Shown here piece by piece: positions 1 to 64,000 of a stretch of DNA of 64,000 bases. Origin of the DNA: Nageia nagi. Its lineage: Eukaryota > Plantae > Pinophyta. Positions within the stretch are counted from its first letter, which is position 1. The number at the start of each line of letters is the position of its first letter. The stretch covers positions 3,286,001 to 3,350,000 of the forward strand of contig JBITNC010000002.1 in assembly GCA_050084985.1 (NCBI GenBank), written 5' to 3'. Both the position numbers and the translations under genes were made by a program. The notes under the pieces were generated by a model that had not been told where the DNA came from, did not search any database, and saw only the letters and a program-made list of their open reading frames with translations.

Positions 1-3000
1 TGATAATCTTCACAGCATTTGCTTTACAGAACCATTCCAGAAAGAAATCAACTTTCAATGATATTCAATAATGTAAACAAAAGCATTCCTTTCTTGATTG
101 CAGTACTCTCAGTATGATATTTAAAATGAAAAAGAGATATGACAATATGCATCCATGATATGCAAAGAATCCCTTATGTAGCAAATCCTTATGCAATTCA
201 ATAGTATGCAGAAAATATCATACATACAATCATATGCCAAAAATCCCCTTCTAAATAGCTCGAATCGAGTATAAATACGCCACTAGAAGTGTTGCCCTAA
301 AGGCATCAAATCTGATATGGTGTGCACACATACAACACACATACTGATCCAAAATATGATTGTTCACACAAAATGATGCAAGTGGTATTTAAAGCTGACA
401 AAATATAAATGCCACAACTATAATACATTTATTTATCTCTAACCTATGCAAAAGAAAATCAAATATGCAATAAATGTTTGGATTCTGAACCGACAGGAGC
501 AAAAACCTCATCCCTGCACCGGTTAGAACCATTAATAAGTTTGACAGATTTGATTTGGTGGGAGCAAAACTTCATCCCTACACCAGTCAAATCAAGTAAA
601 TAAAGTCTGAGTACAACACCAACCACCATCAATATGCATTAATTAAAGAAAGATTATTGCAAACAAAATCTGCAAGTGGATCAGATCTAGGCCAAATCTG
701 ACCCGGTACCGGCGGAGTTCCACTCCTTGTTGGTGAGACCGTACGACTCAATGGTTTCTTCCAAGAACGCTATGGTCTTATGTACTCTGGAAACCATGCT
801 GCCGTTTTGCTAGAAATAGTCCCCAATCTATTTGGACGTAGCCTACATTTGGAATATCTAGATGACCATCTGCCTTTCATGGATGATAGGATGCCTTAAC
901 TTTAACAAATTGAAATCTTCGACATCTAGATGCTCTTGGATCAGGTTTTGGGCCTCTGCCAATACTGCTTTCTTGCGCACACTGTTATCCTCCCTTGAAA
1001 TCTGAGTTGGTATACATATCCTCTCATTTGCTCCTCTACTTTTCTCAAAGTGTTCTGACTTTCAGAACAACATTGCACTTCTCGAGTGCATGCTTCAGCC
1101 AGTCGTGCTGATACATAAACTCATGGCAGTAGACCAATTTTTCGGGTTTGTTAGCAGAGATTTGCTATAAATGGGTGACATTTGGGGAGATAACCATCCA
1201 ACTTCTCAAGGTTTGCCGTTATCTAGGACTTTAGTTCCTAGATTCCAACACCTTCCTCAAAGAGGCTATATATTTGAGAAGATAACTTCTCAATGGTCTC
1301 CATCATCTCCTTCAGTTGGTCCTTCATCAGCTCCCATCCTTCATAAAACGAGGCTTGTTTCTTCAGGTTGACAAGGGTAGTGCTAGTGGTCTAGAACTCC
1401 TTAATAATTTTCCTGCTAGCCGTGAGTTCCCTTTTTAGCCTCTTCACATCCTTCTTAGCTTCGTAGCGTTCCTGTTCCATAACAACGACATTTTGGGTCA
1501 CAATGTGCTTACGGGCTGTCAGTCCCAACTTGATGGGCACATTAAATTTCTCAATCATGTAGTCGTTGGGCCTCTGAGGATGTTTCTCCTTGGAGTAACA
1601 ATGATTGATGGAGATCTCTTTTCGAGTAGTAGAAACAAAAGTGTCAACAAATCTAACCTACTCACCATCGGAAAGGTCCTCTTCTTCATCCTCAGATCTC
1701 AAGTCCTGATCTATTTCTTCATCATGAGCCATACTCATGCCCAGGGCTCTTAGGCAAGCATTTAAGTCAAGATTCGGATGTTCGGTTGTTGGCTTAGGAG
1801 GGAGCCTCTGCACCAACACTCGTCCTTTGTTGATCTTCTTGACTTCTTTGGTAGGAGTGGTTGAACGAGGGCAATTTCCCTACCCTGGTGCTTGTCCTGC
1901 TTTCTCTTCTTTTGTTTTTCTGTCTCCTCTTCATCTTCTTCATCTCCGCCACTGCCACTAATAGATATGCCTTTCTTTCTTGGCTGAGGGGATCTTTAAT
2001 GGCTGGTCCTCTTCATAGAGGGCTTTTGGGAAGACAAGGGCGACCTCTTTTTGTGTTTGGCAGGAGAGGGTTTGGAAGCACCCACCTCTTTGGCACACTT
2101 CACTTCGACGATTTGGATTTCATCATCATAAGTCCAAACGTCTACAATCTGGTCATAATCATCATCTAGGAGAGTTTCAATCTTCATCTCATTAGGTGCA
2201 AAAGCACCTACAGCTACGTTGTCTTGTCCAAGGTACTCTTCATTAGCAACATCATTTGCATCATCATCATCATCATGTTCTTCTTCACCACGACTTTCCT
2301 CATCACTTTCTTGACTCTCTGTCTCTTCCTTGGAGTCTTATATTGTATAGTCGGGTTCTTCATCATTTTCTTCATCAGAAGAAGAAGTGGAATGTTCGGA
2401 AGAACTGGAACTTAGCTGCAGCAAGGGAACTTTATCTCCACATCTAGGAGGACAAGTGGGTCTAGAAGGGATTTCTTCAGTGGATGAATCATTGGCATAG
2501 GCTTCCTCCAGCATGCTCAAGGGGACAATGCGATAGCTAGCATCTCTCAGGTCAGCCATCACCACACTGTGCTTATTAGGTCCTGGGGTATCTTCTCTTG
2601 AAGCTCCTTGTCTTTTTCCAATGGGAAGTAAGGACTTTCTGTCCTGTGGAGGCACAACACTTGCAAAAGGAGGAGGGGATGTTTTGATCGTTAATGGGAC
2701 CTCTTTGGATCTTGCCTTGACAGTTCTGGGTCTCTGAGGTGTCCTTTCTACCTGGAGGGGAGCCTTATTCCTGCTCAAAAGACAATCTATCCTTGCTATC
2801 TCCTCCTCCTCATCCTCCACGTTTCAGTACTTCTCCACATTCCCTAAAGATTTATTCTAGTATGCAATAGGTTTCTGGAATGCGGTGTTGTAGAAATGGG
2901 CAATTACACCTGAGGGATCATAATTTCTAGCTGCCATCTCCTTGAAGAAGACGTATTGTTGTAGCTCCTTCTTCATACTGTTGGCTTCAACCCACATTTG

Positions 3001-3539
3001 GAAAACATAACTTGTGATTAAGATGGGCAACTTAATGGTTGCATCCTTCTTTCTCCATACTCGTTGTTTCAAAAATAATAACTGTCTAGCAAATTCCATG
3101 AGGATGGGTCTATCACTGGCATATTTGGGCAGGAGCAAGGTTGTTCTTCGGAGCCATAAACCTTGATGTAAGTATGATTAGTATAATGCAGATAGAAGTC
3201 CGCATGTAAGCTAATGGCTTGAATATTCTCCTTTGATGTCCTTATAAATGGAGTACTCTCATCAATCGTTCCTCTCATAGAAATGCTTGAACTTATTGTG
3301 GTACAACCACTTCAGGTAGATTTGCCACACTGGAGTGCCTTTTTGACCCAAATATCTTTCATTTGCAAGCTCCCTTGATCTGAGCTTGCCATGCAACAAC
3401 AGGTACACAAGATAGGAGTTCATATAAAACCTCTTGGAAGAGCTGAAGTAGGCTAGCTGGTGGCGCAAGGTGTCATTGATAACCTTACTCCATCTGATGG
3501 CCCTCTTGGATTTGATCACTGCAATTAATTTGATGAACT

Positions 3540-6500
3540 TGTTGGGGGATTTTTCTTTCCTACCTTGCTAATGGGCAAATGAGCTTGCAAGGCTTGTGGG
3601 AAGACACCAACATCTAGGTGGTAGGGCGTGATCCCTACCCACTATGAGGACTGGTTACCTCAAAGGTCTCATGATGGGATGTGCGAGAGGTTGCTCAGGA
3701 GATTGGCTAGGATGTTTAAAGCTGTTTCCAACTCAAATATCATTTGTTAGTTAACCAAGGACTTGAAGGGTCCTTATCTCTAGCAAATAGTTGTTTCTCA
3801 AAAGAAAAGGAAAAATAGGTTGTGAAAGTTGTGCTAAAAAAAATGAAAAATAAGGAAAAATGTAGATTAGACCATGGTGTATGAATCGGGCACATGTGTA
3901 TATGGCTCCATCGACATGTACATAGGATTGGGATCTGCTTCTCTTGGGCTTGATTCAGGTTCCACGCACTCTACATCCACTCTACTAGCCAACAACACGA
4001 ATGGACTAGTAAAAGGAGCTTAAAGCAATGGCAAGGGTGGTAAAAGGTGGTTCATGGGTAGATCTTCGAGTGTGAAGTAAAGTTCCTAAGCTAAGCGTCA
4101 TAAGAGAGAGCCATCACAAAATGCACGTGTCTTGTTATGCAAACTATGAACTTATCACAAGTCAAGTTTTACTCAAATCACTTAGGGAGATATTCAAGTA
4201 CTCTCTCATCCACCTCAACAAGGTTTATGAGATGATCCAAGCAACTCAAATGAAACAAGATAGCAATAACATTCATCCACTCAAAGTGTATAAAAAACAT
4301 TCATAGTCCCATCCAAATGAAAGCATTCACCATTCAATTACTTGAAATCACACCACATTCACAAATGGAGCAAACTTGTTTAATTGGCAATAGAATTAAG
4401 TCTCTCACCAGTGCAAAAATGTCTAATCCCCTACAATTTAACCCAAATAGGCTATAAATAGTTTTTGTGGCAACCCAAAGTGTTGTCCTAACCCTAATGC
4501 AAATTACGAAAAAAATAGAAGTGGTCCAATTATAAAGTGCCACATGGCATTACAAGATTTCATCCAAACTTGTGGCAGCAAATCCTCATCCTTCACAAGT
4601 TTGGGAATTAAATAATAATATAATAAAGTATTTTAGCAAAAATAAATGTCATTTGCTTGGAAATAAAAATAAATTGGAAAATTGTGACTAAGATGATGGT
4701 GGGCCCAAGCCTGCAACACGTTCCTCGAAATCCTCATCTAGGAATTTCGTAGCATAAGAAAAGTTCCATCTTGTCCATCCATGTGTTTGTCCTCAAGATG
4801 TGCGCCCGGTTGAAATTGCCTGCCTGGTTGCTGGAAATTGCAGTGGGGGTTTTGGAGCCTTTCTAGGCCTAGCGCATGCCCATAAAAGACAAGATTTTGT
4901 CTTTTTGGAGCATGCGCCAGCCCTGGGGATGCATGCTCTCTGCTCGTTGGTGTTCTTGGCTGCCTTGCTCGTCCGATTGAACCTTGAAGCTCACCTTGGA
5001 ACCCGAACACGTCTATTTTTTGCTCTTTCTAGTGCCCAGATGTATCAATTTGATCATTGTGCTCAACTTGGACACTCCCAAAGCTTGGCACATGATTCAA
5101 AAAGACAGATTTTGTCTTTTGAAACCATGCACTCAATCTTCCAGCTCTCCTAGTTTGAGCTCATTGTCCAGAAAGAGAAGATTTTGTCTTTTTGTGGCAT
5201 GTGTTGGTTTGCAAATGCCCAAATTTGCTCAATTTTGGGTTCCTGCTTGTCAGACTTAGCCAAATTTTCGTGTTTTTATCATCCTAAAGGCTCTATGAGT
5301 TTGGCGCATGCCTCAAAAAGTCAAGATATTATCTTTTGAAACCATGCACCAGCCCCTCTAGTCATGTTGGAGTTGAGTTTGAGATTCGAAGTTCCATGCC
5401 TCAGTCAAATTTGCCTTGCAAACCAATTGGGCATGCCCTTGCCTTAGGAGCATGCTATAGAAAGTCAAGATTTTGTCTTTTGAAACGGTGCTCCCAACTC
5501 TCTTGTCATGCTAGCTTGAGCGCATGTTCCAGAAAGACAAGATTTTGTTTTTTTGAGGCATGCGTTGGGTTGCTCTTGCCTGTTTTGTCCTGTCTCGGGG
5601 CCTTAGCAAGTGGGACTTGGTCAATTTTTCACATTTTCCTAGAACTGGTGTCTTGTTGAGTTAGGAGCATGTCAAAAAGACAAGATTTTGCCTTTTGAAA
5701 CGATGCTCCCAACTCTCCTAAGCTAGGAGCATGCTACAAAAAGACAAAATTTTGTCTTTTGAAATGGTGCTCCCAACTCCTTGGGTCATGCTTGCGTTAG
5801 ATGCTGGTTTGAGGAATCCGTGCCTTAGCCAAATTTCCTCATGAGATCGGACTAGATGCCTCTTTGAGTCTGGTGCACGGTTCAAAAAGCCAAGATTTTG
5901 TCTTTTGAAATCATGTGCCAACCCCTCTAGTCCTATTGGAGCTGAGTTTGAGGTTCAAGGTTCCGTGCCTTAGTCAAATTTCACCTTTTTGATGAACTAG
6001 ATGCCTCTTAGTTCTTGGCGCATGCTCCCAAAAGACAAGATTTTTTCTTTTTGAGGCATGCGTCATCCTCCTATGTGCTTGAAATCCACTTTTTCATCTT
6101 CGAACTCAACCTATGTGGCCTTCTAGCTTGATCGCTTGCTCCCAAAAGACAAGATTTTGTCTTTTTAAGGCATGCGCCAACGTTGCTGTGCCTTGTTCTT
6201 GTCTTTTCCTTGCTCCGTTTCTATCCAGACTGCTCCTTGATTCAAGCGCATGATCCAGAAAGACAAGATTTTGTCTTTTTGAGGCATGTGCCAAGCCTCA
6301 AAGTGGCCAAGTTTGGCTTAACACTATTCCGAATTGACCTGAACTTCCCTAGCTCACCTAAGACCGACTTTTGGCTTTCTAGACTTAAGTCATATTTTTT
6401 TTTTTGGGAAATTTCAGATTTTGGCCCAACATGAATAAGATGAGGTGATTGATGAGACTAGGTTTAGGACAACTTGACATAATATCTAGGTCTTCCGAAA

Positions 6501-6603
6501 CACTTGAATTGTAGGAGACAAAAACATGACCCTTTGTGAAGATGAGTTAGTTAGGGTCCCAAAAATCTTAGGATTTTGGGGCATGTTGTGTTTAGTCACA
6601 ACA
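3540..6603 (-). mobile_element. Giant LTR-like unit, copy A' (ORF almost entirely deleted), nested in the ORF of copy A
   Basis: Termini TGTTGGGGGATTTTTCTTTCC (3540) and TGTTGTGTTTAGTCACAACA (6603). Host ORF resumes on both sides. Imperfect TSD (t)gaact/tgact. 3540-4790 is homologous to 37192-38440. Confidence 0.85.
4872..6292. repeat. Array of ~12 ~46-bp imperfect palindromes GCGCATG-N-AAAAGACAAGATTTTGTCTTTT-N-CATGCGC
   Basis: Copies start near 4872, 5088, 5158, 5303, 5448, 5519, 5665, 5726, 5872, 6017, 6131 and 6245, with spacers of ~15-170 bp. Confidence 0.92.
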
Positions 6604-7569
6604 TGACTCCTTCCTATATTTAGAGTCATTCTCCTGATCTGTGACTTTGGACAACAAAGTGATCAACTTAGTGATTGTAAGAAGGAACTCCTTCCTACGA
6701 GCACTAATCAATCTTTGACCTTGGATACCTTGGTAGTCTTCATACAACCATCTTTTGATGTAAATCTCCAGGCCGGGTAGTAGAATCATGAAATTTCTTT
6801 GAATTGGTTAGTGTATAATCATCTTCGTATTTTCTCCAACCAAAGGCTGCTTCAATTCCATTCGGAGAGAAGTCCATGATTACATTCGCTTCGGTGTCCA
6901 AGAGAACTCTTTTATCATATTTGCATCGCTTGGCTACCTCATAGCACAACTCAGGAAATGGAACAACAAAAGGCATAATAGTGGCATTGAACAATCCACA
7001 AGAATGGATTAGTTCATATGATAAGTCCTTGCTGATGGAGGCAGTGGAGGCTATAGTCTGGATGGGGTCAACATTTCCCTAGTTCGTGTCTCCAACAAAT
7101 ACGTATTACCCCTTGAATTTGGTTTCAGGAAGCTCTGGTTTTTCTCTCTCTTGAAATTGTACCCGATTCTCCCTCAAGGACCTTTCCATTTGGTCCCTTG
7201 TGACCGTCTTTCAAAAAGTTGTCCCTGGACTTTTCTGACCTTGGACGGGGGAGGCCTCACCTTAGAAGTCATCATAGAATTTTGAAAAATGTGCAGAAAC
7301 TTGCAGAAAAGAAACTGGAAAACTGGTTGGGAATACCCCAAAAATGACTAAATATCAAACTCGATGTGCTTCAAAGAATGCAGCAACAATGGCTAGACAT
7401 GCAGGTATGGGTTACAAAATGTCCTGCAGAAATGAACTAGGACTGCCCTCTTTTATAGGAGATGCATGGAGGGTTTGTGCATGGCATGATGCATGTTTGC
7501 CACTTGTCTTCTTGACTTCTCAACTTCCGGCTTCTTCCACACTTAGAAAATTTTGGCTCTCAGATCCTA

Positions 7570-9000
7570 GGGCGTACCAATTTGGATGTGTGCTTTTTCA
7601 CTATCTGGAAAGCATGCGAATGGGTTCTTGATGGCCAAAACACATCACATAGTCAATTCTAGGCCAACAATGTTTTATTTGGAAGGTTCAATTCATCATT
7701 TCACATTAGGGCGCATGGATTTGGATGTGTGCTAAAGCATGTGCTACAAAGCATGCGCCTCATACCTTCATGTAACAAAAAAGTGGACCCTAAGATCCAG
7801 CTTGTCCCTTAAAAATGATTGATTGGTTGCATAGGCACATCCTCAATCCCTTATTCCTCCTTGGTGCACCAATTTTGATGAGTCCTTAAGCATGTTCCAG
7901 AAATAGTGCGATTGGGGGGGCTTAATGCAAAATGAAATGAAGTGGTAAAATGACAAAAGGGGTGACTTAATATATAGTCTTCAAACTTGCCACATGTCAT
8001 CCTCTGGTTGGTTGAAGAAAAGGTTAAATGATGGAGCCAAAATTATGGGCGCATTGTTTTGAGGACATGCAAAAGCATGTACCAAAATGCATGCGCTAGC
8101 CACATTGTGTTCTCCAAAAGGACTTAGTCACTTTTCATCGTACTTGAAAGCTTTTATATCTTGGTTGCACCTTTTGAAAGGGGTGCAAAAGCATGTGCCA
8201 GAAAACATGCGCCTAGCTCTTCTCCACTTGGATTTTATACTTAAACAAATTTGACCTTGGGCCAGGATGTTTGGAGACGGGCACACCAATTTAGGTGAGT
8301 TCCTAAGCACACACCAAAAATCATGCACACGGCGTGTGGCACACCTTCCAATGCAAAGGATTAGAAAATTAATGAAAATGACTTAAAATTAATGATCCAG
8401 AACAGGGTGCACGTTTTAAGGGACATGATTTCGTGACTTGGCTTTGCATCGGGCTCCAAATTCAACCAAACAATTTGAATACTGGGGTGAACCTTCCATT
8501 TATAGGCTTGCTAAGGGTGGACAAGTGTCCTGATGTGATAGGTGCAAACAAAGGTCCAATGCATGTGAACACACTTGTCAAGCTTGGGTCCAACACTTAG
8601 CCGAATTTTATACCTCAAAGTTGGGCGCACCGATTTGGGGACATGCAAAAGCATGTACCTTAAAACGTGCGCTTGGCCTTCCTTTTTTCGCACAACTTAA
8701 AAATTTTCTAAGTATAGAGACTTCTCAATGATCTTTGTCGCATTGTTTTGGGGACTTGCAAAAAGCATGTCCCTCAAAACATGTGCTTAGGCACAAAATG
8801 CAAATTTTCCTTCAAAATGACTAGAATGATCCTCAAAATGGAATGTAATGGAGGGGATGCAATCTTTTATAGTATGATAGATATGAAAAATGCAGTATTA
8901 AGACTGAAAATGCAAGACTAACTTCGAAATATGCAGCATAAAGGAAGGCGCACGTTTCAGGGTACATGCAAAAGCATGTCCCTCAAAACATGCGCATAGG
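7570..9000. repeat. Array of ~50-bp palindromes in copy A (core ACATGC-AAAA-GCATGT, outer GGCGCA/TGCGCC arms)
   Basis: For example 8946-8998 aggcgcacgtttcagggtacatgcaaaagcatgtccctcaaaacatgcgcat. Similar units near 7570, 7710, 7862, 8048, 8165, 8280, 8625 and 8737. Confidence 0.85.
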
Positions 9001-9176
9001 CACAATGACACTTTTTCGACTTGTTTTCATCATGACAGTGCAGACCTTGTTATGTTTCCTCTTTCTAATTTAAGATGCATGCATTTCCTTGAAAATTTTC
9101 TTCCATGTCTTTATGCTCGAGTTCTTGAGAGTCCTCAAAAGTGCAAATTTTTTGGGGGTGTTGTGCAGGCACAACA

Positions 9177-9830
9177 ATAGGACTTGTCGGCTATGCCCCC
9201 TACAAGAGGTTGATAATGAGGAGCACTTGATACTTAGATGTTCTATGTACTACAAGATTTGTGGATGGTATTACTGCCTCTATAGGGAGTCTCGAGGCTC
9301 TCTATCCACCTTTCTTCGTTATCTTGACCAAAGATGTTTGGCCCTCTTTCTGTGTGAGATCATTACGTTTAGGTGTGGAGCTATATAATGACACATAGAT
9401 ATCCCCTAGACTACCTGATAGATCAACTCCTTTTTTCTGTCCACTTCGTATCCTATAAGTAGGAAATTCCTCTCAAACAACACCATTTAGCTTACCCATA
9501 GACTCAAATCTACACCATCTTGGGAGACTACATTTTATTGGTTTCTTTTCCTCTATGCATGATCCATCGACCTTGGATGCTAGGAGAGACTTTGGAGCCT
9601 CACTTTGCCCTTCTAGGTGGGGACACTCTTTGCTTAGGGTGAGCAACTCCACCATTGCTCCCATATCAACGATAGACAATGACAATGCTATTCCACTCAA
9701 ATTTGTATAATTTATATAACTTTTTTGCTTTTACTTTTGTCAATACTTAGGTTTTTAACCCTATCGCTTGCTATTATAATTGGCTTGTACTTTGATTCCT
9801 CACCTGTGGACATTAATATATATTTCTATT
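9177..9830 (+). mobile_element. LINE 3' fragment (C-terminal CCHC zinc-finger region), interrupted by copy A
   Basis: RTCRLCPLQEVDNEEHLILRCSMY is a CX2CX8HX4C motif typical of LINE ORF2 C-termini. Right boundary approximate. Confidence 0.65.
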
Positions 9831-12078
9831 TCTATTTGTGGATTGGCATTTTGGTTGCATGATTATCGCATGTTTCCTTTGATTTTTCTCTTTTTACAAA
9901 TGTGCCATCAGCTCTTGGATATGGGTTTTTACGGTGCAAGTGCTAGCTTGTTCTGATGGTCATTAATTGTAGTTGGACTACAAGTGTGTGATCATCCACT
10001 GATGTTACAATCATCGTACTCCATTTATGGATGAGGTTTTTTAATGTAGCATAGTGGGGCGATGATGTGTTTCTAATATTTGTTAGAGATGTGCTTTAAC
10101 CATAGAAATGTGGCATTAAGGTGCCACCGTTCATTGTCTTTTGGTTGTTTGGAGTAGCTACTATTCTTTGAGTGTGTATCTTTACGTGTGGAAAGGTGAT
10201 TATGAATCTTCCAGTCAGTTTATCTGTTGCACTCTAATATTATCTTGCTTAGGTGTTTCCCCACGACTAACATCACTAGATTGCTTGAATTTGGTGTGAG
10301 GAGTTGCATGGGAGGGCATGGTGACAAATGCTCATTTTGAACTTTCTTGGTTCTTTATCACCAGGTGTCAAGTCTTTGGACATTTTTTGGTGTTTGAATG
10401 AGAGATGTGCGGGTCGAAACTTTTGGAGAAGAATGCTGACGTTGACTTGTGGTAGGTTTTAGCTTCACTTCATTCCTAATTTGCTACTACTCTGAACTTC
10501 TTTGTCTTGCTTCGAAGCTTCTGACGATCCTGAACATTGAAGTTGGTCTGGGTTTCGACCTTTTGTTAATATTGGTTGGATAGTCTAGAATACGATGTCA
10601 TTCTTTTGATTATTTCAACTTCCTTACTTTTGGTCTTGTGCAATCTTTATGTTTTGGAGCAATTCATAAATGCTTTATTATCCGTTGTGAACTTTCAGCA
10701 TTAGGGAAAACTGTAAGAAAACAATGTTTAGCTTCCACAAACCTTTAGACTAGCATTTAGAGATACTTAGTGTTGCAAGCTTTTGGCATAGGACTTCCTT
10801 GTGTGTCAAATTTTGCTTTTGACATGTGAGCATATTCAAGTGTGATTGGGTTTGATTTTAAAGAAAACCTCTGAGTTGATATTCATGCCTTTCCTTTGGG
10901 CATAGAGTCTGACGATGCTTGAGAAATAACCTTTGCGCTTTGTTTCTTTGTGGTGCTGTATCCCAATGCTGACTCTAGTAAGGCGAAGGATGGGGGAGCT
11001 AGTTGACAAGAAACTAGCTGGTGTTCTACTTCGTGGGTTGGATCATCCACTTTCTTTTGAGAACTTGGCACTGACGCTTCTCAATGTTCCATCCTTAATA
11101 GGCTCCATCTGGGGATTGCCAAAATTCAAAAGTTTTAACTTATTCCTATGCTTGCAGTAATCCAATATGCCTGAATCTTGATCTGACCGTAGTATGATCC
11201 CCTATTTGCTTTGTCTCTTTTACTTCCAGCTTTGGTTCATGTAGAAGAGCTTCAACTTAGTTTGGACTCGGATCCCACTGGTAAGAAGTTCTTCAAAAAG
11301 TCTTGGAAAACAGTTATCAATGCCAATTTTTGTGACGAGTAATTTTGTCCAACTCATCTGATAATTGGAGGTCAAAATTTTTCCTATCGTAGGTTCTATA
11401 TTCTCTTTTCCTTTCCTCAGTCTTCCCTTTTGCAAGTAGTCCACTAGTGGCTAAAGGAATCTATGCTTTACTAATCAGTCATGTTGCAAGCTGCTATGAG
11501 AGCTTACTACTGGCATATTACAATTGATAAAGATTGGTCTTATCCAGTTTCTTTTGTAATGTGCACTTATTTTCGCGAGAATATTCTATATTGCCCGAAT
11601 AAAGAATAATGTTTCTGCATGAGGGTTCATAGCTAGGAAACATACATAGATGGAGAAATATATCTGCTTTGTTGGAAGCTAATTGCGTGCTGATAGGATT
11701 GCACAATAAACTTCCATAGTCTTTTATTATTTTCCAATTCCTTGCATGACTATTAGTGATTGACATATGAATTTGATATTGTATGTTATTGCAACAACTT
11801 GTATTGTACAAATCTGTCTTTTATATACTGCATGTACATAACCTTTCACTTTAGCCCGGATGTGCTTTAAGTATGATATATCATATTGTGTTGTTTTATT
11901 AGTAGAATTTTGTTGCTTGTATTTGGTTGTTTTATTTGTTGCATCCAAAAACTGAACTGAGCCTGTGAAATGTTATCTGTATCACTTAGAAATATCAGGT
12001 TAACTGCAATTAAGGCATTCCTATCAGGAAGTTTTTGGTCCCAAAAGGATCTCAAATAGTATTTACTTTGAAATGCAG

Positions 12079-12437
12079 GAATTCGTGATCATATATCTGG
12101 ATTATTTTTGAAATCAAACATGTCCTTAGCACGGGATCTGGAAAATGGAAGTGACATTGATGATTTCATTCAAAGCAATCAAGGGAGAGGTGGTTTTTGT
12201 AAAGAATACAAACTTTCAAAAGAAACAGTAGTTGAGCATTTTCTGAAAGTTTCTGTTCAGAAAAATAAAGAAAAAAAGATGAATTTGGTCTCATTTGAAA
12301 CTGACCTTCCTGGTGATGTTGTGCTTCATTGGGGAGTGTGTAAGGACAATGCTAAACAGTGGGAAATTCTTGTTCAGGATGAATATCCGTCCAATACTAA
12401 TATTTATAGGAGGAGAGCCCTTCAAACTACTTTGCAG
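12079..12437 (+). CDS. AMY3: Plastid alpha-amylase 3, internal exon (second CBM45 starch-binding module, N-terminal part)
   Basis: tgcag|GA acceptor, CAG|gtatta donor. Translates IRDHISGLFLKS...VSFETDLPGDVVLHWGVCKDNAKQWEI...RRALQTTLQ, the ETDLPGDV.VHWGVC CBM45 signature of AMY3. Joins the next exon in phase 0. Confidence 0.93.
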
Positions 12438-14399
12438 GTATTATAATTATGTCATGTTTGATTTCTTCTCTATGCCAAGAAATCGTTTTTTTTCTTTTGC
12501 AGGTGCCCTATTTCTTCTAGAAATTGATGCAATCATAAGATTCAGTGACATGATTTTTGTAAAGTACACATGAAAGTCAATATATGTATGGTAACATGTC
12601 CATTTATAGATATGTATATTACATATGTGCTCCATCCTTTTGCCTTGTGAAATATAGAGACGCTATGCTTTAGGTTAAGAACTACCACTTTGATGAGAAC
12701 GAACATGTTTATCCTTGCTGAGATTCTTATTCCAGAATTGTAGCAACAATATGCATGCAGACCTATAAACCTCTAAATAAAAAAACTTTGTGATGCTTCA
12801 CTACTTTTGGACTCTGACCAAGATTGTCTTTTGTTTACATTTTTAACTTGAAGAAGCTTTTCATTTTCCAGAAAGAACACCACCAATGATAGTGAAGGAT
12901 CTGCCAAATTTTGAGATGTTTCTGGATTTCCGCGGGCATGCCCGATATTGATCCTGGGGCGATTTTCAAGAAGCCATATCTCCTTCGTTTCTTGTTGAAA
13001 ATAGGTTGTATAACTTGTCAAAACGATTGGCATGAGACGCTCTACCCATTTCTGAAGGTGAATCGACAATCCCTAGCTTGTGGAAGACGAAATTCTTTTA
13101 AAACCATAAATAAGAGAAACTCCCAAAATTTGGGTCATTACAACTTCTTACCTAATAAGGAGGTCAACAATAAAGTGGTAATATAAGATATCTATTGACA
13201 ATACATTCTGGTCCATGGATATCACTGCCCTAACACAATCTCAAAATGGCCCTTTATGTCCAATATCATCGTTTTTTTCAATTAAATGTAGTGGTAGTTG
13301 ATTAATGGGCTTAGTATCCTACTTGGCCTACTTTGAGCCTGTTTTCACTAGTTTCATGTGGCAATAAATCACCATATTCCCATGAATGACAAGATATTCC
13401 AACTTTATTGCCTTGAGGAAGTGGAGACAAAAGATTTTTTTTATTTTCAATGGTATATCTAATAGGAAATTTTAGAGAGGTGCTATTGCTTATTTAGAGA
13501 TTCAATAGAATCACTTTTTGTCTTCCTCCATTACCTTGACCAAAGGTGCTTGACTGTATACATTTAGAAAGAGATTACTCATAATCATCGAAACTTGCGG
13601 GTGGTCTCAAAAGTCACTAGATTAATCACCTTCTTTGCTTCTATTTGGAGCATTGGAGGAACTAAGAGTTATTTTAATGGTACCAACACTCAAGTTGTTG
13701 GTAATAATAAATTTATGTGACCATACCTTTCCTCATGGGGCATTAGTAGAGTATCCAGGACCATTCTCTAATCAACAAGATAGGGGAGACTCATTCATCT
13801 TTGGCATGATGAACCATCTTGTCCCTCATCACTCGCTTCTTACCTTCTACAATCATATCCTTGTGTAGACATAAAAAAACTGATATTTTATTAATATTTC
13901 TTAAGTCTCATGTGTTCAAATGTGTGTGCTTACGCAAACATAAAAAAACTCATATTTCTTACTATTTGGCGTTCTTCTCTCCAACTCATTAAAAACTCTA
14001 TTGACTTATCTCGTTAATTCAAAATGCAAGTCCATACGCCTCCACAACCTCAAATTTTGCTACTTTACATTTGGACATTACTTGACGAACTAATGGTTTG
14101 ACACAAATTATAAGGACAATCATTGCCACCTCAAGCATTCCATCATCCTTGATTCATCCTTATCCTCCACCCACTCCTTACACTAATCCTACTATTGCAT
14201 GTTGTGGACTAAGAGATGTCAGTTATCAGTCAAAAGGAGGTAGGAGGTTATCTTTTCCCTTCATCGCAACCCTAAATCTTTTTGGCGCTTCATTTTATCC
14301 AAAAGACATAACTTGGGCAATATCACTCTGTAGGATTAGTAAGCCTATGCTTGTCGACTCTACAATGCCCCCATCCAAACCCCATTGTTTGTCATCTCT

Positions 14400-16680
14400 T
14401 GCCCTTCCACCTCATTCCCCCCTGCCTCACCATTCGAAGAGCCATCGAAAAGTTCAATTTCGAGAATGCCATTAACATTGAAAACCTCCAAGCCGAGCTC
14501 TTCAAGCATGTCAACCCCTCGCCCCTTCCTATTTGGACTTTCCAACAACATCATCTATTATGGATTCCCCACCTAATGGACCTCTAACATCATCCATGCT
14601 ATCTACAAATTTGGTGACCCTAATGAACCAAGAAACTACTATGCCATCATGATTAGTCACACCATAGCCAAATTGTATGCCACCATCCTAAAGGAATACA
14701 TTTATCAAATTGCAAATGATACAAGTTTTAGAGCAAGGGATCAGGTTGGTTTTTGCAAATACTATCACACAACTGACCATATCCTCACTCTATATGAGGT
14801 CATCAAGGAGGCCAAGCTTTGGAACTTGGTCTTCTACTACTTTGTTGACATAAAGAAGGCCTTCAATATAATTCCACAACATCGGCTCATACATAGATTA
14901 TGATGGTTGGGGTTTCTTGAGATTGGCCTAAAGACAATCATGACACTCTATGATACCATGTTAGGTCAGTTTTGGATTTCAAAGGGCTTGTTTGCAAATA
15001 TTTTTAGTACCATTGGAGTGAAACAAGTTTGCCCACTTTCTTTGACTGTATTTGGGGTTTACAATTATGAATTGGAATCTTTTCTCTTAGAGACCATGGA
15101 CGTTGAGATGGGTTGCCTCCTCCATGACAGTTGGGTACCCATCCTTTGTAATGACCCAAACAAGGTCTCAAGCAAATATTAGCAAATTTGATTACAATTA
15201 TCAATTCACAATCCAGATATGCAAATGTTGGGTCTCTCTAGCACAATCACTACAAACAATGCCAACGATGGGCCTCCCAAACACATAAGCACCATACAAT
15301 GCCAACAAATGGCCTATTGCAACAATTTATAACAACACTAGCTCAACGCATGCACAAAATGACAATACAACATGTAAACGTTGAAATCCAAATGCCCACG
15401 GCTTATATTATGATATGCAATGGATGATCAATACAAAACCTAACCCAAAGGGTTGACATCAGCCTCCTAGGAGCTGAAATGGGTCGGACAAACTCTTTGA
15501 TGATGTTGGATGGACTATGGGACAACAACTCCTCCTCACAATTTGACTCCTCCCCATCAAAGGGACCCTCCTCAGATCTGGATAACCACTCGCGTTGTAG
15601 AGACTTTACCTCGAATACTATCGGATTTGCAATGGTGCTCCACCATTGCTGTAGATTGCCAAGATCCCTTAGCTTGACAACCCTCTTAGGTGCTCCACCT
15701 AAGGATTACACTCAGCGCTCCGCTAAGGTTGTGTCCACTGAACGATGTAGAAGTGTAGAAGTAATAATAACCAAGTGTGTCCAACAAATGAGCCTCCAAG
15801 TCTTCTTATACTCTCAACCAGGTCCTGGATCTCACCTTGGAATCATCACTAGGCTCTAAGGCCCCAACGTTAGCCTCCAGAGGGCCCGGGATGCCCAACA
15901 TGGGTGCCTAGGTATCAGGCATGCCAACGTGAGATTCCTGGGTGCCATAAATGCCAACGTAGGGTTAAGGGGTGCCAGGCATGCCCACGTGGGTCTAGGT
16001 GCTATGCGTGGGAGCCTAGGTGTCTGTGATGGGCCAACATGGGGTCTAGGGGACTTCTCAAGGCTAGCGCAAGCATGCAATACTGAATTGTGGTTAATTA
16101 ATGTATACAAGCTCTTGGGATTCCCAAAATCATGTTTAGGATCTCCAAGTACATTAATATATCCTATTCTACACTTGGGAGGGATACGTCCCACTAGGGT
16201 CTCGCAGTGGGGTCCATGGACCAATTAATTCCTATCCAAAGTTATACAAAACAACTACAAGACAACTTTTAAACAAACTCCAAAAGGGATGTTATTAAGA
16301 CATCTTTTTTGGCTCTTACATTATTTTTATATAGTGCAAAAGGAATTTTACATCCTTCTCTTTGTTGACAACATTCTCCTACTTTCACACACTATAGGGG
16401 GCCTACTGTTCTTAATGAATGCTTTAGACTCCTTTAGTGATAGGCGAGAGCTAGAAGTCAATTTTGACAAAACTAGTGTTTTGGCCTTCAACATTTTCGA
16501 GAATATGACCATACAAACTCATATCACTTATCTAGACAAAGTTATTCAGACCTTCACCTCCTAGACCTACTTGGGAGTGCTCTTTTTTGGGCCTAGATTC
16601 TTAATGAGCTTTGTAGGGGTTACATGGCAACCTCCACCCATGAATGGTAGTGTATCCAATTTTACTTCCATGACATTCCC
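14400..16680 (+). pseudogene. Decayed LINE reverse transcriptase, split by a solo LTR
   Basis: Motifs QVGFC..HTTDHILTL, FVDIKKAFNII, GVKQVCPLSLTVF, PIL|LFVDNILL (YADD-equivalent) and LEVNFDKT. Boundaries approximate. Confidence 0.85.
15147..16352. mobile_element. Solo LTR (1206 bp), related to the LTRs at 56073-57631 and 61015-62250
   Basis: TGTAATGACCCAAAC...TTTTACA with perfect TSD TCCTT (15142-15146 / 16353-16357). Splits the LINE RT at PIL|LFVD. Confidence 0.92.
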
Positions 16681-17683
16681 TCCAAACACCATTTTATTCT
16701 TGAAATTTGGAATCTGGCGAATCTCAAACTTGGCAAATAAATTTGGAAATTTAGGGTAAATTTGTCACATAAGAAAAGCTGAAAACTTTTAGCGCGAAAC
16801 GTGAGCGGGAAAAAAGTGCGGGAAGAAGAAATTTTTTGCGCAAAACATTCCCTCTGTGTGCTACATTTACGCGGATGCCATAGCTCTGTTTGCATCCTCG
16901 TTCCTCCCTCAAAAATCTATTTGCTAATTTGGTGTGTCAATCAGATTTCTAACTTAATGTAGCTGAGGGTAAACAGCTAGATTCATTTGCATGTATGACC
17001 TGTTTTTGCAAACCATGGTCTTGCTAGGAAAATGTTGTAAGAACTTGAGTCCAGATCCCCACCTCTATAGGATGATAGTCATGGTAACAGAAACAAGTCA
17101 ATAGCAATCTCTTGTTTGATCAATGTTCTTTTTGGTCCAATTCATTTTGATTTGACTTTCACGGTAAAAAATGAACTGGATGGAAGTGTGCTTCTTGAAA
17201 TTGTGCACACTTGATGGGATAATAAGTGACCACCTGAGCTGTCTTGAACATTATTGTTCTGAACTTCTGATCTTTTTTTTTTGATAATAATTGCTTTGGC
17301 CCTTTCATCATTTTTTCCTTTTGTTGACATCCTCCAACATTTTGCATATATGTTTTTTTAGTTGTACTTACTTGTTTAGTATTTGGACATGCTGTATACC
17401 ATATCTGGAATACTCAACGTGAATACTGTTGCCTGCTTAAGGGAAAGAAGTAGAGTTTTTACTAGAGTGAAAGTGATTAGCTGTTAAATACATTTGCTTT
17501 TTAAATATCCTAACAAAATCTTTAAATGAATTGTTTCGGACCACTTAATGATGACTATTTGATGCTGCTCAATGCACATGAGGATAAGAATGTCATTATA
17601 TTCATTTTGATTTTGTTCCTACGTTAATGTTCATGTATTTTTGATTGAAATGAAACACACAAGTAACTTGTGTTGGATTGCAG

Positions 17684-18594
17684 AGTAAAGAAAATGGATC
17701 TGGAAGTTGGGCTGTACTTTGTGTTGATGCAGATTACAAGGGCTTGCTTTTTGTGCTCAAGCTTAAAAGGGACAAAACATGGCTGAAAAATAGGGGGGAT
17801 GATTTTTACATTCCTCTTACAATGGAGAATAGTTGGGCTGTTCACTCTAATAAAGGATATGCGTTTCCTTTGGCAGATTCTGGCATTCTAGATTGGACTC
17901 TAAAGGAGCAAATGGAACTAGAAAAAAAGAAAGATGAGTTGGATAAAATACATTTGCTGTCTACCTCAGATCAGGTCTCTGTCCTCGAGGCAAACAAAAA
18001 AATGGATAGAAAACAGAGAAGGGATAAGGACACCCAGATGGACAAACTTGAAGATGAAAATAAGCAATTTCATGTAGCTGATGAGCAGCAGTCGGTTAGT
18101 GTTGTCAGTAATGCAAGTGAGATGGAGAATAGTTCTTTGGAAAAGGAAATAGGGAGCCATGGGTATAAAGATGCATCTTCAATTCTTCTTAACAAAGAAT
18201 TAAAAATATTAGTTGAAAGAATATCTGCTGAAACTACTGGGTCAGTAGAAACTACAACACGCGAACATCTTCTGCAGGAGATTGAAAGATTGGCTGCTAT
18301 TGCCTACAGCAGCTTTAAAGATTCTCCTTCTATGCTTAGAGAAGAACCTGAGCCCATAGTGAAGGTGTGGAAGCCTCAGGGAAAGCCATGCTCAGGGACT
18401 GGATCAGGAAAGGAAATTCTTCTTCAATGTTTTAACTGGGAATCTCATCGCTCCGGAAGATGGTATCATGAGCTTGTTGATAATGCTGCTAAAATAGCCT
18501 CGTGGGGATTTACAATTGTCTGGCTTCCACCACCAACTGATTCTGTTTCTCCTGAAGGATACATGCCACTTGATTTATATAATTTGAATTCCAG
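17684..18594 (+). CDS. AMY3: Plastid alpha-amylase 3, internal exon (end of CBM45-2, linker, start of GH13 catalytic domain)
   Basis: ttgcag|AGT acceptor, CCAG|gtttta donor. Translates GLLFVLKL..TWLKNRGDDFYIPL...LQEIERLAA...SGTGSGKEILLQCFNWESHRSGRWY...WLPPPTDSVSPEGYMPLDLYNLNS(R). Confidence 0.96.
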
Positions 18595-18793
18595 GTTTTA
18601 TACAAAAATTGCTTTTCCACTTATGCTTATATTTCTTCTTGTTTTGTCCTCTTCTTGCCATCATTCTGGTAGGAGAAATATAAAAGAAAAAAACATATGG
18701 GTTCGTCCATTATAACCTGTTATTATGCTTTAGTGCGAGGTTGAATAACCAACATGTCTTACGTTTTTCTTAATGCTTGACTGTTAACTTCAG

Positions 18794-18983
18794 ATATGGA
18801 AGTATGGACGAATTGAAAAATGTTGTGAGATGTTTCCATGATGTTGGAATTAAAGTGCTTGGAGATGTTGTCTTGAATCATCGTTGTGCTCAATACCAAA
18901 ATCACAATGGGATTTGGAATATGTTTGGTGGGCGTTTGAACTGGGATGACCGAGCCATTGTTTGTGATGATCCACATTTTCAG
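18794..18983 (+). CDS. AMY3: Plastid alpha-amylase 3, internal exon (GH13 region I)
   Basis: cttcag|A acceptor, CAG|gtatga donor. Translates (R)YGSMDELK...LGDVVLNHRCA...GGRLNWDDRAIVCDDPHFQ. Confidence 0.96.
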
Positions 18984-19112
18984 GTATGAAATTCAGTAAT
19001 ATTTTACTGAAGGAAAATAATAAGTAAAGGATCAGCTTGTTCGTTCGTTATTCATCTGTTTTCTTTTTCTTCAATATTTAATGATACATTGCTGTAATTA
19101 TTGTACATACAG

Positions 19113-19219
19113 GGTCGGGGTAACAAAAGTAGCGGTGACTTTTTCCATGCGGCTCCAAACATTGACCATTCACAAGAGTTTGTAAGACGTGACTTGAATG
19201 ATTGGCTGCTTTGGCTAAG
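19113..19219 (+). CDS. AMY3: Plastid alpha-amylase 3, internal exon (missed by ORF track)
   Basis: atacag|GGT acceptor, AG|gtttct donor. Translates GRGNKSSGDFFHAAPNIDHSQEFVRRDLNDWLLWL(R). 107 bp, phase-consistent with both neighbours. Confidence 0.95.
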
Positions 19220-20459
19220 GTTTCTTTTTGTCCTCTTTGCAAACTCTTCCTCGTGCTTTCTTTTATCAAAGATTTATTGAATTAGCAAAGGAATTATGTT
19301 TTTAACCAGTGCATTACTCTGCACAAAAGCAAACAAAAGAATAATGCATATATATATCCTGCCAGAGATCAGGTTAGTGAAAAGAGTTCAAGATTTATTT
19401 AATCTTGTTAATGAAAAATTGAAATAAAAGACTTGCTTTATTACATTCCTTAATTAAGTATAAATACAAGAGATGTACTCACCTCAAGTATACAAATAGA
19501 TAAAGGCATTATACTCACCTCATGTACCTAAAAATAACATATATCTATAATTAATCACTATCCTAGAATTAACCACTAACCTATGATTAACCACCATGTA
19601 CTTGTTGTGCCTGCACAACACCCCCCAAATTTTTTGCATTTTCTAGGATCCTCATACAATTGAAAAGCATGACATGAAAATTTCTAAGTCAAATGCATGA
19701 GTCTCAAGCAAGAATGAGGAGAGAAGTGGCAAAAATTGCATATTTTGATGAAAACAAGTCCAAAACCCATTATTTCTCCTAGGCACATGTTTTTTAGTTA
19801 GTGCTTTTGCACTCACCAAAAATGGTGCGCCTAGCCTTATTTTGCACTTACCATGACCAACTCTGCATTTTTGTGCTTAAAATCATGCATCTTTCATGTC
19901 TGCTTCACTCCCCATCATTAAAAACATGGCATTCTTCTCATTCCATATCATTCTATGAACATTCTGGTCATTTTTGAGAAGTTTTAGCACTTAGCATTTT
20001 TGGACTCTGTGTAATGAAAAAGCACTCTTAAAATTGTGCGCCTAAGGGAATGGAACATTTTAGTACTTAGCATTTTTGGTAAAATAGCTTCAACCCATGT
20101 TTTATGGGGAGTGCAAAAGCACTCACACAAAATGGTGTGCCTACCTTTCATGAGCATAAAATTTGACTAAGTGTTGAAAATTTGGAGCATTCATTGTGGG
20201 GTAAACAAGTGTCTCACCATGCATTGGGCCTTCATTTGCATCTATCAACATGTGACACCTGTACATTTGGAGACGCAAGCTATAAAAGGGGGTGCTGTGC
20301 CACCCCCCAAAATTTTTTCATTTTGAGGACCCTCGAAATAAAAGAACAATGCATGGAAGTAACGTTTGTCTAAGGGAATGTATATATTTTGGTCTAGATT
20401 TAGGAAACATGTTAAACCTGTACATTCATGGTCAAGTCAAGTCAGAAGTATGCATTTTT

Positions 20460-21855
20460 ACTTAGTCACATGTTTTGAGGGATGTGCCTTTGCACACCTC
20501 CCAAACGGTGCAACCAGCCTCATGCTGCATTTTCATACTCATTACTTGCATTTTCGGTTTCAAAATTGCACTTTTAGGGTCCCTCATACTGTAGAAGTTC
20601 GTTTCTCCCTCATTGCATTTCATGTTTAAGGTCATTTTGGCCGGAATTCAAGGCAAAATGTTTTCAATCATAGGCATGTTTTTGAATGAATGCTTTTGCA
20701 CCCACCCAAAATGGTGCGACCAGGTTGGAGCCTTATACTTGGCATTTTTTTTGGCAAAACTTGTCGCATGTTTTCAAGTGAGTGCTTTTGCACCCATCCA
20801 AATCCATGCGACCAAGGAGGAAGAGATTTGTACTTAGCTATTTCGGAACCTACAAGGCCTGTCACATGCTTTCAAGTGAGTGCTTTTGCATCCATCCAAA
20901 TCCATGTGACCAGGAGAAAAGGGGGACTTAGCCATTTTGAGGCAATCAAGGCTAGTCGTATCCATTCAAGTGAGTGCTTTTGCACCCAACTCAAACCGTG
21001 CGACTATATTCATGAGGTGAAAATTGGCTAAGTGTGGGGTCCAGATTGTTGCCAAGTGGAAACACATGCATTCGATCCCCTCTTGCACCTATCATATGAT
21101 GACACCTGACCTACCCGGAAGGCTTGAAAAGGAAAGTCAGCCTTAGTCATTCTATTTGCAAAATTGTTTGGAGCATTGCGTGGAGCCAAGGGAGAAAAAG
21201 CACGTCCTCCAAAACATGTGACCTATGTTAGACCTGCATTTTTTAAGTCATTTTTGGAATTTCTAGTCTCAGGAGGTGTGCCAGAACCTAGGCGCAAGGA
21301 TTAAGGTGCATGTTTTTGCACCCTTTAAAAACGGTGCGACTAGGAATTGAGCTTCATTGTTGACTTGAAATTTGGCTAAGTATCCAAGACCCTAGTCACA
21401 TGCTTTTGCACCCCTTTAAAACCATGCGCCGCTATTTTTGCTCCACCATTTGATCCTTAGCTTGACCAACCCAAAGGTGACACATGGCAGCATAGAAGGT
21501 TATAAATATCACGCTACCCCTTAGTCATTCTTACCATTACATCTAAGATTTTTCACCCTTCCCCCAGTCGCACCATTTCTAGCGCATGCTTTTGCACTCA
21601 TCTAAAACAATGCGCTAGGGAGAAATAAGGAGTCTAGAGGGCCGTTGTGCATTCAAATAGCTTGTTTTTGGCTAAAGCATTCAATAAAGCCCCAAGGTCA
21701 TGGTTCATGCTTTTTGACATGCTTTTGCACTCATCCAGATTCATGCGCCCAAGTGTGAGGTGAAGAATTATACTATGAAATTTGACTAAGTGACCCAAGG
21801 CCCAGTCGCATGTTTTTCAAGCAGTGCTCAAGCACTCATCCAAAACTGTGCGCCC
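20460..21855. repeat. Array of ~50-bp palindromes in B2 (core GAGTGC-TTTT-GCAC(T/C)C, outer GTCGCATG/CATGCGAC arms)
   Basis: For example 20763-20812 gtcgcatgttttcaagtgagtgcttttgcacccatccaaatccatgcgac. About a dozen related units. Confidence 0.88.
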
Positions 21856-21861
21856 AGAATT

Positions 21862-24830
21862 GCAAGGTCAAAGGTTGATCAACGCTAGAAGAGAGGAGTT
21901 CCTGCCTATTGTGGCCAAGCTGATCACTCTCTTATCTAAGGGTACTGGTTAGGAGAATGATACTAAGTATAGGAGGGAGTTCATGGGCTTCATGCAGTTA
22001 TCAGCTTGAGGAGAGCTATTCGATAGGCTGGGGTAATTAGTGATGCCCTACACCACCAGTTAGCTTATTTTGGCTCGAAGAGATTTTATATGAACCCTAT
22101 CTTTTGTACCTGTTACTGCATGGCAAGGTTAGATCCATAGAGCTATTCGATGAAAGATATCTAGGACAAAAGAGCACCCCCGTGTGGCAAGCTTATCCAA
22201 AGTGGTGGTACCAGAACAAGTTCCAGCATTTTTGTTAGAGAAATGACTACTGGGAGGATGATATCTACAAAGATATCAAAGGGGAGTCCATGGTTAAGAG
22301 GATTTTTGATGCAGCCGTCCAAGCTATCAGCATACATGCAAATTTCTTCCTGCAGAACGCTGACCATACATTCATCAGAGTCTATGGCTCAGAGGAACAA
22401 CCCCTACTCTTGCCAAGATATGCTGGTGATAGGCTCGTACTGATTGAGTTTGCTAGGCAACTCTTGTTCCTGAAAGAGAGTTTGGAAGAAGAAGAACGCG
22501 ACCATTAACTTGCCTATTTCAATAGCAAGATATGTGTTTCAAACGTGGGTTGAATCAGCTAGTATGAAGGAGCTGTAGCAGTATGCCTTTTCCAAGTAGG
22601 CAACTGCAAGAAACTATGATCCTAGGGGCATAATTGCACATTTCTATAGCAATGCATTCCACAAACCTATTGCGTTTTTGCATCAGTCTTTTGGGAGTGT
22701 GGAGAAGTACCGAAATGTGCAGGATGAGGAGATTGCAAAGATAGATGCTCTTCTGAGCAATAAAAAGGCTCCCCTTCAGGAAGAAAAACCACCTTAGAGA
22801 CCTCGAACGACTATGTCTAGATCTAAGGAGGTCCCTCTCAGGATCAGGTCGTCTCCTTCTCTTGCTCATACTGCATCTCTACCAGTCAAAATGTCTTTGC
22901 TTCCTGTTGGAAAGAGGCAAGAGGCTATGAGGGAATACATTTTGGACCCTAGCAAGCGTAGTGTAGTAATGGTTGATCTTAAGGAGGTTGGCTATCGCGC
23001 TATGCCCTTGGATGTGCTGGATAATGTAGTAGGTGAGGCTTGTGCTAGTGATTCACCCACATAAGCGGTTCCTTTTACGCTCACCCATTCTCTTGGATGT
23101 AGAGAGAAAGTCCCTTCTTTGCAACTAAGCTCTAGTTCCAGTTCTGAACGTTGCACTTCCTCTTCCGATAAAGAGATTGATGAAGAGCTTGACCATACAG
23201 TAGAAGACTTCAGAGAAGAATCGAAAAACTGTGGTGGAAGAGAAGAAGAAGAGGAATATGATGATGACGATGCTTCCATTGTTCTTGAGCAAGAAGATGT
23301 AGCCATAGGTGCCTCTGCACCTGATGAGACGGAGATTGAAACTCTCCCAGATGACAATGAGATAGTGGATGTTGGAACATATGATGATAACGTACAGATC
23401 GTTGGAGAAAAGTGTGCTACAGAGGTGGGTGCCTCCAAACCCTCTCTTGCCGAGAATAGGAAGAACTCCCCTTCCTCTTCGCACAAATTCTCCACAAAGA
23501 GGACGAGCCATGAGAGATCTCCTTAGCCACGCAAAGGTATATCTATAGGCGGTGATGGGGAAGATGAAGAGGATGAAGGAGAAACTGAGGGTCAAAAGAA
23601 GAAGAGAAGGCAAGAAGAGCACCAAGGCAAGGAGATTACCATAATTCAGACCACTCTAGCGAAAGAGATCAAGAAGATCAACAAAGGATGATTGTTGGTT
23701 CCGAGATTTCCCCCCCAGCCAACAATTGAGCATCCAAATCTTAACCAAGATGCTTGCCTTAGAGCCCTCAGCATGAGTACAAACTCATGATGAAGATATA
23801 GACCAGGATTTGCACTTCGAAGATGAGGAAGTGGAGCTTTCGAATGGTTAGAAGATTCGAAGGGTTGACACGTTTGTCTCCACCTTCCAAAAGGAACTCT
23901 CCATCAGCCATTGCTATTCAAAGGAGAAACATCCTCAGAGAGCTAAAGACTGTGTCATCGAGACATTCAAGATGCCCATGAAGCTAGGATTGACAACTCG
24001 TAAACATATAGTTACTCAAGATGCTGTAGTCATGGAGCAAGAGGGGTATGAAGCCAAGAAGGAGGTGAAGAGGTTGAAAAAGGAACTCACGGCTAGCAGG
24101 ACAATCATCAAGGAGTTCCAGAAGGTCAGTACCACCCACTTAGATCTGTAGAAGCAAACCTCCTTCCATGAGGATGGGAATTGATGAAGGAGTAGCTGAA
24201 GAAGGAAATGATGGAGGCTATTGAGAGATTGTCTTCTCGAATTTACAAGCTCCTTGCTGAAGGTGTGGAAATCAGGGACCTTAAGTCGCAGATCTCAACA
24301 CACCTAAGCACGTTGAATAGCCATCTTCCCAACGTCTCCTATATGCAGCATATTTACGTTGACAATCCTGAGAAGTTAGTCTTCTACAAGTTCACATACC
24401 ATCATGATTGGTTGAACCACGCACTTGAAAAGTGCAATGCGGTCCTGAAGATCAGAATCCCCTTGAGAAAGGAGGTTGAGCAACAAATGTGTGAATATGC
24501 CTATCAGCTCAAGTTCCAAGGGGAGGACAATAGTGTGAGAAAGGAGGCGGTATTCGCAGAGGCTCAGAACCTGATATAGGAGCATCTTGACATCGATGAC
24601 CTCAGTTTGCTAAAGGTAGGGCATCCTATCATCCATGACAGATGGATGGTCATCTGGAGGCACCAGATGCAGGCTACATCGAAGAAGATAAAGGACTACG
24701 TTTGACATAGTGGCAACACCGTTGGCATGATTTTCAGGGGTGTACGGAATACTGTGGCGTTCTTGGAGGAGACCATTGAGTTGTATGGTCACACCAATTA
24801 GGAGTGGAACTCCGCTAGTATCAGATTAGA
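21862..24830 (+). pseudogene. Degenerate accessory ORF of B2 (N-terminus deleted)
   Basis: HTFIRVYGSEEQPLLLPRYAGDRLVLIEFARQL, acidic linker QLSSSSSSE..., C-terminal helical part at 24208-24579. Collinear with the ORF of copy A. Confidence 0.78.
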
Positions 24831-27800
24831 TTTGGCCTAGGTCTTATCCACCTGCAGATTCTGTTTGCGGTATCTTTGCTTTTGTTTAGATGCATATTTG
24901 ATGGTGGTTGTTATGTCAGACTCTATTTCACTCGATTTGATTGGTGTAGGGATGAGTTTTTGCTGCCACCACATCGAATTTGTTAGATTCACTTATGACT
25001 CTGACCGGTGCAGGGATGAGGTTTTCCTCCCTCCGGTTCAGATGTCAGACTTTTTCATTGCATATCTGATTTACTTTTGAGTAGCTTAGAGGTAGATTAA
25101 ATGCATATAAGTTGTGGCATTTATATTTTGTCAGATTTTTAAGTGCCACTTGCATCGATTCATGTTAGCAATCTGATTTTGTATTGGTATGTGTGTTGCA
25201 TGTGTGCACACCATATCAGATTTGATGCCTTTAGGGAAACACTTTTAGTGGCCTATTTATACCCCATCCTGACCATTTAGAAGGGGATTTTGCATTCGGG
25301 ACTTTTGCACTTGGAATATTACATGATATTACGCATTTTGGCATATGTGAGACTCTGCACTTAATAGAAATATTGCATATTGAGGATCTTGCATTTTGGG
25401 ATGCTGGCTACAAACTTTCATGTGTAAGAATTTCTTAGTTGTTGCATCTGTTATAACTGAGGTTTACTGTATTTCATATGAATGCAAGGGTTTTTCTACA
25501 TATGTTTGGTTTGTTGCATCTTTAAATTTTTACATTCTATTGCATAGAGGTTCGTTGCATAAGAGGTTCGTTGCATGTTCATCATTGAATATCATTATAA
25601 ATGTATTTCTTTTGAGGAATGAGATTATAAAGTTAATATTGTGAAGGATATCATTTGTGGGATCATGCCTATATGAATAACTTTCCCCTTGGAGTTGTAT
25701 ATTGAATATTCATTGAAGTGGTTTGAGTTTATCTTTGCATGGTTTGCACGTAAGTGAATGTATTTTGAGGCTCATAGCTTGTCTTTATACCATTTGGTTA
25801 GGTTCTTGTGCTCACACCCTCACCTCATGTATGCCTTCCCACTGAGTCATCCACCAAGACCCTACAACTTCTTGCTCTCGTCTGGTAGTGATTTGAGTGC
25901 ATATTACTTGCCCAGCTTGATAGTGAGTCCATTGACCTTAATGAATTTGAAGATGACCTGCCGAGACAGTGCATCACTAGTGATACCTTCATAAGTTCAT
26001 GCTTCCTTGTATTCCTTTGCATTTATCCCTATGTTTGTCCCTAAATTTGTAATATTTCTTCGCTTTCATTGACATTTGTAGTCTTTCCTTATTATGGAAA
26101 AGAATTCCGGCATTGTATTTCCCTTGTATACGGTTAACAACATGCATGTCTAACTATTGTGCCTTCAAGACCATATTCCATGTGAGCGCTTGGGGTAACC
26201 AGTCCTTTCAGGTGGAAACAAGTAACGTTGTTTACTCTAAGTCTTGTGCATGTTTTGGACTAGGAAAGAAAAACATTCCAACAGGGGGTCATTCATTTTA
26301 TGTGCATTTTGGTCAAATAACTCCATTGTGTGTTATGTTTTGCATGTATTAAGGAAAGACACTACTTGAAATTGGTAGGCCTCACTTCATAAGATCATTT
26401 TGAACCATTTTTTTGGAAATTCACTTTACTGGCACCATTTAAGGCACCATGAAAGCTAGGCGCATGTTTATCAAGGGGTGAAAAAGCACCCATCTAAATT
26501 GGTGCGCTAGCCTCTTGGATGTCCAGATCCGGGACCATGGATTTTGACTAAGTGTGAAATCTTGCATCTTGGACCAGGCGCATGTTTTCTAAGGAGTGCT
26601 AAAGCACTCATCTATTTTGGTGTGCCTAATCTAAGATGTAAAATCCATGTTAAATTTTTTTAAGTGCTCCTTAATCCCAGGTGCAAGGATTTGGGGGAGT
26701 GCAAAAGCACTCATTGAAAATGGTGCACCCATAACCAAAGGGTCATTTTTGTGAAAGTTTGAAATTGGTTAAGTCTTGAAACACAAAGAGCCCAGGTGCA
26801 TGGATCCAAAGGGTTGAAAAAGGACTCGCCCAAAAAGTTGCACCCCTCAATTATTGCACATACATTGGACCAAGTTTTTGACTATTCCCAAGGTGACATG
26901 TGGTATAACCCAAAATTATAAATATTAGATCACCCCTTGCATTTCACTACAATTCATTTTGCTTAAGACTTCCAAGTAGCACTATTTCCAGACATTGAAA
27001 AGGACTACCACAAAATCGTGCATCCAGGAGGAATAAGGATTTTTGAGATCATTTGACATCATTTTAAGCCTTTTTTCTTGAAAGATGAGGGTAAGCTTGA
27101 TCAAGCAAAGCATTTTCTGAAAATTACTTCATTTTTTCTTGCATGCCTACCCAACTAACCTAGGCGTATGATTTCTACATAGTTCAAAAGGACTCATCCT
27201 AAGCGGTGCACCAAGACCTAGAGTGGGAAAATTTGACTAAGTATTACAATTTCAAGTTCATTTCATTCCCTTTTCCTTCATTCATTATAAATGATAAAAA
27301 TTTAAGGTGTAAGGTTTTTGTGTAGTGAAAAGGGATCCATCCAAAATGGTGTGCCCTAGCATGGAGTAATGATCAAACCATCCCAAATGAGAAATTTTGT
27401 TCAAAGAGGGTAAAAATTGATTGAAGTGATGTGTTCCTCTAGCAAGTACTTAGGTGCATTATTTTCTCAATGTGAAAAAGCACCCTTCTAGATTGGTGCG
27501 GTATAGGAAAACTGACCTAAAAATTGACTAAATGGTGGATAGCCAGGAGTGAAGATATCAAGTTGACAAGTGGCACCTATGCATTGTGCCAAGCATATAC
27601 GCTCCATGCATTCTCCATAAAAGTGGTTTCAATCCACTTTTTGTAGGACGTTTCAACTATCCCAACCTAGATGTCTGGTCAACTCCCACTGCCACAAGGA
27701 CACTTCCAGAACTGTGCGTCTAGCCCAACTTGGCCCTTTTGAGACATTTTGATCAAATTTCAGACCTGTTCTCACTCATTTGCTAGGAGGATTTATCAGA

Positions 27801-29345
27801 TGAAATTATTAACTCTTGCAGATTATTCATTTCTTCAATGATGCTGTTTGCTATTCCTTTTCTTGACTTATACTACGAGGTAGCTAAACATTGTAAATTG
27901 GACAAGAGAAATCTCTTGGATATTGAAGCTAATGTCATCATGAATTTCTCTCCTGAAGGTATTGAAAATGCTTTCTGTTGGAGAAGATATGGAGATGAGT
28001 ACACTGAAGCAACCTCTGATGAGTTTCATGATAGCACAACCAAAACATGAGATTATATCCAGTTTGGTTGTACACAGATTGCCAGGGCATTCAAGGCCAA
28101 AGGTTGTTTAGTGCTTGTAAAGAAGAGTTCATCCCTACAGTGTCTATGTTGATTACTTTATTGTTTAGAGCATAGATTTAAAAAGGGAAAAACGAATCCG
28201 GAAAAAATCGCATCTTGGAGAATATTCGGATTTTTGCCAGACAATCGCCATTTTTTTGTCAGATATTCAGATGTTTTATGTGTTTGAGAGATATTTTTTT
28301 GTTTTTTGCAAATTCAAAGAAACATTTCCAAATGTCTTTCGAAATTTATGTACTCACTATGTTAGTATGTAGCTTAAGCACTATGCAGTATTTTGATACA
28401 AAAAACATGTTGTCCTCATGCAAAATCCCAAATAATTCTCCATGCAAATATTAGCCAATTAATAAGCAATAAACATCAAATTATGCTCCTAGGCATGCCA
28501 TGAACTGATCTAGGGCATCAAACATGTACAAAAATGTGCCAACAATCCCAATGACTCACTCTACTAGCCAAATTACACCTCAATCGCCCAATGTCACACT
28601 CAAGGAAGCAAGATTACATCAAACACACCAAAATATCAGACAAGAAATGGGAGATCAAGTGTGCCAATGCTTCATTAAGAGAGAAATGATGAGTACAAGC
28701 AATATCAGGCCCCCAAGGACTCAATGTTGGCTTCCAAGGAGCCAAGTAGGGCACATTGATGTGCAAATATGATCACTGATGTAGATATGTTGTAGAACAA
28801 CCACACTCTACTAGATCTGTGGACGCCTCACTAAAGGGCTTCCTCATAGGTTAGCTCTTGCCAAAGAGAACAAGTGCGATTCCGGAATACCACCGGATGG
28901 ATTCGAAGATGTTGACTGCTATGAACACCTCAGGGTATGGTAACCTCACAGCACGAAGATCTAATACAGTTTGATTCTATTTTCTTAATTGAGTATCAAG
29001 GACACTAATGTCAAGGATTCCAAAAGTGAAGTTTCTTATTTTAACTGGAACATTGTTCTCTATGTTGAATGAACCTAATTTATTATTTTTACTTGCATCA
29101 TTCCTAGGTTTTCTGATATTCTTTTCTTAAATATAATTGTCACAAAGCTTGAGATTACCTTCATATACTATTGCTTCCATGATTATTTGTTTCAGGAGAA
29201 ATTAATTTTGCTTTTTTATTATGAGAGAGTTTGCCTACAATATATGTCATCATTCTCGTGCTTTTGATTTTTAATAATTTATTACATTTTCTTTACTTTT
29301 TTGACTATACATTTTTTAATGATCGCTTTTACTACATGAATGCAG

Positions 29346-29595
29346 GAATGAAATTGGATATGACGGATGGAGACTTGACTTTGTTAGAGGATTTTGGGGA
29401 GGTTATGTGAAAGATTATTTACAAGGAAGTGAGCCTTTCTTTGCTGTTGGGGAGTATTGGGACTCTCTATCATACACTTATGGTCAAATGGACCACAATC
29501 AAGATGCTCATCGACAACGTGTCATTGATTGGATAAATGCTACTGGTGGAAATGCTGGAGCTTTTGATGTCACTACAAAGGGCATTCTTCATACA
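29346..29595 (+). CDS. AMY3: Plastid alpha-amylase 3, internal exon (catalytic nucleophile Asp and acid/base Glu)
   Basis: atgcag|G acceptor, ACA|gtgagt donor. Translates NEIGYDGWRLDFVRGFWGGYVKDY...AVGEYWDSL...AFDVTTKGILHT. Confidence 0.96.
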
Positions 29596-29932
29596 GTGAG
29601 TTGAAACTTGAAATGCTATGTTCTATGTAACATTGGATGTTTGAAGATACCAGTTAAATGAAAAAACTTTATATCTGATTTTACGTTTGAACTACATCAG
29701 TCAACATTTAAGATTTGCTATTTGTGAAACCCCAGAATTAGATATTGTGAAAATATAAAAATTTAAAGGTTACAATTTGTAATTTTACATTGAAATTTCT
29801 GTAATCCTATTAGATTATTTTTCTAAATCCAGTTCCATTTGATAATCACTTGCATAGTTATTAGAATCAGAATTGGAAAAAAAATTGTTGGATTGGGATT
29901 AATTGGGAATCGGCAAAATTGGAAAAATTCAA

Positions 29933-29958
29933 TATACATACATATATATATATATATA
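29933..29958. repeat. (TA)n microsatellite
   Basis: tatacatacatatatatatatatata. Confidence 0.8.
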
Positions 29959-29965
29959 GACATTT

Positions 29966-31370
29966 TGTGATGCCCCCTTTACACAGTTATAATTATTCTT
30001 GGAATCTAACAGGTTCCTTTTGTAATATATTTTATTAATGTATTGCACTTTCTATATATATATATTTGACATTTTGTGATGCCCCCTTTACACAGTTGTA
30101 ATTAATCTTGGAATCTAATAGGTTCCTCTTGTAATATATTTTATTAATGTATTGCACTTTCATATTTGTAACTTAGGATAGGAAAATTAATGGGTCAATG
30201 TACCTCACTATGAGCCCCAAGTGGGACGTCTCCCTCCTAAGCTTAGATTAGGTGTTCTTATTATACTTGGAGATCCTGATACATGATTGTGGGAATCCCA
30301 AGGTCTATTTAGCATCTAGTGGACGGATGAGCACTTAATGGCTCCAACGTTGAGATTGGGAGCATTTGTACACCTGTTCCAGCCTTGGGGAGACTTCTAG
30401 ACCCCCATGTTGGCCCTTGAGACCCATGTTGCCCCCCTAAGTGCCCACACATGCCTCTTATACCCACGCATGCATTCTTGGATCCACGTGGAGCATTAGG
30501 GAGGCCCAAATACCCATGTTGGGCTTGGATTGACTTCTAGGTGCCAACATTGGGACATGAGGGGATTGGTTGATGACGTTGAGGTGTATTCCTGATTTGG
30601 AAAGGCTATATTAACCCTTGGAGCCTCATTGCTGGATATACTTGATTATTATTACTCTTCATATTGTCTAGAGGACAACAAGTCATAGTGGTGCTAAGCG
30701 ATCTCCCTAGGTGCATCATCTAGGAGGGCATTTATGTTGAGGGATCCTGATTGTCTACGGCATTGGTGCAATGCCCTTGCCCACTCGATGGTATTCCGAG
30801 GTATTGCTTCTACTTTCAGTGGTCAGCCAGGGTTTGAGGAGGGCTCCTTCGGTGGAGAGGATTCAGATTCTGAGGGAACATACTGTCCCATGGTTCCGAG
30901 AATATTCCAGCAGTGAGAGATAATGTGGTTATGCCCTAGTTGGCTCCTTGGAGGCCAACGTCAGCCCTTTTGGGCTTGTTATTGTATTGTTGAACATTTC
31001 ATATCATATGTATCGCCATTTGGCATTGGATCTCATATTCTGTACTGTGTATACTTGTCTTGTGCATCGTTGAGTTACTATTACTTGTGTATGCTTGTAC
31101 TAGCCAAATGTTGGCATTGTGGAGTGTTGATCATTGATTATTGCATGTATTGGCCAGACGTGGGCAATTGGATATTGTAAATGCTTGGTCTTGTAACCCT
31201 AGCTTGAATGCTGGCATTATTGCACTGCTTGAGCTTTAATTGAATGCCCTAGTCATAATGTTGCCATATTGAGGGTTTGAATGCTTATTGTTGATGCTCA
31301 GACTTGACATTAGGGTGATTGTAATTGAATTTGCTGATATTGCACTCTAGTTGTATTTTGGGTGCTTGCA
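29966..31370. mobile_element. Solo LTR (~1.3 kb) with a ~110-bp tandem duplication of its left junction; opposite orientation to 15147-16352
   Basis: CATTT|TGTGATGCCCCC at both 29966 and 30075. Ends GGGTGCTTGCA|CATTT, TSD CATTT. Confidence 0.9.
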
Positions 31371-32165
31371 CATTTGAACAAACCATTTTTAGCTATCTCT
31401 CAACATGACATATCAAACAAGACAACATTCTAGATCAAATAACACATTACACAAGTGACAACATAATGTAATATTGGAAATTGTAAATTTTTGTATTAAA
31501 TATCAAATGTCCAAGGAGTAAAACATGTCAAAGATTTTCCATTTGAAGAAACAAAATCTGAACCTAAACATTTTTCTTCTCAGCTGTTCTTTCCACTTTC
31601 CTTCTTTTGCAACTTTGGCCTTGGTTGCTTTTGTTGGTTCTAGTCCTTATGATGGACCCCCTTCTTGTTCTTGAGACTAAGGTTGTTGTTGCGGTTTCCT
31701 TTTCCTCTTCCTCTGTCATTGCAACAACTTCTTGTTCCATCCTTTCAACATCGTCAAAGCTGAAATCAAAATCCTGAACTTTTAAATGCCTATCAAAGGC
31801 CAATATATTCAAATTCAATAGGTTAAGTTGAAAATTGAAATCAAACTCCTCAAAATTGAAACTTGAAATCAAAATCCCTAATTTGTTCAATTAACAAGAA
31901 CAAAATCGTTGATATGTTTTGGCATTTATATATTCATCAACGTTGAAACCTGTGGATCAGTTGGATCAATTAATTGCATCCAACTCTATTGCCTCATGAC
32001 TTGTTCCTTCAATCTATCTATGATGAAGGTGAAAGTTGTAATGCACAAAAAATAGATCATTCAAGCGCTCCTAGGTGAGCATGTTGTGCTTGTTTGAATG
32101 TATATTCTCGGAAGTGCTCCAATTTCACTCACACCCAGAAGCGCTAAATGGTTGGGATAAGATTA

Positions 32166-35100
32166 TGTTGGTGAGGAAATCCTTCCTACCCTATAGGGCC
32201 TCTAGTAGGTAGGCTTAGCAAAAGAGAAAAGAGTCTCAACGACACCTATGAGTGAGATAGCGTTACCTATCTTTGCTTGAAAAGGGCTGACTACCCCAAG
32301 GTTTATGTGACTTCGATGTTTTAAGGCCTTTCGACTTTAAAAGAGGTCTCGCGTCTCTGAGCAATGATATGTTATTAGCTCTAGTGAACTTGTGGGTTAA
32401 CTCAAATAAGAGGAGGTGGGCATATTAACTCACAATTTTAAATGGACTTATTCAGGGCTTGCATCGATGGAAAGTTGCAGGGTTTTAAAAATGGGAAAAC
32501 AATTAAAATGAAAGTTGAGAATGATCTAAAGGAACTTGATGCACGTATCAACTATTTGCTAGTGTTATAGGGTCCTGAAGATCTATAATCCGAATTTATT
32601 GAGAAAGTTCATTCATTCATCAAATATAGAAGCACACAACATGAACACTCAAAGTACAACTATAAATGAGCCAAAAGGAGAACATGAGCTTCAAATATAG
32701 AAACAAACAACATAAATGACCAAATTACAACTATAAGTGAGCCAAGTGCAGATCACTAAACTTCAGATATCACGAGAATAATTCACCATCACACATTTAT
32801 GAATGAATGTTTTTACTCAAATGTCATAGAAAATAGATATGTTCCAGAATATAAACATTTAGTATGCAAGCTGTGGAAATAATAACTATTCATAAACTTC
32901 GAAAGATGATCATTCAGCTTTCCCAAAAAACTTGTAGTTTTCAAAGGAAATGAGCTTAAGCTAATGAATAGTTATGAAAAGACAACATCTCATAAAACAT
33001 CCACAAATCCAAAAGGAACAAACAACATTACTTGCATTAACATCACAAAAACTCTAGAACAAGATTGTTGAATAGTATAAAAGCTCTAGAGCAAGTTTCT
33101 CTCTAATCCATTCTGCTTCAAAATGACCCTGTGGAGGGTACTTATAGCACAAATGTTTGACAACAATAAATGTATGTGTTGCCCTAATACAACTACCAAC
33201 ATTAAATAAAGTGTTACCCTAATGCGGCTACAGTAGCCCTATGATGGTTGAAGAGCCAAGAAAGTTCTAACAACAATAAATGAATTGACATAAACCTAAT
33301 TGAAATATAAAGTATTACATATATTGAGATTTGAACATGTGGGAGAAAAAACTCATCATCACAGTTCAAATAAAACAACTTTTTAAAACATCACCCCTAT
33401 TCATGTATTTAACAATAAAATAATTCAATAGTCACTCCTTCATAAACTGGTTCCATTCATTATTTGAAATATTGCAACTTTTGTAGTTGAGATTAATGAA
33501 CACCACTTGTTTCAGAAGTTCTTATTACAACACACTCATCACCATGCCGATCCTTGGACGGTATTCATCAATCATATTGGAAGTAAGCCCCATTTGGTAT
33601 CTTCAAATGGTTGATGTGCTATCATGTTGGATTATCCTCACTGTCTTGATGAGGTTCAATTCTCTAATCTAGAGGAGCTCTTTGATCCAGTTCTTTGTTT
33701 TTGTAGTCACCTCTTCGTTGCTTTTAGCATTGCCATCTTATTTAAGAAACTGTATCCTCACTTGGTAGGCATCTATATGTTGCCAAACTTCCCGTTTCAA
33801 TTCCGCCCTTACATTGATCGAATATTAACATTTGTCAATCGTGTATTGTAGCCAATCATATTGGACAAGAATTTAGTGTAGTAGTTCATCTTTTTAGGTT
33901 CATCTCCTATGGACATCTTTACGGCCTTCTCCAATTTTGTCTCCACTTGGAATTATTCATGGTTTGTTTCATTCCCCTCACTTCTTGGATCTTGAAAAAC
34001 GACCTGATTTGGAATTTTTTTTTTTTTCTTTTTTTTTGAACTTGAAACTTGAATTTCGCTATCACAATATAGGTTGCTTACTTCTTTCTTGAAATCTCAA
34101 TGTCCTAGAATCATGCGACCTATCAAATGTCACTTCTTTTGGTGTGCCAACTTAATATTAGTGCTCTGAAATACTCACAAACTAGGATGCTTATTTTATT
34201 TTCTTTGCTTTTGCAACTTTTGAGAAATGTGTGACCAAAGATGCCTGGCAAACTGTGTGATACAAGTAAATTCTAGGATATGCAATGTGAGGTTTTCTTT
34301 GAATTTATAAGTCTTAGTGACATGCGGTAGTGTGCATGCTCCAGATAGGCAAGATCTAGACATTTGGCAGGAGGATGACAACAAATCAACAATCTAGAAG
34401 CGGTTGCATGGTTTTAGGAGCTTGATTTTGCAATGTTATAGAAATGTGCGACCTAGGCATCCTTGGAGAAGTGTGCGACAACCTTTAAGACTTGGAAAAT
34501 TTGTGCAAATGCAATATGGTCCATTTCTTTTCCACTCCTTTTTGCTTTGTTACTGGCCCATCTTTGAGTTTGGGTTGTTTCTACTTGGTCGCTTATTTTT
34601 AGTCCCTTGGATTAGCATAAATCTGAAACCATGCGACCAACCTTGGTTTTGAAAATGGACCTTTATCCTTGTTGCTGGCCAATCTTTGAGTTTGGGTGTG
34701 TTTCTACTTGGTCACTTATTTTTAGTCCATTGGATTAGCATAAATCTGAAATTGTGCGACCAACCTTGGTTTTGAAAATGGACCTCTATCCTTGTGCAAA
34801 TGAAGCAAGGGAACTACTATAATTTAGGTCGCATGCTTTGAATTGCAATGTCTTGAAATCAAGCGACCGCCCTATATATTAGATCGCATGTTCTTTGGCA
34901 CTTGATTCTTGTAAAGTCTTGAAGCTGTGCGACCAATCTATTCCTTCAAAACCGAGCGACCAACTTGGATTGTAGGCCCTGCAAACAAAGAGTGAAATGG
35001 TGATGCCTTTATAGGCTTGAGAGGTTGCTGAATCTTGATCGCATATTCTTGTAAACTTGAATTGGCAATGCTTCAAAATTGAGAGACCAATTCATATTCT

Positions 35101-36004
35101 CAAAACTGAGCAATAAACTTTAAACTACTTTCATGCAATGAAGATGTTATATAAGTTGAAAGCCCCCTTTGATCCAAGTCGCTTGTTTTAGACAATGTCT
35201 TGGTCGCACGTTTTGATCTCCTTGCATTTAGATTATCTTGAAATCATGCAACCAAGTATACTTAGCCAAATTTTGAATGTGAATGATGTTTCAATGTTTC
35301 ACTATAGTTTAATAAACATATGGAGGCACGTGGCACCTTTCCATTAGTTGTTATGATCTTCAAAAAGTGGTCGCATGATTTGGAGGACTTGGGTTGGTGG
35401 CATGGTTTGGAGGTCTTGCATTTGCATCATTAGGAAACTGTGCGACCAACTTTGGGACTTAGAGTTTTATGCCAAATTAAGGTCTACTTACTTTTTTATC
35501 ACTTTCAGAGAACACCTGTCAGTATTGCGCTGGCTAAAAGCAATAACAAAGTAGGTCACACACTTTTGGAAACTTGAGTAGGTTGCACATTTTGGAGGCA
35601 TTGCCTTTGGCATGAAAGTGAAACCATGCAACCAACTTGGAACTTACGAAATTTTCTACTACAGTGAAACCTTCATATCTTTTATAGCATTTGATCGACA
35701 CATGGTCTTCATTGATTGATTGGGACCAACTTGCAATAGGAGGTCGCTTGTTTTGAGGTCCTTGAATGAGGTCGTACGTTTTGGAAAACATGCTTTTTTA
35801 ATGACTTGGAATAATGCGACCTAACCTTTTTAGCTCCAAAATGTTTCAGAGTCCCTTTTCTTTAAATTATTTGCCTTCATTCTTCAAAACTTCTCTTTCA
35901 AGATTCTCACTCTTCCATCTTCGCCAAAGATGTGACTCCTTTTTTGCAAAAGTAGGGTCCTCAAAATTTTCAAAAAATTTGGGGTGTGTTTTGCAGGTAC
36001 AAAA
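32166..36004 (-). mobile_element. Giant LTR-like unit, copy C (internally deleted, 3839 bp), inserted in the hAT transposase
   Basis: TGTTGGTGAGGAAAT at 32166, degenerate hairpin GGGGTGTGTTTTGCAGGTACAAAA ending 36004, TSD GATTA/GATTC. GGTCGCATG...CATGCGACC array at 34110-35825. Confidence 0.8.
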
Positions 36005-37191
36005 GATTCTAATTGCCAATTTTTGAATATTTTGCATATTAAACCACCCTAATCCTTCCACCTTAGATTTGAAAAAAAAACAAATAATATTTTCATTTTT
36101 AACTTTTACTAATTGAGCAATTTGCTAAACAAAAATTAAAAATACATTTTGTTACTTGGAGTTAGAGGTGTCCTTACGTCCACACATTTTGGAGACCCAA
36201 ATAAGTAGGTTGATGCTTTCTTGTATAGTTGAAGCTCCTTTTTGAAAATTTCGCACCTAGTTTCCACAAAAGTCACCATACAATTAATAGCCTGTGGAGA
36301 CCTATGTAAAGATCTCCATTCATGGCATCAAAAGAGTCCTAGAAGAATTGGGGGTTCAAGTACAATCTTGCTACATGTAGAGGATTGTGCAATTGGGGGT
36401 TCAATGATGTCCCAAATGGGATGATATTTAAATGTATCATGATTGTGAAAAGACTCTATGGCCTCCTTGGCCCTATCCATCACCTTATATAGGTACCCCA
36501 TAGAGGGTTTGTCTATGTCCATGAGGCAAAACATCTTCACTAAGGTCTTCGAAATCTGCAAAGCAAAGTATGCAACTAAATTAATAAAAAATTTAATTAA
36601 TTAAATATTGATAGTAAAAAGTGGAAAAGTTGAAATGGAATTTTACCTTAACAACTTCGTGTGATGGCTTTCAAAATTCATCATCAAAGACCGTCTTGAC
36701 GACAATCCTATCGTTAGGTCACATGCATATCTAGACTTCAACCACTTGTTGATCACAAACATTTGCTTCAATGCATCTCATTTGTTATAAACACTTTGCA
36801 ATGAAACAATTGATGTGACAATTCATGTAACCCCAACATGTGCAGGTGATGAACAATTTTTCAGTTTGCCTTTCAAATCAACATTTATTTCAATGAAAAA
36901 ATTGAAATTAAATTAAATGAAAATTAAGAAAGGATAGAAAATTTACTTGCATGTACTAGCTCACACATATTAGCTCCTTTTCTTCTATGAAATATGTGCT
37001 CATCAAATTGAGGAGCCAAGGATGCTTGAAGATATATTTGATGATATTCTTCACTTTATCTACGACGTCCTTGATCTCACCAATCTTTCTAATGTCCTTG
37101 AGAAGTGAATTGAGACAATGTACAACACAAGGAGTCCAATAAATGGTAGGGAGTGTCTCCTTGATCATCTTCCATACTGCAATGTATGTTG

Positions 37192-39870
37192 TGTTGGGGG
37201 CTTTTTCTTTCCTACCTTACTAATAGGCGACTGAGTTTGCAAGGCTTGTAGAAAGACACCAACACCTAAGTGATAGGGCATGACCCCTACCCTCTATGAG
37301 GACTGATTACCTCAAAGGTTTCATGATGGATGTGCAAGAGGTTGCTCAGGTGACTGGCCGAGATGTTTAAAGCTATCTCCAACTCAAATACTATTTGTTA
37401 ACCAAGGACTCAAAGGGTCCTTATCTCCTGAAAGCGTTTGTTTCTCAAAGAAAAAAATAAAAGGGTAGGTTGCGAAAGCCACACAAAAAAAATGAAAAAT
37501 AAAAGAAAAGATTGAATAGACAATGATATGTGAATTCAACATGAAAGCTCAATGGTCTCACCGACTAGTACAGGATTCAAGAATCAACTCTCATGGCTTG
37601 TCATGGGTTCCATGCACTTTGGATCTAACTTGCTAGTTAACAACACGAATGACCTAACAAGAGGAGCTTGAAGCTAAGGTGATGGAGATAGATGAGGAAA
37701 CGTGGGTAGACCCTGGACAAGGGAGTGAAGTTCCTATGTTAAGCGACATATGGGAGCCATCTCAAGGTGTACAAGTCTATAATGCAAACTATGAATTATA
37801 ATACAACCATACACTTCTTGCAATGCTTATGAAAATGTTCAAACACTCTTTTGTCCACCTTAAATAAGATTTATAAAATGCACCAAGTATTCAAGACAAC
37901 ATAAGGTAATAACATACATTTACATTCATAGTTCCAAATGAGAGCATTCACTATTCAATTACTTGGAATATATCACATTCACTATTCAATTACTTGGAAT
38001 ATATCACATTCACAAATTGAGAGAACTTGCAAGCTTGAAAGTATTAGGTAAGTTGTCCAATTTGCAAAAATCTCTAATCCCCTACAAGTGGGCCCAAATA
38101 GGCTATAAATAGTTTTTTCGGCAACCCTAAATGTTGCCTTAACCCTAATTTCAAAATGAAAGAAAATACAAATGGACAAACCACAAATTGCCACATGGCA
38201 TTACAAAATGTCTTCCAAGCTTGTGGGAGCAAATCCTCATCCATCACAAGCTTGGGAATTAAATAATCAATATAATAAAAATATTTTATCAAAATAAGTG
38301 TCTATTCTTGAAAACAAAACAACAAATTATGTAAATTGTGACTAAGATGAATGTGTGCCCAAAGCCTCAACGCATCCCTCGAAATCCTCATCCAACAATT
38401 TGGCAATGAATTCCAATCCATGCAGCATATCTGATAGCTTTGGCCCATTCCCAACAACACAATGTCCAACTTATTCAATCACCCTCTGCATGTCGTTCTT
38501 CCAGGCATAAGCTTTCAACAAGTGTCTCAGGTGACTTCCAGTCTGATAAGTGTTGACGTTATTGGTCATGATCAAGCTATGGAGGAAGTGTCTAACTTCT
38601 ACCACTACTAGGTCCTTATCCCTAATGGTGGCATCATTATCTATGAATTTGACCTGAAAATCCATCTGTTCAAGGCTGGTGTTAGCCTTGTCGTTGAGTG
38701 CTTCGACATGCTTCTGCACCTCCTTGAAACGACTAGCTATCTAATTGACAACACCCAAGTAGAACCAATAATTCTTGCAAAACTTCACATTCTCAACTGT
38801 CCGATCCTATCTCATCTCAAATTTTATTATCATTGGCTTTCGGGAGTCTAGAACACTGTGAAGGTTGGCTCTCTCCACCACAATGTCCTTTAACTTTTGT
38901 TCCTCAAGTGTGACCCTCTGTAATGCACCAATGAATTGCTGAATTACCTAGTTCTTTCGAGGGTCTATCTTCTTCTTCATCGAGCTCCTTAGAGGTTTCT
39001 GTCATCCATGATTGTGAAGTCCTATTTAGTTGGGCTCTTCTCTGTATTGTCTTTGAGGCTGGTCCCTTACCCTTCTTTGTGGATGGTTCTGAAGTAGCGG
39101 GATTTTGGACTACCTTCACTATCTCAAAAGATCTGCCTTCTTGCTATGTACTTAGGATGTTGTCATGTTGTGTTGAATTCACTTACTGTTCACCTTCTGA
39201 ATCTCCTACTTCTCCTTCGTCATGATTGTCATCGGGTTCATACCTGGGACTAAAGGATGAGGACCCAGATGGCGGAACAATGGGTGATGGTCATGCAACT
39301 TCTCTAGGTGGTCTGGATGGTGGGGATGGATCCTTCTTTCTGTTCCTGACACACCTCACCATCTTGTCAGTGGCCACACGTTCTAGCTCTCTCACGTCAT
39401 GCTCATCAATGGTGTTCTGGACTTGGACTACCTATTCCACTAGATTGTTGCCATGTATTGATGCATATTGTTCAACTGGTCCTTTAATTGTGGGTGGAAA
39501 CTGAGTGACCCTGGAGGTGGAGTCTTGTGGTCTTCTTCCCTTCTGCTGTGATAATCTTTTGTCGATGGTGGCTTCAACAAGCTGTTGTTGATCATGGGCA
39601 TCTTGTGCATTTTGTCATGAATCTTCCTCATTTCTACCTCATTGCTCACATTCCGGAAAGTTTATTCTTCTCTAAGTGGTTTATGTTCATATACTTTCGT
39701 CCTTTCCTTCATGTAAAATTGGTTAATCCTATGGTCGTGATCATAATGATTGGCGACATGCATCTTCTTGAAGTTAAATCTCTCCAGCTCATCCTTCATG
39801 GTGTCAACGTCTGCCCAAGTCTTGCACTGATATTCACCCACTCTGATCGGCATCTTGTGTTCTCCTGTTT
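37192..39870 (-). mobile_element. Giant LTR-like unit, copy C' (5'-truncated; same subfamily as A', retains the C-terminal half of the ORF)
   Basis: TGTTGGGGGCTTTTTCTTTCCTACC at 37192. 37192-38440 is collinear with 3540-4790. ORF remnants at 38471-38719, 38904-39119 and 39440-39853 (PIRVGEYQC..NHYDHD). Right boundary approximate. Confidence 0.8.
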
Positions 39871-41204
39871 TGTGAGATTGCTTTATTGTTTTGTTTTTAA
39901 GTTTCTTCTACAATTACTAGAACCAAATTTGCTAAAATTTTATTGAAAAATAATAGATCCTAACATCCATTAACTTCAGGAAGAGTAGATCTCCTAAAGA
40001 AGAAACCAAAAAGTTCAACAAAGTTCTTCCCCTTATATTGGTCCAGCTATCATTGAGAATGCTGCACACCTTCTTTCTTCAAATCTTTTTCTATTTCTCT
40101 ATAGCATTCCTAATGTTTGTGTTAGCCTTCTCAAGCAAAGGTCCTCTCAACTAATGGAAAGATGGTGCATTGAACCTAAAACCAAAAACTGCAATTGTGT
40201 TAACCATGTAGCTCCAATATGATGAGTTCTCTATATTAAAGGGAATTTCATAGTAATACCATGAATTACCAATTGCCTTTTTGGCTTCTTTAAATTTATC
40301 ATTGTTCCATGATGATTCAAGTGTGGTTTGGCCACTACGAGGGGTGAAGAAATCACACCTCACTGCACAACTAATGGCTGTAGAAATTGAAATGCTAAGT
40401 GGTTGCCTAAGCTTGTTGGTTTGTTCTGCATTGGCATTGGTATTGCCTTCTTCGTGGGTGGGAGGAAACCTTGGGGTTGGAGGTGGAGATGGGATAGATG
40501 GAGGTTTGGCCATTTGTCTTTATGTCCTTTTCTTTTCCTTCCTTTCTTTTTTGTTGGAAGTTGTTCAAGTAGGCATTAATTTGCCTTCGCATATGAACAT
40601 CCATCTAACATTTTGTCAAGTGATTCTCGCCAAATGAAACTTCATCTTTTATGGGCCTCCACTAACAACTTCCCCATAATAATTGGCAATAAATATTTTG
40701 GCCTGTTTTTCCAGTTTCTTTGCAATTAGCCCAAACAGGGTCCCTCTTTTCCCCTTCTAAACTCATACTTGCAGCTACAAAAAAAGCAATCCACAATGGG
40801 CAAGCAATGAGCATTAGTAGAAAACTTATCCACTAGAAAACAATAGACAAACTAGAAAGAAAACAATGGAAAAATAAATGGAGAAATGCCTAACAAAACT
40901 CAAAAACCAGTGGAAAAATGTTTAGGGACTTACTTTAGTGTGTTGAAATCTTGGTGAAAAATTAAAGAAATGATGAAAAATGTTGTTTTTCCCCTTTAGC
41001 TCACCTCCTCTTAGCTCCTGGCTGAATGCAAAAGTGAACAATGAGTAGTTTTTGTGTTTTTAAGTTGATTGCTATTCGTTTGGGATTGACAACGATTTTT
41101 TTGTATGATATTGTATTAATCCCGATTTTCGAGATTGATTAATCACCAATTAATCCTGCAAAATAGCCACATCAAAAAAATAAAAACTCATCTGATCTGG
41201 TCTA

Positions 41205-42287
41205 TGTGACATCCCATTTGGACCATTGACAAATTGTGTCATGGTCACTTTGTAATCTAGTGTTTGTTCAATGTCATGTTGTACATGTGTAACTCAAGTA
41301 GGAGCTTATGGGATGTGGATGCCATTGTGAGCCTAGTAATGGGACGTCTCCCCTTGAGTAGTGTTGTGTTAGTTTGTATTGGGTTATCTCGGATTGTGGG
41401 AATCCCTAGATAGGTATGAGTCTTGCGTAGGCCAAAGTGCATGGAGGAGCATAGCAGTGTTGGGAGGCCCCCACATACCCCACGTTAGTGTACTGGGCCA
41501 ATATGACCCTTCCACGTTGGCATGGTTGACCGGTTGACACCAACATTGGAATAGACTTGGCTTGGGATGATATCGAGGCATGGTGGATAGACACGGGGGG
41601 CTATATATTGAGGATGGAGCTCCATGATGAGGTTAGCTATTGATTATACTTCTATTACACTGAACCTGATTGGGGTTACAAGTCTTGGCGGTGCCGAGCA
41701 TTATTCCTAGGTGGTGTCTAAAGGGGTGATAGGGTTGGGAGCTTGACACTCTACTACTTAGGTGGGTCACCTAGTCCATCCGATGGTATTCCGAGGGCGA
41801 GCTTCTACCTTCAGTGGTTAGCTAGGGTTCGAGAAGGCTCCTTCCTAGGAGAGGATTCGAAGTCTGAGGGAGTTAGTCTATCCTATGGTGTTTGGCTTGT
41901 ACAAGGGTTTGGAACCCTAGGTCAGGATGTTGAGATCCTCATTTTATACCATTGTTATTCCATAATATAATCCATCTCATTGTGTCTCTCTCCATTGTGT
42001 TGTTCATTGATGTGTATGTGTTGTCTCTTGTATACTGGTGTTGGAAGCTCCATTGTGTTGTGTTTATATCTATGAGGCATTTGTTGAGGTGCCAAGTGTT
42101 ACTGTGTGCCCTAAAGGGCTGACGTCAGGGTGTAGGGGTTGCGTGGAGGCCTTGGGAGGCTCACGTATGCATTGTGTGGTGTTAGGGTGCCCTAGGGGCC
42201 CAACGTAGGTGTGCTAGCTTCATTTGTCGAGGGTTTGAGTTGCATAGTTGGAGTCGTTTGTACTGAGAGTGATTTTAGATCATCACA
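41205..42287. mobile_element. Solo LTR (1083 bp)
   Basis: TGTGACATCCC...GATCATCACA with perfect TSD GTCTA. Confidence 0.92.
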
Positions 42288-42875
42288 GTCTATGATTAAC
42301 CATCTGGTTCGAATTGTTGATTTGATAAATGATTAATTGCCTATTTTGGTGATTTTGATAACTATGATCAATTGATATAAGAAATGAAATAAACATAGGA
42401 GTTGAGTGTATTCAAGCCAGTATTTTGTATATGTAGGGAGAATGAAGCAAATACACAATTAGCATTGAATTACACCCTTGGCAATTTTGTTACAAGGTTT
42501 CAATTCAATAAAGTATATCTTATTATGTCTCTTATATCATTTCATATGTAAGCAGTATATTGTCACTTTTTGTTGTAATAATTGTATAGGATATAACTAC
42601 GATACCAATCTTTCCACTTCATTAATGGTTCATATTCACCTTGCAGAAAACTTGAATTTTATTGTTGTAGATGGGATTTTTTTTAATATTGATCAGCATG
42701 CCTGATTTGTGGAACGCACTATTAGATCCAATATCACTTTGTAATTTTCAAAAACATTTGATTCTTCAAGCATATGCAATGATACTTGTAGCTTTCCTTC
42801 GGTCCACACTAACTCTCGTTAAAATGTTTTATATTTTGATTATTCAAATGGAAATTTGTCAATTCATATTCTTTG

Positions 42876-44898
42876 TGTGATTTTCCAAAATTACCCTCAG
42901 CAAAAACAACTCTAACTACGGTATTCAAACCCTCAACCAATGAAGCAAACACACCCATGTTGGGCCCTTAGGGCACCCAAGGACACTACAATGCAGATGT
43001 GAGCCTCCCAAGGCCTCTGCGCAACCTTTACACCCTAACATCAGTCCTCTAGGGCAACACCAACACTTGGCACCTCAACGAATGCCTCAGATGAATATGC
43101 AATGCTTGAACACCCACGAATGCAATAAAGCTTCCAACACTGGTATACAAGAGAGACAACACATACACAACAATGAGCCACACAATGGAGAGAGACACAA
43201 TGAGATGTATTATATTATGATATGATGATGGAGTACAATGAGGATCTCAATAGTTCAGATCTAGGGTTCCAAACCCTTTTGCAAGACGAACACCAATAGG
43301 AAAGACTCACTCCCTCAGACTCCGAATCCTCTCGTGCGAAGGAGCCTCCTCGAACCCTGGTGACCAATGAAGGTAGAAGCTTTCCCTTGGAATAGCATCA
43401 GATGGACTAGGTGACCCACCTAAGTCATAGAATGCCAGGCTCCCAACCCTGTCATTCCTCTAGACACCGTCTAGGAATAATGCTTAGCACCGCCAAGACT
43501 TGAATGCCCAATCGGGTTCAGTATAGAAGAAGCATAATCAATAGCTAACCTCATCATTGTTAGGATTCAATAATTTCATATAAACAAGAGCATCAATAAT
43601 TCTCCTGCTCCTTGGCAAAAAAACAACATTCAAGCATACTGAAATCAAACAACTATGAACATCAATCACACAATGAGAGACACAAGAGATAACGTGGTTC
43701 ACCCAATGTAGGCTACATCCACGGAGAAGCTTTCAACCCTTTTGCATAACATTCTTCCAAGTCCTCCAAGCAACAAACCAGCAGCACAACCTTGCTACAA
43801 CCTTCACTTTGGAGCTACAACAAAGCCTCACTACAATCTCTCTCTCTCAGGCTATCTACATAAGCCACCAAACTACAATTACAAGCAACTCACAACTGCT
43901 GCTAAAACTACTTACAAACTTCAATCTATATGCCTCAACTCAAGCCTCTTATTTATAAATACAAACAAACCCAACTTAAACCCAAGCTGGATCTGGAAGG
44001 TCATGAGGTTACCCCCAACCCTTCAGTAACTCATATCCAAGTGTCATGGCTTCTTGGCAACGGAAATTTGGTGTCAAACGAGAAAAGAAATGCTCTCTGT
44101 TTTGGCCGGTTTTGACAGGGTCTGGCCGGTTGGCCGGCTGGCTGTAGTCTCCATTTTCAACAATCATGGAGCTCCATCCTCAATATATGGTCTCTCCTAG
44201 ATCTCACCTAGGAATCATGCGCATGCCTCTCTATTCAAATGTTGCCTAGGGATACCCGTAATCAGAAGATCTAATGGCTAGATATGCAATGCCTTGGAAT
44301 CATGCATCACAGATGCAATGCCTTGGAATCATGCATCACAGCTTAGACAAACCGTCCCATTACTATTGCTCATGCATTGAATACACATCACAACATACTC
44401 ACATCCCAAGGAGTGGGACGTCACATTTCAAGGGGTCAATATAGAGCTGTTCATAGATTTCCGTGGACAGCCAAGAAGTGGAAGACTGGTCCAGCTAACG
44501 AACTTCAAGAGCCCATAACTCCTTCCTCCCTTGATGAAACCATGTTGTGTGACTTGTCAAAACGTTGCCCACGAGATGCCCAATCCAAAGAACCAATCAT
44601 ATCAACTCGCCAAGACCTATGGCGAACTCTACCTTCTGAAAGGGGATGTTATAGGGATTCCCACAATCCGAGATTACCCATACACACAGCACTACATTGG
44701 GATTCCCACAATCTGGGATTACCCATACACGTAACACATCACTACTCAAGGGGAGACGTCCCATTTCTGGGCTCACAGTGGGTTCTACAGACCATAAGCT
44801 CCTGCTGGAGTTACACATATACAACATGAACATGAACAACACCTAAAATACAAAGAGGCCATGATACAATTGTTCATTGGCTCAAATGGGACGTCACA
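42876..44898. mobile_element. Solo LTR of the same family as 41205-42287, inverted, carrying a nested solo LTR
   Basis: TGTGATTTTCC...GGGACGTCACA with perfect TSD CTTTG. Reverse-complement similarity to 41205-42287. Confidence 0.92.
43558..44162. mobile_element. Solo LTR (605 bp, probably Copia-type), nested
   Basis: TGTTAGG...TTTTCAACA with perfect TSD ATCAT. Confidence 0.9.
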
Positions 44899-45570
44899 CT
44901 TTGTTTCTAATAGGTGCCAACACATTGTCATTTAATGGTTATTGCTATTTTTTACGAATCATAGAGTTGATCTTTTGCATCCGTTTTTGTGTATGAGCTC
45001 AATTAATATTAGAATTGCAATTTGATTGTATGTTTTCTTGTTAGAAAATTTGAAATTTTTACTTTGATAAGGCGGTTTTGTTTCCTACTAATTAGATGTT
45101 TTGCCAAATTGCCAAATTTGTTTAATTTGGCTCATTCGTTTTTGAATCAACCCTTAGTTCTTACCTCAGATATTTAACATTATATACCTAAGACTAATAA
45201 TTCCTTTTAAGAAATTGATCTAATAAAGCTTTCTAGTGAATGTGACATGAGAGAATCTGTAAGGTACAAGTAATTCTCTAACACTATTGCTTCACCTCCC
45301 CAGTTGAAAAAGCTCATGGATAGAGATGTCTGGTGGCTGGGCAAGGCCTTTATATTAGCATTCTCTGCACTACTAATCTCTTGTTCAGCTTACCACCATA
45401 TAAAACATATTGTTCTATGCATTGATGCCTTTGAGTTATATTCATCATACAACAAACTATTCATATATATTCTAATTTCTACGTGATGCTTCTGTACTGG
45501 ATTAGTTGATGTATGGTATATCATGTGGTAAAAGTTTATTTTGAATGTTCTCTTTAATACTTTCCAACAG

Positions 45571-45693
45571 GCATTGGAGAAATATGAGTATTGGCGTTTA
45601 GCTGATCAGAAACGTGCACCTCCTGGAGTGGTTGGATGGTGGCCATCACGGGCAGTTACCTTTATTGAGAATCATGATACTGGGTCAACTCAG
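45571..45693 (+). CDS. AMY3: Plastid alpha-amylase 3, internal exon (GH13 region IV; missed by ORF track)
   Basis: ccaacag|GCA acceptor, CAG|gtaac donor. Translates [41 protein letters not shown], 123 bp, in frame. Confidence 0.96.
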
Positions 45694-47456
45694 GTAACAA
45701 CCGTTCAACATTGATCACACTGCAATACAATACCAAACACCTGTGAGCTTCATCACTGCAGTATAATACACAGAGGTCTTCAATATTTTGAATAAATATA
45801 TTAGGTTATGCTTCTAATTTCTTCTCCCTTTTACTTTGAAGTTTTCAGTTAATTACAGCTGCATTTTAAATTGTTTCTCTTCTTCAATATCTTGTTTATT
45901 TACCTAAATTCAAATAGATGGAAATTCAAAGGTGTAAGAAAACAGATACTATGGTGATAAAGTATAAATAAAGATGGTATTCCTGAAAACCATGTTTGAA
46001 TTTCATAATCTCTAAAAAAATAGATGCAGATGGCCATTGATGAACCATTCTTTGTTCAAAACTTTGATCATTATGGATTGAGTTCTTTTGGATATGTTGT
46101 TTGTGAAGGTTTAAGAAAATGATATTGTTTTTAAAAGATAAATCTCCATAAGTGTTATCAGATATTTGCTAGTCTTGGGATGGAGAGAGCTTGTTTTCTG
46201 TTGGGATGCTTTTCTTTCCCGAGCAAGACACTCTGAATATCGCACGCGGAACTTAGGAGATCCCAAGCAACATAGTTGGGAATGCGTTACCAATTCCCCT
46301 GTTTGAAAAGGATTGGGTAACTCCAAGGCTCTTGTTGAAATGCTTACTCGACGACCTAACGTTATGACGTTCAAGGTGTGCTCGCTGAGCTCGTTTATGG
46401 TCTAGGGATAGATAAATAAAAAGAAAGTGCGGTATCCCTCTTTGGAATCAACCTCAATGGAATGGAATGAGAGGTGTGTAGCCTGTTAACCAATGGTGTT
46501 TTATTCTTTGATGTATAGAGTTTGTTCAAAACCTTTGTGTGTGGACTTAACGATTGTATTTGGGTATGAAAGCATAAAGATAATACTGTAAAAAGTGGAG
46601 GACAACACCTTGGAGAAAGAAAGGATACTTGGTTGGATATGAGTTCGAGGTTCACTGACGGGAAAGTGTCTAAGAGTTAATCTCTTCCGAATCGGTTAAG
46701 GGCTCTTCATCCAATTCATCCAACCTTGCAAGCAAACGACTTAGCGTTCGAATTGCTTCGAACAGGAGTGGGAAGGAATGCCAATTGTCGGTTCTCTACG
46801 AATAGGACCGATTCAATTAAATGGAAATGGAAGGTCTCAAAGTGAAAGGATCATGGTTTTGGATGAAGGACCTAGCAAGATGTCATGGAAGTAGAAATTG
46901 ACATAGAATACCCAATCAACTTGCGTGTTAAGGACCAAGCAACAAACATAGGTAAGCTACAAACACTTGTTAAAGTTTTTTAGAGATAACTTTCCTAAAG
47001 CTTGAGAGCTTTCAAAGGAATAAAACGAAAGTACACAAGCCAACTATGAGTGCCTTCAAAGAATCAATCTATAACACCAATATGAAAAGTATCAAACTCA
47101 AGTCTTTGCATTAACCACTTTGTACTAAATTTTGAAAAAGGAGGTGCCAAAATTTACAATAAGCTCTCAATTCTCAAAATATCTCTCTTCAAGCTTGAAG
47201 TGTTTGCTTCAGAATGAAGTCCTTACAAAAGTGAGACCCTTGGTCTCTTACTTATCGAGTTTTGGAAACCCTAAAGTGACTTTTGAAACCCTAGAAATGA
47301 GTTTTAAAACCCTAACCCTAAGTGTAACACTAACAATTATTTACAAGCTAATTGAAAATGCTAATTAAGATTACAATTGGACTTAGTGGAAATCCACTAA
47401 GTTGGCCAAATATTTGGCTTACATATCAAAAACTTGCAAAAATAAATCCCTTTCTA

Positions 47457-50400
47457 TTATGGCAATTGTGGGAAGATGCCTTGCACGTTTGTGGCGATTT
47501 TGGCTTCAAAGTCATCTCCATTGAACGCTTCTACGTTCTTGATGGCGCGATGGATTGTCTGGAGGGCTCCTTCGTTTGATAGCAGGTGCTCTAGGATGGC
47601 CTTATTGGTTTTGACCATTTCCTTGCACAAATCAGCCAATCTCATCTGTCTTGTCATCTGTTTTCTTGTCTTCAGGTTGTGTGGATCCTCGGGACACAAC
47701 TGCTCTGCAATAGTGGCGTGGATCATTGTCATCACTCTCATATACTCCTTAATGCTGCCTTTTTCCTCAAACAAGGGTACCTGGAGTTCATATTCCCTTA
47801 CTTGTTCACTGATAACGGCCTTGAGTTGAGTTTTGTTGTATATGAAGTTGGTGGACTTGGCTTTGATGTAGAACAAATAATCATACAATTGGAACCAATC
47901 TATGCAAAAATCTAGCACCAAAGGATGATGGGTTGCCCTTCTTCGTAGGTCAAACATTGTAGGATACCCACTCTTCCACCTGATGATCAACTGGTCTATT
48001 TTCTTTGCTTGAGAATGCGACCCCTCCTCCTCAATATAAATATTTACCATGCTTGAGTGGAGTGCTTTGATAGCTTCGATAAGGTCCTTGTTCCATCCTT
48101 GTTTCAGAGCGACAATTCTAGTATTTAAGTCAACCTGCTTTTTGATGTCTTCAACTGTCAAATTAGCAACCTTGACTTCTTTGTCAATCATTTCTTGACT
48201 CGTCACTTTCTTCTTCAGCTTTTGGATCTCTAGCTTTAATAAGGTATCGGATTCCCTCAATGCCCGTGCATTTGTGATGATTCTGTGTTCCATTCCCAAT
48301 GGGCGAACAATCTCTGTAGGGGCCTCTTTTGTTTCAATTGTGAGGGCAAACTTTCCGGTGCCAGCCTTGTTCTTTCTGGAGTAGAGTTTGTCCTCGTAGG
48401 TGACGTTACCTACACTGGTTGGTGAGACTATCAATCTGCTGAAGTTCCTCATTTTCATCTTCGGAATCTTCTCCTTCGCAAGGGTGATTTGAACTCAAAT
48501 TAGCCATCACTGCAGCCATATCGAAGTGGGGTTCCATGGGTTGTTTTCTATAGGGAACCATCTCTTCGTCTTCGATGATCTTGACATCATGCTCTACTTG
48601 TCTTCTTTTTCTCCCTTGTTCTTCATTTTCTCCCTCATCCTTTTGATTTCCATCATCTCCCCGTGAAGATGATGCCATTGTCCTGGGTCTGTAAGTACCC
48701 TTCTGAGCTGATATTGTCGTAGTTCTCCGAGATGGTGGCGCTTGTGACGTCTGTTTCTGAAGAACGGATTTTGGGGTGCTTGCTCTTGCTGCTTGCTGTA
48801 CAATCATATTAATTGAGGGATTGCCCTCGTTAAGGATCTCTACTGAATGATCAGTGTCGACCCTATCAAAGGCAATATCTTGGGTTATCTCCATGTCTGT
48901 GTTGATGACTGCAGTAAGATCCATCTCTTCATCAGACTCTGATGAGTCACTTGGTCCATATTTGTCGGAATTGGATGATGATGTGTTGGGGTTTTGATTC
49001 AGGCGCATACCACTCCGATTCAAACCTTGTGGGAGATTTATCTTTTTCTGCAAGTCTTTGAATGGTTGAGAGATCAGGCCTACTCTTCTGAGGTCCAGGA
49101 TTTCAATCCTCTAACTAATGACAGTTGTTTCAATGGTTTGTCCGAGGATGCTATTGGTAGCATACTACCTGTTTGGTCCTTAAGCCAGGGTTACTAAAGT
49201 GGATATTATGGGAAAAACATACCCATGGCTTGGGGGTACGGAGACTTGTGCATTGGCTCTTAACCTGGTAGCTTCTTTGGCTCCGTGCTGTTTTTGTTAT
49301 TTTTTCAGCTCCTTGTGAATCTATTGAACCTACAGGGTGTCCTGAATGTTCCTGTACCTCTCAATGCTACAAAGGGATTGGTGTGGATATGATGAGCTCC
49401 ATGTCTTTTGGAAAAATGCATCAATTACTCCATCGGGATCATAGTGATCCGCAACTACTTTGGTTGGAAACTCATACAATGCCAACTCTTGTTTAATCAT
49501 GTCAATCTGTTGCCAGTTGGTGCATTCATAATTTTCGATGACGATAGGTAATTGGTAAGTGGTCGCCGTCTTCTTTACCCATACCTTGTCATGCATGTTT
49601 AGCAAGTGTCTTGAAAATTCCATGAGGATGGTACGATCACTTGCGTAATGGGGTAGCTTATAAGGGGCTTCTTTGGAGACATAGACCTTGTGGTAGGTGA
49701 ACTCTATGTCTTCTGCAAAGAAGTCTTCATGTCCCTTGATAGCAGCAATAGCCTCATTGGATATTCGGAGTACATTGGCTTTGCCCATGATCTCTTTGTA
49801 AATTTTGCCTTCAAAACTGTCGGTCATTATCTTCCAGTTTCCATTGTTCCATTTGTTATGAGCAAAGAACCGTGGGTAGTTTTCCCACACTGGATGTGTC
49901 GGGTCATAAAGATACTAGTTATTGGTGATTGAGGTTACCCTCTCCCTTTCGTGAAGGAGTACGTAAACCAGGTAGGAGTTCATATAGACTTTCGTGCTCA
50001 TTTGGATATTTTTCAGTTGTTGAGCCAAAAAATCACTAATTACTCTACTCCACCTTATGCCTTTACCATTGCTGATCAACTCTATAAACCCTGCGAATTC
50101 CGGTCGGAATTTGGTGTCGTCTTTCTATCCAGTCACTCTGGAAAGCATTGATATTAGTCTGGAGACTACTGGATAGAATTCTTCTCTGTTTGGCATTGCT
50201 AAGGCTCTCCCTATGAGATGTTTGCGGTCATTGGCCAACCAATCTCTGATCAAATCAGCTGAAGGTTTCAGACTTTTGTAGAACCTCATGGAGTCCTGTA
50301 CGCTGTCTGATAGGCCTTCGTTTTTCCAAGCGAACACGTTCTCTATTCCTTCCTCAGAGAAGTCCATGATTACCTTGTTCCTTATGTTGAGGAGTCTCCG

Positions 50401-50716
50401 CTTTTTGATGTCACAATGCTTTCCTAGCTCGTAACACAGCTCAGGGAAGGTGGTGGTGAATGGCACCATAGAAGCTGTTACTAGTAAGGAGGTTTTCAAA
50501 GTGTCCTTCACTAGTGAAGATGGATCCAATGCTTGTATTTTCATTAAAGTTTTTATTGGATCGAAGGAGTTACAATTTGTCCCCGATCTCGCTCGGCTGG
50601 TCAATGATTCTTGCGGCAGGCATCACTGGCTCTGTTGTGTGTTCGAGTGTGATGAGACTGTCCATTGTGAGCCTTTTCTGCTTCCTGTCTTTGATGTTCT
50701 GAGCGACTAACACCAT
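47457..50716 (-). pseudogene. Accessory ORF of copy D, ~1085 codons with a few stops/frameshifts; unknown function
   Basis: ORF-track pieces 50125-50604, 49330-49890, 48406-49053 and 47457-48458 are collinear and share motifs with copies A/B (FPELCYE, MDFSEEGIENVFAW, YASDRTILMEF, HYDPDGVI). No gag, PR, RT, RH or IN motif seen. Confidence 0.8.
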
Positions 50717-51949
50717 TGTGTTCTGTGTCAGAAAACAACAAGAGCTAGAAGAGTCTTGGGAAGCTTATGACACTTTCTAGGCAAGCAAAGAGGGGTTTTT
50801 GAAAAATTTAGATTTTTTGGCGTTTTTCACTCTAAGTGTGCCATCATCGAAAAGTGTTGTAATTTAGGGATGACACAAAGGTAACTAGCTCAAAGGGGGA
50901 TGCCTTGGCAAAAAATTAGGATGTTTGGAGAATTTTCAACTTTTTTCTCAAAAAAGCTGACTTTTTTAATAGGAAAAAGTGGTGAAATTGGCAAACGGTG
51001 CTGGAATCAAGTTTCAACACCTTGGATGGGAAATGAGTGGAGAAGGTGTTTTAAACTTTGAAATGGCTAAAAGGGACTTCAAAAACAATTTTTGGAGTTT
51101 TTGGAATTTTTTGTCAAGAAATGAGGATTTTGAGCACTTAGATCTTGGATCATATGTTATTTTTTTTGTTGAAATTAGAAGTTGATCACATGGATAAAGG
51201 GTATTCAAAAAAGTGATCAAACTTGAGATCTGGAAAAATAAATTATCAAGTGTTTGAGTGTTGGGAAAATGGGGTTTTGGTGAAAAAATCCTCAAAACTT
51301 GAAAAAAAGAAGTTCATGTGAATGCAGGATGCTTGGATTTCGAATTTTAAAGGAGTTTGGGTGAATAGAAATGGTGCTAAGTGTTCAAAAATATCCTTCA
51401 AGACTGAACGTTGACTTTCTTTCTCACTTGGCTCCCAAATTCTGAAAACTTTGGGCAGCATAAGGGTGCAAAAATGAGAGTGGTGAAAAATGGAGGGGGT
51501 ATGGCTGTATTTATAGGCTCAAGGGGTCAAAAGGTGCCACATGTCAACACCTCATCAACCCTAGAGCTCCAAACTTGCATTTTGGACCTTTCTTCCTCCT
51601 TGCCAACGTTGGGAAACATGGAAAAAAGGCCAAACCTACGCCTAAGTGTGGAAGGAGCAGATTTGGTGCAATGTGGGGGGTCTTGGAAGCAATAATGATG
51701 GCCTTTGGATGCTCTTCAACCTCCATGTTTCAAATTTGGATTTCAAATTTTGAGATTTTTGTGGAAAAATCCAAATTTTTTGAGTTTTCTCAGCCTTTGA
51801 ATCCCTTTTGAATGCAAAAAGGTGGTTTTTGGGAGTTTGTATGGGCCAAAAGGCACAAATGATAGGTCAAAATGGTGGTAGAATCACACCACCTATCTCA
51901 TAGAGGCAAAAAATTGCAATTTTGGACAATTTTAGGGGTCAAGGAGGCC

Positions 51950-53330
51950 AGGCGCAGGTTTTAGGAGTTTAGGCAAGTTTTGAAAAAATGGAAAAATGGG
52001 GAAAACTTGCAAAATTGCCGCCTAACTTTTTGAGGGGCTAAACTTGATTTTTTTGCAACATTACAAGGGGCAATGTTGATCTCCTTTGAATTTGACACCC
52101 TACCTTTCTTTCCAATTTTGATTTTGAGGATTTTTGAAAAACTTGGAAAATTTTCAAGCTCTCCCATTGGCTGATCCAAATTTTGTCATTTTGGGGGAGT
52201 AGATCCACTTTTTAAAAAAAACTTAAAACATGAATGATGTGCAAAATTGGATTTCCCATGCTCCTAGGATCAATGTTTTTGAATTTTGAGCAAAAATGAC
52301 CCTTTGAGTGCTAGGCACAGGTTTTGAGGGTCTTCGCATGTTTCGGAAAAATTGGAAAGTGGGGGAAAAGAGGCAAAACTGCCGCCTAGGTTTTTGGAGG
52401 GGAAAAATTAGTTTTTTTGCAACATTGCAAGAGGCAATGTTGCTCTCCTTTGAATTTTGCACCTTAACTCACTCTGCTTTTTTGATTTGGCCAATTTTGG
52501 AAAATTTGGGAAATTTTTGGAGCTCTCTCATTCGCCAATCGAATTTTGATGATTTGAGGAAGTAGATCTCATTTTTTTCGAAAACTCAAATCATCAATCT
52601 TGTGTGAAATCCCATCCTACACCCCATGAAGATCAAAAATTTTGATTTTTTGGAATTTGGAATTTTGGGGCACAAGAAGGGTAGGCGCAGGTTTTGAGGC
52701 TTTTGGGGTGTGTTGGAAAATTGAGAAAATGAGGGAAAACACCCAAAACCAGCTCCTAACTCTAGGAGAGACAAAAATTGTCCAATTTTGAAAATTCCAA
52801 GAGGAAAGGTGCCTAATTTTTGATTTGTCACCCTACCTCTTTCTTAGATTTTCATTTTGACACTTTTGGAATTTTTGAAATTTTGGAGCACCCCTATTGG
52901 CTGTCCTTTTACTCATTTTCCCATTTTTTCACTTTCGGTGGAGCAAAACTTGTCGAAATTGTGAACTTGAAAGACCAATTTGATGTAGAATTGCGATCCC
53001 CACACTCTTGAGCTCAAAAATTGCCATTTCGGATCAATTTGGGCCTTCCAAAAGGTAGGCGCAGGTTTTGAAGAGAATAGGCCATTTTTTGAAATTAGAC
53101 TAAGTGAGGGAAAACTTGCAAAACTCCCCCCCTAACTTTTCAGGGGTCAAATATCAAGTTTTTTCGGTATTTCCAAGAGTAAAGTGGCCTTAATTTGTCA
53201 TTTGGCACCACACCTCTCTCTCGGGTTTTCATTTCGAGCATTTTGAAAAAACTCATTTTTCTGAGCTCAACCTGAAGCTTCTTGAATGCCAAAACGCCTA
53301 TTTTTTGATTTTGGCCTTCAAGGGCGCTCA
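51950..53330. repeat. About four ~365-bp tandem units in copy D, each opening with GGCGCAGGTTTT...AAAA(C/T)TGC inverted arms
   Basis: aggc(g/a)caggtttt at ~51950, 52313, 52683 and 53057. Reverse arm caaaa(t/c)tgccgcct at ~52011 and 52374. Confidence 0.8.
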
Positions 53331-54178
53331 AACTTGCTTTCCTCTTTCATTTCGGGCTATATTGCACATTCCTAACTTTTCCTATCTTTTACGGGCCCAA
53401 ACGATGCATCTTTGGCCATTTCCGACATTTTCGGGCTCTAAATATGCATTTTGACCATTTCCGGACCTTTTCAAGGTCAAAGGGTGAAAAAATGATCATT
53501 TTCGACATTTCCGTCATTTTGAGCTTAAAGTCTACATTTCTGGTCTTTTCGGGCTCTTCCTAGCACTTTGAGCTCAGTCTTGCAATTTTGGTCATTTTCA
53601 GGCTCAAACCGTGCAAAAATGCACATTTTTACTATACTGACCACTTCCGAGCTCAAAATTGACCAAAACGCACTTTTCCGTGCTACTGACCATTTTCTGG
53701 CTCTTCGGGCTCAAAATTTACAAAAATGCACTTTTTGGTTGTAGAAGCCTTTTCCGGGCTCAATTTGTACAAAATGCGCATTTTCTTCATCTTAACTGTA
53801 TCCACTGCTCCCGGGCTCAAACCTGATAAAAAATGCACCTTTTGTCGCCTTGGCACCTTTGTTGCTCAAACTTTGCCAAAATGACGTCTTTTCTATCCTG
53901 GTGGCCATTCTTCGAAATTCCACTATCTGGTTGCTGTCGTGATCCACAACTCCATCCTGTGAGATGGTACTTGACCGGGCCTTGACTTGGCCGTTGGGTG
54001 AGCCGAACTCTATTCATGACTCTAGGGCATGCTCGTCTGCTACTTTGATCATCTAGCCATTCTGGGTCTCCATACTAACCGTAAGTTGATCATGCCCAGG
54101 CAATGTTGCTCATTGCCGTTTGCAAAAAATTAGGTCCCCAAAATGCTACATCTTGGGGTGTGTTGTGCGGTCACAACA

Positions 54179-55260
54179 TGTTCTTGATCCTTAAAAGCAC
54201 TAATCAAGCTCTACTACAAGTTCATTGAAGAAAGACTTTATTTATTGTTGATGTGGGTGTCATGGCCAACAGCTGTCCCTATTCTAGAATTCATTGAACA
54301 AGATTGTGATTATTGAGGCATTGAAATGAGGACCTCTATTAGTAAATATTAGTGGGATGTAGTGGATTCTGGTTATGATGAGCCAACAAATCGACACATT
54401 ATTCCTCAAAATGAATGGAAAGCTAAGAAGGATGCAAGAAGAAAAACCTTTTGGTGATGTACCACATTCAATCAGCTCTTCATAAGAGCTTATTTCCACA
54501 AATTGTTGATCCAAAATCAACGAAGGATGCTTGGAATTCTCTAAAAGAGGCTTTCCAAGGCAATGATCAAGTAAAGGTTGTTGAGTTACAAATATAAAAA
54601 AGAGAGTTTAAGAATCTAAGAATGCAAGAATTGGAGTTTGTGAGTGGGTATTGTGTTGTTAAAGATGAGGTCACTAAAATTTCCATTCTAGGAGAAAGAT
54701 TGGAAAAGGAGGTTGTTGTGAAGAAAGTTTTGAGAAAACACCTAGGTGGAACTATGTAGCCATAATTATTCAAAGAGTGTGCTGAGCAAGATTTTACCTA
54801 GGTGTTATGCATGGAGGGCTTCACGTTCAATCCAGCTTGTTCATTCCAATATTTGTGGTACTATGCAAATTGAAAGCGTGGGTAAATGCTCTTATTTCAT
54901 TGCTTACATTGATGATTTCTTTAGAAAATATCAGGTTCAGGTTTTGAAGAATAAAGGTGATGCATTGAGTTTGTTCAAGACTTTTAAAGCTTATGTGGAG
55001 CATGAAGTTAATCTAGATCAAGTCTTTGAGGACTAACTAGGGCGGAGTATTGTTCTAACTCGTAAGAAGTTCAAACAGTTTTGTCATGACAATGACATCA
55101 AGAGCCGACTGTTGTTGAAATGACAAGGAGCATACTTCAAAGTTAGGGGTTAAACAATTCCTATTGGACTGATGCAGTTGCTATAGCAGTCTATATTGTC
55201 AATAAGAGTCCAACAAGTGTTCTAAAGAATATTCTTATTGAAGCATCGCATGGAACGAAG
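54179..55260 (+). pseudogene. Decayed Ty1/Copia gag and integrase relic
   Basis: DAWNSLKEAFQGNDQVKVVELQI*KREFKNLRMQE (UBN2-type gag) and QLVHSNICGTMQIESVGKCSYFIAYIDDF (integrase core). Confidence 0.85.
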
Positions 55261-57631
55261 CAAAATGTTTTTGCCATATGACCCATTTCACGAATGTTTT
55301 TTTTTTTAAATTGTTCAAACACAAAAAATACATGCCAGAATCAGCATTTTGATTGCCATGTTTTAGCTATCTTCCATCTGGATTTAAGTATCTCAGTGAA
55401 TATGTAGTTTTAGACTAGTTTTGAAAAGTATTTTATTTTTTTATTTATGTATTTATTATTCTCTACAATTCTGAAGTTGTGAAAATGTGATAGATGTATA
55501 CAAAGATTAACATAGTAGAAATAAAAAAATAGAACATAGCCGAAATGAACTTATAATTTTAAAAGATTAATGATATAGACTCACAAGTACTCTTACATAT
55601 ACAGTTACTAAAAAACTGAAAAACATATGCTTCTGAATTGTCAAGACATAACCCTTGGGTTTTCATTTTTTAGTAATGTATACATTTGAACTACTAACTT
55701 CTTCTACATAACTAGATATTTACATCTACTTAAGTAGTTTCAAAATTGATGTGCCTTGGCCATGGTGTTGTGCCTCAAACTCATCTAGGATTTGGAGGGC
55801 CTATTTTGACATGTACTCGAACTTGGTGAGAAAAGTCAGCAAAAATTCATTAGAGAGTTGATAAATTATATACTATAGTAATTTAAAAAAAGAGATGCTA
55901 ACTCTTTACAATCATCAAACAAATTCACATTAATAAAATAAAACATTAACCAAATTAGCATCAAACAAATTCACATTAATAAAATACAACATTAACCAAA
56001 TTAACATTATTGGTTTATTCAATATTGGCATCTTTTTGTTTTGTTATTTCACACATTAGACAAATATAGACTTGTAAGGACCCAAACAAACCCTCAAGTG
56101 CAAATCGGCAGATTTCAACCAATATACCCTGACGTCAGGCCTAGGGCATCAACAACAAGCATCCAAACCCTCAACATGGCAACATTAGGGTTAGGGCATC
56201 CACATGAAGTATTAACAATGCAAATATGCCAACCTCTAAGCTAGGGTTACAAGATCAAGCATTATCAACATCCTTATGCCAATGTCTGGCTAATACAAGC
56301 ATACATCAATGAATATCACCTCACAATGCCAACATCTGACTCATACATGCATAAACAGGAAAGCACACCACAACATTGCAATAGTGAACACAACAACAAC
56401 ACAATATAAGACCCAATCCCCCAACGAATCTAGATATGATATAGAATGATAGCAATACAATACCAAGCTGAAGAGGGCTGACGTTGGCCTCCAAGGAGCC
56501 AACTAGGGCACAATATGCAAGTCTCTCACTGTTGGAACAATATTGGAACCATGGGACAATAAGCTTCCTCAGAATCTGGATCCTCTCCACCAAAGGAGCC
56601 CCCTCAAACCCTGGCTAACCCCTGAAGGTAGAAGCAATACCTTGGAATACCATAGGGTGGGCAAGTGCACTGCGCCAATGCCGTAGACAGTCAGGATCCC
56701 TTAGCATGAAAGCCCTCCTAGATGTTGCACCTAGGGGATATGCTTAGCACTGCTAAGTCTTCTTGTCCTCTGGACAAGATGAAGTATAATGATAATCAGG
56801 TATATTCAACAATGAGGCTCCAATGTCCTTGTTTAACACTTGGCTGGATTTGGATCTCCCCTAGGAATCATTTCTAGCTCCTCTAATCCAATGTTAGCCT
56901 CTTGGAGGGCCCAAGGAGCCCTCCTCAAACCGTAGCTAACCACTGAAGGTAGAAGCAATACCTTAGAATACCATCGGGTGGGCAAGGGCGCTACGCCAAT
57001 GCCGTAGACAATCATGATCCCTCAGCATGAAAGCCCTCCTAGATGCTGCACCTAGGGGATATGCTTAGCACTGCTAAGTCTTCTTGTCCTCTGGACGATA
57101 TGAAGTATAATGATAATCAAGTATATCCAACAATGAGGCTTTAATGTCCTTTTATAACACTTGGATGGATCTGGATCTCACCTAGGAATCATTCCCAGCT
57201 CCTCTAATCCAACGTTAGCCTCTTGGAGGGCCCAGAATGCCCAGCGTGGGTGCCTAGGGGTCAAGCATGCCAAAGTGGGGGCCTTGAGGGTCATAAGTAA
57301 CAACGTGGAGGACTGGAGTGCCACGCATGCCTAACGTGGGTCTGGGAGCCATGCGTGGGGGGCTAGGTGTCATCATGGGCCAACGTGGGGGTCTAGTAGT
57401 GTCCCTAAGGATGGCACATGTACATAAGTTCTCATCCCATCTCCTAAGTGCTAAATGGACCTCGGGATTCCCATAATCATGATCGGGATCTCTAAGTACA
57501 CTAAAACACCTATTATATGCTTGGGAGGAAGACGTCCTCCTTGGGGCTCACAATGGGATCCATTGACCCATTAAATTTTCTATCCAAAGTATTAATTTAA
57601 AATACAATGCAATTACAAAAGGGACATTACA

Positions 57632-57645
57632 AAGCCTCCCATCTT
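57632..57645 (-). promoter_or_regulatory. Polypurine tract
   Basis: AAGATGGGAGGCTT on the minus strand abutting the 3' LTR. Confidence 0.75.
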
Positions 57646-60600
57646 GAGATTGCTTGCCCTCAAGCAATTACAATATAATCCATGTACCAAACCCACCTCA
57701 AAGAATATAATCCATCATGCTCAAGTGAAGAAATAATATCAACTATGCATTCAACCAACTCAACCTCAAGAATGTGTACAAGAGCCCTCAAAACTGAACT
57801 AGGATACTCAAAGTGAGGCAAAGCCCACACCTCAACATGCATGCCAACATCTGTTATGCAAGCAACCATCAATCTACGAGGGTATAAAACCTTCCTCATG
57901 AGCCCAAGGTCACCAAACAGGTCTGAAAAACCAGCAGTCTTCCTATATCCTAATGCTATCCATGATGAGCACAAAATGGAGCTTAAACTTGGGTTGGCAA
58001 TCCCCGCAACTGTTGCTGAATTTTCCTCATGCAACACAATGTTCAAATCATGCACTGTGGAGCAAGAATGTGTTCTAATGAACATTCAATTAGCAGTAAA
58101 CATTTCCCTCCAAAAATCAGCAAGTGTGTGATACTCAGGGCTGAAATCAACATGCAATGGCTCAAAATCAGTCCTCAATTACTTCCCAATCAATGTGCAA
58201 ACATGTGTTGATAGTTAGCAAAATGGTTGCCAATGTAGGGTCTTCAAGTGGTGTGAAGAATGCCATCAAAGGGGTTCCCCTTTGTGTATTATCACCAGCC
58301 AACAAATCAGTCCCCGTTCTTCCTAGTCTTGCGTACAGACATGTCATAACAGTTCTCCCTTTGGTCACAAGATCGGCCAATGTCTCATTCTTGAGAGTTT
58401 TCCCTAACTGTATGTAACAATCTTTATTAGCAGCAGCCAATGCACCAATGTATGCAGTCCACAGTATATAGGAAACAACTCCTACTGTAGACAAGGAAGT
58501 TGCCCACATTGATTCTTCAAATTTACCCCCACATGGTACAAGGAAAGTTATCCATGGGGTCTTCAACTGTAACAATTCAATCCCTGATATGCCAACAATG
58601 AGCCAATCAAAGTCTCTTATCATCACCAACCAGTCATCAAATAATGCATCAACAATGAGTATAACGACAGCAGATATTCTTTGATCAATGGCAGCCCCTA
58701 TCAGGTGAAAAACAGTTTTGAAATTATGTTCGATTGATGCAATAACGGTCCTACTGTTAACAACAAATAAGTTGTCTTCCCATGCTTGGACGTTTCCTCC
58801 AAAATTGTTATAAAAGGATGCAAGAACAGTGAACTATCAGCAACAGTTCCTTCAACTATCACAACATCAAATGTAGTTCTAAATATAAGGTTGGCATTTC
58901 TCAAAACACCTCTCAGGAGGGTTACAACAGCAGTCAGAACAATACTAATTGCAGCCTTTAATAGGTGAGAAACAGTCTTCACAATGTTGCTCGAAAATGC
59001 CATAGCAGTCTCCCCATCAACTGCCTCTAGTATGCTGATAAATGCAGCCCCTAAACTGTCAACAAATGCAGCCTTGCTCATGTGAACAGCATCTTCAAAA
59101 TCATCAAGTGTATCAGTCCCATGTATGAAAACATCAGTCTTTGCTCCTTCTCCACTTGCAACAGCCATAACATCATCAAATGCAGCCCATGATGAGTGAA
59201 CAGCAGCCTCAAATGCAACCCTTATTTTATCAGTCAACATACCATCATACGTAGCCCATAATTCAGTCATTTTCATCTATGAGATATGATGAAATAAAAA
59301 TGCCCAATCAAGGTCTGAAGTATGCACTTTGTTGGCAGCCCCTAGTGTCATGTTAAATGTGACAGCCCCTAGTGTCATGTTAAATGTGACCGGAATATTG
59401 TTGAAACTATAACAACAGTGCTTCCAACAATGGCAACTGATAATACTATGATCACTCTCATTATGACAATGTCAAAGCCCTTGTCTCCCAAAACGAAATC
59501 AGAAATCAACAAGACTGAACGGACGGACCATGCATACCTCCAACACCTCGTAATCTTTTGGAACACAACATTCCATACTCATGGCTGCAAGTGTCTTCTT
59601 ATGGACTGAAACTGTAAGAAAAAAACCTCCAATGGGTATGCAAGTCATGTAGCGATCAACAATCTGTTGTTGTTCATGCTAAAAACAAGATTAGTAATCA
59701 ACAAAACAGAATTAAAGAACAAGTCATACCTTCCCAAGGCAAGATGCTCATTCTCCAAGCTTAGATCCCTACGGATCCATGGGGCCAAACCCCTCCAAGA
59801 GTCTAGACTCACGAATCTCTCTTGAAGGGTGAGAGATGATCCCATAACCTTATACAATGTCGTCATGTTCTTCTTATAGGCTGGTACTGCAACAGAGAAG
59901 CCTTCAATTTCCTCCATCTCCTCACCATACTTGGGTACCCAAACACCCGAATCCCATGGAGCTAGAAGATTATTGCAATTTACATGAAGAGTTGGATTTT
60001 CCCACATATCACACTTTGAAACTAAAGGCATGAAACTAGTATGTGCATACTCACAAGCTGACTCATTTAGTGATACAATGATTTCTGATTTTTCAAGATC
60101 TGAAATAGCATTCTCTTCTTTGCAATCTTTATGTTCCTCACTATTATTTATGGAAACCAAATCTGAAACAACAATGGCTCTTTCCTCTTTCTGTCTGATA
60201 TTATTACTTTCAACCACATCATGTAAAATTTCTGAATTACTGTCATAGAAATCAGAATTGCTTTCATACCTTTTTGGGGTGTCAACATGGCTGATCCAAG
60301 ATTCTTCCTTTGCCAATTCTTCTTCTTGTCCAACGTTGGGTGCCAAGCCTTCTTTATGTCCAACATGGGGTGTCAGACTTCCTTTATGCCCAATGTGTGA
60401 TACCAAGACTTCTTGTCTATCCTCACCATCAATTCTAGGAATCTTATCAATCCCCCTTGATTCCCTTGAAGTTCTTCCTTGGCATTTTTGCGGCCATGGT
60501 GGAGACGAACATGATGGTGGAGAATGTTGAATTCTTCTTTTTACATGAAGAGTGTCTTGAGATCTGAAATCTTCTTTGGATCTGATGTCATTTTCTCCAC

Positions 60601-61001
60601 ACTCTCTCATACAGCTAGATCAAAGTGATCTAGGGCGGGTGTAAACCCCAACGCCTCTTCTTGAGGATTTTCTTTAGAGAAATGTGTCTAACTCCTCGGT
60701 ACATTGTTGCATCTGTGTGGTCAAAGATCTACAAAGATGTATGAGCTAATCATACTTCTCTGTTTCTCTCCATGTTGCCATAGTCTTCAAAACCCTAACT
60801 CAAAAACCTAAAACCTTCATATTAAATTTTTCTAATTAGCCAGGATGATAGATCAATACTTTTTATACTTGGAAATAGCCCTTAGATTTGCAGATATATT
60901 CTCCAAACCCTGAAACTAGCCTTTTAAGTGCAGGACCTCCCAATCTACTAGTTCAATTTGCTTCTATCTAGATCTTAACCTCACAAGTTGGCCAGATCCA
61001 A

Positions 61002-61013
61002 GCTCTGAAACCA
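61002..61013 (-). promoter_or_regulatory. Primer binding site (tRNA-iMet type)
   Basis: TGGTTTCAGAGC on the minus strand, one mismatch to TGGTATCAGAGC, 1 bp from the LTR. Confidence 0.85.
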
Positions 61014-62250
61014 CTGTAAGGATCCAAACAAACCCTCAAGTGCAAATCGATAGATTTCAATCAATATACCCTTGATGTCAGGCCTAGGGCATCAACAACA
61101 AGCATACAAATCCTCAACATGGCAACGCTAGGGTTAGGGAATCCACATGAAGTATTAATAATGCAAATATGCCAAAGTCTAAGCTAGGACTACAAGATCA
61201 AGCATTATCAACATCCTTATGCCAATGTCTGGCCAATACAAGCATACATCAATGAATATCATCTCACAATGCCAACGTCTAGCTCATACATGCATAAATA
61301 GGAAAGCACACCACAACGTTGCAATAGTGAACACAATAACACAATATGAGATCCAATTGCCCAACGGCTGTAGATATGATATAGAATGATAGCAATACAA
61401 TACCAAGCCCAAGAGGGTTGACGTTGGCCTCCAAGGAGCCAACTAAGGCACAATATGCAAGTCTCTCACTGCTGGAACAATATCGGAACCATGGGACAAT
61501 ACGCTCTCTTAGAATCTGAATCCTCTCTATTGAAGGAGCCCTCCTCAAACCGTAGCTAACCACTGAAGGTAGAAGCAATACCTTAGAATACCATCGGGTG
61601 GGCAAGGGCGCTACGCCAATGCCGTAGACAATCATGATCCCTCAGCATGAAAGCCCTCCTAGATGCTGCACCTAGGGGATATGCTTAGCACTGCTAAGTC
61701 TTCTTGTCCTCTGGACGATATGAAGTATAATGATAATCAAGTATATCCAACAATGAGGCTTTAATGTCCTTTTATAACACTTGGATGGATCTGGATCTCA
61801 CCTAGGAATCATTCCCAGCTCCTCTAATCCAACGTTAGCCTCTTGGAGGGCCCAAAATGCCCAGCGTGGGTGCCTAGGGGTCAAGCATGCCAAAGTGGGG
61901 GCCTTGAGGGTCATAAGTGACAACGTGGAGGACTGGAGTGGCAAGCATGCCTAACGTGGGTCTGGGAGCCATGCATGGGGGCTAGGTGTCATCATGGGCC
62001 AACGTGGGGGTCTAGTAGTGTCCCTAAGGGTGGCGCATGTACATAAGTGCTCATCCCATCTCTTAAGTGCTAAATGGACCTTGGGATTCCCACAATCATG
62101 ATCGAGATCTCCAAGTACACTAAAACACCTATTCTATGCTTGGGAGGAAGATGTCCCACTTGGAGCTCACAGTGGGGTCCATTGACCCATTGAATCTTCT
62201 ATCCCAAGTATTAATTTAAAGTACAATGCAATTACAAAAGAGACATTACA

Positions 62251-64000
62251 AGACTTGTCACATCTAGCTTGTGAAGTCTTAGAAAAACTTGAGGTTCCAA
62301 ACTTGCAAAGTCCCAACAATATGCCCCCTTGGTTGTATAAATTACCCAAACACGTGAAATGCATCTCTTGTTTATTATGAAGAATCTATTACCTCTAGGA
62401 TTTTTGTTTTGATATGCTAGGCGATTTCATCAAATGTCCCGAGACCAACAAACTCGCTAACAACCACCAAAACATGGTTTGTTCTTTTCGAAATGAGTCG
62501 CCTTTCTAACTTCACCCTTGAATTGTCGTAGAAACAGTTCCATAGAGCGATTCACCATACTAAAGTATCAGCAGACTAACCTTAGACAACATTTTGCATC
62601 ATACTCCCTCTTGATGCCAAAAGGGAGAATCAACAACCTCTATCTTTGTTAAAATGTGCATTAATTGCCCTTCTCTTGAAAAACTTCAACACAACATGCT
62701 TTCCCCAAATAGTTTTGTGGATGTAATAACATCTCACCTCTATGAAACACATCAAATACAAATGCACACAAAACAATACTAATTCCACAGGGTAAAATCC
62801 GATTTCTTTTATATTTTTGTCTTTTCAATAAAGAAAGCTTGCAACTACAACAAATTATAGGTAACAGAGACAATGCATTACAATTGTATGTAAGCAAGAG
62901 AACTACAAATCACTAAACACACCTTGAAGATCTGTTCCAACAGTTGTAACACCTTCAAAACTCAAAACAAACCCCACAAGAACTGGAAAAACAACTGTAT
63001 ACTGGATTGTCTGAACAAAACACACCTCTATCTTGCTGAACAAAGGCTGATATGCCCAAAATTGTGCCAATACTGGATTGTCTTCACCAAAGCTAAGCTT
63101 GAACATGGCTACCTTGATAGTTCTGGCCCTTATAACCTACAAAACAGTCCTCTCAAGGCTGATATCTTACTCCAATCGCCTCCAAAGGCTGGATCTCTAC
63201 ACGTAAACTTCTAACTTGCCCTCCAATAGGCAGATCTACACTTTAGCTTCAATGATGCTCCTCAAATCAAGCCCAAATCACCAACCCTGATGTGGATTGG
63301 TCAGATCCAATGATTAGATAGCTCTAGGATCTAATCCTTCAAGCCTCCATTGAATTGATCTCCAATGGGAACCCCAAGAAACTCCAACATAATGCAAGAG
63401 TCCAAAAGAGCAAAGCTCTTCCAAATTCCAAATTCTCCAAATTCACCCCTTCCAAATGACCAACTCTTCCTCTTAAATAGTCTTGGAAATCTTAATTTAA
63501 GCCTCTTGATAGTTACAAAAGTCTGCCTCGTAATAGTTACAAATCCTCTCCTATGGCAGTTACAAAAGTATGAAATAGTATCTTAGACTTTGACCTCATA
63601 ACAGTTACTTTTGCCAAAATGGCAGCTACAAATACTAGAGACATTTAATACTGCCTTATCATCCCAACCATGAAGCTAAAAACGTGTACCAAGTCAATGA
63701 CATTATTTAATACCTTTTTTCTTGTCCCAAAACTATTCTAAATACATAACCAACTCCCTAAACACTTATACTAACAATAAAACTTCTCAAAACACACTAA
63801 CCCACCCCTTAGAGGCCCACAAACACAACAAAACATAAATTTGAAATGTTTACAAGGCTGGAAATATTTAGGGACATTACACTCTATGTGCTTGCACTTG
63901 GAGTGAAACATTGGACTCTTTTGTAATTGTATAGCACTCTTGCTATCACAAACACTTATCATTGCCCCTTCTAGTTCTTTTGCAAGTCCTCGAAAGTTCT
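62251..64000 (-). mobile_element. Ty1/Copia 3' relic (RNase H, PPT-like tract, start of 3' LTR)
   Basis: CDSKSAIQLQKSPMFHSKCKHIE at 63882-63960 continues left of 62742. AAGGGGGCATAT|TGTTGGGA PPT/LTR-like junction near 62318. Confidence 0.75.
62743..63881. mobile_element. Solo LTR (1139 bp) inserted in a Copia RNase H
   Basis: TGAAACAC...GGGACATTACA with perfect TSD CTCTA. Host reads KHIE|VRCYYI across the insertion. Confidence 0.88.

Follow-up and report, generated by a model that had tools for sequence, protein, structure and literature searches.

A 64,000-nucleotide stretch of the genome of the conifer Nageia nagi (hereafter the window) contains an array of imperfect palindromes, which may serve as a DNA platform bound by the protein that long members of the same family encode behind it. 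Judging from motif geometry and a predicted protein fold, we give this reading a probability of about 0.5. The array lies in an ORF-less unit that, from its sequence, is likely the solo LTR of a conifer Gypsy retrotransposon. Six related loci (L001-L006), two of which represent the same insertion, were retrieved by a metagenome scan. The features of the window are listed below.

3535-3539, plus strand: left copy of the 5-bp target duplication (right copy 6604-6608, two mismatches)
3540-6603, minus strand: ORF-less 3,064-bp unit with TGTTG...CAACA ends, likely a solo LTR, nested in the ORF of a sister element
3540-4750, minus strand: 3' part common to the ORF-bearing members, 74% identical to 37192-38401 and 12% divergent from L006
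4750-4758, minus strand: deletion junction in place of the TATA box and ORF seen in the long form, located by homology to L005 and L006
4872-6291, minus strand: array of 12 imperfect 46-bp palindromes, placed by pattern counts and profile positions
6584-6603, minus strand: 5' terminus with a small terminal hairpin, the same motif being present at 9176, 19603 and 54178
240-9176, minus strand: host sister unit with its own 48-bp palindrome array (8 copies in 7400-9176) and TATA box
19603-26283, plus strand: sister unit of 6.7 kb with 11 palindromes and an ORF with an internal deletion
37192-39910, minus strand: 3' half of an ORF-bearing relative from the same family, comprising a broken ORF end and the 3' part
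46199-54178, minus strand: ORF-bearing sister unit of 7,980 bp with a 5-bp target duplication (one mismatch)

The palindromes start at 4872, 5088, 5159, 5304, 5448, 5520, 5663, 5727, 5873, 6018, 6132 and 6246, with unit-to-unit steps of 216, 71, 145, 144, 72, 143, 64, 146, 145, 114 and 114. An earlier sequence-only reading of this DNA had claimed about 12 copies with variable spacers of about 15-170 bp, and both claims were borne out. With up to 3 mismatches allowed, the 22-bp core was matched 11 times in the window, always inside 4884-6279, against a mean of 0.01 in shuffled sequences; the twelfth unit carries a 1-nt deletion, and the spacers measure 18-170 bp. The same reading had described five-base linkers (N5) within each repeat, which turned out to be the degenerate, partly complementary arms of one imperfect 46-bp palindrome (Watson-Crick pairing of 33-69% per position). 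An alignment of 46 units from the window and five loci, with two gapped window units and one weak match omitted, had 17 of its 46 columns conserved at 90% or more. Joints skipping or repeating palindrome units are present among the contigs, indicating that the number of units changes. A simple tandem repeat was rejected because the array was not among the repeats that Tandem Repeats Finder reported for the window, and a coding role because the commonest long step, 145, is not divisible by 3. A Pfam scan of the ORFs across the array gave nothing at the cut-off.

Nine of the 11 internal spacers (spacers 2-10) have a same-strand match to another spacer, with a z of 28 for the best pair, and the longer spacer matches found elsewhere lie within arrays of the same family. 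The paralogy proposed for 5351-5410 and 5920-5980 was confirmed as a block of 83% identity between 5291-5412 and 5860-5981. A CRISPR array also alternates conserved palindromic repeats with variable spacers, but the present locus is eukaryotic, its paralogous spacers fall into three length classes and no cas gene was seen. A CRISPR link, to which the earlier wording "CRISPR-like-looking" alludes, found no support and was rejected on the kinship of the spacers and on the host, a conifer, the neighbouring alpha-amylase 3 exon being nearest to Araucaria (70%) among the named matches; a Ginkgo-style gene model (54%) was also among the best ones. Cas families were absent from the 25 window ORFs scanned of the 49 listed, and the palindrome pattern from the viral and prokaryote genome contigs.

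The ends of the 3,064-bp unit are of the TG...CA type with a short inverted repeat; these LTR-type ends, the 5-bp target duplication and the nesting in the sister ORF had been overlooked by the earlier reading. In a self-comparison of the window, 240-3523 and 6602-6723 match contiguous sequence near 21990, and the sister copy at 21985-21993 represents the empty site, without the 3540-6603 piece and 5 further bases. Sequencing depth drops at 3540 in all four runs, in which the flanks disagree among 63, 12, 11 and 7 contigs, respectively (agreement 0.37-0.48). Family units are found inside sister-family units at two loci (L001 592-938 and window 3540-6603), a possible insertion preference.

A single unit flanked by a 5-bp duplication is within the 4-6 bp expected of a solo LTR, and such duplications are reported for 93.4% of the plant elements surveyed (PMC6317226). 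We infer the direction of the LTR from the ORF. No PBS was found at seven 3' ends and no PPT at ten 5' ends; a purine-rich flank in L001 was rejected as a PPT because it is the product of nesting, the insertion lying 346 bp inside a sister unit. Neither the window nor L001-L006 contains a pol gene (RT/RH/INT) linked to the unit, and scans of viral and genome contigs yielded no two-LTR parent. Thirty-two candidate loci were rejected as relatives, none aligning to the window, and were regarded as chance matches. Alternatively, the 3-8 kb unit could itself be a whole mobile element with one gene, mobilised in trans by the integrase of a retrotransposon; the array would then be a cis site for this mobilisation or for the unit's own protein. 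All four complete units with both flanks matched sit alone between 5-bp duplications, the flanks at 3540 are heterogeneous in 93 contigs, and 8 kb exceeds the ~5 kb up to which non-chromovirus LTRs are reported (PMC6317226). The lack of PBS and PPT at 17 ends has a P of 0.02-0.09 at solo:intact ratios of 2.8 (from a Cupressus preprint) to 5.5 (PMC9364684), but of 0.23-0.45 at ratios of 10-20, plausible for very long LTRs. The flank test is also weak, since an LTR-PBS joint common to many copies would be merged into a handful of short-read contigs, and the unit contains no transposase, RT or integrase. We consider this alternative a long shot; it is compatible with binding of the array by the ORF protein.

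Complete copies with their own 5-bp duplications are present in L004/L006 (2,972 bp) and L003 (9191-12256; 3,066 bp), one mismatch each occurring in the duplications of L003, L004 and 46199-54178. Long members are organised in the order terminus, array, TATA box, long ORF and 3' part; in L005 the same 5' end and array are followed by the TATA box and then the long ORF. The unit ceases to be homologous to L005 at ~4758, ~45 bp ahead of the L005 TATA box; from ~4750 it is homologous to the 3' part. L006 has the identical junction, and contigs spanning it were listed in three of the four runs. As the junction is shared with L006 and bridged by contigs, the loss of the ORF marks an amplified subfamily. 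The statement that the ORF of this copy had been deleted was therefore right about the loss, but the loss is common to an amplified 3-kb subfamily and includes the TATA box. The further claim that the array was kept despite the deletion stood, as ORF-less copies of an ORF-bearing family retain it.

Further variants are represented by the complete L003 copy and by L002, whose short open stretch does not match the ORF profile; in L003 9191-12256 and L002 3100-3750, this hydrophilic stretch replaces the long ORF. The 22-bp inner stem is perfectly palindromic in the L003 copies. A TATA-like motif is conserved in the 3' part (window ~4452, L002 ~4010 and L003 ~11325). Its canonical form appears when it is read on the strand that does not encode the ORF, and it may represent either the main promoter of the LTR or an antisense promoter.

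The sister units starting at 9176, 19603 and 54178 have a common terminal motif and encode the same protein family. The ORF of the host unit runs from ~7400 and is split by the insert, and the 3' end of this unit lies outside the window. No matching target duplication was found at 19603-26283 and no terminal direct repeats in 46199-54178. The 48-bp palindromes, of which the host has 8, the 19603 unit 11 and the 26.3-kb copy 7, have the same outer arm and a different inner stem, and their profile gave zero matches in control DNA or in the 46-bp array. Element 46199-54178 also contains, at 51909-53253 and upstream of its TATA box, an array of its own made of other nested inverted repeats with a period of ~365 bp.

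The claim that the repeat is far better conserved than its spacers held only in part. Between copies the inner stem diverges by 11-16% and the spacers by 30-31% (p 3e-4 for L006 and 1e-5 for L005, non-significant for two L003 copies), a comparison in which the array blocks may not be orthologous. However, the non-array part of the unit diverges by 12%, the excess consists of transitions, with no difference in transversions alone, and the youngest duplicate has 14% divergence in stem and spacer alike, which indicates that the spacers are fast rather than the units slow. Since its insertion the 3540-6603 copy would have been decaying neutrally.

Length constancy is a stronger signal than sequence conservation. 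In six arrays, excluding the complete L003 copy (spacings 93, 241 and 290), 32 of 34 spacings, and 26 of the 28 below 200 bp, are 72, 114 or 145 (+-2) or sums of these. Of the 12 spacers in the 114 class, 11 have a length of exactly 68 nt at 43% identity (~57% sequence difference), and the 3' part has 0.07-0.16 indels per substitution. A rough simulation of this constancy over five lineages, with a star tree assumed, gave P values of 2e-4 to 5e-3. Helical phasing was rejected: the three spacings are near 7, 11 and 14 turns, but with six classes p is 0.31. These data also bear on the idea of a neutral, decaying higher-order repeat, its palindromy due to arm-to-arm conversion or template switching and its AT-rich stem mutating less. 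Such a repeat would agree with the stem GC content of 24% vs 46% in the spacers, the transition excess, the even decay of the youngest duplicate, deamination products at arm CpGs and the paralogous spacers. It is improbable, as spacer length stays constant across so large a sequence difference despite the indels nearby and sister families share the architecture with unrelated inner stems.

The array might also act as RNA, namely as a row of stem-loops in the retrotransposon transcript involved in packaging or dimerisation or as a source of small RNA. Over the 46 units 83.4% of the cells pair, and the array windows fold with z values of -0.7 to -7. The covariation check, as proposed earlier, gave a divided answer: the score of 0.205 was above all 500 shuffles, but the pairs with two-sided change (8) showed no excess, 382 of the 500 shuffles reaching that number. 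The clearest change, at pair 18/29 (A-U 23, U-A 8, unpaired 15), comes from one contig, all 8 U-A pairs belonging to two copies on L003. Pair 12/35 is mismatched in 27 of the 46 units and pair 18/29 in 15, and over the 46 related units the gene-sense strand folds worse than its complement (-17.1 vs -19.4 kcal/mol). A known RNA family was rejected, the four Rfam matches all being far under the gathering score, and pairing would not need constant spacer lengths. We therefore regard an RNA role, one of the options of the earlier reading, as very improbable.

The ORF of the long members is under purifying selection, and its product is weakly predicted to be PMD/VANC-like in fold: one domain has a weak predicted fold match to VANC21 (PDB 9lnk), and in the search for an extra-ORF domain (PMD, Transposase_28 or Athila ORF-1) the Atlas leads reached only 0.82-0.83. 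The protein had no match in Pfam at the cut-off, in Foldseek with both structure models or in PDB sequence searches; shared-word protein searches, which are weak evidence, gave no long homologue. Protein P0075, a Cryptomeria mannosyltransferase gene model, starts with ~80 residues of the ORF family, which would be either an exonised fragment or a gene-model error.

Mirror-symmetric tolerated changes, tolerance of mismatches, fixed distances, inner stems that are specific to each family and a location ahead of the TATA box are together consistent with a platform on the DNA that a dimer or multimer would read. Of the cis-acting platform proposed earlier, the multimeric DNA form fits the fixed spacing and the VANC21-like fold lead, whereas the RNA form is weak. 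Such a reader would recognise the symmetric half-sites (AAAAGWCAW inner and GCGCATG outer), and several sites at set distances would allow cooperative binding. Once bound, the promoter region of the LTR would stay open and resist silencing, and copies that lack the ORF would borrow the protein in trans. Alternatively, host transcription factors may read the array as an LTR enhancer of the usual kind, an idea put forward for Sirevirus palindromes, with no involvement of the ORF protein. Its location ahead of a TATA box within an LTR-like unit, its fast turnover and reshuffling between copies, as in maize Sireviruses, and an outer arm common to families with different ORFs are compatible with such an enhancer. 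This is unlikely, although to be taken seriously, given that the inner stems are family-specific while the geometry is kept and that the fold predicted for the adjacent ORF weakly matches that of a protein binding DNA sequence-specifically.

The VANDAL elements of Arabidopsis are Mutator-like, with a transposase and long (9-bp) target duplications, and their VANC protein has a DUF1985/PMD-like DNA-binding domain; the present unit, in contrast, has LTR-type ends, a 5-bp duplication, one ORF and no transposase match. The two systems resemble each other in the fold match of the ORF domain and in an element-encoded accessory protein adjoining dense, non-coding arrays of family-specific motifs whose copy number varies; VANC21 is described as binding such arrays, which gain and lose units, and as stripping methylation (PMC5735166). 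The VANC sites described there are 9-bp motifs in one orientation, whereas here they are 46-bp palindromes at fixed spacing. VANC is called dicot-specific in PMC13547354, whereas here the candidate binding, read from sequence and model, is in a conifer. The LTR palindromes of maize Sireviruses, as portrayed in PMC4728375, are also multiple, hairpin-capable, placed in the upstream LTR part and variable among copies and families. They measure 17 bp, however, against 46-48 bp here, where the spacing is quantised and an ORF lies inside the unit; Sireviruses are elements of the Ty1/Copia SIRE lineage with an siRNA hotspot on the palindromes, whereas the lineage leads here are to accessory domains of Gypsy elements. 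Similarities to the non-chromovirus Gypsy elements of the Athila/Tat (OTA) group are the very long LTRs, the 5-bp duplication, the family-specific repeat arrays and an extra ORF whose leads are PMD-like, and a PMD eORF is reported in gymnosperm Tat lineage III (PMC6317226, PMC4408406, PMC11963269). In those accounts the eORFs and arrays are in the internal region, whereas the present unit has both of them within its TG and CA ends, with no RT found to place the lineage.

The array is a variant of known LTR repeat arrays, and its notable aspects are the fixed spacing, the presence of an ORF within the unit and the lead to VANC. A broader, tentative and rather doubtful proposal is that the giant LTRs of conifer retrotransposons contain a VANC-like anti-silencing system. 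A 7-8 kb LTR would combine a PMD/VANC-fold gene with an upstream family-specific palindrome array bound by its protein, a solo LTR would be a self-contained cassette, and ORF-less LTRs would parasitise it in trans. Among the papers listed in searches of the open literature, no title or abstract opening describes an ORF inside conifer LTRs or a VANC-like system in a retrotransposon; most subscription journals, RepBase and supplements fall outside this scope, and the supplements of PMC6317226 and PMC4408406 may show such cases. What PMD-like extra ORFs do in plant Gypsy elements is described as an open question (PMC6317226, PMC4408406). Sequence-specific anti-silencing has been described in Mutator-like DNA transposons, and here an extra ORF is paired with a family-specific candidate target. 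If true, the proposal would provide a mechanism for long-lived retrotransposon activity in conifer giga-genomes, and even if anti-silencing is wrong, an ORF-bearing 7-8 kb LTR-like unit changes the annotation of such repeats.

The surroundings include exons of the chloroplast alpha-amylase 3 gene at 12075-12437, 17678-18598, 18783-19220, 29344-29598 and 45562-45693 (window 12075-45693), and three members of the element group lie inside its introns. An unrelated LTR pair (56073-57632 and 61015-62251, 91-96% identical) encloses ~3.4 kb with ORFs without Pfam match and has relatives at 15296-16244, 30127-31370, 41624-43557 and L005 8369-12546. Weak reverse-transcriptase fragments at 14577-14903 and 16229-16564 flank the repeat at 15.3-16.2 kb and are probably one LINE split by insertion.

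Follow-up and report, generated by a model that had tools for sequence, protein, structure and literature searches.

Short motifs amplified in the tandem repeats of a plant transposon can serve as binding sites for a protein that the transposon itself encodes. In VANDAL elements, VANC proteins bind such motifs of 8-9 bp (PMC5735166; PMC10398659), and the target repeats vary in unit number (PMC5735166). VANC and MAIN/PMD proteins have been reported to be structural homologues (PMC13547354), and a VANC21 structure is mentioned in two meeting reports (PMC12859917; PMC8756742). PMDs are encoded by Gypsy elements as well (PMC5418596; PMC4408406). The gymnosperm Tat lineage III carries an antisense PMD ORF, and lineages IV-V a PMD together with a coiled coil (PMC4408406; PMC5418596; PMC8616336), and two of these papers only speculate on an anti-silencing role of transposon PMD proteins (PMC5418596; PMC8616336). 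Retand elements have antisense ORFs, predicted to bind DNA, beside family-specific tandem arrays (PMC11963269), and Ogre elements have LTRs of 1.9-6.5 kb (PMC6431247). The combination of an accessory ORF and an array is already known in plant retroelements.

The window analysed here is a stretch of 64,000 nucleotides from Nageia nagi (contig JBITNC010000002.1, positions 3,286,001 to 3,350,000). It contains alpha-amylase exons (Pfam PF00128 at 18795-18983, Ig-like domain at 17654), which are separated by long introns packed with repeats. Introns of this kind point to a seed plant with a large genome, probably a gymnosperm. Seven related repeat copies, called A, A', B1, B2, C, D and E, lie in the window, and B1 is inserted in an intron of the host gene.

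1..9176, plus strand: element A, extending past the left edge of the window, with 8 dyad units at 7571-8996
3540..6603, plus strand: element A', a 3.06-kb TGTTG...CAACA unit without ORF, with 12 dyad units of 48 bp
19603..26283, minus strand (that of its LTR-type TATA box): element B1, a 6.7-kb TGTTG...CAACA unit, defined by termini, TATA box and flanks
26284..28177, plus strand: B2, a truncated relative of B1 abutting it, with 7 dyad units and the first ~130 codons of the ORF
32166..36004, plus strand: element C, a 3.8-kb unit with 9 dyad units of 50 bp that have a different inner core
37192..39890, plus strand: element E, which has lost the array and keeps a TGTTGG end and the 3' part of the ORF
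46199..54178, plus strand: element D, an 8.0-kb unit with 4 arm pairs of ~76-bp span within ~360-bp repeats at 51900-53270

The ORF of A is on the minus strand and is interrupted by A'. Element C ends on the right in CAAAA and its ORF is reduced to a remnant of the C-terminal domain, while the TGTTGG end of E is 74% identical to that of A' over 1.2 kb. In the simplest reading, A' and C are derivatives that have lost all or most of the ORF.

In several respects the locus is similar to the VANDAL/VANC system: there is an element-encoded accessory protein, the element's own non-coding DNA carries a short motif amplified in tandem, the number of units varies, and a weak fold match is predicted. 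However, VANDALs belong to the Mutator-like DNA transposons, occur in eudicots and have motifs that differ between families (PMC5735166), whereas the elements described here are TG...CA units; the VANC motif has 8-9 bp and the text of PMC5735166 does not contain the string 'palindrom', whereas here the motif is a four-part dyad of 50 bp; and VANC motifs turn over fast, whereas the outer arms of the dyad are conserved across lineages. No transposase family was found in the scanned ORF frames, the ends are of the TG...CA type with flank matches of ~5 bp, and Pfam and PDB profile searches gave no sequence similarity between the ORF and VANC proteins. Both a Mutator-like VANDAL identity and membership in VANDAL/VANC were therefore rejected, although the system may work like VANC and would then be a plausible retrotransposon analogue of it.

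With the PMD ORFs of Tat Ty3/gypsy elements the locus shares an extra ORF antisense to the element promoter and an N-terminal domain followed by a likely coiled coil. Their ORFs have been described at the 3' or 5' end of the element, whereas the present ORF is enclosed by one TG and one CA end. The ORF had no Pfam PMD match and is linked to PMD only indirectly, through its weak fold match to VANC21; the family could already be among those in Fig. S4 of PMC4408406. Retand elements are similar in their antisense accessory ORF and tandem arrays, but their LTRs are 315-1,194 bp long, the ORF and arrays are internal and the lineage is reported only from eudicots and monocots (PMC11963269), whereas the units here measure 3.1-8.0 kb; together with the lack of a PF04195 (TRP28) match, this led us to reject Retand membership. 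Very long LTRs (PMC6431247) and extra ORFs are also found in Ogre elements, the extra ORFs being placed in the internal region, whereas the units of up to 8.0 kb studied here contain the ORF. In the literature searched, outside of which were most subscription papers and Repbase reports, no LTR-internal ORF with a palindrome array was described, and neither the LTR-internal position, the four-part dyad nor a VANC21 fold match of an accessory ORF was found.

The accessory ORF is represented by the following features.

21836..24800, plus strand: accessory ORF remnant of B1 with stops and frameshifts, the first ~170 profile positions missing
47460..50716, minus strand: accessory ORF of D, about 1,085 codons, with 8 in-frame stops in the main frame and 2 frameshifts
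49744..50583, minus strand: N-terminal domain of the D ORF as modelled by AlphaFold2, best structural match VANC21 (9LNK)

In D the order is an N-terminal part of ~420 residues, an acidic linker, a likely coiled coil and a helical C-terminal domain, the last of which is also present in A, B1, C and, weakly, E. Amino acid identity is 62-67% among A, B1 and B2, 30-32% for C and 21-37% for D. A comparison of A with B1 over 805 codons gave pN 0.16 and pS 0.64, that is, a dN/dS of about 0.13, which is a rough value because pS is near saturation; the codons differ at 0.38-0.46 of third and 0.11-0.22 of first and second positions. The ORF was formerly under purifying selection, and the element copies in the window are dead and CG-decayed. 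No significant Pfam family was found in the ORF frames of D, A or B1, and none was common to the 118 aligned members of the ORF family. Sequence and profile searches against the PDB gave no match (9LNK was absent at E<=10), word-based homolog searches gave none for residues 15-430 of D and none among longer proteins, and the ESM Atlas had no usable match for one natural homolog. Relatives were recovered by an ORF profile search, with 18 unnamed and 2 hypothetical proteins among its 20 matches, and by a search of representative proteins, which gave 117 unnamed clusters, mostly fragments (the 10 checked were singletons). Neither the protein nor the dyad pattern matched anything in scans of viral and metagenome contigs.

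AlphaFold2, run with these relatives, gave a model of the N-terminal domain of D (pLDDT 78.8, pTM 0.73), and a second model was restricted to residues 1-280 (pLDDT 78.5, pTM 0.75); the two stem from one query and are not independent. In a structural alignment against 48,161 chains, the VANC21-DNA structure 9LNK was first for both models and the sole chain with Z>=5 (Z 5.8, rmsd 4.9, 226 and 214 residues aligned at 8% and 6% identity), a range that the tool flags as a possible common arrangement. The next-best chains reached Z 3.4 and 3.5 over 66-68 residues, and the rows that follow 9LNK cover 58-68. Neither model had a Foldseek match. Taken by itself the score is modest, but the match to VANC21 carries weight because VANC21 had been named beforehand and because most of the domain is covered (214 of the 280 modelled residues). 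These models lend weak support to the view that the N-terminal domain shares the VANC21/PMD fold. A shared fold does not demonstrate DNA binding, and the PMD proteins MAIN and MAIL1 are silencing factors, which weakens a VANC-like reading.

Upstream of the ORF, B1 has an array of dyad-symmetric units.

19782..21854, no strand: dyad array of B1, 12 units of 50 bp, located with a position matrix
20763..21004, plus strand: recent tandem triplication of a ~94-bp unit plus linker (TRF period 94, 2.5 copies)

The units start at 19782, 20092, 20465, 20671, 20763, 20861, 20955, 21291, 21381, 21567, 21700 and 21805; that at 21381 has a shortened left half and that at 21700 is slightly shortened. Each unit consists of an 8-bp arm, 34 nt and a second 8-bp arm, the arms being G(G/T)CGCA(TG/CC) and its complement, and the interior reads GCAY-N12-RTGC-N4-GCAY-N12-RTGC, which gives four GCA quarter-sites per unit. 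Two sets of A/B units were used, one of 24 that omits 21381, 21567 and 21700, on which the CG census and the strand-bias counts are based, and one of 25 that adds the full-length 21567. In the former 79 of 96 quarter-sites are intact, and in the latter five columns, including A6/T45 and T21/A30, are invariant in 25/25 units. A first position matrix found 12 units in B1, 8 in A, 7 in B2 and 6 in C, with scores of 17-67 bits, whereas the highest score in 30 shuffled windows was 12.0; the seed scores are inflated by training on the same arrays. A second matrix found 12 units of 48 bp in A' and 9 units in C. Arm pairs exceeded dinucleotide shuffles in B1, A, A', B2 and C (the count was reached in 0/200 shuffles in each case), and did not do so in D or in host sequence.

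The outer arms G(G/T)CGCA do recur in A, A', B, C and D, as the sequence-only reading had held, one of its examples (34827-34868) being a shortened unit of 42 bp. The inner sequence given for A', AAAAGACAA..TTGTCTTTT, is likewise present as described; units of A' have a 32-nt spacer and an inner palindrome unrelated to that of A/B. In D the arm pairs span ~76 bp, an inner dyad is absent and the left arms are degraded in 2/4. Spacing is constant within a lineage, with spacers of 32, 34 and about 60 nt across lineages. The array had been said to lie directly upstream of the ORF in every case, which applies to A, B1, B2, D and C and not to A', which has no ORF. Decay of CG to TG/CA had been taken as a sign of methylation: TG or CA stands at the CG position in 19/48 arms, but CpG is depleted window-wide (observed/expected 0.34, and 0.23 in a host exon). 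Of the 33 CpGs in the array, 18 are inside units, which make up 27% of it.

It had been argued that both arms of the inner stem changed together between A and B. This does not hold, since covariation among 25 A/B units was 0.150 against 0.150 in shuffles (266/500). Exact ACATGC-TTTT-GCATGT is found in only 3/8 units of A and exact GAGTGC-TTTT-GCACYC in 4/19 of B1/B2. Mixed units with an A-type left and a B-type right arm amount to 6/27 (3 in A, 3 in B1) and fall in stretches of A and B1 that align with each other, and the association of inner arms over all 27 units (3/9/1/14) has a Fisher p of 0.29. Nor was covariation in A' above that of shuffles (72/500 reached the value; 10 of the 12 units, two being out of register). 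Compensatory evolution of the stem was therefore rejected. The central T4 faces both ways, units occur in both orientations and there is no strand bias. Symmetry that is carried by invariant positions, without covariation or strand bias, is the signature of a protein site in double-stranded DNA and not of a hairpin, and the units probably behave as putative double-stranded binding sites of fixed spacing. Dyad symmetry is retained with a different sequence between the deep lineages A/B, C and A', and these differing symmetric cores could stem from separate inverted duplications.

The reading that we prefer, at a probability of roughly 45%, is that an element-encoded protein of the PMD/VANC fold binds the dyads in its own promoter and keeps the family expressed. 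The ORF product would be a DNA-binding protein that oligomerises as a dimer or tetramer and attaches to the four-part dyad within its own gene's promoter region; once bound, it would counter methylation or activate transcription of its own family, and tandem amplification of the units would tune the dose. Binding, oligomerisation and silencing relief or transactivation by this protein are all inferred. Fixed spacing, invariant A/T positions in the quarter-sites and the lack of covariation and strand bias fit a double-stranded site and support binding. Also in favour of this reading are the VANC21 match, the reported homology of VANC and PMD structures together with the PMDs of Gypsy elements, the past purifying selection on the ORF, the concentration of array CpGs in units, and the family contigs described below, in which depth peaks on units, variants fall mostly in linker and unit number differs as it does in VANC target repeats (PMC5735166). 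On the other hand, A' keeps the most regular array without an ORF and would need the protein in trans, A-B1 units are no better conserved than linkers, and the outer arm is near-constant across D and A/B, unlike the motifs of VANC21 and VANC6. The motif classes roughly follow the ORF lineages, A/B1/B2 having one motif and C and D differing in inner sequence or spacing; this match rests on four classes and is expected from descent alone. The VANC-like idea of the sequence-only reading gains a selected ORF and a weak fold match to 9LNK, and loses the argument from compensating arms; the element is not of the VANDAL type.

Promoter-like motifs in the arrays bear on the main alternative, which is unlikely, though to be taken seriously, namely that the array is an LTR enhancer of host-factor sites (for dimers of cell-cycle factors of the E2F/DREAM type, or of B3/bZIP seed factors) and that the ORF protein acts elsewhere, in a chromatin, particle or RNA function.

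21479..21507, plus strand (that of the ORF): G-box-like element and TATA box, putative internal promoter of the ORF, from a module search against shuffles

The label G-box for this module is our assumption. A second TATA box on the ORF strand of B1 is at 20280. There are 6 G-box-like plus TATA modules in the window against 0.59 in shuffles (maximum 3), all of them ORF-sense and within the arrays of A, B1, B2 and D, and CATGCAT motifs also occur within the dyad arrays. The succession of an arm, 4 nt and TTT(G/T)A(A/G) was found 14 times against 0.83 in shuffles, a layout that we take to resemble the animal CDE/CHR in consensus and spacing; the outer arm itself is presumably similar to cell-cycle and seed promoter elements. 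These observations favour host factors, as does the conservation of the outer arms in all lineages despite ORF divergence, the arms of D and A/B being near-identical although the proteins are 21-37% identical. However, exact GGCGC-N4-TTTGAA and, within arrays, the E2F pattern TTTSSCGS occur only once each, the lineage-specific spacers and inner palindromes are hard to explain by one factor, and VANC21 as the top structural match would have to be a coincidence.

How the units behave among family copies is relevant to another, improbable explanation, by which a half-unit was duplicated in inverted orientation and the product then amplified in tandem, the dyads being by-products of this under little selection. 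In four public sequencing runs from three samples, B1 was matched by 2,316-9,978 contigs per run and all 30 bins of B1 were covered; the array, ORF and tail therefore make up one high-copy family. No RNA data set was listed with this family, which says nothing about its expression. Contig depth peaks on units (up to 4,690 against 35-114 in linker), although the peaks are inflated because paralogous units map onto one place. Alignments of family contigs stop at unit borders, 1/12 variant rows falls in a unit and 11/12 in linker, and unit number differs among copies, with joints that skip or repeat 57-198 bp. That each half-unit is itself a GCAY-N12-RTGC inverted repeat agrees with a by-product, and so do the absence of covariation and the equal identity of units and linkers between A and B1 (0.56-0.76 vs 0.66-0.70). 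Against it, the arms persist across lineages near synonymous saturation (pS 0.64, A vs B1), the spacing stays the same where linkers vary, and in the family contigs the units stand out as conserved islands.

TG...CA ends, duplications of about 5 bp and a TATA box 0.9-1.0 kb inside are hallmarks of LTRs, and the units of this family were compared with them.

19603..19620, no strand: terminal 18-bp self-complementary end of B1, TGTTGTG-n4-CACAACA, with an adjoining G/C run, from the comparison of termini
25255..25262, minus strand: LTR-type TATA box of B1, antisense to the ORF, 1,021 bp from the 26283 end

Both TG...CA termini are present in A', B1 and D, the right end of C being decayed. B1, D, A' and C have TGTTGG at one end and, at the opposite end, a G-run followed by TGTTGTG-n-CACAACA; the 18-bp self-complementary end with its G/C run is shared by A, A' and D and decayed in C. 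Flanks of 5 bp match in 3/5 positions for A', 4/5 for C and D, and 1/5 for B1, which has no matching target-site duplication at its flanks. Beyond 26283 the sequence is heterogeneous across 12 family contigs (agreement 0.46). A TATA box equivalent to that of B1 is present in A' and E at 911-912 bp from their TGTTGG ends, and the LTR-type pattern was not found in D. This TATA box points toward the end of the ORF, which is accordingly antisense to it. No tRNA genes were found. No gag-pol, PBS or PPT was seen next to any of the 7 copies in the window, nor did the units occur there as paired direct repeats around such a region; LTR identity is thus inferred. The array and ORF lie within one TGTTG...CAACA unit of 6.7-8 kb, which is likely a solo LTR, judging from its sequence features, and the simplest reading is a solo LTR of this size that contains an antisense gene together with the promoter and array of that gene.

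There is only a small chance that the copies belong instead to a DNA transposon with terminal repeats of 5 bp, as its non-autonomous or accessory parts, the array being a subterminal field for a TnpA-like regulator. The missing gag-pol, PBS and PPT and ends that form a 5-bp inverted repeat would suit this, and transposon-encoded regulators are described as working so in a preprint (bioRxiv 10.64898/2026.08.24.746577), but the LTR hallmarks above speak against it, the array occupies just one end, and the searches matched neither a transposase fold nor a transposase family. The proposal that hairpins formed by the units, as RNA or single-stranded DNA, serve in export, packaging or dimerisation, RNA export having been one option of the sequence-only reading, is very improbable and already largely refuted, since against a best-strand MFE down to -32 kcal/mol in some units and 79% pairing in A' units stand 64% of cells paired in A/B, no covariation, G-U pairs that do not outnumber A-C on the ORF strand (52 vs 57 in A/B, 16 vs 20 in A') and T4 in both orientations.

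If the preferred reading of self-binding by an element-encoded protein is placed in the solo LTR, the G-box/TATA promoter would drive the ORF antisense to the LTR promoter, and if both LTRs of a full element carry gene and array, solo LTRs would keep the whole circuit. That a retrotransposon LTR carries an entire sequence-specific anti-silencing circuit, with a VANC-fold gene, its own promoter and a palindromic target array, is a doubtful proposition as yet. The family offers both halves of a test, a selected ORF modelled onto VANC21 and a candidate site of 50 bp with invariant positions, and the extra ORFs of plant Ty3/gypsy elements have so far been without an assigned function. If true, each solo LTR would protect itself and could act in trans, and the VANC/PMD strategy would be older than VANDALs and at work in the retroelements that inflate giant plant genomes. 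Sequence-specific anti-silencing would then extend from DNA transposons to retrotransposons and provide a mechanism for the persistence of retroelements in large, heavily methylated genomes.

Four of the related repeat copies in the window, which are likely solo LTRs or their derivatives (A, A', B1 and D), end in a G-run followed by a short palindrome with a TG start and a CA finish. This palindrome could be an integrase attachment end, usable in both directions. At the junction 26283/26284, the end of B1 directly adjoins B2, a copy without a terminus of its own, and the junction may be a nested insertion or a deletion; no matching pair representing a target-site duplication of B1 was found at its two flanks. 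By eye, the AT-rich piece that also adjoins B1 resembles a short minus-strand LTR in truncated form.

19603-19620 (B1), 9159-9176 (A), 6584-6603 (A') and 54161-54178 (D): palindromic element end, 18-20 bp
19360-19602: AT-rich piece with 18-bp tandem repeats
20159, 21020, 21368, 21778 and relatives: second recurrent motif, AAATTTGRCTAAG
53388-53900: GAGCCCG-rich repeat family (units of approximately 40 bp) between the terminus and the arm repeats of D

The second motif has 12 matches with at most one mismatch, every one of them inside the arrays of symmetric units (dyads) of A, A', B1, B2, C and D, and it follows many of the dyads.

The surroundings of these copies are given by the following features. 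The host gene, which we take to be plastid AMY3-like, carries B1, B2, C and E entirely within its introns.

12072-45700, plus strand: host alpha-amylase gene (Pfam matches at 18795-18983 and 17654)
56073-62251: separate element with direct repeats at 56073-57632 and 61015-62251

The direct repeats of the separate element are 91-96% identical and flank a 3.4-kb interior, in which a Pfam scan of three long frames gave no match. It is possibly a non-autonomous LTR element, and related pieces occur at 15296-16244 and 30127-31370. Reverse-transcriptase remnants at 14577-14900 and 16229-16561 (E 0.003-0.005, under the Pfam cut-off) are likely one LINE interrupted by an inserted repeat. A LINE-like Cys/His tail was seen at 9074-9388, and at 41624-43557 one repeat occurs twice in inverted orientation (81% identity across 684 bp, gap of approximately 590 bp).

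Behind the broken accessory ORF of the elements, the non-coding tails of A (240-720) and B1 (24800-25291) differ by only 18%, while synonymous sites of the same two copies differ by 64%; this disparity points to strong constraint on the tail.

Follow-up and report, generated by a model that had tools for sequence, protein, structure and literature searches.

Candidate giant solo LTRs carrying a ~1000-codon gene in intron DNA of Nageia nagi

About half (~50%) of the window, a 64,000-nucleotide stretch of intron DNA from Nageia nagi, is made up of seven related mobile units of 3-8 kb. These are probably solo LTRs, likely of a Tat/OTA-type Ty3/gypsy element, in which an accessory gene and motif arrays have moved into a 7-8 kb LTR. 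Integrase-type ends, 5-bp target site duplications (TSDs), the absence of a mobility enzyme and an internal gene shaped by purifying selection together fit gene-carrying solo LTRs. An earlier note on this DNA had proposed gene-carrying solo LTRs, a reading that is partly supported: no pair of units around gag-pol was seen.

Results

Units and subfamilies

The relatedness of the seven units (A, A', B1, B2, C, C' and D; Table 1), claimed in the earlier note, was borne out by shared termini and ORF pieces; its minimum of four subfamilies likewise agrees with array motifs and similarity, which separate A/B, A'/C', C and D. B2 is 72% identical to A. The single layout with a long ORF described for all units holds only for D, A and the 5'-truncated B2: the ORF is absent from A' and reduced to remnants in C, and B1 and C' are truncated. 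Unit D, previously taken to start at 46098, starts at 46199; position 46098 gives a TSD matching at only 2/5 positions and falls in an older Copia remnant, which D interrupts. Thousands of contigs, from 4/4 runs, cover D from end to end, so D is a coherent high-copy repeat; contig depth was not used as a copy number. The same window contains, at 56073-62252, an LTR element from another family that likewise lacks gag/pol.

Table 1. Positions of the units and of the features of unit D (coordinates of the window)
Feature	Position	Strand or orientation	Details
Unit A	1..9176	ORF on minus strand	left end beyond window; interrupted by A'
Unit A'	3540..6603		ORF-less derivative, A'/C' subfamily; TSD 3/5
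Unit B1	19603..~28170	opposite orientation	truncated within ORF; interrupted by B2
Unit B2	20293..26283	opposite orientation	TSD GGGGG 5/5; ORF without 5' part
Unit C	32166..36004		TSD GATTA/GATTC; ORF remnants faint
Unit C'	37192..~39870		left end and 3' part of ORF; truncated; sits in hAT remnant
Unit D	46199..54178		7980 bp; TGTTG...CAACA termini; candidate giant solo LTR; covered by contigs
D TSD, left copy	46194..46198	+	TTTTC
D non-coding tail	46199..47320		~1.1 kb; carries family left terminus
TATA-like site in D tail	near 47250
AAACCCTA repeats in D tail	47261-47315
Decayed ORF of D	47457..50716	-	~1085 codons; putative start codon
N-terminal domain	49294..50538	-	~415 aa, conserved; mostly helical predicted fold, pLDDT 88
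CTATAAATA TATA box and pyrimidine-rich patch	51508..51516	-	ORF sense
Subfamily-specific arrays of D	51900..53890		~365-375-bp unit x4, then ~50-bp units
D terminal double hairpin	54136..54178		CCCCAAAA..TTGGGG, then TGTTGTG-N4-6-CACAACA
D TSD, right copy	54179..54183	+	TGTTC, 4/5 match

Termini, target site duplications and terminal hairpin

The TGTTG...CAACA-type termini reported earlier recur, as TGTTG...CA(A)CA-type ends, at 4/4 units having both ends. A left terminus TGTTGG..TTTCTTTCC/TCCTTCC is common to the 5/5 left ends present, and a double-hairpin right terminus to the 6/6 right ends present, with B2 and C showing decayed versions; inverted repeats at the unit ends extend over 5 bp only. 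The claimed 5-bp TSDs were found at B2 (5/5), C (4/5) and A' (3/5), and at D, where the earlier note had found the TSD unclear, the corrected start yields TTTTC/TGTTC. Over the 4/4 complete units 16/20 TSD positions match (P ~8e-7), and windows of 4, 6, 7, 8 or 9 bp fit worse than 5 bp.

The terminal double hairpin is the best-conserved part across subfamilies. Across 10 ends 93.5% of its cells are paired, and G-U pairs are present on both strands; covariation was not above that of shuffles (190/500). Contig cover drops off at 54178, and over the terminal 45 bp it is far deeper than over the rest of D. The GGGGTG preceding the last 18 bp was considered as a PPT followed by a mini-LTR and rejected: it is an arm of the conserved hairpin, and the 18-mer is not repeated at the left end.

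The ~1000-codon gene

The D ORF comprises an N-terminal globular domain, an acidic/disordered middle and a C-terminal part, and is decayed by eight in-frame stops in the main frame and two frame changes. Homologous ORF pieces are present in A, B1, B2, C' and D, and faintly in C. Judged from its sequence, the D ORF evolved under past purifying selection: dN/dS, which the earlier note had suggested calculating, was 0.10-0.19 in the 7/15 copy pairs with unsaturated dS, including 811 codons of A versus B2, the remaining 8/15 pairs being saturated in dS. The 384 homologues include one named from Taxus chinensis, and natural 1010-aa forms exist.

The ORF family is unnamed, and its predicted fold is confident and, by Foldseek comparison, novel. 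The ORF had no Pfam match and the N-domain model no PDB or BFVD match (Foldseek); nor did that model match RNase H/DDE, HUH or tyrosine-recombinase folds or show an integrase-like fold. P0104, a natural homologue of full length, likewise lacked an RNase H/DDE or other PDB/BFVD fold match; coiled coil and disorder are predicted for its C-terminal half. P0021 gave no usable match in the ESM Atlas. For PMD, DUF1985 and Transposase_28 (PF10536, PF09331, PF04195) there was no Pfam match in the ORF or in six frames of D, and these domains were absent among 25 listed of the 53 families matched by the 150 alignment members. The ORF's helix-hairpin-helix start and conserved W-helix may resemble those of PMD/DUF1985/Transposase_28 proteins.

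The earlier statement that the units lack gag, pol and transposase motifs was upheld in six frames of D, where no such Pfam match, including RT, was found. With no mobility enzyme detected by Pfam or by fold, a unit needs an outside integrase. Could the ORF itself encode the mobility enzyme, as a transposase or recombinase with a new fold, so that the units are autonomous DNA elements binding the arrays they carry? Strong purifying selection, the novel predicted fold and conservation at a few acidic or His columns (D367 0.92, E307 0.86, H386 0.85, E37 0.82) would be in keeping with this. We regard it as highly improbable, since there is no invariant catalytic triad among the 150 aligned members, the conserved columns are mostly hydrophobic core, and RNase H, HUH and tyrosine-recombinase matches are lacking. 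TG..CA ends with a 5-bp TSD are, moreover, the signature of an integrase. Against the features of DDE transposons (Ginger, MuDR, CACTA, hAT), the units encode no DDE transposase/integrase and their TIRs do not extend beyond 5 bp.

Promoter-like sites and arrays

The CTATAAATA TATA box is likely the ORF promoter. The TATA-like site of the tail points toward the hairpin in A', C' and in the second L004 unit (L004b; L004 is described below), and in the ORF sense in C; the TATA-like sites are thus compatible with either LTR polarity, on which the earlier placement of the gene in U3 depends. Array motifs follow subfamilies: AAAGACAA occurs at 8.6-9.1 per kb in the A' and L004 arrays and at 0 in the other five. 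The array described as palindromic in all units consists in D mainly of tandem direct repeats; it is the A' subfamily that typically shows clear palindromes.

Search for a paired copy or a link to gag-pol

As the earlier note had observed, D contains no PBS or PPT, and a terminal direct repeat is absent from it. A convincing PBS or PPT adjoined 0/18 ends examined, a small sample from introns and short contigs: a reverse PBS was found at 0/6 left ends, TGG lay within 5 nt of 1/10 right ends, that one inside another repeat, and two further right ends inspected by eye were also unflanked. In a simple model the chance of seeing no flanked end is 0.0005 at a solo:intact ratio of 1, 0.09 at 5.5 and 0.24 at 10, so that the solo LTR reading requires a ratio of ~5 or more. 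Contig loose ends behind 54178 agreed at 0.44-0.51, which is chance level, in 4/4 runs (6-10 contigs each); this excludes at least 4/10 contigs sharing one flank and is compatible with 1-3/10. Two candidate links were rejected. The Copia gag following D does not have D as its 5' LTR, since D is flanked by a TSD of its own and the PBS-like site of the Copia element is found to the left of D; and a pyrimidine-rich flank at locus L001, considered as a PPT, lies inside another family unit with no pol following.

The unflanked ends, the chance-level loose ends, the single state of 4/4 complete units and the deep cover of the terminal 45 bp, which suggests that this segment is common to many subfamilies, would also be expected if the TSD-bounded unit were the whole element: one of an abundant gymnosperm class that has integrase-type ends and a single conserved gene of new fold, lacks gag/pol and a paired LTR, and spreads as a single unit. 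Without a recognisable transposase of its own, such an element would rely for movement in trans on the integrase of an LTR retrotransposon or on a Ginger-like transposase; the double hairpin would be the cis signal and the ORF a helper or anti-silencing gene. We consider this unlikely. The ends sampled are few and come from introns and short contigs, LTR att sites should likewise be strongly conserved, and there is no ribozyme or other Rfam match (0 matches in the window, hence no retrozyme hammerhead). No route is known to us by which a linear substrate with a single LTR could arise unless a paired template exists, and 5-bp inverted repeats are short for a DNA transposon.

Viral-contig scans found no relative. 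A metagenome pattern scan returned eight loci, of which L002, L005 and L008 were dropped (no family similarity) and L007 duplicates L006. One locus, L004, contains an A'/C' subfamily unit with ORF, array and end; 31 bp separate a right end there from a left end of the same orientation. This arrangement bears on a LARD/TRIM-like parent with two giant gene-carrying LTRs, a short non-coding interior and borrowed Gag/Pol, which would readily become solo. Such a parent would yield a very high solo fraction without gag-pol of its own, and the gag/pol-less element of another family at 56073-62252 offers a parallel. The two L004 units nevertheless belong to different subfamilies, their spacer has no PBS or PPT, and a tandem pair of one subfamily was not seen, which leaves this parentage quite doubtful.

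Discussion

Proposed origin of the units

For the favoured reading, that of solo LTRs, the parent would be an intact gymnosperm LTR-gag-pol-LTR element of >20 kb with the accessory gene in the LTR and not in the internal region. Reverse transcription would have produced its copies and integrase would have inserted them; gag-pol would then have been lost as the very long LTRs recombined, leaving one LTR with one gene copy, and later deletions may have produced the ORF-less solos A' and C. The earlier suggestion that each recombination product keeps a gene copy holds in principle, but A' and C, 2/4 complete units, retain little or none of it. The protein may, more tentatively, be a DNA- or chromatin-binding regulator of PMD/DUF1985 type that recognises the arrays of its own subfamily, as a transactivator or anti-silencing factor that solos would supply in trans.

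The solo:intact ratio of 5.5:1 in Taxus wallichiana (PMC9364684) favours solo LTRs; low removal rates in conifers generally (PMC13477047) count against them, as does a length of 8 kb beyond the 1.9-6.5 kb range of Ogre LTRs (PMC6431247). One current pipeline accepts LTRs of <=3 kb and pairs of <=15 kb (PMC13477047), so elements of this size would be missed. In REXdb, gymnosperm TatII elements have forward eORFs both 5' (23%) and 3' (26%) of the polyprotein (PMC6317226), a pattern that we, though not its authors, take as expected of a gene in both LTRs. Against the reading, Ustyantsev et al. found eORFs lacking from Tat lineage II, and in lineage III a PMD eORF in antisense orientation (PMC4408406); the lack of a PMD, DUF1985 or Transposase_28 match among the 25 listed families counts against it as well.

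If solo LTRs, the units would be among the longest LTRs reported, at 8 kb versus 6.5 kb for Ogre (PMC6431247), and would enclose a full gene, for which we found no described case in a plant LTR in the literature searched. The family fills half of the window yet lies outside common LTR-finder limits; in giant gymnosperm genomes, counts of intact elements, solo:intact ratios and 'unknown repeat' fractions may therefore be skewed. What the extra ORFs of Tat/Ogre elements do, a long-standing question, would also become testable with solos that keep the gene: they bring together a domain predicted to be well folded, intact homologues from nature and candidate target motifs specific to each subfamily. 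Should there be no paired form, the route of mobility would be new.

Comparison with known systems

Genes inside LTRs are familiar from animal retroviruses: MMTV Sag, the HIV Nef overlap and the foamy virus bel region lie in the LTR with their own promoter, are present in both LTRs and are kept in solos. These LTRs measure 0.6-1.8 kb and their genes a few hundred codons. If LTRs, the units resemble them in having a gene there; the proteins are unrelated, and a U3 position of the gene in the units is only putative.

LARDs such as Sukkula, and TRIMs, have two LTRs, a PBS, a PPT and non-coding LTRs. The units, in contrast, lack a PBS, a PPT and a second LTR within them and carry a gene; they resemble LARDs in their putative long LTRs, lack of gag/pol and presumed movement in trans (LARD definition, PMC6431247).

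The VANDAL/VANC and PMD-DNA motif modules (PMC5735166; bioRxiv 10.1101/2024.09.27.615353) likewise pair an accessory protein encoded by the element with neighbouring tandem motif arrays that vary from one related subfamily to the next; in the former, the array motifs targeted by VANC track subfamilies. VANDALs belong to the MuDR DNA transposons and encode a transposase of their own, whereas none was detected in the units, and the ORF of the units has no Pfam-detected DUF1985/PMD homology.

The units share with Tat/Ogre/Retand (OTA) elements a 5-bp TSD and an extra ORF beside tandem arrays (PMC11963269, PMC4408406, PMC6317226) and, in architecture only, a conserved N-domain followed by a coiled coil (PMC11963269, PMC4408406). 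Ogre LTRs reach 6.5 kb, and gymnosperm TatII/TatIII have eORFs; Retand LTRs measure 315-1194 bp (PMC11963269, PMC4408406, PMC6317226). The units differ in having no PMD or Transposase_28 match and no pol seen, and in the position of the gene: the ORF and arrays of Tat/Ogre/Retand elements lie between pol and the 3' LTR, whereas those of the units both lie inside the TSD-bounded terminal unit.

Unit D is a coherent dispersed repeat

Scanning the window for the terminal motif gave five left ends and six true right ends. The left end of D, the unit studied here, is 46199 (TGTTGGGATGCTTTTCTTTCC) and matches those of the related units A', B2, C and C'. The earlier note had begun D at 46098, where only 2/5 positions of a target-site duplication (TSD) agree; a start at 46199 fits the shared left terminus and gives the TSD TTTTC/TGTTC. 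The 5-bp TSD claimed for complete units was borne out (16/20 positions match over four units, P ~8e-7), and other lengths fit worse in these four. Between 5,028 and 13,124 contigs per run aligned to D. D is a coherent dispersed repeat and no chance mosaic, because contigs cover all 30 of its bins in 4/4 runs and cover collapses just beyond 54178. Words of D also occur in runs of five organisms and four air metagenomes; contigs for alignment came from four of the organism runs and one air run.

From the hairpin end, D comprises a double hairpin, arrays, a TATA box, an ORF and a 1.1-kb tail (Table). The hairpin is 93.5% paired over 155 cells at 10 ends, with no excess of covariation over shuffles at these ends. 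Array motifs differ by subfamily, a description rather than a test, as the motifs were picked from those very arrays. The proposed common layout with a long ORF holds for D but not for A', which has no ORF, or C, which retains faint remnants. A' is evidently a deletion derivative, since the metagenome locus L004 joins an A'-type array to a C'-type ORF.

Table. Features of unit D and its surroundings (window coordinates unless a locus is named)
Feature	Position	Strand	Remarks
TATA box of D	51508-51516	ORF sense	
ORF of D	47457-50716	minus	~1085 codons, 8 in-frame stops, 2 frame changes
Arrays of D			four ~370-bp units and ~50-bp units
Tail of D			1.1 kb, second TATA-like site
Host-gene exons	12072-45694		introns up to 16 kb, packed with nested elements
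Decayed Copia halves	46040-46198, 54179-55250		left, PBS-like site; right, Retrotran_gag_2 and integrase-like residues
hAT transposase remnant (DUF659)	36005-37191, 39871-41200		split by C'
LTR element of another kind	56073-62252		LTRs ~1.2-1.6 kb, 91-96% alike; its internal ORFs (141-324 aa) gave no Pfam match
Its Met-type PBS-like site	near 61000-61014	minus	
LTR pieces akin to it	15296-16244, 30127-31370, 41205-44898		also in metagenome loci L003, L006
Degenerate LINE-like reverse transcriptase residues	14086-15250, 16240-16640		seen by eye, LTR piece between; one ORF scanned, no Pfam match
Intronless stretch	L003 1173-2770		immediately past family right end
Same-family nesting or adjacency	3540 (A' in A), 20293 (B2 in TATA box of B1), L001 592/938, L004 4013/4045, L006 751/2050		frequent

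The gene is long conserved

Protein identity between ORF copies is 28-61%. Divergence at third codon positions is roughly double that at the other two, and dN/dS is 0.10-0.19 in the 7/15 copy pairs with unsaturated dS; the tblastx segments used are biased to conserved parts, although A versus B2 spans 811 codons. A profile search of 1.84 billion proteins gave 384 homologues at E ≤0.001, of which 150 were listed; one weak match was omitted and P0146 was removed as a repeat false positive. Two natural full-length homologues, P0104 and P0153, have 1010 and 1018 aa. Ten homologues were looked up and one alone carried a species name, Taxus chinensis; together with the runs that share words with D, this points to a probable gymnosperm host. 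No Pfam family was common to ORF and homologues among the matches listed, no PDB sequence matched, and no acidic triad is invariant among aligned homologues. The N-terminal domain was modeled with confidence (pLDDT 88.1, pTM 0.83); the P0104 model adds predicted coiled coils and a disordered middle. Neither model had a Foldseek match at E ≤0.001. The low dN/dS, the homologues and these negative searches together identify a long-conserved accessory gene with no recognisable integrase, transposase, Gag or reverse transcriptase.

Proposed LTR character and polarity

Integrase-type ends, the 5-bp TSD, and the lack of any enzyme or inner terminal repeat are consistent with an LTR; on the last two points our searches agree with the earlier note, which had read the units as giant solo LTRs with a gene in U3. 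The flanks, in contrast, lend no such support: when a PBS or PPT was sought beside 10 right ends and 6 left ends, one end had TGG within 5 nt, and that one lies inside another repeat; two further right ends, in L001 and L006, were likewise unflanked. Loose contig ends behind 54178 agree at chance level (0.46, 0.46, 0.44 and 0.51 for 10, 10, 9 and 6 contigs). Simulation excludes a common flank in at least 4/10 and is compatible with 1-3, and short branching contigs may mask such a flank. The unflanked ends require a solo:intact ratio of ~5 or more. Longer LTRs are expected to recombine more. The available text of PMC9364684 gives 5.5:1 genome-wide in Taxus wallichiana, but not in Pinaceae. That no paired form exists seems unlikely.

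In A', C' and L004b (one of two family units in L004) the tail TATA faces the hairpin; in C it runs in ORF sense. We lean slightly towards ORF-sense polarity, as in the earlier note, with array and gene as U3 and the tail as R-U5. The opposite polarity, which would make the gene antisense like the Tat eORFs and set the conserved hairpins on the U5/PBS side, is nearly as probable. The gene lies inside the LTR under either. The units are real, abundant and unusual, and likely a new variant of LTR retrotransposon; counting in a LARD-like parent, an LTR-retrotransposon reading becomes quite probable.

The parent would most likely be an LTR-gag-pol-LTR element of >20 kb whose terminal repeat absorbed an accessory transcription unit, perhaps via a shifted priming site; copies would be placed by integrase, then reduced to solos. 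From the layout and from VANC and PMD, we tentatively suggest as the protein's likeliest role that it may bind its own subfamily's arrays and promote transcription or resist silencing.

Genomic setting

The seven units occupy 32,242 of 64,000 bp. The window consists of intron sequence from a plant gene whose short exons are scattered between 12072 and 45694; two carry an Ig_N_CWD1 domain (Pfam), and its peptide motifs resemble those of a plastid alpha-amylase, AMY3-like. D broke an old Copia element, leaving a PBS-like site ~40 bp to its left and Retrotran_gag_2 ~230 bp to its right. The intronless L003 stretch, possibly a retrocopy, bears a motif we take to be SAC-phosphatase-like and had no Pfam match with stops read as X. 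The nesting of family units in or beside one another hints at a target preference.

Comparison with known elements

Comparison systems include MMTV Sag, Nef, foamy bel and Sukkula. Titles and abstract starts yielded no plant element whose LTR encloses a gene; Repbase and subscription journals lay outside the search, so the family may already have consensus entries. We assign the units to neither Tat nor PMD, the defining features being absent or beyond these data. In the available parts of the sources, LTRs reach about 5 kb, TatII forward eORFs lie 5' in 23% and 3' in 26%, and TatIII reverse eORFs 3' in 18% (PMC6317226); PMD occurs in the lineage III eORF, lineage II having none (PMC4408406); PMD-C is similar to VANC's DUF1985 domain (bioRxiv 10.1101/2024.09.27.615353); and PMC13468544 contains nothing about eORFs. 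In Retand, as described in the available text of PMC11963269, antisense ORFs and arrays are internal, between pol and the 3' LTR, whereas those of D sit inside the TSD-bounded unit itself.
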